Below, piece by piece: positions 1-64,000 of a stretch of DNA of 64,000 nt; position 1 is the stretch's first letter, and the number at the start of each line of letters is the position of its first letter. The notes beneath the pieces were generated by a model. The model ran no database searches. It saw only the letters and a list, made by a program, of their open reading frames with translations, and was not told the origin of the DNA. Location: NCBI RefSeq assembly GCF_963921235.1, contig NC_086097.1, positions 149,484,001-149,548,000 on the forward strand. The letters run 5' to 3'. The DNA is from Mobula hypostoma (taxonomy: Eukaryota). The position numbers and the translations under genes were made by a program.

Positions 1-545
1 AGCATGGAAACAAGCCTTTCAGCTCAGCTGGCCCATGCCGACCAGGATTCCTATCTAAGTTGTTATCTTTTGCCCATGTATGTCCAAGTAACTAACCACA
101 TTTGAAAATGTACCTGCCTCAACCAGTTTATTCAATACACTGACCATCTGCTGGTTGCAAATGTTGTCTCTCAGGTCACTATAAAATCTCTTCCCCCCAC
201 CCCCCCACCTTAAACCTGCGCTCTTGGGGGGAAAAAACTGCACATTCACCCTCTCTATGCACTACACAATTTTATACAACCAAGTGAGATTACATCTCAA
301 TCTCCTTTTCTTCCTAGAGAAAAGTCACAATCTTCTCCATCTCACCCTATAACTCAATCCTTTGAGTCCCAGCACCGTCCCCGTAGATCTTCTCTGCTTT
401 CTTTCTAGCTTACTGCCATCTTTCTTATGTCGGGGTGACCAAAACTGAACACAATATTCCCAATGTGGGCTCTCTAAATTCTTGTACAAATTCAACATAG
501 CATCCCAACTTCGTAACTTCCAACTTAATGCCCTAAATGGTGAAG
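1..545 (-). mobile_element. CR1 LINE 3' fragment
   Basis: The minus-strand ORF contains the CR1 ORF2 C-terminal motif MLNLYKNL.SPH.EYCVQFWSP. Confidence 0.8.
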
Positions 546-1373
546 GCAAGTGTTCAACAGCCGCCATCTCCGCCATGTCTAAATATAATGACACAGGGAG
601 CTGTATATTATACTTGATCACTGTATCTAAAGAGATGGTTTTTGTATTCTACACAATAGTCATGTTAAATTGAGGCGCATAATAAACTGTAAGAGGAATG
701 AGGGTACGGGAGATTTCACGGAAGAACCATAAAGTTAATCCTAGACAACATATACAATGGAGCAGCTTCCTACTAAACCAAAAGATAGCTTCCAATTCCC
801 TCTACACAATCATATCAACTCCGTAGCAAACTGGTTAAATAAAAACAGACGGGCAGAATTGATATTTCAGTTCAATGATCTCTCGACTAAATACAGCAGA
901 GATTTTCCTCTTCTCTGCATTTGGTCAGCATGTGCTCTCTGGGAACAGGGCCACTCACTCTGGCTTCACTCCTGACTGTACTGTCCAAAGTTTCTAATAG
1001 GATTCAAGTGGGCTTATTCCATCAATAAAAGCAGGGCCTTTGAGTTCTGCATAGTCCATGTACATCCTTTTCATTTACTCTCCTTTTTTTGCTCGAACAC
1101 TGAATATGTCGAATTTTTTTTCTCAACCGGCTCAGGGTCTGGTTGCTGGGGGACATGTACAGTATTTAAAATAATAGACAAAAGAGCCTGAGGGGAGTAT
1201 TGGAGACATTTCTTGTGCAAAAAGTCATTGATTTGGAAGGCACTGCCTGAAAAATGGGCAAAGTGGGGGAGAGTGATGTTAATTATGTGTTCTAACAGGA
1301 GGCACAATGAGCATAGTAGACCAGATAACTCTGAGGAAATGTGTAATAAATGGCTTTTTGTTTACATCTGCAG

Positions 1374-1589
1374 AAAATGCCCTGCTGGGAGAAGGTTTAG
1401 TTAAGCGCTTCACTGAACTAATTAACAGTGGAAAGTACCACATCATTTTGAATTCCAAGCAATTTCCAGCAGTGAATAATCCTATGAACAAAGGCCACAA
1501 CATTTCACCCTTCATGGAGCTTGGATGCAGTGATGGCTACCAACGATTTTCAGCTGCTCAGAGAAGCAGAAATGATGTTAATGGATGCA
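1374..1589 (+). CDS. TG: Thyroglobulin exon (human exon 20 equivalent)
   Basis: Acceptor ctgcag|AAAATG, donor TGCA|gtaagt; 216 bp, phase 1-1. Translation ENALLGEGLVKRFTELINSGKYHIILNSKQFPA...GCSDGYQ...NGC resembles human TG ERALVGKDLLGRFTDLIQSGSFQLHLDSKTFPA...GCSEGF...GC. Confidence 0.92.
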
Positions 1590-1784
1590 GTAAGTGTTAA
1601 CACCATTTAAGTCATTACTTGCAAGTTAATATCTCAGCAGTCAGAGAATTCTTTTCAGTGCAGCGCAGAAATAAGTGGCATCTTAACTCTTCATCGACTT
1701 TTATACACCAAACATTTTCCTTGCACTTTTTTGGTACTAAATTCAAATCCATTGCAAACTGAGTGGGGAGGTGGTGGATAAATC

Positions 1785-2072
1785 TTCCCGGACCTCCTGT
1801 CCCATGATCCTCTCGTATCCCCTTTTGCCTATCACCTGTCCAGCTCTCGGCTCTATCCCTCCCCCTCCTGTCTTCTCCTATCATTTTGCATCTCCCCCTC
1901 CCCCTCCAGCTTTCAAATCCCTTACTCACTCTTCCTTCAGTTAGTCCTGACGAAGGGTCTCGGCCTGAAACGTCGACTGCGCCTCTTCCTATAGATGCTG
2001 CTTGGCCTGCTGCGTTCACCAGCAACTTTGATGTGTGTTGCTTGAATTTCCAGCATCTGCAGAATTCCTGTT
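1785..2072 (+). mobile_element. Penelope-like element 3' tail fragment (pLTR-like) with hammerhead motif
   Basis: Near-identical to 48730-49010, the tail of the GIY-YIG-encoding element. Confidence 0.85.
1943..1978 (+). ncRNA. Minimal type-I hammerhead ribozyme motif
   Basis: AGTC-CTGACGA-A-GGGT/CTCG/GCCT-GAAA-CGTC-GACT: stem I AGTC/GACT, conserved core, short stem II, palindromic ACGU stem III, GUC cleavage triplet. Confidence 0.7.
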
Positions 2073-2308
2073 GAATGATAAATACTCTTGGCTTCTTGAC
2101 AGAGGCAGTCCAACCAATTGTGCCATGGTCTCTATATGGATGAAATACTTGCATAAAATTTCCTTGGAATATATTCATCAAACCTCCCATTGTCACTGTT
2201 TATTCCTGGCCTTATTGTACCTTTAATCCCTGCCATGTAGGGTAGGAATACAGGAAATGCTGTACTGGTAAAGAATATCCATCTGATTGCCAAAATGGTT
2301 GTGTTCAA

Positions 2309-2622
2309 GAAGTGTTGGTGCGTGGCCAAATGGTTAAGGCATTCATCTAGTGATTTGAAGGTCGCTAGTTTGAGCCTTGGCTGAGGCAGCGTGTTGTGTC
2401 CTTGAGCAAGGTACTTAATCACACATTGCTCTGCGATGACACCAGTGCCAAGCTGTATAGGTCCTAATGCCCTTCCCTTCGACAACATCGATGACGTAGA
2501 GAGGGGAAACTTGCAGCATGGGCAACTACCATGGTCTTCCATACAACCTTGCCCAGGCCTGCGCCCTGGAAACCTTCCAAGGCACAAATCCATGGTCTCA
2601 TGAGACTAACGGATGCCTATAA
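2309..2622 (+). mobile_element. tRNA-derived SINE with CORE-like body and RTE-like tail
   Basis: A box TGGCCAAATGG, B box-like AGTTTGAGCC, CORE-like TGTGTCCTTGAGCAAGGTACTTAA, tail AAATCCATGGTCTCATGAG; 9-bp TSD TGTGTTCAA at 2300-2308 and 2623-2631. Confidence 0.75.
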
Positions 2623-3939
2623 TGTGTTCAATAATTCATTTCCTCAAATTTTCAAGAACACTTTGAAATGTTGAATTAAAGTTGTTCCACTCACCAAAGA
2701 TAAAAATGGCAAAGATAGCCTTGTGGGATAAACCTGAGTTTCTTGTTATTTTGTGCCCATACTTTTATATTATCCAGACTTTCTTCTGCTGCAGAAATGC
2801 CTCTAAGAATGGGAGAGTAAAATAGATTGGTTTGGTTGCATTGCTTCTCTCTGTTGTGTAAAAGCAGCTCCATAAAAACTTCATTCTCCTTTACTCCACA
2901 TAAATTACCAGTATCTCATGCTCTCTCAGAAAAGCAGTTTCATGTGGGAAGCATTTGCTTGCTTAGCAGATGAAGCACAACACTGAGGGGGGGAAAATGT
3001 CATCTTGGACAGTGATTGGAAGTCCTATAGCACTATGCAAAGAGAATGATATTTCCAATCAATGTTTACTTTGCTGTTATTATTTTTGCTGGGTGCGACT
3101 CCTTGATTTGCATTTGTAAATTGCATGTTTTCTTAATTACAACAGTGTTCATTCTTCATGGAATACTTATATTAGTAAGCTTATCTTTTTTAAACCAAAT
3201 TCAATATATTTAATCCTAAAAATCTTACAGTTACCTTTTTTCTCTTCTCCCTCCACCTCATTCTGCCTGATGATCAAACTGGGGCTCTCTACCTTCATTT
3301 TTGTGTTGAAGTATCTCAATGAGATGAGATTGTTAAAGTGCTGGACAAACACAAGCAGATTTACAACTCAAAGCTACTCTGAGTCAGTCCTAATTTGTGC
3401 AATGCTAAGCACAGTAAAGCTGGTGTGGGAGAGATATCACACTGATCCCAGCGGTTTAATAACATAATGCAGATTAATGTGTCAATTTACCAATGGCAAA
3501 ATGACCGAATTAGAAATTACATCTGGTTGGATTTCTGAACATTTTGCTCATTGTGAAAATTTTAGAGGAGGGAATTGGAGTTCTGTGGGTGTCCTGGCCA
3601 TAGAGCGATTCCTTGTGCAAATGTATTAAATTGTTTGCTGCCCTAAAATATTGTACATTTATTTGCACACAGGGTATCAACATTGCTAGCAAGATCAGCA
3701 TGTATTGTCCAACCCTCATTACCATTCAATTAAGTGGCTCTTCAGGTTATTTCAGAGAGTGTTTCAGTGTCAATTGAACACATACGGATCCTGATTCATA
3801 TAATCCCAGGCCAGGGAAGGATACCCATCCTCCCTTAAAGGAAAATAATCAATCTGATGTTTTGTTGCAGCAAATCAATAAATTTCCTCATCCCATTAAC
3901 CAAACTAACATGCTATTTTAAAATTCCAGGTATATTTAG

Positions 3940-4450
3940 AACATAGGATGTAGAATGATACAGCACATCAACAGGGCATTCTGCCCAGAATGTTGTGCCA
4001 AACTAATAGAATTAATAATCAATTAACCAACCGAACTAATCCTTTGGAGTATATCCCTCCACTTCCTGCACGTTCTGGTGCCCATCTAAAAGGCTCTTGA
4101 ATGCCTCGGTTGTATTCGCCTCCACCACCATCCCAAGTAGTGCATTCCAAGTACCTATCACGATAAACCTTGTCCTGCACATCTCCTTTGAACTTTCCTC
4201 CTCTGGAATTATGTATGCCCTCTGGCATGAGACATCTCAGCACTGGGTAAAAGATACTGTCTGTCTACTTTAACTATGCCTCTCATAATCTTATAAATCC
4301 TATCAGCTCTTCCCTCAGCCTCTGCCACCTCAAAGAAAACAACTCCCAACACTCCTTATAGTACATGCTCTCTAATCCAGGCTGCATCCTGGTAAACCTC
4401 TTCCGTACCCTTTCTAAAGCCTCCATTCTGATAACGAGGCAACTAGAGGT
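3940..4450 (-). mobile_element. CR1 LINE 3' fragment
   Basis: Reverse complement of the CR1 3' end seen in other copies in this window (ctctaatccaggc...cctggtaaacctc). Confidence 0.7.
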
Positions 4451-4804
4451 AACAATTTAATTTCTTCAGCTGCCACTTTACAAGATGAACCCATGTCTTC
4501 TGATCATTGGTACAAATATGCAGATTGCTAGTGTAGTTACATAGTACTAACAGACAATACTATTTCATAATTAATATACCACCGATGTCCTGGATTTTAC
4601 AGAAATTGAACAGTTCACTCTTGGTAATATTAAAATTACTCTACAAATAACACAGACATTCTTGAAGTTATTTTGTCATCTTGCTAACCAGTCAAGTATG
4701 TCCAATTTGGTATGATTTGCTTGCTTAGAAGTACATATTCCTGAGTCTGAAATCTGAATTTGGGTTATGAAAAGCAGTGGCCCTGATCCTTATTGAACAC
4801 TGCA

Positions 4805-5190
4805 GAACATAGAACAGTGCAGCACAGGATGCACAAATTGTGCAGGATCAATTAAATTAACCATCAAATGGCCAACTAAACTAATCTTTTCTGCCTGCAC
4901 AATTTCTATATCATTCCATTTTCCTCACATTCATGTGCCGATCAAAGCGTCTCTTAAAAATCCCTGTGTACCTGCCTCTGCCACCATCCCAGGAATCCAC
5001 CACTCATTGTGTAAGAAACTTGTCCCTCACATCTCCTCTGAAACTGCCCTCTCTCACCTTAAATGCATGCCCTCTGGTATTAGACATTTCAATCCTGAGA
5101 AAAGATATTGTCTGTCTACTCTATGTTCTTCATAATCTTACTGTACAAGCCTCTATCAGATCTTCCTTCAGCCTCTGCCTCTCCAGAGAC
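4805..5190 (-). mobile_element. CR1 LINE 3' fragment
   Basis: Similar to 3940-4450. Confidence 0.65.
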
Positions 5191-6239
5191 TGTAAAACCA
5201 TAGAATATAGTTCTAGGATTAGGCCATTTGGCTCATTAATTCTGCACCACCATTTCACGGCTGATTCAGTTCTCTCTCAGCCTCAATCTCCCACCTTCCC
5301 CCTGTATCCCTTCATGACCTGACTAATCAAGAACCTATCAACCTCTGCCTTAAATATACCCAATGACTTGGCCTCCACAACCGCCTGTGGCAACAAATTC
5401 CACAGATCATCTTATACAACCCTATCAGGTCACCTCTCATCCTTGTTTGGCACAGCATTGTGGGCTGAAGGGCCTGTATTGTGCTGTAGTTTTTCTATAT
5501 TTCTGTATTCGCCAAATCTTGGCTAAGAAAATTCTGCTCCATCTCTGTTCGAATCGAATGTTCAGCTGTCCTGAGGTTGTGTCCTCTGATCTTGGATTCC
5601 CCTACCAGAGGAAACATCCTACTCACATCACATCCAATCTTTTGAGGCCTTTCAATGTTTCATGGGTTTCAAAGAGATCCCCCCTCATTCTGAAGAATCC
5701 AGTGTGTACAGGACCAGAGCCAGCAAACGCTCCTCATATGATAAGCCTTTCAATCCTGGAATCATTTATGTGAACCTCCTTTGAACCTTCTTCAATCTCA
5801 GCACATCTTTTCTTAGACAAGAGGCACATAACTGCTCACTGTACTCCAACTGAGGTATCACCAGTGCCTTATAAGGTCTCAATATGTTTGTTTTTTTATC
5901 TTCTGGCCCTCTCAAAACAAATGCCAACATCACATTTGCCTTCCTCACCACTGACTCAACCTGCAAATTAGCCTTCAGGGAATCCTGCATGAGAACTCCT
6001 AAGTCCATTTGCACCTCAGATTTTTGAACTTTTACTCCATTTAGAAAATAGTCTATGCTTTTATTTCTTCTACCAAAGTGCATGACCTTACACTTCCCAA
6101 CACTATATTCCATCTGCCACTTCTGTATCCATTGTCCTCTGTAGTGTCTGTGCTTCTTCAGCACCACTTGCTCTTCCACCTATCTTCATATTGTCTGCAA
6201 ACTTGGCCGCAAAGCCATCAATTCTGTCAATCAAATCAA

Positions 6240-7055
6240 AGTTCCAAGTAACTTCTACTATCAAAGTACATGTATATCACCATATACTATTCTGAGGTTC
6301 AGTTTCTTGTGGGCACACTCAACAAACCTATAGAATAGTAACTATAACCGGATCAAAGAAAGACCACCCAACTAGATTGTTCAACCAGAGTGCAGAAGAC
6401 AATAAACTGCAAATGCAAATATAAACAAACAGCAACAAATAATGAGAACATAAGATGAAGAGTCCTTGACAATGAGACCTGTCCTCATTGTCACTATCAA
6501 GGTGCAGGTACAGAAGCCTGAAGGCACACATTCAGTGATTCAGGAACAGCTTCTTCCCCTCCGACATCAGATTTCTAAATGGACATTGAATCCATGAACA
6601 CTACCTCACTTGTCATCATTCCTCTTCTTGCACTACTACTTTTAATTTAACTGTTTAATATACATATACTTTAAGTTTTTTTTCTATATAATCATGTATT
6701 GTACTGCTGTGACTAAGTGAACAAATTTTACTACATGACAGTGATATTAAATCTCATTCTGGCAACATTTCAATAATGCGGCGAGTGAAGTTATCCCCTT
6801 TTGTTCGAGAAGCTGATGGTTGAGGGGTAGTAACTGTACTTGAACCTGGTGGTGCGAGTCTTGAGGCTCTTGCACCTTCTACTGGATGGCAGCAGTTAGA
6901 TGTGAGCATGACCTGATGGCAGACATTGTCCTCCTATGAGAGTGTTTAACGTAGATGTATTCATTGGTTGAGAGGGCTTTACCCATGATGCACTGGGCCA
7001 AATCCACTACAGTTTGCTGGAATTACCATTTAAGGGCATCAGTATTTCCATAGAA
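6240..7055. mobile_element. Nested Rex/Babar-like LINE 3' fragments (both orientations)
   Basis: Rex-type 3' motifs (tacagaagcctgaagg...caggaacagcttcttcccc on +; ctgatggttgaggggtag...tgaacctggtggtg read as a minus-strand copy) splitting the CR1. Confidence 0.6.
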
Positions 7056-8809
7056 AGCTATCGTTGACATAAAATATAAAAAAGAAGTGGTTCCAACACA
7101 GACCCCCGTGGAACACCAGTAGTCACTGGCAGCCAACCAGAAAAGGCTCCCTTCATACCCACTCTTTGCCTCCTGCCATAGGCTCTCAACTTGTTTAGCA
7201 GCCCTGTGTGTGACACCTTGTCAAAGACCTCCTGAAAATCCAAGTACACGACATCCAACAATTCTCCTTTGTCTATCTTGCTTGTTATTTCTTCAAAGAA
7301 TTCCTACAGTTTTGTTAGACAAAATATTCTCTAATGTAAACCATGTTGATTACAGCCTATTTTATCACATGCCTTCAAGTACCCTGAAACCACATCCTTA
7401 ACAATGGACTCCAACATCTTCCCAACCACTACGGTCAGTCTAACTGGCCTATAATTTCCTTTCTTCCGCCACTGTCCATTCTTGAAGAGTGGAATGATAT
7501 TTGCAAGTTTCCAGCCTTCTGGAACAATGACCGAATTCATTGATTCTTGAAAGATCATTATTAATGCCTCCACAATCTCTTCAGCCACCTCTTTTAGAAC
7601 TCTGTGGCTTAGTCCATTTGGTCCAGGTGACTTATCTACCTTCAGACATTCCGGTTTCCCAAGCACCCTCTCCCTACTAATGGCAACTTCACTCACTTCT
7701 GCCCCCAACACTCTTGAACTTCTGGCATACTGCTAGTGCTTTCTATAGTGAAGTCTGATGTAAAATACTTATTCAGTTCATCTGCCATTTCCTTGTACCT
7801 CATTACTATTGCTCCAGCATCATTTTCCAACAGTCCAATGTCTACTATTGCCTCCCTTTTACACTTTATGTACCTGAAGAAACTTTTGCTATCCTCTTTA
7901 ATATTATTAGCTAGCTTACCATCCTATTCCATCTTTTTCTTGTTTAAGACTTTTTTTTAAGCTGCCTTCTTTTGGTTTTTAAAAGCTTCCCAATCATCTA
8001 ACTTCCTACTAATTTTTACTCTATAATATGCCCTCTTTTTGACATTTATGTTGGCTTCAACTTCTCCTGTCAGCCACAATTGTATCATCCTGCCTTTAGA
8101 ATACTACTTTGGGATGTATCTATCCTGTCCCTTCTGAATTGTTCCTGGAAACTCCAGCCATTGCTGTTCTGCCGTCATCCCTGCTAGTGTTCCCTTCCAA
8201 TCAATTTTGAACAGCTCCTCTCTCATGCCTCTGTAATTCTCTTTTCTCTATTGTTATATTGATACCTCTAATTTTAGCTTCTAAAATGGCAGGGTGAATT
8301 CTATCATACTATGTTTATTGTCTCCTAAGGGTTCCTTTAACTTAAGCTCTCTAACCATTTCTAGTTCTTTGCACAACACCCAATCTAGCTGATCACCTAG
8401 TGGGCTCAACCATGAGCTGCTTTTAAAAAGCTGTCTTGGCATTCTACAAAGTTCCCCTCTTAGGATCCAGCACCAACCTGATTTTCCCAATCTAACTGCA
8501 CATTGAAATTCCCCATGACTATCATAATATTGCCTTTTGACATACATTTTCTATCTTGCATTGTAGTTTGTAGAGCCCATCTTTGCTACTGTTTTGGAGG
8601 TCTGTATATAACTCCAATCAGGGTTTTTTTTTTAACCCCTGTAGTTCCTTAGCTCTACCAGCGATGACTCTACATCTTCCGACCCTATGTCATCTCTTTC
8701 TAATGATTTGATTTCATCTTTTATATCAGAGCCACCCAAAGTCTTTTGCCTACCTGCCTTTCCTTTCAATACATTGTGTATCCTTGGAGGTTAATCTCCT
8801 AACTATAAT

Positions 8810-9350
8810 GCTGGGAGGATTAGAATATAAAAGCGAGGATGTAATGTTGAGACTTTGAGGCACTGGTGAGGCCTTACTTGGAGTATTGTGTGCAGTTATG
8901 GGTCCTTTATCTGAGACTGGATGTGCTGAAACTGGAGAACATTCAAAGGAGGTTCACAAAAATGATTCAAGGATTAAATGGTTTGTGGTATGAAGAACAT
9001 TTGTCGGCTCTGGGCCTGTATTCACTGGAATTTAGAAGAATGAGGAGTGACCTAATTGAAACCTATCTAATGGTGAAAGGTCTTGATAGAGTGGACGTGG
9101 AGAGGATGTTTCCCTTGGTGGGAGTGTCTAAGGCATCCTCAAAATAGAGGGGCATACTTTATAGTGTATTATATCTATATATTTAAGACAGGTTGATAGA
9201 TAATTGATTGGTCAGGGCATGAAGGGATATAGGGGAGGGGGGAAGGAAGGAGGTTGGGGCTGAGGGGAAAAATGGATCTTCCATGATGAAATGGCAGAGC
9301 AGACTCAATGGGCCAAATGGCCTAATTCTGCTCCTTTATCTTATGAACTT
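8810..9350 (+). mobile_element. CR1 3' fragment inserted into the minus-strand CR1
   Basis: RPYLEYCVQLW...IQRRFTKMI...LGLYSLEFRRMR, followed by a CR1 3' tail. Confidence 0.85.
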
Positions 9351-9419
9351 GTAATCTTCTTTCAGCCATGAATCTCATCATCATACATGCTAATCTGTAA
9401 CTGTGGTTCTAGTTCCTTT

Positions 9420-9990
9420 ACCTAAAACAACCCAAAGTTGTTTATCCTCAGAGAAAACAACCCCAGTTTGTTCACCCTCTCATTTATAGCACATACCCTC
9501 TGATCCAGGCAGCATCTTGGTAAACAACTTCTGCACCCTCTCCAAAGCCTCAACGTTCTTTCTATAATGGAGCAACCAGAGCTGTATGCAATATTCCAGG
9601 TGTGGCCTAAGTGGAGTTTTATAAAACTGCAACATAACTCCCTGAATTTTGAACTCATTGCCTCAACTAATGAAGGGTTGCATGCCATTTGCCTCCTTAA
9701 CCACTGTGTAGCCACTTTCAGGGAGTATGAATTTGGACCCCAAGATCCCTCTGCTCATCAAGTACAGATCCCTGTGGAACACCACTAATCATAGACTATA
9801 ATAATCATCGACTAATCAAGCTAGAATAAATCCCTTCGACCACTACCCTCTGTCTCAGATAGGCAAAGCAGTACTGAATCCAAACGGCCAATTCACCATG
9901 GATCCCATGCATCTTAATCTTCTGGATGATCCTCCCATGAGGGACTTTGTCAAACATTTTACTAAAATCCATGTAGACAACATCTACTGT
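9420..9990 (-). mobile_element. CR1 RT fragment
   Basis: Minus-strand CR1 RT and C-terminal sequence with internal deletions. Confidence 0.75.
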
Positions 9991-10800
9991 ATTTAATTTT
10001 CCCAGCTAAATATCTATCTTTTATTTTTACTCGCTGTAAAATAATTTTGTTACCCGTCCCTTTCCGCTACTGCCCCCTGTCTCTGGCTAAGTTTCTTTTG
10101 AAGTATAAAATACATTTGATAATCTTCATATATTATTATCATTTATGTTGTCATTGTCTCTTAGTTTTTTTTGTTTAAATACTGTTTGGTCAAACATGAC
10201 CTCTTTTTGAAAACTATACTTGAGTTTCTGGATTTTTAACAAACTACAGCTTAGTCAACAGGCTGAATGTAAACTATGATCACACAAGTTCAGCATTGGA
10301 TGTGTTGAAGCATGCTATACAGAGACCCAGACCTTGGAGATTAATGGATAGAAATTTATCTTCTGTTGAATGAACTAAATGTACAATGATGTGGGAACCA
10401 TATTTCAAAAGTAGTTTTCAATGCCACCATCACATGTCTCAGCGGGAGTAGCTGTTCTAAAGCCTCTTCACTCCCATAAAGCAGAGGTAGTTTAAAGAGG
10501 GTTTAATTAGCACCACACCTAGCCTTTTGGCTTGCTTAATGTAAAGTAATGATTATTCTAAATAAGATTGATGTCACTTCAACAATGAGTACTCTAAGTG
10601 AGAAGCTTTGAGACAGGTTAGATGTGTTTCCGACTTCTGAGTTACTTTTCAGCAGAAAGCGTGAAAATTGGTATTCCTTTACTTTAAAAAAAATCAAAAA
10701 TGATCTCAAGTTTAATTATTCATTTCATTGTACAGCGCTGAAGCAAATTGTGTTTCCAGTCTGCAAAGTGATGGATAATCGTGATCCTTTCATTTTACAG

Positions 10801-10950
10801 TTGTATGCCCTGCTGGCAGCTTTTTCCAGGATGGGAGGTGCATTCTGTGTCCCCCTGGGTTTTACCAGGAGACTGCAGGAAACTTGCATTGTAACAAGTG
10901 CCCAGTGGGGAGGAAAACGGTATCTCCTGGAGCTTTTTCAGCCCTCCAGT
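10801..10950 (+). CDS. TG: Thyroglobulin exon 21 equivalent (type-2 Cys repeats)
   Basis: ttttacag| ... CAGT|gtaagt; 150 bp. Encodes (I)VCPAGSFFQDGRCILCPPGFYQETAGNLHCNKCPVGRKTVSPGAFSALQ(C), versus human CPEGSYSQDEECIPCPVGFYQEQAGSLACVPCPVGRTTISAGAFSQTHC. This frame is not in the ORF track. Confidence 0.96.
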
Positions 10951-11734
10951 GTAAGTATATTTTTTGATTCGTTTTTTCAATACACTTATCTCTTTCCTGA
11001 TTCCCAATTTTCCATGTTGCATTTCTTTCCAACCTCATGCGTTCACAGTATACATTCTCCTTCCCTGTCCTGGCCTTGTGTCTGCCTCCCGTCTTTAGCA
11101 ACTAATCTCTCCACGTGCATTGCTTCTATATTCTGCTCTCCATTTTGCTCAAAACCCAAGCCAACAGTGTGTGCAAGAATGTCGGTGCTTTTGTTACTAA
11201 TGATTTAAAAACTGGAAGCAGGAACCTGTCATCTGATGTTGTGGTTTGTGGCCACACAGGGAATGTCAAGCACTTCCTCCTTTGTTGTTAAATATAGTGA
11301 ATTCCTGTGATGGTGTTGATTCCAGAAGTGGACATGTGACATGTTCAGCAGGGGGCATCCATCTGTTATTTACTCTTTGATCCTGCTTCCTTTTCCACAA
11401 ATGTGTTTATTCACCATTTTCATTCAGTGAAGGCAAACGAAGACCTGTGTTAGACTTGTTTTGTAAAATCCTTTTTGAAGCACCTGGATGAGAATTTGAA
11501 TCACGAAGATCTAGAAGGCTGCAGACTAAGTGTGGGTTAATTGGATTAGTATGAATGGATGCATGATGGTCAGTGTGGATTATAAATTATTATGATGAGG
11601 GCAGATCTGGAAATTAGGAGGCATTTTAGTGTCAGAATAAAAAATAGTTTAAAGTCAGATTTGCACTGGAGTTCTTGTTTGTACTGAATTAATCTTTACT
11701 GAGGTCAAACCGTTTCTAGGATATAGATTCATAC

Positions 11735-11980
11735 ATCATGAATATAGCCCTTTGGCCCATCAAGTCCACAATAACTATTCTAGCACTCACCTACACACTA
11801 GGGGCAACTTACAGTGGCCAATCTACTCACTGGCCTGCACCTCTTTGAGATGTGAGAGGAGACTGGAGCAGCCAAATGAAGCTAAAGTGGTCACAGAGTG
11901 CAGACAACACCAGAAATCAGGACTGAACCTGGGTCACTGGAGCTGAAAAACAGCACCAGCTGTACTGGCTGTGTCACAAT
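11735..11980 (-). mobile_element. V-SINE/HE1-like SINE remnant
   Basis: Reverse complement of a typical elasmobranch SINE (acactaggggcaacttacagtggccaat...gaacctgggtcactggagctg); related copies at about 39000-39245 and 60250-60550. Confidence 0.6.
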
Positions 11981-13129
11981 GCTCTTCTGCTTACTGTCCA
12001 TTCAGACTTTATCATTTGAATTAAATGGAACAGTATTAAGGATGTCAGAACTTTAAATTATTGATGGATGTTAGGAGAGTTTAATGTACACTCTGGCCAA
12101 ATGAATGAAAGGTCTTATTAAAACAGATAGTATTTGAGTATGTTCTGAAATTAAATACAGAAAATGGAACTACTCCGCATTCATGGCAAGAAAAACAGAG
12201 CTAATATTTCGGGTTGAGGGCCCTTCATAGTGAAGAGAGAAATGAAATTGGTTCTGGGTTGCAGAGAAGGTAGTGGAGAGATGGATAGGACAAAAGGAAT
12301 AGTTTTGAAGTACGTGAGGACAGGGATGCCTTTGAATAATGTGTAAATGAGGTCATCCAGTCTATGCATTAATAGGGGCCATACAAGGGAGACAGCACAA
12401 GAAAAGGAATATAATCATTACAAAATGCAGAGCTGCAGGATATGCTGAGTTGACCAGGCCATGCTAATGGAGAAAGAAACCTGAGCTGGTATCACAAATG
12501 AACCAGCCATTTCAGATACTGAAAGAGAAAGAGGGCTACTAGGAGTTGATAGTAAATCTAGAAGGTTGCAAGGTGCTCCTATGGCAGAAGTGTTTTTCCT
12601 TAAACTTGCAAGATTTTCAACTGAATGCACTTTGTCGGTAGCATAAATTTTGAGATTAAACAGATGCAGCAACATGAAATAAATATTTTCCATCCACTCA
12701 TTTTGACAGACCATCCTCATCCAGTCAGCTTCTTTCAAAAATCAAAATAGTGCTGTTGCTGGAAATCTAAAATAAAACAGGATGTGCTGGAGTTATTCAA
12801 CAGGTCAGGCAGCATCTGTGGAGAGGGAAATATTGTTGTTGTTTAGATCTGTGGCCCTTCATTGACTTGCACAGTTACTCTATGTAACTTTGCACTATTT
12901 GAACACTTTGTTTTTATTCGAGGTTTCCAGCAGAGAGTTATAGTTGTAGATCATGGATGCAGGCTCCTTGGCCCATCCAGTCCATGCTGACCAATATGCC
13001 CCATTCAGTCTAATTCCATTTCCTAGCATTTGAACCATAACTTTCTCAATCCATGTTACTGTCCACATAGATACCACACAGGTACCACACTTTGTATTAA
13101 AAAAAGAACAAAGTAGTCCTTCAAGTTCC

Positions 13130-13790
13130 TATTGAGTAGATTGGGTGCATGTAGAAGTTGTATAGCATGCTTGTCCTTATCGGTTGAGAAGTTGAGTATG
13201 AAGGTCTGGGAGTTATGTTGAAACTGTACAGAACTTGGGTTAGGTTATACTTGGAGCACCGTGTGCAGTTCTGCTTCCTGGAAAAAAAGGAAGTTTGTGG
13301 AGTTTTAGAGAGGTGCACAAGAGGGTCGACATAATATTGCCTGGTTTGTAATGTATTACAGTAGTGAAAATGAAAGGTTAGACAAACAAGAATTGTTTTC
13401 TCTGAACTGTTGAAAGCTGAGAGGTGACCTGAGGGATTTGTATAAATTATAGAGGCATGGATAGAATAGATAGTCAGTCTTTTTTTTCTCTGAAATTTCA
13501 ACAATTAAGGTCCATGGATCTAAGTTGAGATGGGAAAGTTTAAAGGAAGGATAACAGGCAAGTTTTTCTTGGATAAAGAGTGATAGGCGTCTAGAATTCA
13601 CTGCCAGAGCAAGTGGTGGAAGTAGATATGATAACCATGTTTGAGTTATTTTAACAGGCAGATGAACAGGCAAAGAATGAAGGGGAACAGTGCAGGCAGA
13701 TGGGCTTAAGTAAGTTGGCATTGTGGTTAGCACAGTCACCATCGTTGAAATGCCTTTCCTGTGTTATATTGTTCTATGTTGCTCTTCTAT
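13130..13790 (+). mobile_element. CR1 3' fragment
   Basis: Degenerate CR1 C-terminal coding sequence and tail. Confidence 0.75.
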
Positions 13791-14507
13791 GAATATCTGC
13801 ATCGAAGATTCTCCGCTCCTTTGACAAGATTTCTATTTGTTTATTTTACCCTGCTCATTCTTAATGGTTTCATTTTCCCCTCTTGTTTCTGGTGAAGTGT
13901 TGAGTCCTGATGAAGGGTCTTCAACCTGAAATGTGAATTTTGTTCTCTATATTTCTTGCAGTTTAAAAAAAAATTAACCCCTATATCCCTCACCTGTCCA
14001 GACTGTATCACAGTTTTTTTTTGGACTTATCAGACCTGATGATAATTCTGACATGCAGGTACACAATTACAATTCTGATTTTTAACCTAATACTGTTTAA
14101 GCTCCCTAGGTGACACTGTCTGAAAATTTCAGGTGGGAAACTTCAAGAAGCAAAAATCCTTGCATTCAATGACCTCTCTGTTCGCCAGGCTCTCTGGAGG
14201 AAATGTAACTTGGATCCTGACATTTTTACCAAGTTGGATTGGGGAGGGGTGCACTCTGTAAGATGCAGCTTAATCTGCCATTAGGGTCTCATAAATGTCA
14301 TAATATATTAATTTATCTTGAATAACGAGGATCATGCAAATATCAAATGGGGGTCTCATTTACCCTTGAAGTGGGCTGACTCAGAAAAAGCGTGGTGAAT
14401 GGCGTACTTGCCTCATTGTAGAGCAGCGAAGAGCTTACATGGCTAGGTATGAAGTATTTTCTGCTCCATTGCTGAGTTTCCATATATTATACACCTGACT
14501 GTAACAG

Positions 14508-14678
14508 GTTTAACAGAATGTGAAACCAGTCCATTGAGCTTGCAGTGTGACATGCAAGGGCAATACGGAGCAGCACAGCAAGACATCAGTGAACAGAAAT
14601 CTTTCTGTGTCACCACAACTGGAGCGCGAATTGTCTGGACCGAGATCAATGGAACCCTCTCTGAGTCAGATTGTACTG
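14508..14678 (+). CDS. TG: Thyroglobulin exon 22 equivalent (last type-1 repeat)
   Basis: taacag|GT ... ACTG|gtgagt; 171 bp. Encodes CLTECETSPLSLQCDMQGQYGAAQQDISEQKSFCVTTTGARIVWTEINGTLSESDCT, with the QCD..GQY and FCV type-1 motifs. Confidence 0.95.
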
Positions 14679-14899
14679 GTGAGTGCATTTATTACATTGA
14701 ATTTCAATACCCTTTTGAGACGCTGCTATGAACTCTTACTTGTAGTTGTGCTTATCAAAAATACAGAGAACAAGAAAGCCCTTTCCAGCATCCATCACGG
14801 AATTTGTGAGTCAAGGCTTCTGTCTTTTCACTACCTTTATGGTCCTAATTAACTGTGAAGGCTCTCTGTTGCAATACATATAATTCCAGAAATGCCTCA

Positions 14900-17590
14900 C
14901 GATGGTGCGACTTGTGTCCTGAGTTGTGTATATTTCAATGCAAGTATTGTAGGAAAGGCAGATGAGCTTAGGGCATGGATCAACACTTGCAGTTATGATA
15001 TTGTAGCTATCAGTGAAACTTGGTTGCAGGAGGGGAAGGACTGGAAGAACAATATTCTGGGATTCCGTTGTTTTAGATGTGACAGAGTGGGAGGGATGGT
15101 ATTATTAGATGGAAAATGTCACGGCAGTGCTCAGTCAGAGCAGACTGGAGAGCTCATCGAGTGAGGCTTTATGGGTGAAACTGAGGAAATAGAAAGTTAT
15201 GACTATATTAATAGAGTATATTATAGACAACTCAACAGTCCATGGGATTCAGAGGAACAAATTTATAGAGAAATTGCAGACTGTTGCTAGAAACGTAAGA
15301 TTGTTTTAGACGATGATTTTGACTTTCTGCATATAGACAGCGACTCCCATACTGTAAAAAGTCTAGCTGGGATAGAGTTTCTCAAGTGTGTTCAGGAAAG
15401 TTTCCTTTATCAGTACATGGAAGTCCCAATGACAGTGTGTGTGATACTTGACCTGCTATTGGAGAATGAGACAGGGCAGATACAAAAGTTTGTGGAGGGG
15501 AACACTTTGTGTCTAGTGATCACAATGCCATTAGTTTCAAAATCAATATGGAAACGGATAGGACTGGTCCATGGGTTGAGATTCTAAATTGGAGAAAGGC
15601 CAATTTTGATGGTATCGGAAAAGATCTGGCAAGTGTAGATTTGGTCAGGCTGTTTTCTGGCAAAAGGGGTAAGTGGGAGACCTTTAAAAGTGAAATTTTG
15701 AGAGTACAAAGCTTGTATGTGCCTGTCAGAATAAAGGGTAAAGAGAACCTTGGTTTTCAAGAGATATTGAAGCCCTGGTTAAGGGAAAAAAAAAGGAGAT
15801 GCATAGCAGGTATAGGCAGGTAGGAGCAAATGAGGTACTTATGGAGTATAAGAAATGCAAGAGAACACTTAGAAAACAATCAGGAGGGTTAAAAGAAGGT
15901 GAAGGAGAATCCTATGGGATTCTACAGGCATGCTAAGAGCAAAAGGACTGCAAGGGACAAAATTGGTCCTCTGGAAAATCTATCCATGGAGCCAAAAGAG
16001 ATTGGGGGGATCTTAAATGGATTTTTTTCCCACCTGTATTTACTCAGGAAATGGACATAATCTATAGAAGTGAGGAAAAGTAGCAATGACTTCATGGACC
16101 CTATACAGGTTACAGGGAAGGAGGTGTCTGCTGTATTAAGGCATATTAGGGTGGATAAATCCCCAGGGTCTGACAAGGCGTTCCCTTGGACCCTATGTGA
16201 GGCAAGTGCAGAGATATTCAATCATCCTTGGCAGCAGGTGAGGTGAGGTATCAGAGGATCGGCGGATAGCTAATGTTATCCTGCTGTCTAAGAAAGAGTC
16301 TAAAAATAAGCCAGTAAATTATGACCAGTGAGCTGGTAGTGGGAACGTTATTGGAAGAGAGTCTAAAGGGCCAGATACATAAGTATTTGGATATTCAGGG
16401 ACTGATTATGGATAGTCAACATGGCTTTGTGCATGGTAGGTCACTTCTAAACAATCTTATAGAGTTTTTTAAGGAAGTTACCAGGAAAGTTGATGAAGGC
16501 AAGGTGGGGAATGTTGTCTACATGGACTTCAGTAAGGCATTTGACAAGGTCCTGCATGGGAGGTTGGTTAGGCAGGTTCAGTCCCCTGCTATTCAAGATG
16601 GGTTGGTAAATTGGATTAGACATTAGCTTTATTGGAGAACCCAGAGAGTGGTAGTAGATAGTTGCCTCTCTGAGTGCAGGTCTGTGACTAGTGGAGAACT
16701 GCAGAGATCAGTGCTGGTCCTTTGTTGTTTGTCATCTATATCAATGAATTGAATGATAATGCAGCTAAATGGATCAGCAAATTTTCAGGTGACATCAAAA
16801 TTGGGGGTGTAGTTGTTGGCGAGGAAGACTATCAGAGCTTGCAATGGGAAAATGAGCTGAACAGTGAGCAGTAGGGCACTGAAGAGTGTGTTAGCACAAA
16901 GGGATCTGAGAACACAGGTCCATATTTTGTTGAAAGTGGTGGCACAGGTAGATGGGGCCATAAAGACAGCTTTTAGCACGTTGGTCTTCATAAATCAAAA
17001 TACTGAGTATAGGACGTGGGATGTTATGTTGAAGTTGTTCAAGACATTGGTGAGGCCTAACTTAGGTGTTATGTGCAATTTTGGCTACCTTCCTACAGGA
17101 AAAATGTAAATAACATTGAAAGAGTACAAAGAAAAATTATAAGGATATCGCCAGGTCTGGAGGACCTGAGTTATAAGGAAAGATTGAATAGATTATGACT
17201 TTATTCCTTGGAATATAGAAGACTGAGGGGAGATTTGATAAAGGTATACAAAACTATATAGGGTATAGATAGGGTAAATACAAGTGGGCTTTTTCCACTG
17301 ATGCTAGGTGGGACTACAAATAGAGGTCATGGGTTAAGGTTGAAAGGAGAAAAGTTTAAGGGGAACATGAAGAGAAACTTCACTCAGTGTAGAATGAGCT
17401 GCCAGTGCAAGCTCAATTTTAAGATTTAAGAGAAGTTTGGATAGGTACATGGATGGTAGGGGTGTGGATGGCTATGGTCTGGGAGCAAGTCATTGGGACT
17501 AGGTAGCGTAAAAGGTTCGACTTGGACTAGATGGACTGAAGGGCCTGTTTCTGTGGTATACTTTTTTATTACTATGATTCTGAGACTCTA
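14900..17590 (+). mobile_element. Decayed CR1 LINE ORF2
   Basis: APE endonuclease motifs (YFNA.SI, DIVAISETWL, SSDH) and RT motifs (SQHGF, YMDFSKAFDKV). Confidence 0.9.
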
Positions 17591-17619
17591 TTTCCAGAAG
17601 TATAATTCAAATGTATAAT

Positions 17620-18145
17620 TATTTTAGATTTAGAGTTTTATTTCTTACTTCCATATCACAACAGGAGGAAGTAAAATTCTTAATGTTCCATCTCTGTCCT
17701 TATTACAAGCAATAAGGAAGTGAAATACGGGAAGATATTGCCCAAACACTAGGATTGTATGCATACATACATGTATAGAAACAATTACTGTATAGTCAAA
17801 TACAATGTAGAGTCAGATATGCAATCAGATCATTCTGTTTTGTTCAATCTGATGGCCTGATCAAAGAAGCTGTCCCAGAGCCTGTTGGTCCTGGCCTTAA
17901 TGCTGTGGTACCATTTGCCGGATGGAAACAGCTGAAATAGTTTGTGGTTGGAGTGGCTGGAGTCCCTGATGATCCTCCCAGCCCTTTTTACACACTTGCT
18001 GCTGTAAATGTCCTGAAAAGAAGAAAGCTCACATCCACAGATGCTCTGGGCTGTCTGCACCACTTTCTGCAGTGCCCTGCAACTGAGGGTAGTACAGTTC
18101 CCCTACCAGGTGGTGACACAGCCCGTCAGGATGCTCTTGATGCCC
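17620..18145 (-). mobile_element. Rex/Babar-like LINE 3' fragment
   Basis: ORF ...IIRDSSH.NHKLFQL.PSGK.Y.SIKARTNRL.DSFF.QAIRL matches the Rex1/Babar C-terminal motif. Confidence 0.8.
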
Positions 18146-19079
18146 TATCGAGAATTTTGCCGAATGATACTGAGGTAGTCCTCTCGAGGCTGAACTTTAC
18201 AGTTTCTATATTTTGCTTCGTAGTTAAAACAATATTTTTTAAGAAGTTGGTAGCAGGTAGGTCCTGGTGCTATCTTTGTTAAGCTAGACAAAAAAATTAT
18301 TCCCCTTATCAAATTGTTGGTTCAAGCAATCCAGTCGCAGCAGTTTTTGTGGCTGGAAACATGATAGATTTGATTCTGACTATTTTAGACCCTACTTGAC
18401 AAACTGCACCAGGAAATGAGCAATCAGGTAAAATGAGGTTTAGATCCTGATATAGTTTACTATGTACCTTGCAACATGCATTGAGTGCCCAATGTGAGGT
18501 CTGAGACCGTAGTGATAAGAAGAGCAATAAAACTTGGGTAAATATTTGGGAATGTCATCAGGTAGAAATAAACTACTAGATAAAGAAATATGAACAGAAA
18601 ACAATGAAAACACTCAGCAAGTCGGTCAATAATTCAGGTCCAAGGTTTTTCTTCTGAATTCAGATCTGAAACATATTTGCTTGAGACTGCATGATCTGAT
18701 GAGTATTTTCAGCAATTTTTGCTTTTATTTCAAGTTTCTACCATCTGTTGTTTTATTGATTGTCATTTATTATTATAGAAAGAGTCAGGAATTGTTTGTC
18801 TAATATTACAATGAGCAGAAAACTGATCAATTTTTTTACCTCTTAAATCTTCCTAAGATTTCCCCTATGGTCTGTATTCTGCTTCTCTGTATTCCTCTAT
18901 CAGGGATATTTTAAAAAACCAAGTTTTGCAAATGTGTCATTTGTCAATAACCTTTGTGGTGATTCCATTCAATATTTGTAACTTCAAATCACCAGAGTGT
19001 GTCAGATGCCTATATTAATGAGTAATAATTTTTCATTTAAGAGTTCTAGAATTACTTTCCTTTCTCTTCCTATTTGCAG

Positions 19080-19202
19080 TCTTCCGACAGTTTGACAGCA
19101 TTGATCAATCCCAGCTCATTCTGAACTCTGAAAACACGGAAATAATTAAGGTTTTAACAGCTCAGTCTAATCGCCAGAGGCACCTTCTAGATTGTCTCTC
19201 AG
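19080..19202 (+). CDS. TG: Thyroglobulin exon 23 equivalent
   Basis: Polypyrimidine tract plus tttgcag| ... TCAG|gtcagt; 123 bp. Encodes VFRQFDSIDQSQLILNSENTEIIKVLTAQSNRQRHLLDCLS and keeps frame between its neighbours; weaker similarity to human ...QKFEKVPESKVIF...MQCLT. Confidence 0.85.
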
Positions 19203-20710
19203 GTCAGTTAATGTCGATATTCCTCTGATAATATTACCATTGCCAAAGTCAAATGGCTCCAAGGGAGCTCTTCAGAGCAGCAGACTCTTATCTGAAGTTA
19301 ATCTTCATCTGCTAAATCAATGACTTTTCATCATAATGTTAGACATGGTGACCTTGCTGATGTTTGCTCTATATTCAATCCATTTGTAGTTTCTCAGAAA
19401 ATCAAGCAACCGATTCCTGTCTGTACAAAACCTAAGCAACATTTGCGCTATGAAGTGGCAAGTTATACCTGTGCCACATAAGTACCAGGGTATGTCTATC
19501 TCTACCAAGAAAGAGTATAAACGCCTGCCCTTGATATTCCATGGCATTGCAACTGTCGAATTGTCATCACTTATACCCTGTGGGTACTATTGATCAGAAA
19601 CTCAATTAGATCAGCCAGATAGCTGATGATGTTGCAAGAGGTCAGAGGTCATTCAGTGACCTTTACCCTTCCAGACATCCAAAAGCCTTTCACCATCTGC
19701 AGGATACTAGTTAGGAGTGTGGTAGGAATACCGTTTACTTTCTAGAGTAAGCACAGCTTGAACCTTGAACCACTCTCAAGAAGCTTGGCACAAAGCAGAT
19801 AAGGCTACTTGAAATCACTCTCAGCATTCATACCTTCCACCACAGTAGCAATGAGCATCATCCAAAAAGTGCATTGCAGTTACTAACACAGACCATTTCA
19901 CACCACCTCCCAAACCTGTGACTTAGCTACCAAAAAAAGGCAGAGATAGCAGATGCATGAGAAATCACCAATTAGTTTCCAACTGAAGTCAGCCACCATC
20001 TTGATCAAATAGATTACATAAATAAAATTATTACTAAGGCGTTGCTGACTCCGTAAAACATTGCACTGAGTGAAGTCAAAAGACCTCCATTATCTTCTGA
20101 GTACCACAACAATGGGTAAAAATCATCTCCTTGCAAGAGTAGTCCACATTTTAAGAATATTCTTTTTTATACATTCGGAGAGAATTTATTGGTTGAGGGT
20201 CTCTTTCATCAGGATTGATTAAATCTGCTCTTTATTACACTAATCCAGTTATAGTTCAACTATAATTTGGAAATATTCCTCCCCACCCCCTCAGGACAAA
20301 ACTAATGCGGATAATATTTTTGAAATGAGAATTAAGTTGCTAACTTGCTGTAGCAGATTGAAAAGTTGATTTTTTTTTAGAAACAAATCTGGAAATTGGA
20401 TTATATTATTGCTATTAATGTGTTAATAAAAGCAACAATGATATTATGAATTGTAAAAAGCAATTACTTCACTTGTATTCTTGAGGAAAGGCAACCCATT
20501 GTCTTTATTCACTCCAACGTGCCTTTACTTGTGCTTCTGATAATGCAGAAGGAGGCTACTTGTCCAATATTATTAGTTCCATTGCCCCTCTCTCTATTTA
20601 TCCGCTCCAATGAAACACACTTTTTTTTTCTTATCTGCTCATCAATTCCCCTGTGATTTTTTTTTCATTAACCAAACAAGGAGGTTATTATTAAAAGTAA
20701 GTTAATACTA

Positions 20711-23700
20711 ATTAGGATAATTGGGCGGGGGGAGTCACTTCCGTTCTTTTTACTTCCAGTGTGCTTTGTTATATAATGTTCGGGTTGTGAAAGCCTCTGT
20801 ATATACATATCGGTTTTGACATTTGAGATAAAGTTGTTTCTTTGGGCATGAAGTTGTTGATTGTGCCTTTTTCAAAGTAGAAGTTACCACATATTTTTGG
20901 CAATGAGGTGAACTGGTTTCGTGGACGTGTCAGCACGTTTCGAACGGGAGCAGCAGCACCAATAAGGAGCCTCACGCTCAGATAGCTATGTTTAGGACTA
21001 TCGTTGAATTTGTGGAGGTAACGGAGGACTGGCCGGAGTATGAGGAAAGGTTGGGACACTTTTTTTCTGTGCTATAAAATTAATGAGGAAGCTAAGAAGC
21101 GCTCTATTCCTGAGTGTGTGTGGGGCAAAGTCTTACAAGCTAATAAGGAATTTAGCCACACCGTGGAAACCGGGGGACATTCCATATGATGAATTGGTCA
21201 AGCTCGTGGGGACCCACTACAATCCGAAACCTTCTGTGATAGTCCAATGGTGTAAGTTTCATAGCTATTTCAGGAAGCCAGGTCAGTCTGTGGCCAATTT
21301 TGTGGCCGAGCTTCAGCAGCTGTCGGAGTATTGTGATTTTGGAGCGGTGTTGGATAACATGCTCTGTAATACATTGGTATGTGGCATTGATAATGACGGC
21401 ATACAACGCCACCTGTTAGGGGAAACCCCACCATTGACTTTCAAGAAAGCCTTAGAGATTGCCCAAGGCATAGAGATGGCTTCTAATAATGTCAAGGATA
21501 TCCAGAAAAGACATGGGGGGTCACGGTCAGCGGCAGTGCACCAAGTCAGGAGGGAGACTGGTAAACAGGCAAAGCGGGCAGAATGTTTCCAGTGTGGAGG
21601 GACGCACTATGCAAATGATTGCAAATTCAAAGACACTGTCTGTATGCTAGTAGCAAAAAGGGACATTTAGCTAAAAAGTGCAAAAGTTCAAAGGGTAAGA
21701 TTAAGCCTGGGCAGGGGAAAGCTCTCAGGCAGCCACACACCATCTAGAAAATGCAGATGAAGAGGCAGCCTGTGCCTACAATGTGTTTGCAGTGGAAACA
21801 GATGAGGAACCACCTGAACCATATTATGCCACAGTCACTGTCAGGGGAAAGGACATTAAGTTTGAGATTGATTCAGGGGCTACTGCATCGGTCATTAGTG
21901 AGGAGACCTTCAGGAGGACATGGGTATCCATCCTGCCTCCCATCAGACCATCAAAGCTCAAACTTAGGATGTATATGGGGCAGCCCATACCTCACTTAGG
22001 GGTGTTGTATGTGGACATTTCAGCCGGGGGTCAGAAGGCTGAAGCTAGGCTAGTGATAGCTAAGGGTAGGGGGCCCAGTCTTTTGGGTCATGATTGGCTT
22101 CGTAAATTCTGGCTAAACTGGCATGAAATTAAGTCTGCACACACGATGGAGGACATTCTGCAGTGGTACAGTGACGTTTTCAGGGATGAGCTAGGAACAC
22201 TGAAGGGCGTGACAGTGAAACTCCATGTCGACCCTGAGGCTACACCATTTTTTTTTAAGCCCAGGTCGGTGCCCTATGCCATGAAGGGCAAAGTCGAGGA
22301 GGAGCTGGAACGTTTACAGAGGCTGGGCATTATTGAGCCCATCCAGTTTTCAAGGTGGGTGGCTCCCATTGTTACAGTTTTGAAGGCAGACAAAATGGTG
22401 AGGATACGTGGGGATTATAAGCTTACGGTGAATCAGGTCTCTAGGCTGGAGGAGTACCCATTGCCTCGGGTGGATGACCTGTTTGCGACCCTGTCAGGGG
22501 GTAAGCTGTTCACAAAGCTGGACATGAGCCACACCTACCAACAGCTGCTGCTCGATGAGGATTCAAAGGAGTACGTCACAATTAATATGCACAAAGGATT
22601 ATTCAAGTAAAATCGCCTGGTGTTTGGAGTGGCTTCCAGCCCTGCCATTTTCCAAAGGACAATGGACACTTTGCTACAGGAGATTCCACACGGAGCAGTG
22701 TACCTTGATGATATTTTGATCACGAGGGCTACTGAGGTGGAGCATCTGGCTAATTTAGAACGGGTGCTGAAGAGGCTCTCAGACACAGGGCTGCAGTTGA
22801 AACGCAGAAAATGTGTGTTCCTGGTATCAAGTGTGACTTACCTGGGACACAAGATCACAGCTGAGGGGCTTTGCCCTATGGAGAATAAAATAAGAGCTAT
22901 TAAGGAGGCCCCAAGCCCTAAGACTGAAACGGAACTCAGATCATTTTTGGACATGGTGAGTTTTTATTGCAAGTTTCTTCCTGACTTCTCAAGGGTTTTG
23001 ACCCCACTGTATAAGCTGCTTCACAATGACACTAAGTGGCAGTTGGGGTGAAGATCAGGAGAAAGCTTTCAAGGAAGTGAAAGAACTCCTCCACTCAGCA
23101 AAGCTGCTTGTTCACTATGACCCAGACAGGGAGATCACCCTTGCATGCGATGCCTCGCCCTATGGAGTCGGGGCAGTTCTCTCACATGTAATGGAGGACC
23201 GTTCAGAGAAGGCTATTGGTTTTGCCTCACGTACCCTGACAGCTGCTGAGAAGGGATATTCACAATTAGACAAAGAAAGTCTGGCCATTGTTTTTGCGGT
23301 CAAACACTTTCAACAGCACCTTTATGGACGCGTATTTACAATTTATACAGACCATAAACCACTGATGAGCCTGTTCAGTGAGACTAGATGCATCCCACTG
23401 CTAGCCTCAGCCAGGATACTGTGTTATGCTCTTACCTTGTCAGCTACCAGTACGCTATAGTGTACAGAGCGGGTGGGGATATGCAAACGCTGATGCACTG
23501 AGTCGGCTACCTTTACCTGAGACACCTGTTACTACATATGTGCCTCCAGAGACTGTGTTTTCATTGGAGAGGCTGTCAGACACCTGTAAAGGCGACCCAG
23601 ATCAAGCAGTGGGCAGAGAGGGACCCAGTCCTGTCCCAAGTCAAGACTTCTCTTTTACAAGGTTGGCCCAGAGTCGTGGAAGGAGAGGCCTTATGCCAAA

Positions 23701-24950
23701 CGCAAGACAGAACTCAGTCTGCAGGATGGCTGCATTTTCTGAGGGGCGGGGGCGAGGGTCATCGTGCCTCCCCCTGGCCATTCACAGATTGTGGAGGAAA
23801 TTCATGAGACTCACCCAGGGTGTCTCGAATGAAAAGCCTTGCGAGATCCTACGTTTGGTTGTCAAGAATGGATCAGGATCTGGAGAACAAGGTAAAATCA
23901 TGCACGCAATGTCAGACTAATCAGAATATGCCACCACCAGCTCCTTTACACCCATGGGAGTGGCCAGACCACCCCGGTCTAGGCTACATTTGGACTTTGC
24001 TGGCCCTTTTATGGGGCAGAAGTTTCTTGTAATGGTAGAATTGCATTCTAAATGGATTGAAGCTCACATCATGAGCAACATCACAGCCCCCTCAACCATA
24101 GACAAACTCAGGCAAGTGTTTGCAGTCCACGGGTTGCCTGACACTCTGGTCACTGATAACAGCCTGACGTTCACCAGTGAGCTGTTCAGTGAGTTCATGC
24201 AGCAGAATGGCATTCATCACATTCGGACGGCCCCTTTCCACCCAGCCTCCAACGGTTTGGCTGAGCGGGCTGTTCAGACAGTGAAGGAAGGCCTGAAGTG
24301 GATGACAGGGGACTCTCTTAGCATTCGGCTTTCACGTTTCTTGTTTAAATACCTCCTCACGCCACAGACTACGACAGCCTGCACTTCAGCAGAGATGCTG
24401 ATGGGGCATAGGCCCAAGTCAAGATTGGACCTGCTGTGCCGGGATATGAAAGCAAAAGTGGAGAGAAAGCAGGAAAAGCAGAAGGAGGGACATGATCAAC
24501 ATGCGTGAGAGTAACAGTTAAAACTGGATTACAACGTCTATGTGAGAAACAATCAGCAATGACTGCCTGGGGTTATTCTTAAACAGAGTGGTCCCATCTC
24601 CTATGTTGTTAAGCTGACTGATGGGAGTGTTTTCCGCAGACATCAGGACCATGTGCACCTGCGCCATGATACCGGCTCAGAGGCAGACAGTTCCATGGAG
24701 TTTCCATTTGTGAGACAGACTACGGTGGAAGCATGTCCACCGGTGACTTTGCCAGAGTGCAAGACGCTGTCAGAGGGGTCGGGGTCCCCTGAGGAGGATG
24801 GACATTCTCACGCAGACACACAGCCCCCCCTCGTTCCCCCAAAACCAGATCTACCGATAAAACCCTCACCAGTGGTGCCTGCTAGGTCACCGGGGGTAGT
24901 GCGCAGATCACAGCTCACTCGTAAACCTCCTGACAGACTGAATCTTTGAC
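20711..24950 (+). mobile_element. Decayed Ty3/Gypsy LTR retrotransposon (Mag-like): gag-PR-RT-RH-IN
   Basis: Gag zinc knuckle CFQCGGTHYANDC, protease FEIDSGA, RT YLDD, RNase H CDASPYG.GAVL, integrase HLDFAGP/VTDN/SNGLAER and C-terminal RRS..TRKPPDRL; several frameshifts and stops. LTR-like end ACCACA at about 20891 followed by PBS-like TGGCAATGAGG at 20898-20908. Confidence 0.93.
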
Positions 24951-25499
24951 AGGACAGTTTTTTGTTGTTGTTAGATTGAATGTTGAATCTGTCATGTTGT
25001 TGTTTGAAGTCAGGGTTGAATCTGGACCCCTGGAGCTGTGAGACAGCAGTACTAACTGCCGCACCTCTATGAATATATCACCCCACTAAGACAAAAGCAG
25101 AGATTGATTCAGAGCAGCCTCCCATCCATTCTGTACCGTGAATTCCAGTCATAAACGCTCAAATATTATCTTGCCCTGATATCTTGGGAGGGAGGGACAT
25201 AAGTGAAGAGTTTGCCAATGAATCTTTTGGATATTTTGTAGGAACTTTAGAGATACAAGCTAATACAGAGAGGAGGAAATATCATCAATCTATATCACTT
25301 ACCAGTGATGATGCCTGATGTGTTGAATGCTGCTAACATTTTTTTATTTTTGATTTTCAATATTTACAGTAATTTACTTCTATGGAGAAAATAAAATTGA
25401 AACAATGTGCAGGACTGAAGCTAGAAAGAGGATGGTTAAATGTCAGCTTCCTATTGCAAAAAAAATTATGAATAGATATTGCTAAAAACACGCTACACC

Positions 25500-27365
25500 T
25501 AACGCATATTGCATTTGAAAAAACAAAAGTTTTTATAAATATATAAAGCGGAGGAGGGTGGCTACAGTCAACGTGAGTCCCTGGGAAGATGATAAGGCAA
25601 AATTGATATTGGGTGATAAGGAAATGGAGGAGGCATTGAACTTCTATTTTGTGTCGGTCTTCACGGTGGAGGACAAGTCTAACAGGCCAAAGAAGGATGT
25701 TATGGACGAAATGGGAGGTGAGGACCTCGATTAAAATCACTGTCACTAAAGAGACAGTGATGAGCAAACTTGAGGGCCTGAAGGTAGATAAACCCCCTGG
25801 TACTGATGGGGTGCATACCAGGGTGCTGAAGGAATTGGCGGAGGTTATAGTAGATGTGTTGGTAATCATTTATCAAAACTCTCTAGACTCTGGGCAAGTC
25901 CTGGCGGATAGGAAGACAGCAAACGTCACGCCACTTTATATTATAAAAAAAAATGTAGGCAAAAGATAGACAACTATAAACATCTGTAGTCAGGAAAATG
26001 CTTGAAGCTATCATTAAGGAAGAAATAGCAAAACATTTAGAAAGGAGTGGTTCCATTAGACAGATGCAGCATAGATTCAGAAAGGGCAGGTCCTATTTCA
26101 CAAACTTACTGGAATTCTTCGAGGACATAATGAGTGCAGTGGATAGAGGGCAGCAGGTGGATGTCATATACTTGGATCTCCAGAAGACGTTTGATAAGGT
26201 ACCGCACAAGAGATTTGTAAATAAGATACGGATGCATGGATTTGGAGGAAGTGTATTGGCATGGATAGTGGGTTGGTTAACCAATAGAAGGCAGAGAGTT
26301 GGTATAAATGGGTGTTTCTCCGGTTGGCAGTCTGTGGTGAGTGGGGTGCAGCAGGGGTCAATGCTGGGCCCGCAGCTGTTTACCATTTACATTGATGATT
26401 TGGAAGAGGGGACTGAGTGTAGTGTAGTAAAATTTGCTGATGACACTAAACTGAGTGGAAAAGCAAATTGTACAGAGGATGTGGAGAGTCTGCAGAGGGA
26501 TATAGATAGGTTAAGTGAGTAGGCCAAGGTCTGGCAGATGGAATACAACGTTGGTAAATGCGAGATCATCCACTTTGGAAGGAATAATAGAAGAGCAGAT
26601 TATTATTTAATTGGTGAAGGATTGAAGAATGCTGTTGTGCAGAGGGACTTGGGAGTGCTTGTGCATGAATTGCAAAAAGTTGGCTTGCAGGTACAACAGG
26701 TTATTGAGAAGGCATACGGAATGTTGGCCTTCACTGCTAGAGGGACTGAATTCTAGAGCAGGGAGGTCATGCTGCAACTATACAGGGTACTGGTGAGGCC
26801 GCACCTGGAGTACTGTGTGCAGTTCTGGTCTCCATACTTGAGGAAGGATATACTGGCTTTGGAGGCAGTGCAGAGGAGGTTCACCAGATTGATTCCAGAG
26901 ATGAAGGGATTAACCTATGAGGAGTGATTGAGTCACCTGGAACTATACTCTCTTGAGTTCAGAAGAATGAGAGGGGATGTTATAGAAACATACGAAGTTT
27001 TGAAAGGGATAGATAAGATAGAAGTTGGAAAGTTGTTTCCGTTGGTAGGTGAGACTAGAACTAGGGGACATTGTCTCAAGATTCAGGGGAGAAGATTTAG
27101 GATGGAGACGAGGAGGAACCGTTTTTCCCCAGAGAGAGGTGAATCTGTGGAATTCTCTGCCCAGGGAAGCAGTTGAGGCTTCTTCACTAACTATATTTAA
27201 GAGATAGTTAGATAGGATTTTACAGAGTAAGGGAGTTAAGGGTTATGGGGCAGGTGGATGGAGCTGAGTTTATGGACAGATCAGCCGTGATCTTATTGAA
27301 TGGCGGGGCAGACTCGATGGGCCGGATGGCCTACTCCAGCTCTTATTTCTTATGTTCTTATGAAA
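25500..27365 (+). mobile_element. CR1 LINE, 5'-truncated
   Basis: RT motifs YLDLQKTFDKVPH, GSMLGPQLFTIYIDD, KFADDTKL, plus 3' tail. Confidence 0.92.
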
Positions 27366-28259
27366 TAACAACCGTACTATTTTCATTGGTTTTAATATTC
27401 GCAACATCCTTTTTCAGGAAAACTGGTCTGCACAGCAGTCTCTATGCATTTTTTTTTCTGGATTTCACCAACTACTGCCTGTGACCTTAGTGTTGCTAAG
27501 GATCATTTTATCTTGGAGAAAATCCAAACAAATAAGCTTGATCAGCTTCTTGCAAGTTTTCGCTGAAGTATTTAATAAATGTAGTCCTTAAGACGTGATT
27601 TTGAGCTTTGGTAGCCCCAGGAACTGGATTGATTATTTCCTGGAACCTGGAAATTTTGTTTGCTTCTTTGTTAAATTACTGCACTTTTGGGACAAATATA
27701 TTGTCTAAAACCGTCCCATCTGTATCAGAAAATTCCCAGAAACTTGGTTCTCAAAAGAAACTCACAACACCACAGCACATAAATAACTCACTTTTGAAAG
27801 AGCTTCAAGTTTGCCCCATTCTCATGCTCTCCCCTCATCCCATTTGTGTTACATAGGCTCCACAGGACAGAAATAGAATTTAACTACTGAATCTGTTTTC
27901 ACCGCCATTTCGAACAGTGTATTTCAGATCATAACAACTTGCTGCATAGAAACACTCATGGTGCTTTGGTCCACATCCAAACTTTGAACATAATTAGTCA
28001 TAACAGTCAGCACTCTCGGGAGACTTTCAGTGTATCATATTGTGTTTGAATTAACTATAGTTGCCAGATGAGTGAAAGCTGTTTTTAAAATAGTGGAATA
28101 CCCAGTTTCCACATACAGATGTTTTCAAATGTGTTCTTAATATAATCAGTTGGATAAATGAGCCTTTTTACATTCCATGTTGTATTTCCATTGAAAGATT
28201 GCTGCTATTTGAAATTAAACTCAAGAAAATAAGTATAAACATAAATATTCACTTTGCAG

Positions 28260-28375
28260 AATGTTCTGGAAACGATATGTGCAACTTTTTAACGTTGTTC
28301 AGCATAGGAGACCAGTACAAGTGTGAACTTTACAATAGCTCAGAATCTAACTTGCTCTGCAAAACATTTGGGCAG
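28260..28375 (+). CDS. TG: Thyroglobulin exon 24 equivalent (type-3 repeat)
   Basis: tttgcag| ... GCAG|gtaagg; 116 bp, phase 1-0. Encodes ECSGNDMCNFLTLFSIGDQYKCELYNSSESNLLCKTFGQ; Cys spacing matches human DCTEDEACSFF...SCDFY...NVAC. Confidence 0.93.
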
Positions 28376-28709
28376 GTAAGGGAAGTCATTTTTGCTCTTT
28401 GATCCAAATTCTTGATATCCCTAACAAATCTGATACTAATGTGAATGATATAATGCACTATCTTTAGGGGCAAGAGATAGGAAAATGTCACTACCATCAA
28501 TCCTACTATGGTTGTAGCATATTGTCAGAAACAATCATCAATTTCCTCTGACTTATTTAAAGCTAAGAAATCAATGTGAAAGATATTGGAAATATTGAAC
28601 ATGACAAATAAAGTTACATTAAGTGCAATTGGTCTGACTTCTGAAAATCCGTAGGTAGTCAGAAAATAAAGTTTAACCAGTGTTGAATTTGAGGAACTAG
28701 AGAAAATGA

Positions 28710-29260
28710 AAGTAGGACACACAAAATGCTGAAGGAACTCAGCAGACCAGGCAGCATCTATGGAAAAGAAAGTATAGTCAACGTTTCGGGTCAAGACCCT
28801 TCAGCAGGACAGCAGAGGAGTCAGAGTTTAAAAGGTGGAGGGAGGGGAGAGAGAAACACAAGGTGATAGGTGAAACCGAGAAGTGGGGTGTAGGTGATTT
28901 AGTAAAGAGCTGGGAAGTTGGTTGGTGAAAGAGGTACAGGGCTGGAGAAAGGAGAATCTAATAGGAGAGAACAGAAGGCCACGGAAGAAAGAAAAGTGGG
29001 AGAAGCACCCTAGGGAGGCGATGGGCAGGCAAGCAGAGAAGGGGTGAGAGGGAAAAGGGGATGGGGGAGGTGGAGGGAGTGGGCCATTACCGGAAGATTG
29101 AGAAATCAATGTTCATGCCATCAGGTTGGAGGCTACCCAGATGGAAAATAAGGTGTTGCTCCTACAACCCAAATGTGGCCTTATCACAATGGCAGAGGAG
29201 GCCATCATTAGACATGTCAGAATGGGAAGGGGAATTAAAATGGGTAGCCACTTCCCATTC
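28710..29260 (-). mobile_element. Penelope-like 3' fragment with mutated hammerhead (28776-28810)
   Basis: Reverse complement of the GIY-YIG C-terminus and tail of 47593-49013. Confidence 0.8.
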
Positions 29261-30189
29261 CATGCCAGCATGTCTATCCATGGCCTTCTGCATTTTGTGT
29301 GTGTTGCTTGGATTTCCAGCATCCGCAGATATTCTCTTGTTTGAGAATGAAAGTAGGAGTTATTTAGGTGAAAGTAAACCACCCCAGCTCTGTGATATGC
29401 TTAAAGACATTTAAGCCTAGAAATTGGAATGAATGGCAGATTTATTTATTTATGGAAATCCTTTTTTTAAACCAGATTATGCCAAGGTAATCAATGAATG
29501 GCCTTCAGGAATTTGGCCAAGGAACTTGCATTTGGTAATTCTCTATAAGCAGCTCATGTCATCATGGACATAGTGGCCAATCTGTAATTACCAAATTGAA
29601 TAGATATGATGAAGGTTCTCTATCCAATGATTCATGTGTTACTCTATAGCAGCTACATAAATTACTTCCAAAGTTTTACCTCCAATCCCTCTCCTGAAGT
29701 CATTTCCTTAAATTATGCACTATTATTTACATTGGCTTCCATCAGTATTGTTTTTCAATGAAAATACCTCTCTCATATCTACTCTATGGGCTATTCATAG
29801 CTCTAGTCCCAAGCCTGTGTCCTTGACTCCCTAACTGTACTTTGAAGTATCCCAGTATGCCTCTCTGCCTTATTAAACTACTGCTATTGGCTCTTGAAAT
29901 CACCTCAGAGCCATTAGGGGATAAGGATTAAATGTGGCCTTGCCAGCTTTAACCAGAGATGGTATTCCACATCTCAGAATATAGACGGTTGAAGGCGTGA
30001 CTATCTATGATAGTATAAAGGAAGTACAGGATATACAAGAGACACTAAGTGAAGAAATGCAGTATTCTTAAAGAGCTGTAGAGCTGCGAGAGGTCACAGA
30101 GCTAGGAGGGTGCTGACGTCAGGGAGAAATCTGAAAACCGGATTAAAATAAAGTTATTTGGTCAAAAACATAACTCATTATTAGTTAAC

Positions 30190-30535
30190 AGATACTAAAT
30201 GCTAGAGGAATTCAGCAGGTCAGGCAGCATCAATGGAGAGGAATGAAGAGCTGATAGTTTGGGCCGGGACCCTTCATTAGGACTGGAAAGGAAGGATGAA
30301 GCCAGAATAAGAAGGCGGGGGGAGGGGTAAGAATACAAGATAGAAGGTGATAGCTGAAGCCAAGTGAGGGATCAGAAGGTGTGTGGAGGAGGGATGAAGT
30401 GAGAAGCATAGAGGCGAAAGGCTGATAAGGTAATGGGCTGAAGAAGAAAGAATCTGATAGGAGAGGACTATGGGAGAAAGGGAAAAGGTGGGGGACCAGA
30501 GAGGGTGAGTGACAGGCAAGTGAGAGAAAGGGGAA
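30190..30535 (-). mobile_element. Penelope-like tail fragment
   Basis: Reverse complement of the pyrimidine-rich tail with a degenerate hammerhead at 30249-30284. Confidence 0.65.
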
Positions 30536-30536
30536 A

Positions 30537-30776
30537 GAGGGATGATTGATAAGTTCGTGGCCTACAGTAAAGGGAGTCAATTTTTTAAAAAACCTAGCAC
30601 ATTTATTTTTCAACATAGTCCCCTCCTACATTTACACACAGAAAGTGTCCACAGCAGGGGTGATTGATAAGTTCGTGGCCTAAGGTAGAAGGAGATGAGT
30701 TATACAGCTATCGTTACATGGAAAAAAAACTCATCTCCTCCTACCTTAGGCCATGAACTTATCAATCACCCCTCGT
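30537..30776. mobile_element. Non-autonomous Tc1/Mariner-like element (MITE) with internal palindrome
   Basis: The TIR-like motif GAGGGGTGATTGATAAGTTCGTGGCCTA occurs at 30537 and 30656, and inverted ending at about 30775. Confidence 0.7.
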
Positions 30777-30942
30777 CTTATGCCAGTTGTATATTATCCT
30801 CCTTGTACACTTTCAGCCTTTCTATCCAGTTCTGTATTTCACTGCAAGTCAGTTACTAATCCTTAGTGGTATTGTATGCTATGTTAAATTCACTGTTGGT
30901 TGTTTATTATCATATTTTTATTTTATTTGGCTTTTTTATTAG

Positions 30943-31051
30943 AGTCAAGGTTTCCTGGGGAACTCGGCTACAGTCAGATATGAAGGGATCAGTTGTGAGT
31001 TCAGAATCAACAGCAGTGGTGAGGGGAATCTAAAGGTCTACAGGAAAAAGG
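30943..31051 (+). CDS. TG: Thyroglobulin exon 25 equivalent
   Basis: ttttattag| ... AAGG|gtgagt; 109 bp, phase 0-1. Encodes SQGFLGNSATVRYEGISCEFRINSSGEGNLKVYRKK(G), versus human ...LGNSKATSFGSLRCQVKV...VYLKKG. Confidence 0.93.
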
Positions 31052-31904
31052 GTGAGTATTAATTGAAAGCTAATAACACGAATGATCAGTAGTTACGGAC
31101 TTGTCTATAACATGGACAGGATGTTTATTATTTTCTGTGCTTTTTTTTGGAAGGGATTTAAAATCTACATAATCATGAAGCAGAAGCGAAGTTTAATATT
31201 GTATTACTGATGTGCTCAGCCAATGGTTTTAACTATCTATTGAATCAATGGACAAAGATCAGTATTCGTAAAAACACTTCCATTTTCCCCCGCTGACTTG
31301 ACTGTCATAATTCTCGATATCCTCAAAATACCTTGATTGATCATAATATAGAGAAAATTCTGGATTCACCTAGCAGGTCAGACTGAAGAGAATGCAACAA
31401 CGTTAACATTTCAGGTTACTAGCCTTTAGTCAAAACTGAGAAAATTCAGAAAGCAGGCATGTTATAATTGGCTAGAATTCTGAACACAGCTCGGGGAGCA
31501 GCAACAGAGAGAGAAAAACTGAGCTGCAACAGAACTCGTCAAGGATGGGACATACTGCGGATGTTGGAAATCTGATAGAAACTATAAAATGCTAGAAACG
31601 TGCAACAGTGTGGCAGCACCAAGGGAGAAAGAAACAGAGCTAATCAGCTAGTACCTGAAACCAGGTATTCGGTTGTGTAAATTCAAGTGCTTTTCCATTG
31701 AGACAATAAAGGTACTTGTCGGTAATTGTATCCTTGGCACAGATCCAAACATTCCCTAATTTAAGTACTTCCAAAATATTCCATTCTTACAAATGCTGGA
31801 GGAATTTAGCAGATTAGGCAGCATCCAGGTTAACTGTTGTGATCTGAAATGTCGTCTGCCCATTTCCATCCATAGGTACCGCCTGATCTGCTGATTTCTT
31901 TCAG

Positions 31905-34900
31905 CTTAAGACCACAAGATATAGGAACAGAACTGGGCCACTCAGCTCATCAAGTTTGTTTCACCACTCCACCATGGCTGGTTTATTACTCACTCAACCC
32001 CATTCTTCCACCTTCTCCCTGAAACCTTTGACAAACTGACTAACCAAGAAACAATCAACTTCTGCTTTAAATATTCTCAATAACTTGGCCTCCACAGTCA
32101 TCTGTGGCAATTAATTCTATAGAATCACCCACCTCTGGCTAAAGAAATTTCTTCTCATCTCTCATCTCTAAATGGACGTCCAACTATTATGAATCTGTGC
32201 TGTCTGATCCTAGACTCACCCGCTATGGGAAATATCCTTTCCACATCCACTCTATATAGGCCTTACAATACTCGATACGTTTCAATGAGCTCTCCCCTCT
32301 TTCTTCTAAACTCCAGCGAGTACAGGCCCAGAGCCAGCAAATGCTGCTCAAACATTAACCCTTTCATTCCTGGAATCGTTTTCATGAACCTCCTCTGGAT
32401 CCTCTTCAATGCCAACACATCTTTCCTAAAATAAGGGGCCCAAAACTGCTCTTTACTCCAAGTGTAGTCTGAACAATGTCTTGTAAAGCCTCAGCATCAA
32501 ATTCTTGCTCTTGTGTTCTAGTCCTCTCAAAATGAATGCCAACATTGAACTTGCCTTCCTTGCCACTGACTCAACTTTGAAAATTAACCTTTAGGGAATC
32601 CTTTACAGATACTCCCAAGTCTGTTTGCACCTCTGCCTTTTGAATTTGCTCCCTATTTTTCAGGGTATATATTGTATACATTTCTCTGACATTAAATTGG
32701 ACCTTTGAACCTTTGGTTAGAAAATAGCCTTTGTCTTTATTCCGTCTACCAAAGTGCATGTCCACTTCCTTATACTATATACCATCTGCCATTTCTTTGC
32801 CCATTCTCCCAATCTGTCTAAATCCTTCTGCAGAGTTCCTGCTTCCCAACACTACCTGCCCTCCATCTACCTTTGTACCTTCTGCAAACTTGGCCACAAA
32901 GTCATCAATTCTGTTATCCAAATTGTAGATATATTACATGAAAAATGTGGTCCCAGTACCGACCCCTGTAGAACACCACTTATCACTGGCCATTTACTCC
33001 CACTCTTTGCCTCCTGCAAATCAGCCATTCATGCTAGTATCTTTCCTGTAATCCATGGGCGCTTATCCTGTTAGCAGCCTCATGTGCAGCACCATCTCAA
33101 AACCCTTCAGAAAATCTAAGTGAACAACATCCATTGACTCTCCTCTATCTATCCTATCTGTTATTTCCTCAAAAAAAAATAGGATAGATTTGTCAGGCAA
33201 GACTTCCCCTCAAGGAAACCATGCTGACTTTGGCCTACTTTATCATGAGCCTCCAAATACCCCATCCTTAATAATGGACTCCAACATCTTCACAACCTAT
33301 GAGGTCAAGCTAACTGGCCTATAACTCCCTCCCTTCCTAAAGAGTGGAGTGACATTTGCAATTTTCCAGTTCTCTGGAACCATTCCAGAATCCAGTGATT
33401 CCTGAAAGGTCATTACTAATACGTCCACAATCTCTTCAGCTACCTCTTTCAAAACACTGGGATGTGGTCCATCTGGTCCAGGTCACTTATCTTCTTTTAT
33501 GCTTTCCAGCTTCCCAAGTACCTTCTCCTTAGTAATAACAATGTCACTCACTTGCGTCCCCTGGCACTCTTGCATACTAGCGTTCTGGTAGTGTCTTCCA
33601 TAGTGACTGTTGTAAAATACTTAAGTTCATCAGTCCAATTAATTGTCACCTATAACTACCTTTCCAGTGTTGTTTTTCAGTGGTCCAATATCTACTCTCA
33701 CCTCTTTTACTGTTTATATATCGGAAAAAATTTTGGTATCCTCTTTGATATTTTTGGCTAGTTCACCTTCATATTTAATCTTTTATCTCCTTGTTGTTTC
33801 TTTAGTTGCCTTCTGTTGGTTTTTGAAAGCTTCCCAATCCTCTACATTCTCACTAATCTTTGCTATATTATATGTCTTCTTGTTGTGTATGTGGCCATTT
33901 ACACAACAATATCAATAATAAAAACGCTAGAGACTGGAGCTAAGTTAACAGGGGCTTTTACTTACGGAACCAAACTGAACACATATATACAGATCAATAC
34001 GCACCTAATAGCGCATGCTCAATAACGTGTTACTTCGACATACAATAGTCCCATATTATACAGTAGGCTATATGGTACACCTCTTTTTTTGCTTTTAAGC
34101 TACCTTTGACTTCCCTTGTCACCCACACTTGCCTCAACTTCCTTTTAGAATACTACTACACCTTTGGGATGTATCTATCCTGTGGCTTCTGAATTGTCCC
34201 CAGAAATTCAAGCCATTGCTGTTTTGCCATCGTGCCTGCCAGTAACCCCTTCTGATCAATTTTGGCAAGTTCCTTTTTCATGCCTCTGTAATTCCCTTTA
34301 CTCTACTGTAATGCTGATGCATTTGACTTTATCTTCTCCCTCTCAAACTGTGGGATGAATTCTATCACATTATCACTGAATCCCAAGGATTCCTTTACCT
34401 TAAGCTCCCTAATCAAATCTGGTTCATTAAACAGCGCCCTATCCAGATCATCCCCAAGCTGCTCTAAAAAGATCTTGTAGGTATTCTACAAATTTCTCCT
34501 CTTGTGATCCAGCACCAACCTAATTTTCCCAATCTACCTGCATATTGAAATCCATCATGACTCTCATAACATTTCCCTTACTATGTGTCTTTAGTATTTC
34601 TCATTGAAATTTATATCCCACATTCTGGCTATGGTTTGTGATCTGCATATGACTCCCATTGGGGCCTTTTTACCCTTTCAGTTTCTTAACTTTACCCACA
34701 AGGTTTCTACATCTTCCAATCTGATGTCAACTCATTTTTTTTAAACAACAGAGCCACCTCACCCCCTCTGCCTACCCGCCTATCCTTTTGATGTCATGTG
34801 AATCTTTGGATGTTCCCAACTATGATCTTCTTTCAGCTATGTTTCAGTGATGCCCACAACGTCACACCTTCTAATCTCTAACTGTGCTATAAGATCATCT

Positions 34901-35100
34901 TCCTTATTCCATATGCTCCAAGCGTTCAAATACGACACCTTCAGTCCTGTATTTATCACCTTTTTCAACTTTGCCCCAAGATGCTCATCCCACTGACAGC
35001 AATTTTTAGCCTATCATCTAGTCTATCAATCCCCACAGTCTCATTACACACTTCATCGACTGCTGTACCAGTTGCTTCATCCTCAGTCCTACCACTCCAG
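31905..35100 (-). mobile_element. Decayed CR1 LINE
   Basis: Colinear and similar to the 5190-9420 copy (same subfamily). Confidence 0.88.
33881..34079. mobile_element. Short solo-LTR-like insertion in CR1
   Basis: TGTTG...GTACA termini; flanks CTTCT/CCTCT form an imperfect 5-bp TSD; the CR1 sequence resumes after it. Confidence 0.55.
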
Positions 35101-37199
35101 TTCCTATTCCCCCACCAATTTAGCATTTTGTGTGTTGCTCTATAGCAGCATCTCTAGTCTCTTGTGTCTTCATCTCCATACCTCATTCTTAGTTTTCCTT
35201 TTCTGCAAGAGTTAAAATACCCAGAGGCAGAATTTAGTTTTAGCCTAATTCCAAAGCAAAATGTTATTTTAAGGCAATCCCCGCTTAGTCTCTCTTTCTA
35301 ATTCTCTGGTGCTACCTCCCCCTTCAACCAGATCACTGTTTTTACATATGTCACCTTGGTTTTTGTAATTTTTGTTTGCTTTTACTTCTTGGGTTTCCCA
35401 TAGACTTCTTCCTTTATTCATTTTTCAGTATCCGCCCTGAATGGGTTTTCATCATCAGTAGTTTCCATCTCAACTTGCCATGTTCCTTTTTTCATTTCAT
35501 TTCTAATATCCCTTCAACCACTTCTCAAATCTAATTTCATAATCACCACCCCGATCATTTTCTCTCACATGATCTTTCTACTTCCTTTCAAATGGTCACA
35601 GGCAGGACTGTATCTGACCACTTCCTTGCATCCTGTACAACCATGCTTCAATCTCCTATTCTTGTGTATTTGCTCTTGGATACATTTGCCCACAGTTCAC
35701 TTTTTCTGAATGTGGTTTTGCATTTTCTTGCTGGAAATTCCAGAAGGCACAGAGTGGGTATATAGTCAAAATCTGCTCCCACAGCTGGGTTATCCAACAG
35801 TGGAGGCCATAGGTTTAAGATGAGGGGGAAGGGAGTTTAAAGGGGATCTGGAATGAGCTGCCAGAGGAGGTGGTGGAGGCAGAAATGGGAAGAACATTAA
35901 AGAGACAATATGACTAAGCAAGAATGAGAGGGGTATAGAACTAAAGCAGGGAACTGGGATTATATAAATAAGCATGCTGGTCCACATTGACATGATATTC
36001 CAATGTTGTAGAAATCGATGACACAAAGGCTCAGTGTTCTGACAGTGGAGAGTGTACTCATAAAGCTGAATGCATCATTTGACCAATACCTCTCTTAGTA
36101 ACTGAGTGAGCTGTGCTCAAAACATTCCAGATATTCCATATCGAGCCACATTCATATTGGAGATACAGTAAAAATGATGGTCTACTTTGTGATGGGTTGC
36201 CGTGTGTGTGCTTGGCACACGTACAAGGAAAATTGGAGGGACAGCGTCTGCTCCATTTGAAATGTTGCAATATGGTTAATGTGACTGCTGCAGGGTTGGG
36301 AAAGACTACAAACTCACTATCTGCAGAATGGAAGTTAAGAAGGAAAAGAAGGAGTAATGCCTTTGTGATGGAATTTAAGTGTCCCAATCACAATCAGATT
36401 GTCAGAATTATATTATTCTTTAACAAATAACTAAAAGTTATCACATGTTTGTAATTTTTTTTGCTCCACTAACCCATTTAAAATAAATTAACTCTGTAAA
36501 AATATTAAAATTGTTACATTTTTGGAATTTACTCATTAATTTTACCAGCAGCAGCTTGTATTCCATTATCTTCAATCTTTTGGTGGCAATGTATGATCTC
36601 ATTGATAGAAGTGCTTTGGGATATTTTGAAGGATGAAGCTATGTTTTAGCAGATATTTCCTCTCTTCTTTATTCCTTGATCTGTCACAAGCTGTGCTCCC
36701 TTTGTGGTTAGTTTGTGAGTGTCCTGTTAGAGCCAGCTTTTGTTGATTCTTCTTTTTGGGAAGAATTCAGCTGCTTCTGAAATAGTTTGCAAATGGAACG
36801 TTTTGTGTTGTCATGCATGAATGCTTGGAATAATAAGGCAGGTAACTTGCATTTGAATGGTCTGAAAATGCTCCACTGCTTAGAAGGAACATTCCTATAT
36901 TAGAAGCATTTATTTTGTTGATACCAGCATCAAAAGAGCAAATGCAGTTTGTCAGGAAGCAGATTGGAAACAAGGTTTCTGCAGTTAAGATAGGAATGTT
37001 TATATTAAAATCAGATAAATAGGCATGGGCAAAGTGAAGTTCAAAGTTAACTGAGGTTTTCTTTCCATAGGTCAGTTAGTTTTGGCAATCAATATTGTCC
37101 AGTCTTTTAACTGCATGCTCACAGTTTGTTTTAAACCAATGAAGGTTCAAGATTCAGAACAAATACTCATTTTCGTGATCATGTGAATTTGGTATTGGT

Positions 37200-38990
37200 G
37201 ATTATATGGCAACAAAGTTAAGACTTAAAAAAAAATCTGCTGGGATCAGACAAAACGGGATTTTGGGAAGGTGCAGAAGAACATTTAAGAAAGAAATTGG
37301 GAGAGCAAAAAAAAGGCAATGAAGTATCCTTGCTAAGTGAGAATAAGAGCCCCAGGTCATTCTATATTAGGAGTGAACTGGTAGAAGGAAAAATGAGTTC
37401 CCTTCGGGACTGTTATGAACTGTAACAGTTTAGAAACAAACTGGCAGCAATAGAGTCTGGTTTTGATGTTAAAACCACTATCTTTATTAGTATCTACTTA
37501 TAATACAGCAACTTAACCAAGATAAACAAAAGTTAAGGGGTGTGTGTGTGTGTAAATATAACTCCCAAACTATTGAGCTCGGGGGAATAAGGCTTAAAGT
37601 CTTGAGATGGTAAAGTATGAAAGTTCAGTTCATCCACAGAATAAATCGTAAGAGAGAGATATTTTTAGTCCAGGGTAAATGTAAAGAGAAGGCAATTACG
37701 TCAAATTCCACAGGTTCCACAATGGTAATTAATAAATATCAGTTGTTGAAGATCTTCCGTTGAGCTGTTACAAATCCACATACGAATTACCACCAGAATG
37801 GTCTGTCACAGGGATGTCGTCTTAAAGGGGTTACCACATAACATAACCAGGCAAGGGTTAACTTCAAGTGGTTCCACAGGACATTCCTTAATCCACTCCT
37901 ATGGATTATATGAAGTGCAGCCACACATTCGATGAGCACTGGATCGATAATCAACCCACCCTTGTGGGTATAGCGGAGTTCCAAGTCCCCAGCTTCGACA
38001 AGCCGGAGCTGCTACCCTTTCCAGGTTCTCCCCCCTCCCCCCTCCCCCCTGACTGTGACTGTCTGTGTCCTTGTTTTTAAAGGTAAACAAGCTGCGCGTC
38101 AGTCAGTGAACAACATCATAATCCTGCCTCACTGAAGCGCTCTTTTAAAGTGACAGTCCACAGTAAACGAAACCTGTGGGTTTGTAATGGGGACTAACAG
38201 GCTAACCTATTTGTGGAGCCAAGAGAAGAGTGGTCGGTAGAACCCAAATGAATATTAGTTATCTGTATTCACCTGGGTGAAGGAATGGTAGGATAATTAG
38301 TCCAGAGGTGGTAGTATACATTGGTACTCTGGAGAAAATCATGTTAAAATGGTGGAGCTATTAGAGTTCATGGAACATATCAAGGTGGATAAGTACCCAG
38401 GGCTATATGTGTTCTATCCCAGAATGGGATGGGAAACAAAGGAGGATATTGCTGGGCCCTTAACAGTGATTTTTACATCTTTGTCAGCCATAGGCAAGAT
38501 AACAGAAGACTGGGGGACAGCTATGGCAGCAGGGATGAGATACATAACTGTAGGTCCTGAGCCTTACATCAGTGGAGAGAACGTTTTTGGAATATATCAA
38601 AAGGACAGGACTCGTGTATACTTGGAAAGGCAGTGATGGATCAGGGACAATAAGCATGTCTTTGTGAAGTGGCTATCCTGTCTCACTAATTTGAGAGGGA
38701 ACAATGGAGATGGATGAAGGCAGTGATCTGAAAGAAGTATATAAGATTATGAGGGGCATAGATATTGAGTCAAAATTCATTTTCCTTCAAAGGGATATCT
38801 AAAATAAAAGGGCACGTAGTTGAAGTGAGAGGGAAGGTTTTTGAATGAGTTCTGAGGAGTAAGGTTTTACAAAAAGAATAGTTGATACCTGAAATATGCT
38901 GCCAAGGAGGTGATAATTATTAATCAGATTATTATGTTTAAGAGATGTTTATATACACACTAGGGGAGGCAAGGCATAGAAAGATATGGA
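37200..38990 (+). mobile_element. Old CR1 fragment interrupted by a solo LTR
   Basis: IKVDK.PG...YPR motif and degenerate CR1 3' end. Confidence 0.7.
37411..38189 (-). mobile_element. Solo LTR (779 bp)
   Basis: Begins TGTTA, ends TGTAATG; perfect 5-bp TSD GGGAC at 37406-37410 and 38190-38194; AATAAA on the minus strand at about 37483. Confidence 0.7.
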
Positions 38991-39672
38991 CTCTTTTATT
39001 TAGGGATGCAGCATCGTAACAGGTTCTTCTGGCCCAATGAGCTCATGCCACTCAATTATACCCATGTGACCAACTAACCTACCAATCTGTACATCTTTGG
39101 AATGTGAGAGGAAACCAAGGTGTCCAGAGGAAAACCAGAAGGTCATAGGGACAATGTACAAACTCCTTATAGAGAGTGACAGGACTTGAACCCATTTTGT
39201 TGCTGCTGTCATAGTGTTATGCTAACTGCTATACTACTGTGCTGTCTGACGGGATCTACTGTGGATAAATGGGATTGAATGTAAATGGGCAAAATGGTTC
39301 ACGTGGAGATGGTAGGCCTTAGGCCAGGTTTGTATGTTGTACCACTCTGACTCCCAGGTGAGAAACTTCAGTTTCAACAACTTCGGGAAAAGAAAAATCT
39401 TTGGGAAATTTGGTGTGTTTAAACATCTCATAGCAGTTACTTGCTCTCTATAGTGTCATCGAATTCTCCTATGAGAAAGTGGAAGGTCCCCATTACGCAG
39501 TGAGTTTGAACTCTTCCTTTGAATGGTACCTCACTTCTCTGTCATATCAAGGATAGAGCTTTAACATCAGACATAACTTTACATGGGAAAAATCTATTGG
39601 AATGGGAGATGGAGGTTATCCCCTGGACTGGGTACTGTACTATATGGAGGTGATCACCCTCAGTAGCTGACG

Positions 39673-39708
39673 AATCCTGACGAGGTGTCTTGGCCCGAAA
39701 CGTCGACT
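39673..39708 (+). ncRNA. Hammerhead ribozyme motif in a short Penelope tail remnant
   Basis: AATC-CTGACGA-GGTGTCTTGGCCC-GAAA-CGTC-GACT; core intact, stems partly mismatched. Confidence 0.55.
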
Positions 39709-40160
39709 GTACTTCTTCCTGCGTTCCACCAGCATTTTGTGTGTGTTGCTTGAATTTCCAACATCTGTAGATTTTCTCGTGTTTATCCTCATTAGCTTAT
39801 CAAATTTCACAGACAATAACTTTTGAACTTAATTGTCTCAACATTGAGTAGAGTCTCATGTAGTGTTTGTTCCCTCTAAGCAGATTCTTGAACAAACAGA
39901 TCTATTGAGGTTGAATGATTTGATATTAGTCTGTGTATATTTTGTGTCATAACCTGGAATGCTCAGCTTGAAAGCCATGTGAAAAGAAATTCAATGTTTA
40001 TTTTTCAAAAGTGAGTTGAAGAACAGAAAATTGGAGCCACAGGAAAATAGATGGATGAACTATCAATTGTGCAGTTTTGAAAAACTGGCGCAGGAGCAAT
40101 AAACTAAATAGTCTTCTCCTGTACTGCAAAATTCAATGTCTTGTTCTTAATTTTCTCTAG

Positions 40161-40358
40161 GTCAAGAATTCACCACTTCATTTCACAAGACCTTTGTGCG
40201 GACAGATTATCGTAATGTAAATACAGGAGTATACAAGGCTATCGCATTTTCTGCAAATGCATCAAGCTTAACAAACGTACATCATTTCTGTCGGCATTCC
40301 TGTGGGAAGGAGCAGTGCTGTGATGGATTCGTGTTGAGTCAGTTGTCGCTTGACAGAG
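40161..40358 (+). CDS. TG: Thyroglobulin exon 26 equivalent
   Basis: ttttctctag| ... AGAG|gtacaa; 198 bp. Encodes GQEFTTSFHKTFVRTDYRNVNTGVYKAIAFSANASSLTNVHHFCRHSCGKEQCCDGFVLSQLSLDR, versus human ...FSASGANLTDAHLFCLLACDRDLCCDGFVLTQ. Confidence 0.96.
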
Positions 40359-40678
40359 GTACAACAACTCAAAAGATTTTGAAGAAATATTGCAACGGGC
40401 AATATTAATTTTCTGCAGTCATTGGTTACAGTCATATAGAAAAGTGTGATACAGCATATAAACAAGACCTTTGGACTGACATATTAACTATTAATCACTG
40501 GTCCGTACTATTCTCATTTACCAGCACTTGGTCTGTGGCTTTCTATTCCCTGAAACCTTCATTGCTGCACTAAAGATGTCTTCAGCTGTCTTAGATGATG
40601 CACTTAAAAATTAAAGGGCTTCAATCCTTGTTACTACATTAGAAGGGGATATCTTCTGGACTGGATACCACATTATAT

Positions 40679-41440
40679 GTGACCTTTTCAGAATGGCAGG
40701 CGGTGACTAGTGGGGTACCACAAGGCTCAGTGCTGGGACCCCAGTTGTTTACAATATATATTAATGACTTGGATGAGGGAATTAAATGCAACATCTCCAA
40801 GTTTGCGGATGACACGAAGCTGGGTGGCAGTGTTAGCAGTGAGGAGGATGCTAAGAGGATGCAGGGTGACTTGGATAGGTTGGGTGAGTGGGCAAATTCA
40901 TGGCAGATGCAATTTAATGTGGATAAATGTGAAGTTATCCACTTTGGTGGCAAAAATAGGAAAACAGATTATTATCTGAATGGTGGCCGATTAGGAAAAG
41001 GGGAGGTGCAACGAGACCTGGGTGTCATTATACACCAGTCATTGAAAGTGGGCATGCAGGTACAGCAGGCGGTGAAAAAGGCGAATGGTATGCTGGCATT
41101 TATAGCGAGAGGATTCGAGCATAGGAGCAGGGAGGTACTACTGCAGTTGTACAACGCCTTGGTGAGACCACACCTGGAGTATTGTGTGCAGTTTTGGTCC
41201 CCTAATCTATCTGTGGAATTCTCTGCCACAGGAAACTGTTGAGGCCAGTTCATTGGCTATATTTAAGAGGGAGTTAGATATGGCCCTTGTGGCTACGGGG
41301 GATCAGTGGGTATGGAGAGAAGGCTGGGACGGGGTTCTGAGTTGGATGATCAGCCATGATCATAATAAATGGCGGTGCAGGCTCGAAGGGCCGAATGGCC
41401 TACTCCTGCACCTATTTTCTATGTTTCTATGTTTCTATAT
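40679..41440 (+). mobile_element. Relatively young CR1 3' fragment with internal deletion
   Basis: Clean RT frame SGVPQGSVLGPQLF...FADDTKL...RPHLEYCVQFWSP, then a jump at about 41207 to 3'-terminal sequence. Confidence 0.92.
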
Positions 41441-42059
41441 GGAGAGATCAGATTCAGAATGAGAATCCGGTTTATTGTCACTGACCAATGTCATGTAATT
41501 TGTGGTTTTGCAGCAGCAGTACGGACAAAGTTACTATAAATGACAAAATACCTAAATAGTAATCAAGCTCATAGGGTTCTATGTTTTAAAAGGGAAAGTT
41601 TTTGAAATAAATTTTACTGCAAAGGGATTGTATGGCAGGGAGCTGTTGGATTGATTGATACATTCTATTATGGAATATGGAAAGTATAGGATATGCCATT
41701 ATACAGCCTGGAGCTCAGAGTGGTTGTTACATTGCATAATGTGAAATCCTAGACTGGGTAGATTGTATATGGCACTTAAACCATTGGAGATCTGTTCCAG
41801 ATTGTACACTGTAGTGCTTCCAGACCTACGAGGCGGATGGAGAACTAGCGACTGGATGATTGGAAAGAAAACCAAGGCAGAGCAGGGCTGAAGAAGCTTC
41901 TCCAATTGCGTAATTGTGAGGCACATCAGCCAAGAAAAGGAAGTCGGGTTCTAGCTGAGTGTCCATTTTGGAGCATCTTTTTGTGAGTGAGGCTAACATT
42001 TAAGTGAAAGTGCTGCTTTGACTCCTGGTATGACTCTGATCAGAGGTACAGGCAAGGCT

Positions 42060-43900
42060 GGTAAGGTAGGCTTAATATTAGGGTAGGTGTGCTGCTCCTG
42101 CAGGATGTGGGAGACTTGTGGCATTCCTGAAGACTAAATTGTGGGAAATGCACCCAGCTGCAGATTTTGATTGACCCATATTAAGGAACTGGAGTTGGAT
42201 GCATTCAGGATCATTCAGCACGCTAAGATGATCAGAGATAGAAATGTTAGTGAGGTGGTCGTGCTTAAAGTACTGTCAGTAGTTGGGGGGGAAATGTGGC
42301 AGATACAGCAGGGTTTTCCCGTGTCCATTCGTCTCACAAGCAGGTCCACCTTTTTGAATACTGCTGGGGGTGGGGTGTGGGCAGCAGCTGTATTCAGGTC
42401 TGTGGATGTGTGACTTGCTCTGAAGCTCAGCAGGAATGGGTGCTGTCAGAGCACCAGTGACAGCAGACTGCTCAGTTAAGGGGCAGACAGGAGATTCTGA
42501 GGCCACAGAAGAAACACCAGGATGATGTGTTGCCTCATGGATGCCAAGGTCAGGGATATTTTTGAGTGGATACAGAATATTCTCAAGAGAGGGGACAAAT
42601 AACTAGAGGATATTGTACACATTGGTGAAAAAGTGACGAGGTCCTATGGAGTGAGTATAGAGAGTTAGGAAAGAAGTTAAAAAGCAGGAACTAAAAGGTA
42701 GTGATATCTGCATTACTTCCAGTGCAATGTTCTAGTGCAGGCAGGAATAGAATGATAGGCAGGCTGAATCCTTGTCTGAGGAGTTGGTGTAGGGGACAGG
42801 GATTCGAGTTCTTAGATCGCTGTGATTCTGGGAAGGGGTAAACTCTGCAAATGGGATGGTTTGCATCTGAACTGGAGGGGAACCAATATCCAGGCAGAGA
42901 AATTTACAAGTGCTACTTGAGAAGCTTTAAACTAGATTGGCAAGGCATGTGGGACCCTGTGGAATAGAAAAGTTGAGGGGTCTGGAAAAAATATTGTAGC
43001 CGATAACAGTGAGTTTAAAAATCAAGATAGCTAGGAACATGGTAAAAGGAAAGGAAATGTTGATGCTTTAAATTGCATTTATTACCATGCAGGAGGCTTA
43101 TTGGCTAAAGTGGATGAATACAAGGTGTAGATTGGCTCTGGGGATTGGGATTTTATTGCATTGACAAAAACGTGGCTGAGAGAAGGACAGGACTGACAGC
43201 TTGATGCTCCAGAATACAGATGCTACAAGTGTGACAGAGATAAATAAGGGTGGGATAGTAGACACTATCTATATGGACTTTAGGAAGGCCTTTGATGAGG
43301 TTCCATATGGCAGGCTAGCCTGGAAGGTTAGGAGGTATGGCCTTCATTGGTCAGGACATGAAACGCAGGATTTGGGACATTGTATTGTAGTTGTACCAAA
43401 TGTTGTTCAGATTGCATTTAGATAATTGGGTACAGTTTGGTCATCCTATTGTAGGAAGGACATCAAACTAGAAAAAGTGCAGAGAAGATTTGTGAGGATG
43501 ATGCCAAGGCTCAAAGAATTGAGTTATAGGGCAAGATTAGGCAGAATAGGAGACAGAAGCATGACCTTAGAGGTACATAAAATCGTGTGAGGGATAAATG
43601 GGGTAAACACAGTCTTTTTTTCTAATGAAAGGAGTCTTAAAAACTAGAGGTCATAGGTTTAAGATAAGAGGTGAAAGACTTAAATAGTCCTGAGCGGCAA
43701 CTTCGTCATGAAGAGGTTGCATATACGGAATGAGCAGCTAGAGAAAGTGGATGAGGTAGGTTCAATAACAATAGTCAAAATCCTCTGGATCAGTACATGG
43801 ATAGGAGGGGCGTAGAGTGATATGGATCAAACATGGGCAAATGGGACTAGCATGGTCAATATGAGAAGCTGTGGTGAAAGGCCTGTACTAATGCTATATT
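42060..43900 (+). mobile_element. Heavily deleted CR1 (ORF1-like, EN, RT and 3' remnants)
   Basis: YMDFRKAFDEVP motif, degenerate EN start at about 43070, CR1 tail at about 43880. Confidence 0.7.
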
Positions 43901-44354
43901 CAATGACTCGATACAGTTTTATAAGACAATCAGCCATCAGCTCAAGTCATCAGCTATTCTGGGAGCATTAGAGTCAAATGATAGTGAAGTTCAGAGTTGC
44001 TACTTTAAAGCATTAACTTGCAGCTTATTTATTCCAGGAAAATTCAGGCATGCTGAAAGAATGTGGTCTAGAACTTAATAATTGTGCAGAAAATTTCTGG
44101 CTGCTGATGTCACTGAAATAATTTGCATTGGTCTGTAGCATCAAGAAAATAATTGTGGGATTATTCTTGGAATAATATACTATTCCTATTGCTTTTTAAA
44201 AAATATTTTAAAAGGGAGTTTGAAAATGACAAAGCATAATAAACAGGAGGAGGATGAAAACATATGACCTTTTGTGGCTGTTCTGCATTCATTAAGTTTA
44301 CAGCCATTCTGATCTTGAACTCAGCTTTACTTTTCTGCCAGTCACCCATCACCA

Positions 44355-47345
44355 GTCACCTATTTTAATGCTAGGAGCATTGTAAGGAAGGTGGAGTATG
44401 GATTGAAACCTGGAAATATGATGTTGTAGCTATTAGTGAAACGTGGTTGCAGGAGGGGTGTAATTGGCTTCTCCCGTGGAGGGTCAGACACCCTGAGCCA
44501 ATAGGCTGGTCCTGGACTTATTTCCATCTGGCATAGTTTGCATATTGTTGTTTGATTGTTTGTGGTTTTTGTATTGCTATATTTATGCTCTATTCTTGAT
44601 TGGTGCAGCTGTAACGAAACCCAATTTCCCTCAGGATCAATAAAGTCTCTCTGTCTATTCCAGGATTTCATTGCTTCAGGTGTGATAGAATAAGAGGGGG
44701 AGGTGTTGCATTGCTTGTCAGGGAAAATATAACAGTGGTGCTCTGGTAGGATAGATTAGTGGACTCATCTAGGGAGGCTATTTGGGTGGAATTAAGGAAT
44801 AGGAAAGGTGTTGTGATGCTTATAAGGGTGTACTATAGACCACCTAATGGGGACTGAGAACTGGAGGAGCAAATCTGTAAGGAGATAGCAGATATTTGTA
44901 GTAAGCACAAGATTGTGATTGTGAGAGATTTTAATTTTCCACACATAGACTGGGAAGCCCATTCCGTAAAAGGGCTGGATGGTTTGGAGTTTGTCAAATG
45001 TGTGCAAGATAGTTTTTTTGGAGCAATACATAGAGGTACCAACTAGAGAAGGGGCAGTGTTGGACCTTCTGTTAGGGAATGAGACAGGGCAGGAATGGAG
45101 GTATGCGTTGGGGAGCACTTCGGGTCAAGTGATCACAATACCATTAGTTTCAGTATAATTATGGAGAAGGATAGGACTGGACCTAGGATTGAGATTTTTG
45201 ATTGGAGAAAGGCTAACTTTGAAGAGATGTGAAAGGATTTAGAAGCAGTGGATTGGGACAATTTGTTTTATGGGAAGGATGTAATAGAGAAATGGAGGTC
45301 ATTTAAAGGTGAAATTTTGAGGGAATCTTTGTTCCTGTTAGGTTGAAAGGAAAGGTTAAAAGTTTGAGAGAGCCATGGTTTTCAAGGGATATTGGAAACT
45401 TGGTTTGGAAAATAGAGAGGGATCGGCAATAAATTTAGGCAGCTTGGAGTTAATGAGGTACTCGAGGAAATTAGAAAAGCTAAAAGAAGATACGAGGCTG
45501 CTTTGGCAAGTAAGGTGAAAATAAATCCAAAGGGTTTCTACAGTTATGCTAGTGGCAAAAGGATAGTGAGGGATAAAATTGGTCCCTTGGAGAATCAGAG
45601 TGGACGCTTATGTGTGGAGCCAAAAGAGATGGGGGAGATTCTGAACAATTTCTTTTCTTCGCTATTCACGAAGGAGAAGGATATTGAATTGTGTAAGGTA
45701 AAGGAAACAAGAAGGGTAGTTATGGAAAGTTTGACAATTAAAGAAGAGGAAGTACTGGTGCTTTTAAGGAATATAAAAGTGGATAAGTCTCCGGGTCTGG
45801 ACAAGATATTCCCAAGGACCTTGAGAGAAGTTAGTGTAGAAATAGTAGGGGCTCTAACAGAAATATTTCAAATGTCATTAGAAACTGGGATGGTGCCGGA
45901 GGATTGGCGTATTGCTCATGTGGTTCCCTTGTTTAAAAAGGGTTCTAAGAGTAAACCTGGCAATTATCGGCCTGTGATTTTGACGTCAGTGGTGGGTAAA
46001 TTGATGGAAAGTATTCTTAGAGATGGTATATATAATTATCTGGATAGACAGTCTGATTAGGAACAGTCAACATGGATTTGTGAGTGGAAGGTCATGTTTG
46101 ACAAATCTTATTGAATTTTTTGATGAGGTTACTAAGAAAGTTGACGAGAGTAAAGTGGTGGATGTTGTCTATATGGACTTCAGTAAGGCCTTTGACAAGG
46201 TTCCACACGGAAGGTTAGTTAGGAAGGTTCAATCGTTAGGCATTAATATGGAAGTAGTAAAATAGATTCAACAGTGGCTAGATGGGAGACACCAGAGAGT
46301 AGTGGTGGATAACTGTGTGTCAGATTGGAGGACGGTGTGTAGCGGTGTGCCTCAGGGATCTGTACTGGGTCCAATGTTGTTTGTCATATATATTAATGAT
46401 CTGGATGATGGGGTGGTAAATTGGATTAGTAAGTATGCAGATGATACTAAGATAGGTGGCGTTGTGGATGATGAGATAGGTTTTCAAAGCTTGCAGAGAG
46501 TTTTATGCCAGTTAGAAGTGTGGGCTGAAAGATGGCAGATGGAGTTTAATGCTGAAAAATGTACATTTTGGTAGGACTAATCAAAATAGGACATACATGG
46601 TAAATGGTAGGGCATTGAAGAATGCTGTAGAACAGAGGGATCTAGGAATAATGGTGCATAGTTCCCTGAAGGTGGAATCTCCTGTGGATAGGGTGGTGAA
46701 GAAAGCTTTTGGTATGCTGGCCTTTATTAATCAGAGTATTGAGTATAGGAGTTGGGATGTAATGTTGAAATTGTATAGGGCATTGCTGAGGCCAAATTTG
46801 GAGTATTGTGTACAGTTCTGGTCACCGAATTATAGGAAAGATGTCAATAAAATTGAGAGAGTACAGAGGAGGTTTACTAAAATGTTGTCTGGGTTTCATC
46901 TCCTAAATTACAGAGGAAGGTTGAACAAGTTGGGTCTTCATTCTTTGGAGCGTTGAAGGTTGAGGAGGGACTTGATAGAGGTGTTTAAAATTATGAAGGG
47001 GATTGATAGAGTTGATGTGGATAGGCTTTTTCCATTGAGAGTGGGGAAGATTCAAACAAGAGGACATGAGTTGAGAGTTAAAGGGCAAAAGTTTAGGGGT
47101 AATATGAGGGGGAACTTCTTTACTCAGAGAGTGGTAGCTGTATGGAACGAGCTTCCAGCAGAAGTGGTTGAGGCAGGTTCAATGTTGTCGTTTAAAGTTA
47201 AATTGGACAGCTATATGGACAGGAAAGGAATGGAGGGTTATGGGCTGAGTGCAGGTCGGTGGGACTAGGTGAAAGTAAGAGTTCGGCACGGACTAGAAAG
47301 GCTGAGATGGCCTGTTCCCATGCTGTAATTGTTATATGGTTATAT
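44355..47345 (+). mobile_element. CR1 LINE with near-complete but disrupted ORF2
   Basis: EN (ETWL, YRPP, DFN, SDH) and RT (SQHGF, DFSKAFDKV, YADD) motifs and 3' tail; contains a Rex-type 3' tail insertion at about 44470-44655. Confidence 0.93.
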
Positions 47346-47592
47346 GATTATAACTCTTGACTCTCTTGACTTAAACTTCCACTGTATTCTGGGATGAGGA
47401 GTTCCATCTCAGAGAAGAAAATCCTCCTCATTTCTCTGTGTTAGTTCTAATTCTGATATTATACTTCATAAATCTAGATAACTTCACTAGAGGAAAAATA
47501 TTTTCTTCATCCACACCATCAAACATACTCAGAATCCAACATGTTTTAATAAGATTTCCTTTCATTTTTCTAAACACCAATGGGTTTAGGCT

Positions 47593-49013
47593 TTCACCCT
47601 GCCCCTCAAGTTTACCTGGTCCATTTCCAACACCTCCCTCCCCTTTCTAGATCTTTCTGTATCTATCTCTGGAGACAGCTTATCTACTGATGTCTACTAT
47701 AAGCCTACTGACTCTCACAGCTATCTGGACTATTCCTCTTCTCACCCTGTCTCTTGCAAAAACGCCATCCCCTTCTCACAATTCCTCCGTCTCCGCCGCA
47801 TCTGCTCTCAGGATGAGGCTTTTCTTTCCAGGACGAGGAAGATGTCCTCCTTTTTTAAAGAAAGGGGCTTCCCTTCCTCCCCCATCAACTATGCTCTCAA
47901 ACACATCTCCCCCATTTCACGCACATCTGCTCTCACTCCATTCTCCCGCCACCCCACTAGGAATTGAGTTCCCCTGGTCCTCACCTACCACCCCACCAGC
48001 CTCCGGGTCCAACATATTATTCTCCGTAACTTCCGCCACCTCCAGCAGGATCTCACCACTAAGCACATCTTTCCCTTCCCCCCCCCCCGCATTCCGCAGG
48101 GATCGCTCCCTACGCAACTCCCTTGTCCATTCGTCCCCCCCATCCCTCCCCACTGATCTCCCTCCTGGCACTTATCCTTGTAAGCGGAACAAGTGCTACA
48201 CATGCCCTTACACTTCCTCCCTTACTACCATTCAGGGCCCCAAACAGTCCTTCCAGGTGAGGCATCACTTCACCTGTGAGTCGACTGGGGTGATATACTG
48301 CGTCCGGTGCTCCCGATGTGGCCTTTTATATATTGGTGAGACCCAATGCAGACTGGGAGATCGTTTTGCTGAACACCTACGCTCTGCCGCCAGAGAAAGC
48401 AGGATCTCCCAGTGGCCACACATTTTAATTCCACATCCCATTCCCATTCTGACATGTCTATCCACGGCCTCCTCTACTGTCAAGATGAAACCACACTCAG
48501 GTTGGAGAAGCAACACCTTATATTCCGTCTGGGTAGCCTCCAACTTGGTGACATGAACATTGACTTCTCTAACTTCTGCTAATGCCCCACCTCCCCCTCG
48601 TACCCCATCCGTTATTTATTTATATATACACATTCTTTCTTTCTCTCTCTCCTTTTTCTCCCTCTGTCCCTCTCACTATACCCCTTGCCCATCCTTTGGG
48701 TTTTTCCCCCTTCCCCCTTTTCCTTCTCCTTGGGCCTCCTGTCCCATGATCCTCTCATATCCCTTTTGCCAATCACCTGTCCAGCTCTTGGCTCCATCCC
48801 TCCCCCTCCTGTCTTCTCCTATCATTTTGGATCTCCCCCTCCCCCTCCCACTTTCAAATCTCTTACTAGCTCTTCCTTCAGTTAGTCCTGACGAAGGGTC
48901 TCGGCCCGAAACGTCGACTGTACCTCTTCCTAGAGATGCTGCCTGGCCTGCTGCGTTCACCAGCAACTGATGTGTGTTGCTTGAATTTCCAGCATCTGCA
49001 GAATTCCTCGTGT
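47593..49013 (+). mobile_element. Penelope-like retroelement (Neptune-type), 5'-truncated
   Basis: RT C-terminus, Cys linker CKRNKCYTC, GIY-YIG endonuclease (GVIYCVRCSRCGLLYIGET...R..EH) and hammerhead-bearing tail; 13-bp TSD ATGGGTTTAGGCT at 47580-47592 and 49014-49026. Confidence 0.92.
48884..48919 (+). ncRNA. Minimal type-I hammerhead ribozyme motif (best-preserved copy)
   Basis: AGTC-CTGACGA-A-GGGT/CTCG/GCCC-GAAA-CGTC-GACT; all core nucleotides and stems I and II intact. Confidence 0.78.
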
Positions 49014-49324
49014 ATGGGTTTAGGCTCAACTATTTAATCACTCCTCTTACTACTATCCCTTCATCCCAGAATTCAGCCTTGTGAATTTTATTTGAGCTGT
49101 GTCCAGTATCAAGATTATCTCTGCTGAAAAAGAACAAAACTATGTACGTAGTCCAGGAGTGTATTTATCAATCCCTATTTCAGAGGTAAAAAATACATCT
49201 GTACACAAACCCTTTTAGTCAATATTGCTTTCTGCAGTAACTTGAGAATAAATTTCTATTTCCCATTTGTGAGGTTTACCAGATCTCTCTATGCAGCAAC
49301 ATTCTGTAGTCTCTATCTCCCTGA

Positions 49325-52130
49325 TTATTCTCTTGCTCTTGATGTATGTATAGGATGCCTTGGGATTCTTTTTAATCCTACTTGCCAAAGATTTTTCATG
49401 CCCCCTTGTGGTTTTCCTAATTCCCATTTTGCGTTCTTTTCTGGCTTCTTTATAATCCTCAAGGGTTCTATTTGTTTCTAGCTTCCTAAACTTTACTTAA
49501 TTTTTCTTTTTCTTGACTAAATGCACCACATCTCTTGACATCCAAGTTCTATTACCTTGCCATACTTCCTTCTGACAGGAATATACCTATTCTGTGCTCT
49601 GTGCAGTTGGTCTAACCCTCCATATGTTAGATGTGGAATTGTTCAAAACATATCTGTTCCCAATTAACTCTCCCTAATTCCTGCCAAATGCTCTTGTAAT
49701 TTGCCCTACTCCAATTTAATACTTTCCCGCAAGGTCCAAATTTATTCTTACCCATCATCGTCGTCATCATCATCACATGCCATGTTGTTTGACTATGATT
49801 GTTCTTGGTAAAGTTTTCTACAGAGATGCTTTGCTATTGCCTCCTTCTAGCAATGTCAGTGATCCCAGCCATTATCAATATGTTTGAGATTGTCTGCCAG
49901 ATGTCAGTGGTTGCATAACCAGGACTTGTGATATGCACCAGCTGCTCATATAACCATCCATCACCCTGCTCCCATGGCTTCACATGACCCTGATTGGAGG
50001 GGATAAGCAGGTACCCTGCAAGTGAGCAGAGTGAAGAAGCCCCTTGCACCTCCTTTGGTAGAGATGTATCTCCACCCTGCTACCCAATCCTTGTCTATAG
50101 CTATCTTAAAACTTAAGGAGTTGTGGTCACTGTTCCCTAACTGCTCACCTACTGAAAGATCAATCTCCTTAAAAGGCTTATTATCCAACACCAGGTCCCA
50201 GTACACCCCCTCTACCTGCATCATCTAGAATACATATTGATTTAAGAAATGCTCTTGGATGCCTCATTCTGCCTCATCTAATCCTCTTGCACTCAGAAGG
50301 TCTCAATTTATACTAGAGAGGTTGATGTCTCCCATGCCAACAGCCCCATTGTTTTAACACCTTTCCTTAATCTGCCTGCATGTCTGTTTTTCAATGTCCT
50401 AGTCAGCCTATTGGGGGTCTGCAGTACAGTCCCATCAGAGTGATTGCACCCTTATTTGTGAGTTCTACCCATATAGACCTAGTGCATGTGCCCTCCATTT
50501 TGTCTCCTTGGAAGCACAACTCCCCTTCCCTCTTTTTACTCCCTCTCTATCTTCTTCTAAAACATTGAAACCCTGGACATTAAGCACCTTCTCTTAAACC
50601 AAGTTTCTGAAATGGCCACAGCATCATAGTTCCATGTACTGACCCATGCCCTAAGTTCATCGCTTGTATCTATGTTACTCCCAGTATTAAAACACACAAG
50701 TTTCAAGAAAATCAAATCAGAGCAGGACTGTACTATGAATGGTAGGGCACTGTGGAATGTAATGGAACAGAGGCACCTAGGAGTACAAGTGCAGTGCAGG
50801 AAGGATGCTGAAAAGAATTCTGAGGGACAAGATCTACCAGAACTTCTATAGACAGAATATGGTTAGGAGCAGTCAACATAGATTTGTGTGTGGGAAGTCA
50901 TGTTTGATGGATCTTTTAGTTCTTTGAAGAGATAACTGAAAAGATAGCTGAGTGTAAGGCATATCATGCTGTCTTTTTGGACTTTAGCAAGGCCTTCCAC
51001 ATGATCCCTATGGTAGGCTGGTTTGGAAGGTTACGTCCCATGGATTGCAGGGAGAGCTCATTAGGTTAATTCAAAATTGGCTTGGAGGTAGGAAGTGGAG
51101 AGATGTGGTTGAAGTCTGTTTCTAAAATGGAGACTGGTGACTAACGGCGTGCTGCGGGGATTGGTGTTGGGACCCTATTATTCATCATTTACATCATTTA
51201 GAAGTGTATTGTTCACTGGAAGCGCATCACAGGTGGATATCGTGGTGAGAAGGTCGTTTAGCATGTTGGCCTTCATCAGAGTACGGGAGTTATTACAGGA
51301 CATTATGTTGAAGGTTAAGTTGTTGATGAAACTGTACTCAAAGTACTGTGCAGAGTTTTGATTGCTCTGTTATAGGAAATATTGTTAAACCAGAAAGACT
51401 GCAGAAAAAAATTACAAGGATATTGTCAGGATGAAAGGCTTGCCCTGAGTTATAGGTAGAGGTTGGCCAGGCTAGGTGTTTATTCCTTGGAACATAGGAG
51501 AATGAGAAGCAGCCTTTCATAGTCGTGTTTAAAATTGTGAGTGGAATAGGAGGGAGGATGATAATGGCCTTTTCCACAAGGTAAGGAGCACAAAACTAGG
51601 AGACATAGATTTAGGGTGGGGTGGAAAAATTTTAAATGTACCGGAGGGAGAATATTTTTCTCACACAAGCTGGTAAATGTGTGGAATGAAATGCCAGAAT
51701 TAGCAAGTACAGTGGTATCACTTAAGAATCAATTGGATATGCACATGGAGAGGAGGAACCTTTATCTTTCCAGTTCGGTAAAGCGACTCAATCCAAATCA
51801 GCGAATGTCTGTTTCTCTTCATTAATGCTGCCTGACTTGAGTTCCTCGAGTGTTCCAACTCACCTTGGATCTTATATGACCTCATCTTCTGGACCATCCC
51901 ACTGTGAGGGACCTTCTCAAATGTTTTCCTAAAATCCACATAGCAATATCTATTGGCCTACCCTCATCATCTTCATCATTTTCTAAAAAATCAGTCACAT
52001 TTGTGAGAGAAGACCTCCCCAGCAGAATGCCAAGTTGACTATCCCCATATTTTAATGCTTTTCCAAATGCAGGTAGATACTGCCCCTAACCATCTCTCCA
52101 TAGAAGCCTTACCAGCCTATAAGTTCCTGG
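49325..52130. mobile_element. Cluster of CR1 fragments in both orientations, plus an unrelated repeat at about 49750-50085
   Basis: Minus-strand EN motifs (LG.SDHNS), plus-strand RT and 3' remnants, and minus-strand MDFRKTFEKVPH. Confidence 0.7.
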
Positions 52131-53072
52131 CCAGTAAAATAAACACAAAATATCATTCAAAAAGTTAGAATATTCTTTTTCTTTTCAGAACTGAAAGGCA
52201 CACAAAAAATCAATCAAAAATACAATCTGACATAAATAAAGAAAAGACAATTACTTAACTGTCCCACAAGAGCTGATTTCTTCCATGTTTTTGAATAAAG
52301 ACTGCCAGGCTTGGACTGTTTAATGCAATACAGGTGTGCTAGCAAAGGCAACAGCTCAAGTGTAGGGCAATATGTGGAAAATTGCGATGTCCGGTTGGCC
52401 TGCAGGAAGAATTCTATCGGGCAGCTGGTTGCGTATGGAGGAAAATGATTGTGCAGGTACCAGCCTTGGAAATTTGAAATTCTGTGAGGATTAGATCTGT
52501 CCAAAATTCTCCTTTACTATTCTTCCAGCTGAAGAAGATATCCTTACATTTTTCAGCATTATATTCCATCTACACTACTCATCAATTCACCTTACCAAAG
52601 CTGTTCCCTCATGATTAACTTTTCCATTCATCTACATCATAGTAAGTGATTGAAGCTTCAGCATTAATCCTGAACCATGTAAACTGTTATAGCTTGCCAA
52701 CTTGAAAATGATGGACTTATCCTCACTCTTAGTTTCCTGTTAATTTGCATGAATAGCTATCGTCATTTAGTATAGGTAACATAAATAGATGTGCCTATTG
52801 AATTAGGTTCATTTCTTTGAATGGTTTAATTTGTGAAACTACACATCCAGTTTCTGTGCTTCTGCATATTTCCTTTCTGCACTGAAAATACACTTCCAAT
52901 AGTGGGAATCTAAACTCCAATGATACAGAAGAGACCCTTCCAATGGCTGTTCTATGCTAATAGCATTACCCTTTCATCCATTGTTCAGGAATTGTTTTGC
53001 TGTTACACTAGGTCGAATGAAATGGGATAGCATGATACTCGTAGCACATAATTGTGTATGATTGGTTTGCAG

Positions 53073-53237
53073 GTACCCTCCTCTGTGGTCTGATCAGTTA
53101 TCCAGATGTACTACTTTGTAATGTTGATGACTGGCAGACAGCATCTGTACTCAATGATGGTGCTTGTGGTGGTGTTAATTCAAACACACAAAGGAAGAAC
53201 CTCACGTCAAATATTGGAGGACAGCAGTTCAGTGGCT
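53073..53237 (+). CDS. TG: Thyroglobulin exon 27 equivalent, copy a
   Basis: tttgcag|GT ... GGCT|gtaagt; 165 bp, phase 1-1. Encodes GTLLCGLISYPDVLLCNVDDWQTASVLNDGACGGVNSNTQRKNLTSNIGGQQFSG, versus human GAIICGLLSSPSVLLCNVKDW...CPGV...LGDQEF. Confidence 0.92.
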
Positions 53238-54611
53238 GTAAGTAAAAATTTGTGTGATTACATCCTGATCTATTAATTACTCAGCAGTGTTCAGTTTTAA
53301 ATAAAGGAAAGGATGAAGGATTTTTGCTTTCCATTTCATCGCCTCAAAATGTACCAAAACAGTTTACACACAATTAACTTTTAAACTGTAGCCATATTAG
53401 AATATAGGAGAAGCTGAGTTAAAAGGCATGCACTAAGTTTCCATTAGCAGCAATAAAATATGAACAGATGGTTGAGAAATTAACACTACCCACCAGACTG
53501 GGGCTAGCTCACTTTCTATGATCCAGATAGAAACAGCAGAAAGGTTGGCACAATACTCACAGTGCCAAGTCTGAAAATGGAACTAGGAATATTCAAGAAT
53601 TGGTGCTTAGTCTAACATGAGATGTAATTTTTTTTTAAGATAGTTGTTATCTCAGCTCTAGAAATGAGCCTTGCAGGAAAGCTGACCAAGGATTAGAGGG
53701 CCACAGGATGTTGCCTCTATCTTATTGAACAGTCTATCACTGAATAGTCACAGACAAAGAGACAGCAAAGCCAATATTCTGAGGATGTCATGGAACAACA
53801 GTGCAGTGTGATATGCAGTGGTTTGGCATGAATTTGCATTTATAATTCCACACATCATTGAATTCCAAATTTGAATATATCACAATGAAGAACAGTATGT
53901 GCACACTGTCACATCCCTTAAGGGAGGAAAAAATGTTGGAAAAGCAATGTTTCTGATATACACTTGTGGATCCTTTTAGAAGCATATGTTGGCAAAAAGG
54001 TCAATGAAGACAGATTCAGTGAAGAGTCAACTGAGCTTTAATAGCTTGAATGTGAAAATTAATTAATTCAGAGCTCAGTTTTCATAGAGTTTTGGATGAT
54101 TCTGAAAACTTTCCAGCTTACAGTTGTACTGAACAGTTTGATTTATATAATCAGATCTGCTTCATTCTCACGAAGATGCAGTTCAGTGAAAGTGTGGCAC
54201 TGGCTTGCATCCAATGGATCAGTGGCTGTTGCATTGGCTATCTGGCTGCTCATTGTTCAAGTTTATTCTCATTGAACTGTATACATGTACACCAACGAAC
54301 AAAACAATGTTCCTCTGGACCAAGGTGCACAATGCAGTACATATAACTCAGGCAATAACACAATGTAATTTTACACAAATAAATTAACAAATAATATAAT
54401 ATTTTTCTAAAAGATTGACATTTAGCAGAAGATGCATTGGAGTAATTTGTCATAGTCTATTAACATTAAGAATATAATCATGTAAATATTTTTGGAATGA
54501 CACTTTATTTCTGTTGCATTTTCACAAATTTTAAACAATGGCAGTATGAAAATATATAAGCATAAAATAGAAGGACAAAACATGTGGATTTTTGAGCTGA
54601 TCTGAACTTGC

Positions 54612-56190
54612 CTGGCACCTGTATGGGTCCCAGCTATGGCTGCCTTTTTGTTGGCTTTGTGGAACAATCTATGTTCCAAGCCTACACTGGTATCTGTCCC
54701 CCTCTTTTCCTTCACTACATCGAAGACTGCATTGGCGCTGCTTCCTGCACGCATGCTGAGCTCGTTGACTTCATTAACTTTGCCTCTAACTTTCACTCTG
54801 CCCTCAAGTTTACCTGGTCCATTTCTGACATTTCCCTCCCCTTTCTTGATCTTTCTGTCTCTATCTCTGGAGGCAGCTTATCTACTGATGTCTACTATAA
54901 GCTTATGGACTGTCACAGCTACCAGGACTATTCCTCTTCCCACCCTGTCTCTTGCAAAAATGCTATCCCCTTCTCGCAATTCCTCCGTCTCTACCGCATC
55001 TGCTCTCAGGAAGAGGCTTTTCATTCCAGGACAAAGGAGGTGTCTTCCTTTTTTAAAGAAAGGGGCTACTCTTCCTCCACCATCAACTCTGCTCTCAAAC
55101 GCATCTCTCCCATTTCACACACATCTGCTCTCACCCCATCCTCCCGCCACCCCACTAGGAATAGGGTTCCCCTTGTCCTAACCTACCACCCCACCAGCCT
55201 CCGGGTCCAACATAGTCTCAGTAATTTCCGCCACCTCCAACGGGATCCCACCACCAAGCATATCTTTCCCTCCTCTCTCTCCCCCCCCGCCCTTCCGCAG
55301 GGATCGCTCTCCATGTGACTCCCTTGTCCATTCATCCCCCCCATCCCTTCCCACCGATCTGCCTCCTGGCACTTATCCTTGTAAGTGGAACAAGTGCTAC
55401 ACATGTCCTTACACTTCCTCCCTTACCACCATTCAGGGCCCCAGATAGTCCTTCCAGGTGAAGCGACCCTTCACCCGTGAGTCGGCTGGTGTGATATGGT
55501 GCTCCCGGTGCGACCTTCTATATATTGGTGAGACCTGACACAGGCTGAGAGACCGTTTTGCTGAACACCTACGCTCTGTCTGTCAGAGAAAGCAAGATCT
55601 CCCAGTGGCCACACATTTTAATTCCACATCCCATTCCCATTCTGATATGTCCATCCACAGCCTCCTCTACTGTAAAGATGAAGCCACACTCAGGTTGGAG
55701 GAACAACACCTTATATTCCGTCTGGGTAGCCTTCAACCTGATGGCATGAACATTGACTTCTCTAACTTCCGTTAATGCCCCTCTTCCCCTTCACACCCCA
55801 TCCCTTATTTATTTATTTAATATATATATTTTTCCCCTTTTTTTCCCTCTTCTCTCTCTGTCCCTCTCACTATAAATCCTTGCCTGCTCTCCACTCTCGG
55901 GGCTCCCTTCCCCCCTTCTCTCTCCCCCCAGGCTTCCTGTCCCATGATCCTCTCCCTTCTCCAGTTTGGTATCCCTTTTGCCATTCAATTTTCCAGCTTG
56001 TAGATCCACCCCTCCCCTCCTGTCTTCTCCTATCACTTTGGATCTCCCCCTCCTACTTCCAAATCCCTTATTATCTCTTCTTTCAGTTAGTCCTGCTGAA
56101 GGGTCCCAACCTGAAACTTCGACTGTACCGCTTCCTATAGATGCTGCCTGGCCTTCTGCGTTCCACCAGCATTTTTTGTGTGTGTTGCTC
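54612..56190 (+). mobile_element. Penelope-like retroelement (Neptune-type), 5'-truncated
   Basis: RT GT.MGPSY.CLF.G..E, YIEDC (YIDD-like), KFTWS, DVYYK; GIY-YIG remnant; tail with mutated hammerhead at 56089-56124. Confidence 0.92.
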
Positions 56191-56279
56191 AGTTTTACTT
56201 TCCTGCAACCATTGACTCTGATATTTCAAGAATTTGCCTACTGCAATCACTTATAAAAACAATGATTAAATTTTCACTT

Positions 56280-58817
56280 TTCTGGAATGAGTTCCTAGCA
56301 TTTACAACCAACAAAGAGAAGAAAATACCCCAATTTATCTGTGTGACCTCTTATTCTGACGTAATTCTAAATGATCCAGAATGATTAGCTAAATGAAGAA
56401 TCTTTTCTTCATCTACACTATTAAACACCCTCAGAATCTAACATTTTTCATAAGATCACATTCCATTCTTCTCAACTTCAATGGCTTTGCACTCAATCAC
56501 TTAGTCACTCTTCTTAATAACATCCCTTCATCCCAAAAGTCAGCCTTGTGAATTTTCTCTGAGCTGTGTCCAGTATCAAGATTATCCCTTCTGAAAAAGA
56601 GCAAAACTATATGCTGCAGTTCAGCTGTGTATTTAACAACATCTATTTCAGAGGTAAAAACACTTTTATACCCATTTTTGTTTTGCTTAAAATCAACATT
56701 CCCTTTGTCTCTGCTTTAATCCCAGGATAAATTTCTATATCTCATTTGTGAGATTTTCCAGATCATCTAGTCAGCAACATTCTGTAGTCTCTATCTTTTT
56801 AAACTCTTTTTGATTCAGTTAATTTCCTGGTGCAGTTCTCCACTGGCATCTCAGCTTCTATCTGCTTAGTGTTGCCCAGCACAGCAAAGAGGATCCTTCA
56901 GCACAGACAACTAATTGCTTTTATAGAATCCCTTTGACAACTGGTAAGATTCCCAACCCCAACTCAGCCCACTTGTTGTTCGTGAGCTTGGAGCCGTTTT
57001 CATGTTATCCACTAATTTTCATGTTATATCCAAATTTTCTGTCAGCTCATTTACATACTTATCAAAATCATTCACGTATCACAGCAAAGGTTCCAGCACT
57101 AATCCTTGGAGAATATCATTGTTCACAGACTTTCGATCAGAAAAACACTCCTCCACTGTTACACTCTATCTTACGATCAAACCAAATTTGGATCCAATTT
57201 GCCAACTCAACTTGAATCCTATGTGACCTAATCTCTGGACCAACCTACCATGAGTGATTCTGTCAAATGCTTTGCTTGAGTCCAGAAAGCAACATCTATT
57301 GCCCTACCTTCATCAATTATCTTTATCACTTCATTGAAGAAATCTATCAAATTTGTCATCTGGGACCTCTCCAATCTAAATGCATGCTTACTATCCCCAA
57401 TATTTCCATGCTTTTCCAAATGCAAGCAAACCATGGCATAAATAACCATTGTTTTTGTGCATAAATAACATAAATAGGTGTGCTTATTGAATTAAGTTCC
57501 TTTTTTGTAATAGTTTTATTTATAATAATGTGCTTACAGTTTCTGTGCTTCTGCTTACTTATTTTCACAATGAAGTTAGACTTATGGTGGGAATCAAAGG
57601 TACAAAGGCCAAGAAGAGACCCTTCTAACGTGTTCTGTCCTTCACTGTTACTGATCTGGTGATTTGTTGTTTGGGAACTGTTTTGCCATTTCATGGGGCA
57701 GCAGGGCATTCATTGTACATTTTTGATTGAACATTGATTGTTTTTCAGGCACACTTCTCTGTGGTCAGATCAGTTTTCCAAATATACAGCTGTGTAATGT
57801 TGAAACCCAGCAGACAAAACTGACCTCTACGCTTGGAGATGGTGTTTGCAGAGGTGTTAAGTCCAACAAACAAAAGAAGACGTTCATGTTCATCATTGGA
57901 GGACAGGTGTTTAGTGGCTGTAAGTTCTTGATCTACTATTTACTCAGCCATGTTCAGTTTTAAATAAAGGAAAGCAGGGTTTGAAAGATAACTGTCTTGA
58001 AATTCATACTTCTGCAATGCACCAAACTTTATTCACAGAATTTACTTTTGTACTTGAGTTGCATTAGAATTTTGTGAAAGTATTAGCCAAAATAAGTACA
58101 TTGCATTCCATTAGCAGCCATTAACTAATGATAAGCTAATTGAGAGATTAATACTAACTTGTACTAGGGTCATCTCCCCGGTCGTCTTCAGATAGAAACA
58201 ATGCCAGGTTTGAAATTAGAACTAGAAACTTCTGATAATTCATGTGCGATGTATAAAATTAGGACAGTTCTTATCTCAGCTCTTGGGTTAGAAACCAGAT
58301 AAACTGACCAAAGAATTAGCTGACCACATGCTCTTGCCTCTATCTTATTGAATAGCCTGTCTCTGTTCAGACCTGATCAAGAAGAATATCATAGCCAGGG
58401 TCTTATTTGATGAATTGAGGCATCAATCCGTGTGAGATACAGTGATTTAGTATGAGGCTGCATTCATGATCTCACACATTGTGATATATTCAAATTTGGA
58501 AATTCAACAATGAAAAGCAGTACATGCACATTGTTATATCCCTTACAGCAGGACAAAATACTGGAAATAGCAATTTTCCTGATAAATTCTTGTGGATCTT
58601 TCAGATAAAAATATGTTGTCAAAAAGATTGATGCAAATAGATAACAGTAAAATAAACCAATTCGGTTTTCATAGAGATTTGGATGAACTTTGAAAAAGTT
58701 TTCTAGTTCATAGCTACACAGCATTGGAATATCACTTGTATGATTAGTTCTGCTTCATAGTTTAGTAGATTCAGTTCAATGAAAGTGTTGCACTAACTAA
58801 TGTTCATTTGATCAGTA
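56280..58817 (+). repeat. Intragenic tandem duplication unit B (contains exon 27b)
   Basis: Shares intronic strings with unit A, e.g. gagctgtgtccagtatcaagattatc, tgttcagttttaaataaaggaaag, ttgcctctatcttattgaa. Confidence 0.85.
57749..57919 (+). CDS. TG: Thyroglobulin exon 27 equivalent, copy b (duplicated exon)
   Basis: tttttcag|GC ... GGCT|gtaagt; 171 bp, phase 1-1, no stop codon. Encodes GTLLCGQISFPNIQLCNVETQQTKLTSTLGDGVCRGVKSNKQKKTFMFIIGGQVFSG; 33 of 57 aligned residues identical to copy a by hand alignment. Use in mRNA is not proven. Confidence 0.8.
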
Positions 58818-60907
58818 GACCATTTGCAGTGGAAAAAGTTTAGAAGCTAAAACTTAAAAGGTTTCAAATGGGTTTTTGCCACCAAACTTTTCATTATCCC
58901 AAATGGTCATGTATAGATTTTATTAATTTTCCCTTACTCATTCAACGTCCCAGATTAATAGATTTTATGCAATAATTGTGTAAGCTTACATTTTATTTTG
59001 AGACTTTGTCTGAATAGCCTCCTTTCCCACTAAGAAATTTGAAATAAATGATTTGTTTTAGGTCTGTGAATAAATGAGAAGCCCATTTCTTACATATTGT
59101 GCACACACTGATCAAAAATACCGTGAAAATACCGAATGGAGAAGGAAATTTTGACATTATAACTAGAGGTGCCATGTTTCACTAGTTCTTTCTCAGAAGG
59201 CCATTCCCTCTAGTTACTGGCCACAAACTACTGTTGCATATTATATGGGACCAAAACCCACTATTCTTACAATGACAGCATCAGTAATGCAGAGATGGGC
59301 TACCCTACTATCTCAATACAACTGTAGCATTTGAAGAAAGAACATTTAAAATGCAGAAGACACAAAGAATGAAAATTACAGGCAAGGGAAGGAAATTTTC
59401 TGGTCAGAGAAGTAAACCAGCTGAAACTACTAAATATGAAAAGGCCTGATTTTGAAGCAAGTCACTGAGCAAGATTAAGTGGATTGGTTGATCCCATTCA
59501 AGTCTAAATGAGGCTATAGATATAACACTGTGGAGGCCATATGTTTTCTACCAACTAATGTAGCATAAAATAGGGACACAAGTTAATGCTACTGAAAGAA
59601 TTTCTTTACAAAGTTATGTAAAGAAATTCTATGCATTAGGGTTTAATGTAGTGAATATAAAAAGCGACTATTAGAAATGTCTTTTGGCCTGGATCAGACA
59701 AAGAGTGAGGAGAGCAGAAGACAGCATATCAAAAAATCTCCTAAAATGAATCCCACGGCTTTTTAAGAAGAAGCAACATATAATGTTTATGAAGAAAATC
59801 AATTAGAGACTTTGTCATTTGAGTCCAGGAGTAGATAATATTCCAACAGCATCTGATGAATCTTGAAGTGCTACTGGGAAATCTCAGACAGACTGGAACT
59901 TGGTTAAATTTGTAAATAAATGAATTCAATTTACATTTAAAACAGAGAAAATAATTGTAATAGCTTATTTTAAGGCTGCCACTTCTCTTTAAGGATAGTG
60001 TGCCATGTAACTTGCAACAATGCACATTGTAAATTCCAGAGTCAATCATGAATAGCCAATGAATTAATCACATATACCTTGTCAGAGCTTCCTGTGTCTC
60101 TCATGCATAAATGTAAACACACTTCAGGTTCTGCACCATTGTGCCCATGTTTTGCAACTTCAGATATGCAGAATGAAGCAAGCCAAGAAGAAAAGAATAT
60201 TTAAGCTTCAGATAAACAAAAGATTTTAAATCAAAAACTTTGCTTTTAAGGCCATTCAACCCATCATGTCTATGCTAGTATATAACATTTCCATCAACTC
60301 TAAGGAAATCCCTGGTTATTTCGCTTTTACCTATTCTCACTCACAAACCCATGAATTTCACCTTGATTCCACACCTACCCCAAGGGCAATGTACATGAGC
60401 AAAATAATTGACAGATCTGAACAGCTTTGGGATATGGGAGAAAACTATGGCGCTCAGGGGAAAGCTATGCAGTCACAGGGAGGTTGGGCAAACCCAACAT
60501 GGGCAGCATTGGGGGTCAGGATTAAACCCATAGGAGATGTGTGGCAGTGTCACCGAATCATCCACACAGGCAAGATGTTTAGGGTACATTAAATACAATA
60601 GGGATACAAGAAAGAGTGAGAAGGAAAGCTAATTAAAGGATTATCACGCTCTTCATTTTCTATGTCATGCTGATAAAATAGAAGGATGTGAGTTATTTCA
60701 TAATTCTTTCCCAAGGCTATTTCAGAGCACCTAGAAGTTTTTAGGACATCCTCAAGTTCCTTTTTCTTAATGTTTCATTGCATGCTCTGTGCTTATCGGA
60801 GTCTAATTCAGGACACCAAAAGACTATTGTTGTCTTTATCTCATGCAGAATGTTTGAAATGAGCAAGTGTAACATGAAAGGAATTTTGACGTTCTATTTT
60901 CATGCAG

Positions 60908-61027
60908 CTTATGCATTGCTAGCAGAAAGCTTTAAGGATGCTCGGTACTCAAATGAACTGACGCCAGAATTGGAGGAAAATTTTCAGAGAACGTTTAATC
61001 GTTTCCAGCATGTCTACCTCTGGCAAG
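60908..61027 (+). CDS. TG: Thyroglobulin exon 28 equivalent
   Basis: tttcatgcag|CT ... CAAG|gtgagc; 120 bp. Encodes SYALLAESFKDARYSNELTPELEENFQRTFNRFQHVYLWQ, versus human ...LTPLEGTQDTFTNFQQVYLWK. Confidence 0.9.
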
Positions 61028-61429
61028 GTGAGCTTTACATCCTGTTGTTAATGTTTAATTTTACAGCTATCATTTTTTTTTCATCCATTGCCCACCTCCA
61101 TTGACATCCAACATCTTTTCTATGACTCAAACAATTTCCATATCACATTGATCTGATAGAGCTCTTAAAGATAGCAGAATCAAGGGATATGGGGAGAAGA
61201 CAAGAACAGGGTACTGATTGTGGATAATCAGTCATGATCACAGTGAATGGTAGAGCTGGCTCGAAGGGCCGAAAGGCCTACTCCTGCACCTATTGTCTAC
61301 TGTAATGCATATTCATTAAGAGATCAGTTTGTGGCCCCCTTTTAGGATTGACAATGCTATAGTTTGGAGGTTGGTATATAAAAAAAAAACCCTCACAATT
61401 TTTTCTCAATAAAAGAACCAATCAGTTTC

Positions 61430-62732
61430 CCTCCACCATCACTCTCCTTCGTCTGGCAGAACTGATCCTCACCCTCAACAGTTTTGCTTTCTGATCCTCC
61501 CACTTTCTCCAGGCTTGGGGACTAGCCATGGGCACCCACATGGGTCCCAACTATGCTTGCTTTTTTCACTGGCTATGTAGAAGAGTCCATGTTCCACGAC
61601 TTGCCTGGTAATAATCCCCAACTCTTCCTTTGCTACACTGATGACTGTATTGGTAATGCTTCATGCACCCATGCCATGCTCATCAATTTCATCAACTTTA
61701 CCTCCAATTCTTATCCTGCCCTTAAATTCACTTGGTCCATTTCTGACACCTTCCTTCCCTTTCTTGAACTTTCTGTCTTCATTTCTGGAGACCAACTGTC
61801 AACCAACATCTTTTATAAATCTACCAGTTCCACAATTATCTTGACTATAACTCTGTCTCCTGTAAAAATATTAATCCCTTTTCTCATTTCCTTGTCTCTG
61901 CTATATATGTTCCCAGGATGCAGCCGCCTTTTGCAGGGCATCTAAGATGTTGTCCTCCTTCAAAGAACGGGGTTTCCCTTCCTCAAACAATGATGCTGCT
62001 CTCGCCCGCACATCTGTCATTTCTCAAATTGTCTTCCCTCTGCCTTAACAATGATAGAGTTCTTCTTGTCCTTGCCCATCACTCAATGAGCCTCCACATC
62101 CAACATATTCTCCGCAATTTCTGCCATCTCCAATGGAATCCTACCACCATCTTTACCTTCCCCCCCCCCTTCACTTTCCCCAGGGATTGCTCCCTCTGTG
62201 ATTCCCTTTTCTATTCATTCCTCCACACTAATCTCCCTCCCAGCACTCATCCCTGCAAGCAGCCAAAGTGCTACACCTGCCCATTCACCTCCTCCCTCAC
62301 ATCCATTTAGGGCCCCTGGTGAAGCAACACTTCACCTGTGAATCTGCTGGGGTCATCTATTGTGTCTGATGCTCCTGATATGGCTTCCTCTACATTAGTA
62401 AGACCCATCATAAATTGGGGACCACTTTGTTGAACACCTCCACTCCAATCGCCAAATGTGGAACTCCCTGGATGCCAAACATTTTAATTCTGATTCCCAT
62501 TCCTGGTCCTGTTCTGACTTGTCAGTCCATGATGACCTTTTGTACCATAATGATGCCATGCTCAAGGTGAAGGAGCAAAACCTTGTATTCCATTTGGGTA
62601 CACTCCAACATGCTGAAATGAAGCTCGTTTTTTTTTCTTGGTTTTTAAAAAGAAAGTTTCCCTTCCTGCTGACTTCCTCCAACATTTTGTGTGTGTTGCT
62701 TTGGGTTTTCAGCATCTGCAGAATTTCTTGTG
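61430..62732 (+). mobile_element. Older Penelope-like element
   Basis: YTDDC, ALKFTWS, CKQPKCYTC and GIY-YIG remnants. Confidence 0.85.
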
Positions 62733-63009
62733 TACAATTACTTTGTTCAGAAACCATCCAAGTATAATTTCAGATCCTCTTCTATCAATGTCCAGCCCTT
62801 TAGGAAAATGCATGTATAATTCCTACTGTGAATCAATTTTCCGTCATATTTTGCACATGATAATGTCTCCTAAAATCATGGTATGTATTTCTAGCTTGCT
62901 GACAAAAATTGGGTCAAAAGGTTCTGACCGATGATCAGTGGGTTGAGCAGCACCTGTGGAGGAAAGGAGTTGTTGAGGTTTTCTGGTCGAAAGCTTGCAC
63001 CTGGGCCAA

Positions 63010-63400
63010 TTAGAAGATTCAACATTCATGACTGTTTATCGTCATTTTCCGGTACTCAAATGTGAAGGAAAATGAAATGATTGTTACTCTGAATCCTCTG
63101 ATGCAGTATTTAAAAAAAAAAAATACTGAGCATAAAGAACGCAATAAAAATCACAATAAGCATAAATACATCAGATTCTGTTATATTCATTGACTGATTT
63201 ACATATATAAAAATTATGCTAGGTACTGGAGTATCTGTACATAAGGTGACTGACAGGATATGATAAAGTAGAAGTGGTGGGGTGGGTTAATGGGTAAAGG
63301 CATTGATCAGTCTGATGGCATGGGGAAGTAAGTGTTTTTGAGTCTGGTGGTCCTGGCATGGATGCTGTGCAATCTCTTCCCTAATGGGAGTAGGACAATA
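63010..63400 (-). mobile_element. Rex/Babar-like 3' fragment
   Basis: ctgatggcatggggaagtaagtgtttttgagtctggtggtcc, similar to the Rex-like fragments at about 6800 and 17850. Confidence 0.55.
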
Positions 63401-63636
63401 ACTGATGGTCTCTTAGGGAGATAGAAATTCAATTTAATTGTGCAAAGAATTAGATATCAGATATCACAAAGTGTATCAATATTACCAAAGAGTATGGGAC
63501 AATAATGATAAAAGACTTGATATGCAGCATGCTTTCCTTCACAACATATCAATTGTATTTACAGCTTTGACTTTTTCTATTGGGCAGGTTTTTCTTAGGC
63601 ATTTGAACTAAAATTATTGCTTCAATTGATTTTCAG

Positions 63637-63729
63637 ATTCTGACATGAACAAGAGGCTAAATTCCACCAACTCCAAAACTAAATGTTCTGGTCAAACTCC
63701 ACAAGACCAGCAGATTCCCAAACTACCAG
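63637..63729 (+). CDS. TG: Thyroglobulin exon 29 equivalent
   Basis: ttttcag|AT ... CCAG|gtattt; 93 bp. Encodes DSDMNKRLNSTNSKTKCSGQTPQDQQIPKLP, versus human DSDMGSRPESMGC... Confidence 0.88.
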
Positions 63730-64000
63730 GTATTTACAACTCATTATGCAGATTGTGGATGGCATAACTGAAGTTTTTAATACTGAGATTAATCATTTCT
63801 TATCAGGTAATGGTAGATAAATGAAATGGAATATCAATTCAACAATTAGGTCTGATAAACTGAAATTATGATTTCTGTTCCTAATATGATTGTGCAACAT
63901 TCATCAAATTGACATAAATTGTCCAATCCTAGATGACCCGAGAGGCTTGCAAACACTAAATAGCATGTCAGGGTATTTCAGAGGATAGTTAAGAGTAGTC

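Follow-up and report, generated by a model that had tools for sequence, protein, structure and literature searches.

Two copies of thyroglobulin exon 27 in rays are spliced together and have diverged in complementary halves

Does a thyroglobulin (TG) gene with two versions of one exon encode alternative proteins or a single longer one? The question is raised by a 64,000-nucleotide stretch of Mobula hypostoma DNA (contig NC_086097.1, positions 149,484,001 to 149,548,000 of the forward strand; hereafter the window), in which two homologous copies of TG exon 27, 27a (53073..53237, + strand, 165 bp) and 27b (57749..57919, +, 171 bp), lie between a single exon 26 (40161..40358, +, 198 bp, donor GTACAA) and a single exon 28 (60908..61027, +, 120 bp). 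Exon 29, also single (63637..63729, +, ends placed by eye from the sequence), follows. An earlier, sequence-only reading had described this tandem duplication, with the same exon numbers, and had proposed either mutually exclusive exons or an extra type-3 module. The duplication and the numbering are borne out here, and both proposals are revised.

The identity of the gene is clear. In a PDB search, 27a matched human TG 1747-1798 (E 3.6e-6) and bovine TG (E 4e-8), and the exon upstream of it matched human TG 1684-1739. The three Cys of exon 27 correspond by alignment to human residues 1749, 1760 and 1777. As a lone query 27b had no PDB match at E<=10, and a protein search with it gave no match among longer proteins; it is 54-66% identical to exon 27 in non-myliobatiform chondrichthyan TGs. 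Pfam returned no family for 27a or 27b, and a phage collection, searched as a negative control, gave no match. Tblastn over 464 kb placed 26 TG exons upstream of the duplicated pair and the ChEL exons downstream, with their order kept, so the numbering 26/27/27/28 is right. In its own genome the duplicated exon had two DNA matches, both at the TG locus, and a protein-level search gave two strong matches plus one at E 6.2; there are only two convincing exon 27 copies in the genome. No other doubled TG exon was found among the matches of >55% identity in 400 kb of flanks, a stretch that ends before the last TG exons.

Both copies possess a CAG acceptor and a GTAAGT donor preceded by T, are in phase 1-1, contain no stop codon and encode three Cys, all as previously described along with their lengths. 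Their proteins are identical at 32 of 54 aligned codons (59%; the earlier hand count was 33/57, about 58%). The single indel between them is 6 nt and in frame, and the contrast drawn before with indel-rich flanks held, with 26 indels in the aligned introns on either side, 20 of which are not a multiple of 3. Identity between the exons (74%) is slightly higher than in the flanks (68-69%). The dN/dS check suggested at that stage gave a pairwise value of 0.64 (bootstrap 95% 0.31-1.29); as this interval includes 1, constraint is not demonstrated by dN/dS alone. All skip junctions around the two exons are in frame. When 27a is joined to 27b, the first two bases of 27b finish a TGC codon, which encodes Cys.

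The duplicated unit extends beyond the exons themselves. Its first copy (44106..54230, +, approximate ends), swollen by later repeat insertions, contains collinear anchors at 44106-44285, 47411-47587, 49014-49318, 51855-52071 and 52747-54201, and these anchors, spanning about 44106-54201, correspond to 54431-58794 in the second copy (54431..58830, +, approximate ends; ~2.8 kb without the repeat). Between 27a and 27b lies a new GT-AG intron (53238..57748, +) built from the duplicated flanks and containing a multi-copy repeat at ~54614-56190.

To follow splicing, we used public sequencing runs found with a TG exon 9 query. Six runs were listed, all classed as RNA by guess only and of unspecified tissue, and four of the six were analysed (X1 to X4). 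The 27a-27b join was taken from the contig alignment records; the join and loose-end tables were swamped by repeats, and the rows listed in them were all repeat-derived. In X1, positions 3178-3348 of record 1 (7,897 letters, depth 74) match 27b and positions 3349-3515 match 27a, contiguously and with 0 differences and 0 gaps, so that the record joins 53237 directly to 57749. The X1 depths of the two exon bins, 33.9 and 34.8, are those of record 1 alone (33.95 and 34.76), no further contig lies over 27a or 27b in this run, and the non-repeat intron bins have a depth of 0 to ~1. Past 27b the record has another 3,177 letters, consistent with a short UTR after the 3,078 coding letters expected. 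Record 29 of X4, from another organism and another study, covers 27b with 4 differences, and its 116 upstream letters exactly explain the depth of 1.69 on the 27a bin; this fits the same join, derived by depth arithmetic rather than from a listed join. Record 8 of X2 covers 27a, and its next letter is G, with which 27b, but not exon 28, begins. X3 has zero cover on both exons and no bearing on splicing either way. Exon 29 is covered in the last bin of the run alignment, and the exon 28 bin is confounded by a repeat. A retrocopy as the origin of the spliced contig is unlikely, because the only two DNA matches in the genome lie at the TG locus.

In the contigs in hand, 27a and 27b are spliced into one mRNA, 26-27a-27b-28. 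This is the form, with 57 extra amino acids and a junction Cys, that had been listed among three possible isoforms. No 27a-only or 27b-only isoform was seen in the four runs, in which contigs lose rare variants and exon 26 lies outside the aligned stretch. The X1 depth of 74 looks low for thyroid in our judgement, so splicing in thyroid may differ, and minor skipping isoforms may be present there.

The doubled exon is shared by related rays. TG models of Hypanus sabinus, Hemitrygon akajei and M. hypostoma, three of the four from Myliobatiformes, carry both copies and the junction Cys, which, together with the spliced contig, upholds the earlier view that both copies were retained. The fourth model, that of Mobula birostris, has a hybrid exon in place of the two copies. 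All 30 non-myliobatiform TG proteins examined carry one copy of exon 27, a status taken from protein models and not from genomes; the database TG models are automatic and possibly not independent of each other. A ~3 kb head-to-tail duplication around exon 27 would have occurred in stem Myliobatiformes, later than their divergence from the sawfish lineage but earlier than that of stingrays from devil rays. TG architecture has been described as fixed since lampreys; in the parts of that 38-species survey available to us there is no cartilaginous fish, and the exceptions in size are four teleosts that lack the type 1-7 module (10.1101/2025.06.18.660348). Sharks or cartilaginous fishes had no mention in the accessible portions of the TG evolution literature searched, and, with subscription journals outside the coverage, no report of a TG exon duplication turned up, nor, judged by title and abstract, one of TG structure in stingrays or Myliobatiformes. 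Relative to this literature, the doubled exon 27 in rays appears new.

The two copies have diverged in opposite halves: 27a is ancestral in its first half and diverged in its second, and 27b the reverse. Relative to 17 single-copy chondrichthyans, novel residues number 1 in the first half of 27a and 9 in its second half, compared to 10 and 2 in 27b (Fisher p=0.002); a boundary-free rank test (p=0.003) and a best-boundary permutation (p=0.0005) gave the same pattern. Changes common to all three species fall at 13 of 54 inner positions (second half of 27a, first half of 27b) versus 1 of 54 outer positions (p=0.0009). With 25 single copies as the reference for invariance, 27b is without L6, V12, L13 and D19, each invariant in 25/25, and 27a is without F46 (conserved in 23/25) and F48 (24/25). 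Neither copy retains the conserved core expected of interchangeable exons, each having lost conserved residues in one half, and neither looks able to work alone. Gene conversion was rejected as the source of this pattern, since that process would homogenise the copies instead of making them complementary.

The inner halves have nonetheless kept most conserved positions, namely all Cys, P10, G36, V37, N40, K44, G51, G52 and F55. All three Cys are present in both copies in all three species, so that the segment has 12 Cys versus 8 in single-copy forms; a neutral exon keeps its frame, no stop and three Cys in ~4% of simulations. Since the stingray/devil-ray split, 9 inner and 7 outer changes have accumulated, each of 54 positions, so the two kinds of half have evolved at a similar pace, about twice the whole-protein rate of 7.5%. 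Between Mobula and the stingrays the inner halves differ at 8-9 of 54 positions, fewer than the 15-29 expected under neutrality on the assumption of a clock (p 0.013-0.033 at the low bound). This segment has 4 Tyr in 8/8 proteins counted; with Tyr number apparently unchanged, no effect on hormone sites is implied.

The type 3b-1 repeat spans TG exons 26-30 (10.1101/2025.06.18.660348), which makes exon 27 one part of a single repeat and its duplication an insertion within that repeat. The proposal of an extra type-3 module was therefore too strong; only exon 27 with its three Cys is doubled, not a whole repeat with a helix, a three-stranded sheet and 6 or 8 Cys, the helix lying in exon 26 in both models. 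From the first half of 27a plus the second half of 27b, AlphaFold2 produced strands and a helix matching those of the single sawfish exon, using an alignment that placed single-copy homologues on the outer halves, which is a bias, and in which 3 of 30 rows cover the insert. The insert itself had a pLDDT of 20-27, which amounts to no prediction (single-copy control, mean 77). The predicted model matched TG structures best. Probably, the outer halves rebuild the type 3b-1 repeat. Judged from the divergence pattern, the inner halves would form a 55-57-residue insert with four Cys, one of them made at the junction.

The explanation that we favour, at a probability of roughly 80%, combines a duplication in stem Myliobatiformes, joint inclusion of both exons, ancestral outer halves and an inner-half insert. 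As exon 27 is a piece of 3b-1, only its outer ends could be anchored in the host domain, with the first half of 27a beside exon 26 and the second half of 27b beside exon 28. These outer halves would have stayed ancestral, while the second half of 27a, the junction Cys and the first half of 27b would have lost residues conserved in single-copy TGs and then slowed. The inner halves may form an insert in the flexible wing/arm region of TG; of the 123 Cys of human TG, 122 can be paired (PMC8748809). The phase-1 junction would make a Cys and bring the gain to four, an even number; in a protein with nearly all Cys paired, this may be why the duplication was tolerated. The two exons would now be mutually dependent, because losing either would leave the repeat with a defective half. 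A more elaborate version, which we consider doubtful, is a nested domain swap in one chain: the outer halves would rebuild the subdomain and the inner halves would form a circularly permuted copy, with a bond between Cys3 of 27a and Cys2 of 27b and a junction-made C-x3-C pair, giving the flexible wing an additional surface module, possibly for colloid cross-linking or proteolysis, with the exons as obligate partners.

The strongest competitor differs from the favoured explanation only in the role of the insert, which would be a tolerated, unstructured loop without function of its own. The lack of structure assigned by AlphaFold2, the position in the flexible wing (PMC8748809, seen in part) and the 13 stem changes in the inner halves are consistent with such a loop, but the retention of most conserved positions, including all Cys, and the shortfall of Mobula-stingray differences against the clock-based neutral range are not; we regard it as possible, with the odds somewhat against it. 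That one copy is a silent pseudo-exon, the outcome named beforehand as refuting, is the least credible idea of all. The dN/dS interval is what one constrained and one neutral copy would give and exon identity barely exceeds intron identity, but both copies are in a spliced contig, both are intact in three species and neither has decayed uniformly.

Two further alternatives concern splicing. Thyroid could make functional 27a-only and 27b-only TG, alongside or instead of the two-exon form. Complete splice sites, equal phase and in-frame skip junctions would permit this, tandem duplicated exons often become substitution events according to the portion of PMC9741552 consulted, and the runs are of unspecified tissue, with rare variants dropped from contigs. 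Against regulated use of this kind, one X1 contig explains all depth on both exons, with 27a spliced directly to 27b, each copy has lost residues where the other kept them although interchangeable exons must keep the whole fold, and the 4.5-kb intron between them would impose no steric bar; mutually exclusive use, as first proposed, is improbable. Slightly less probable still is intron gain, in which splicing runs from a donor within 27a (after 53159) to an acceptor within 27b (before 57839), making the inner halves intronic and the hybrid exon of normal length, in at least some species or as a minor form. Exactly such a hybrid is the M. birostris model, with the extra Asp expected of that GT-AG join, the join coincides with the boundary of complementary divergence, and the mechanism has been described (PMC3265369, PMC4974935, both in part). 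Yet the X1 contig holds both full exons and that of X4 full 27b plus the 3' 116 bases of 27a; the internal sites are poor (a GTGCTT donor and a GAG acceptor without a pyrimidine tract) compared to the canonical outer sites; the inner halves are open with Cys kept in three species; and gene prediction that relies on alignment to single-copy homologues would yield the same hybrid.

On the favoured explanation, the Cys-rich insertion within a type 3 repeat of this ray lineage predates the stingray/devil-ray split. It would mark a site of TG that tolerates 55-57 extra residues, which is relevant to TG folding and ER quality control and usable for tagging. The divided-exon reading makes testable predictions: single-exon forms should fail, and the hybrid form should work.

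Compared to the vertebrate TG 3b-1 repeat (human exons 26-30; PDB 6SCJ, 7B75, 7N4Y), the rays share the gene, the order of its exons and the sequence of exon 27 including the three Cys, but have 55-57 extra residues and four extra Cys within 3b-1. Mutually exclusive homologous exons, in the available parts of PMC9741552 and PMC8373072, likewise go back to a symmetric-phase exon duplicated in tandem along with its flanking sequence, and kept splice sites, whereas 27a and 27b occur in one transcript and have each diverged in the half that the other preserved; among the cases listed, the nearest are ITGA6, ITGA7 and CACNA1C, whose display variants include both homologous regions (PMC9741552). Unlike the fate of mutually exclusive splicing, this is an unusually clean case of duplicated exons sharing out an ancestral sequence within one polypeptide. 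Intron gain by tandem genomic duplication also creates a new intron from intragenic duplicated sequence, but there, in what we could consult of PMC3265369 and PMC4974935, length is kept via an internal AG/GT site, whereas the rays show whole exons and a longer protein, and only the M. birostris model resembles it. Non-homologous insertions of TG type 1 repeats are inserts within a TG repeat too, and that of repeat 1.5 adds a Cys pair (PMC8748809, in part); the ray insert sits within a type 3 repeat, shares homology with its host exon and, among the proteins examined, occurs in one ray order only.

Thyroglobulin (TG) is encoded in part by this window, on the + strand, with exon 27 present as two tandem copies, 27a (53073-53237, 165 bp) and 27b (57749-57919, 171 bp), both +. 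The sequence-only reading had described two copies with intact splice sites and frame, which was confirmed: each has a CAG acceptor, a GTAAGT donor, phase 1-1 and three Cys and is stop-free. Its estimate of about 58% protein identity (33/57 by hand) became 32 of 54 aligned residues on recount, with the same single, in-frame 6-base indel. Human TG 1747-1798 and bovine TG were matches of 27a; 27b searched alone against PDB gave no match. When ray TG proteins were mapped across the window plus 400 kb of flanking sequence, 26 TG exons lay upstream of the pair and no second doubled TG exon appeared in that region; the only convincing exon 27 copies in the genome were these two. The exons were duplicated head to tail as part of a block: 5 collinear anchors link 44106-54201 to 54431-58794. 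Identity between the copies was 74% in exons and 68-69% in flanks, and pairwise dN/dS was 0.64 (0.31-1.29), so that the pair alone gives no sign of selection.

Repeat insertions in the block are later than the duplication. A multi-copy repeat (47591-49013, 54614-56190 and 61531-62733), presumably Penelope-like by its features, showed dense contig cover in all four sequencing runs compared (X1-X4); one copy splits the first duplicated unit and therefore postdates the duplication. Intron 26 contains LINE remnants with reverse transcriptase (40643-41430 and 44656-47316), which we take to be CR1-like, and an open stretch in intron 23 (24020-24504) resembles an LTR-retrotransposon integrase.

We compared exon 27 copy number in 34 TG proteins. 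Tandem copies with a junction Cys were found in 3 (Hypanus sabinus, Hemitrygon akajei and Mobula hypostoma, with the M. hypostoma protein 100% identical to the peptides of this window), a hybrid exon 27 in Mobula birostris, and a single exon 27 in the other 30, of which 20 were sawfish, electric ray, skate and shark entries and 10 came from bony vertebrates. Three myliobatiform models with both copies and 30 others with one would date the duplication to the myliobatiform stem, with outgroups judged from protein models alone. The M. hypostoma model (P0073) begins at exon 6; exons 1-5 were found upstream of the window (L017:6025 to L018:4837), and the model looks truncated at its start.

A search with TG exon 9 returned six runs, every one 'RNA?' by guess with tissue not stated. 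Contigs of four were compared with window 52900-63800, exon 26 lying outside that stretch. In X1, a 7,897-letter contig (depth 74) has 27b (record 3178-3348) adjoining 27a (3349-3515), with 0 differences and 0 gaps relative to the window in both. The X1 exon bin depths, 33.9 and 34.8, are this contig's contribution alone, and non-repeat intron bins had depth 0 to about 1; the contig is thus spliced RNA, and a second isoform is absent among the contigs. In X4, from a different organism and study, a 668-letter contig spans 27b (four differences), and the 116 letters it has upstream of this exactly explain the 27a depth; from this arithmetic we infer that the contig joins 27a to 27b. A 191-letter X2 contig over 27a runs on with G, the start of 27b and unlike exon 28; X3 showed zero cover on the exon 27 copies. 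The 26-27a-27b-28 product with a junction Cys, earlier raised as one option, is borne out to this extent: X1 joins 27a directly to 27b, and the junction codon (T+GC) encodes Cys.

The exon 26 donor is weak (GTACAA, 40359-40364), and at this junction the Leucoraja model has two residues more than that of Amblyraja. 27a starts AG/GTACCC (53071-53079), a donor-like word directly after the acceptor (27b counterpart, AG/GCACAC) that would, if used, skip 27a by recursive splicing; none was seen in the contigs.

The reference set aligned with the six myliobatiform copies was 25 single-copy exons, 17 of them chondrichthyan and 8 tetrapod; two ray-finned fishes and three shark entries that were near-duplicates were left out. 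In 27a the first half is ancestral and the second altered; 27b is the reverse. Residues absent from single-copy chondrichthyans numbered 1 and 9 in the first and second halves of 27a, and 10 and 2 in those of 27b (Fisher p=0.002, boundary picked post hoc; without a preset boundary, rank test p=0.003 and permutation over all boundaries p=0.0005). Changes common to all three species occupy 13/54 positions of the inner halves (27a second, 27b first) versus 1/54 of the outer. 27b has lost L6, V12, L13 and D19, each invariant in 25/25 single copies, and F46 and F48 are gone from 27a. The inner halves retain every Cys and the majority of conserved Gly, Pro and Phe positions, and between Mobula and stingrays they show 8-9 differences versus 15-29 expected if neutral (p 0.013-0.033 for the low bound, assuming a clock); judged by these comparisons, they are not simply decaying. 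Counting against this, inner and outer change since the Mobula/stingray split has been similar (9 vs 7 of 54). A new N-glycosylation sequon in the second half of 27a (53199-53207 region) of M. hypostoma is absent from two stingray models.

Such complementarity fits neither a pseudo-exon, whose decay would be even, nor interchangeable exons, each of which would retain the full core. Silence of one copy, contradicted also by the spliced X1 contig with both exons, is extremely improbable. The proposal of mutually exclusive exons was likewise not supported, 27a and 27b standing in one X1 contig and each altered in one half; such use, or regulated skipping, as a minor form in thyroid is unlikely, noting that assembled contigs lose rare variants. 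Slightly less probable still is intron gain via internal splice sites within 27a and 27b. It is implied by the M. birostris model (P0072), which fuses the first half of 27a with the second of 27b and whose extra Asp is yielded by a GT following 53159 together with an AG preceding 57839; however, these sites (53159/53160 and 57838/57839) are poor, and full exons occur in contigs of two organisms. The hybrid exon may be either an artefact or a real intron gain. Of the original interpretation, retention and joint splicing of both copies were supported; interchangeable use was not.

TG repeat 3b-1 is described as exons 26-30 (10.1101/2025.06.18.660348), exon 27 being one part, and is located in the flexible wing (PMC8748809). 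In an AlphaFold2 model of the sawfish single-copy segment (mean pLDDT 77), exon 27 forms two strands and a helix, then three strands. In the two-exon segment those elements were built from 27a first half and 27b second half, an outcome favoured by the alignment supplied, and residues 83-158 were unmodelled. We propose that only the outer ends of the duplicated exons are anchored in the host repeat, and that the inner halves, having lost host-contact residues, would make an insert of 55-57 residues. Because the junction codon encodes Cys, the segment has 12 Cys versus 8 in the single-copy form; this even gain fits TG's near-complete pairing, reported as possible for 122/123 Cys (peer-review file of PMC8748809). 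By alignment, the three Cys of exon 27 are human 1749, 1760 and 1777. The human pairings are presumably 1724-1749 and 1760-1777. Two intact tandem beads fit, as does a nested swap in which the inner copy is circularly permuted; with either, the Cys at the junction would be left to pair with the first 27b Cys, four residues away. That the insert is merely tolerated, without its own function, is a substantial possibility, if short of even odds.

Exons 28 (60908-61027) and 29 (63637-63729) are 55-60% similar to sawfish/Narcine versus 71-91% for exons 21-26, a difference partly inflated by match edges; several of the changes are common to myliobatiform models and could possibly be adjustment beside the insert. 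Downstream of the window, an exon (L029:4858-4968; about 149582858-149582968 of the contig) encodes an 8-Cys somatomedin-B-like segment directly preceding the cholinesterase-like domain. The motif occurred in 22/22 chondrichthyan and 0/10 bony-vertebrate TG models, and Pfam PF01033 scored E 2e-4 to 7e-4, just under the family cut-off, in 3/3 chondrichthyan proteins scanned. As a similar 8-Cys stretch, likened to type 3b modules, is described in a lamprey TG transcript (10.1101/2025.06.18.660348), the segment may have been a module of ancestral TG that bony vertebrates lost. In the literature searched, no link between such a segment and TG appeared.

The two-exon TG sequence is already public in three automatic database models. 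No description of a two-exon ray TG was found in the literature searched, most subscription papers being outside its scope. A 38-species TG survey, in its accessible text, includes zero cartilaginous fish (10.1101/2025.06.18.660348). By word search, shark, cartilaginous and elasmobranch were absent from the accessible text of a 2026 review. Exons are known to duplicate in tandem; the inclusion of both whole exons within TG, with complementary ancestral halves, is a new variation on that process.
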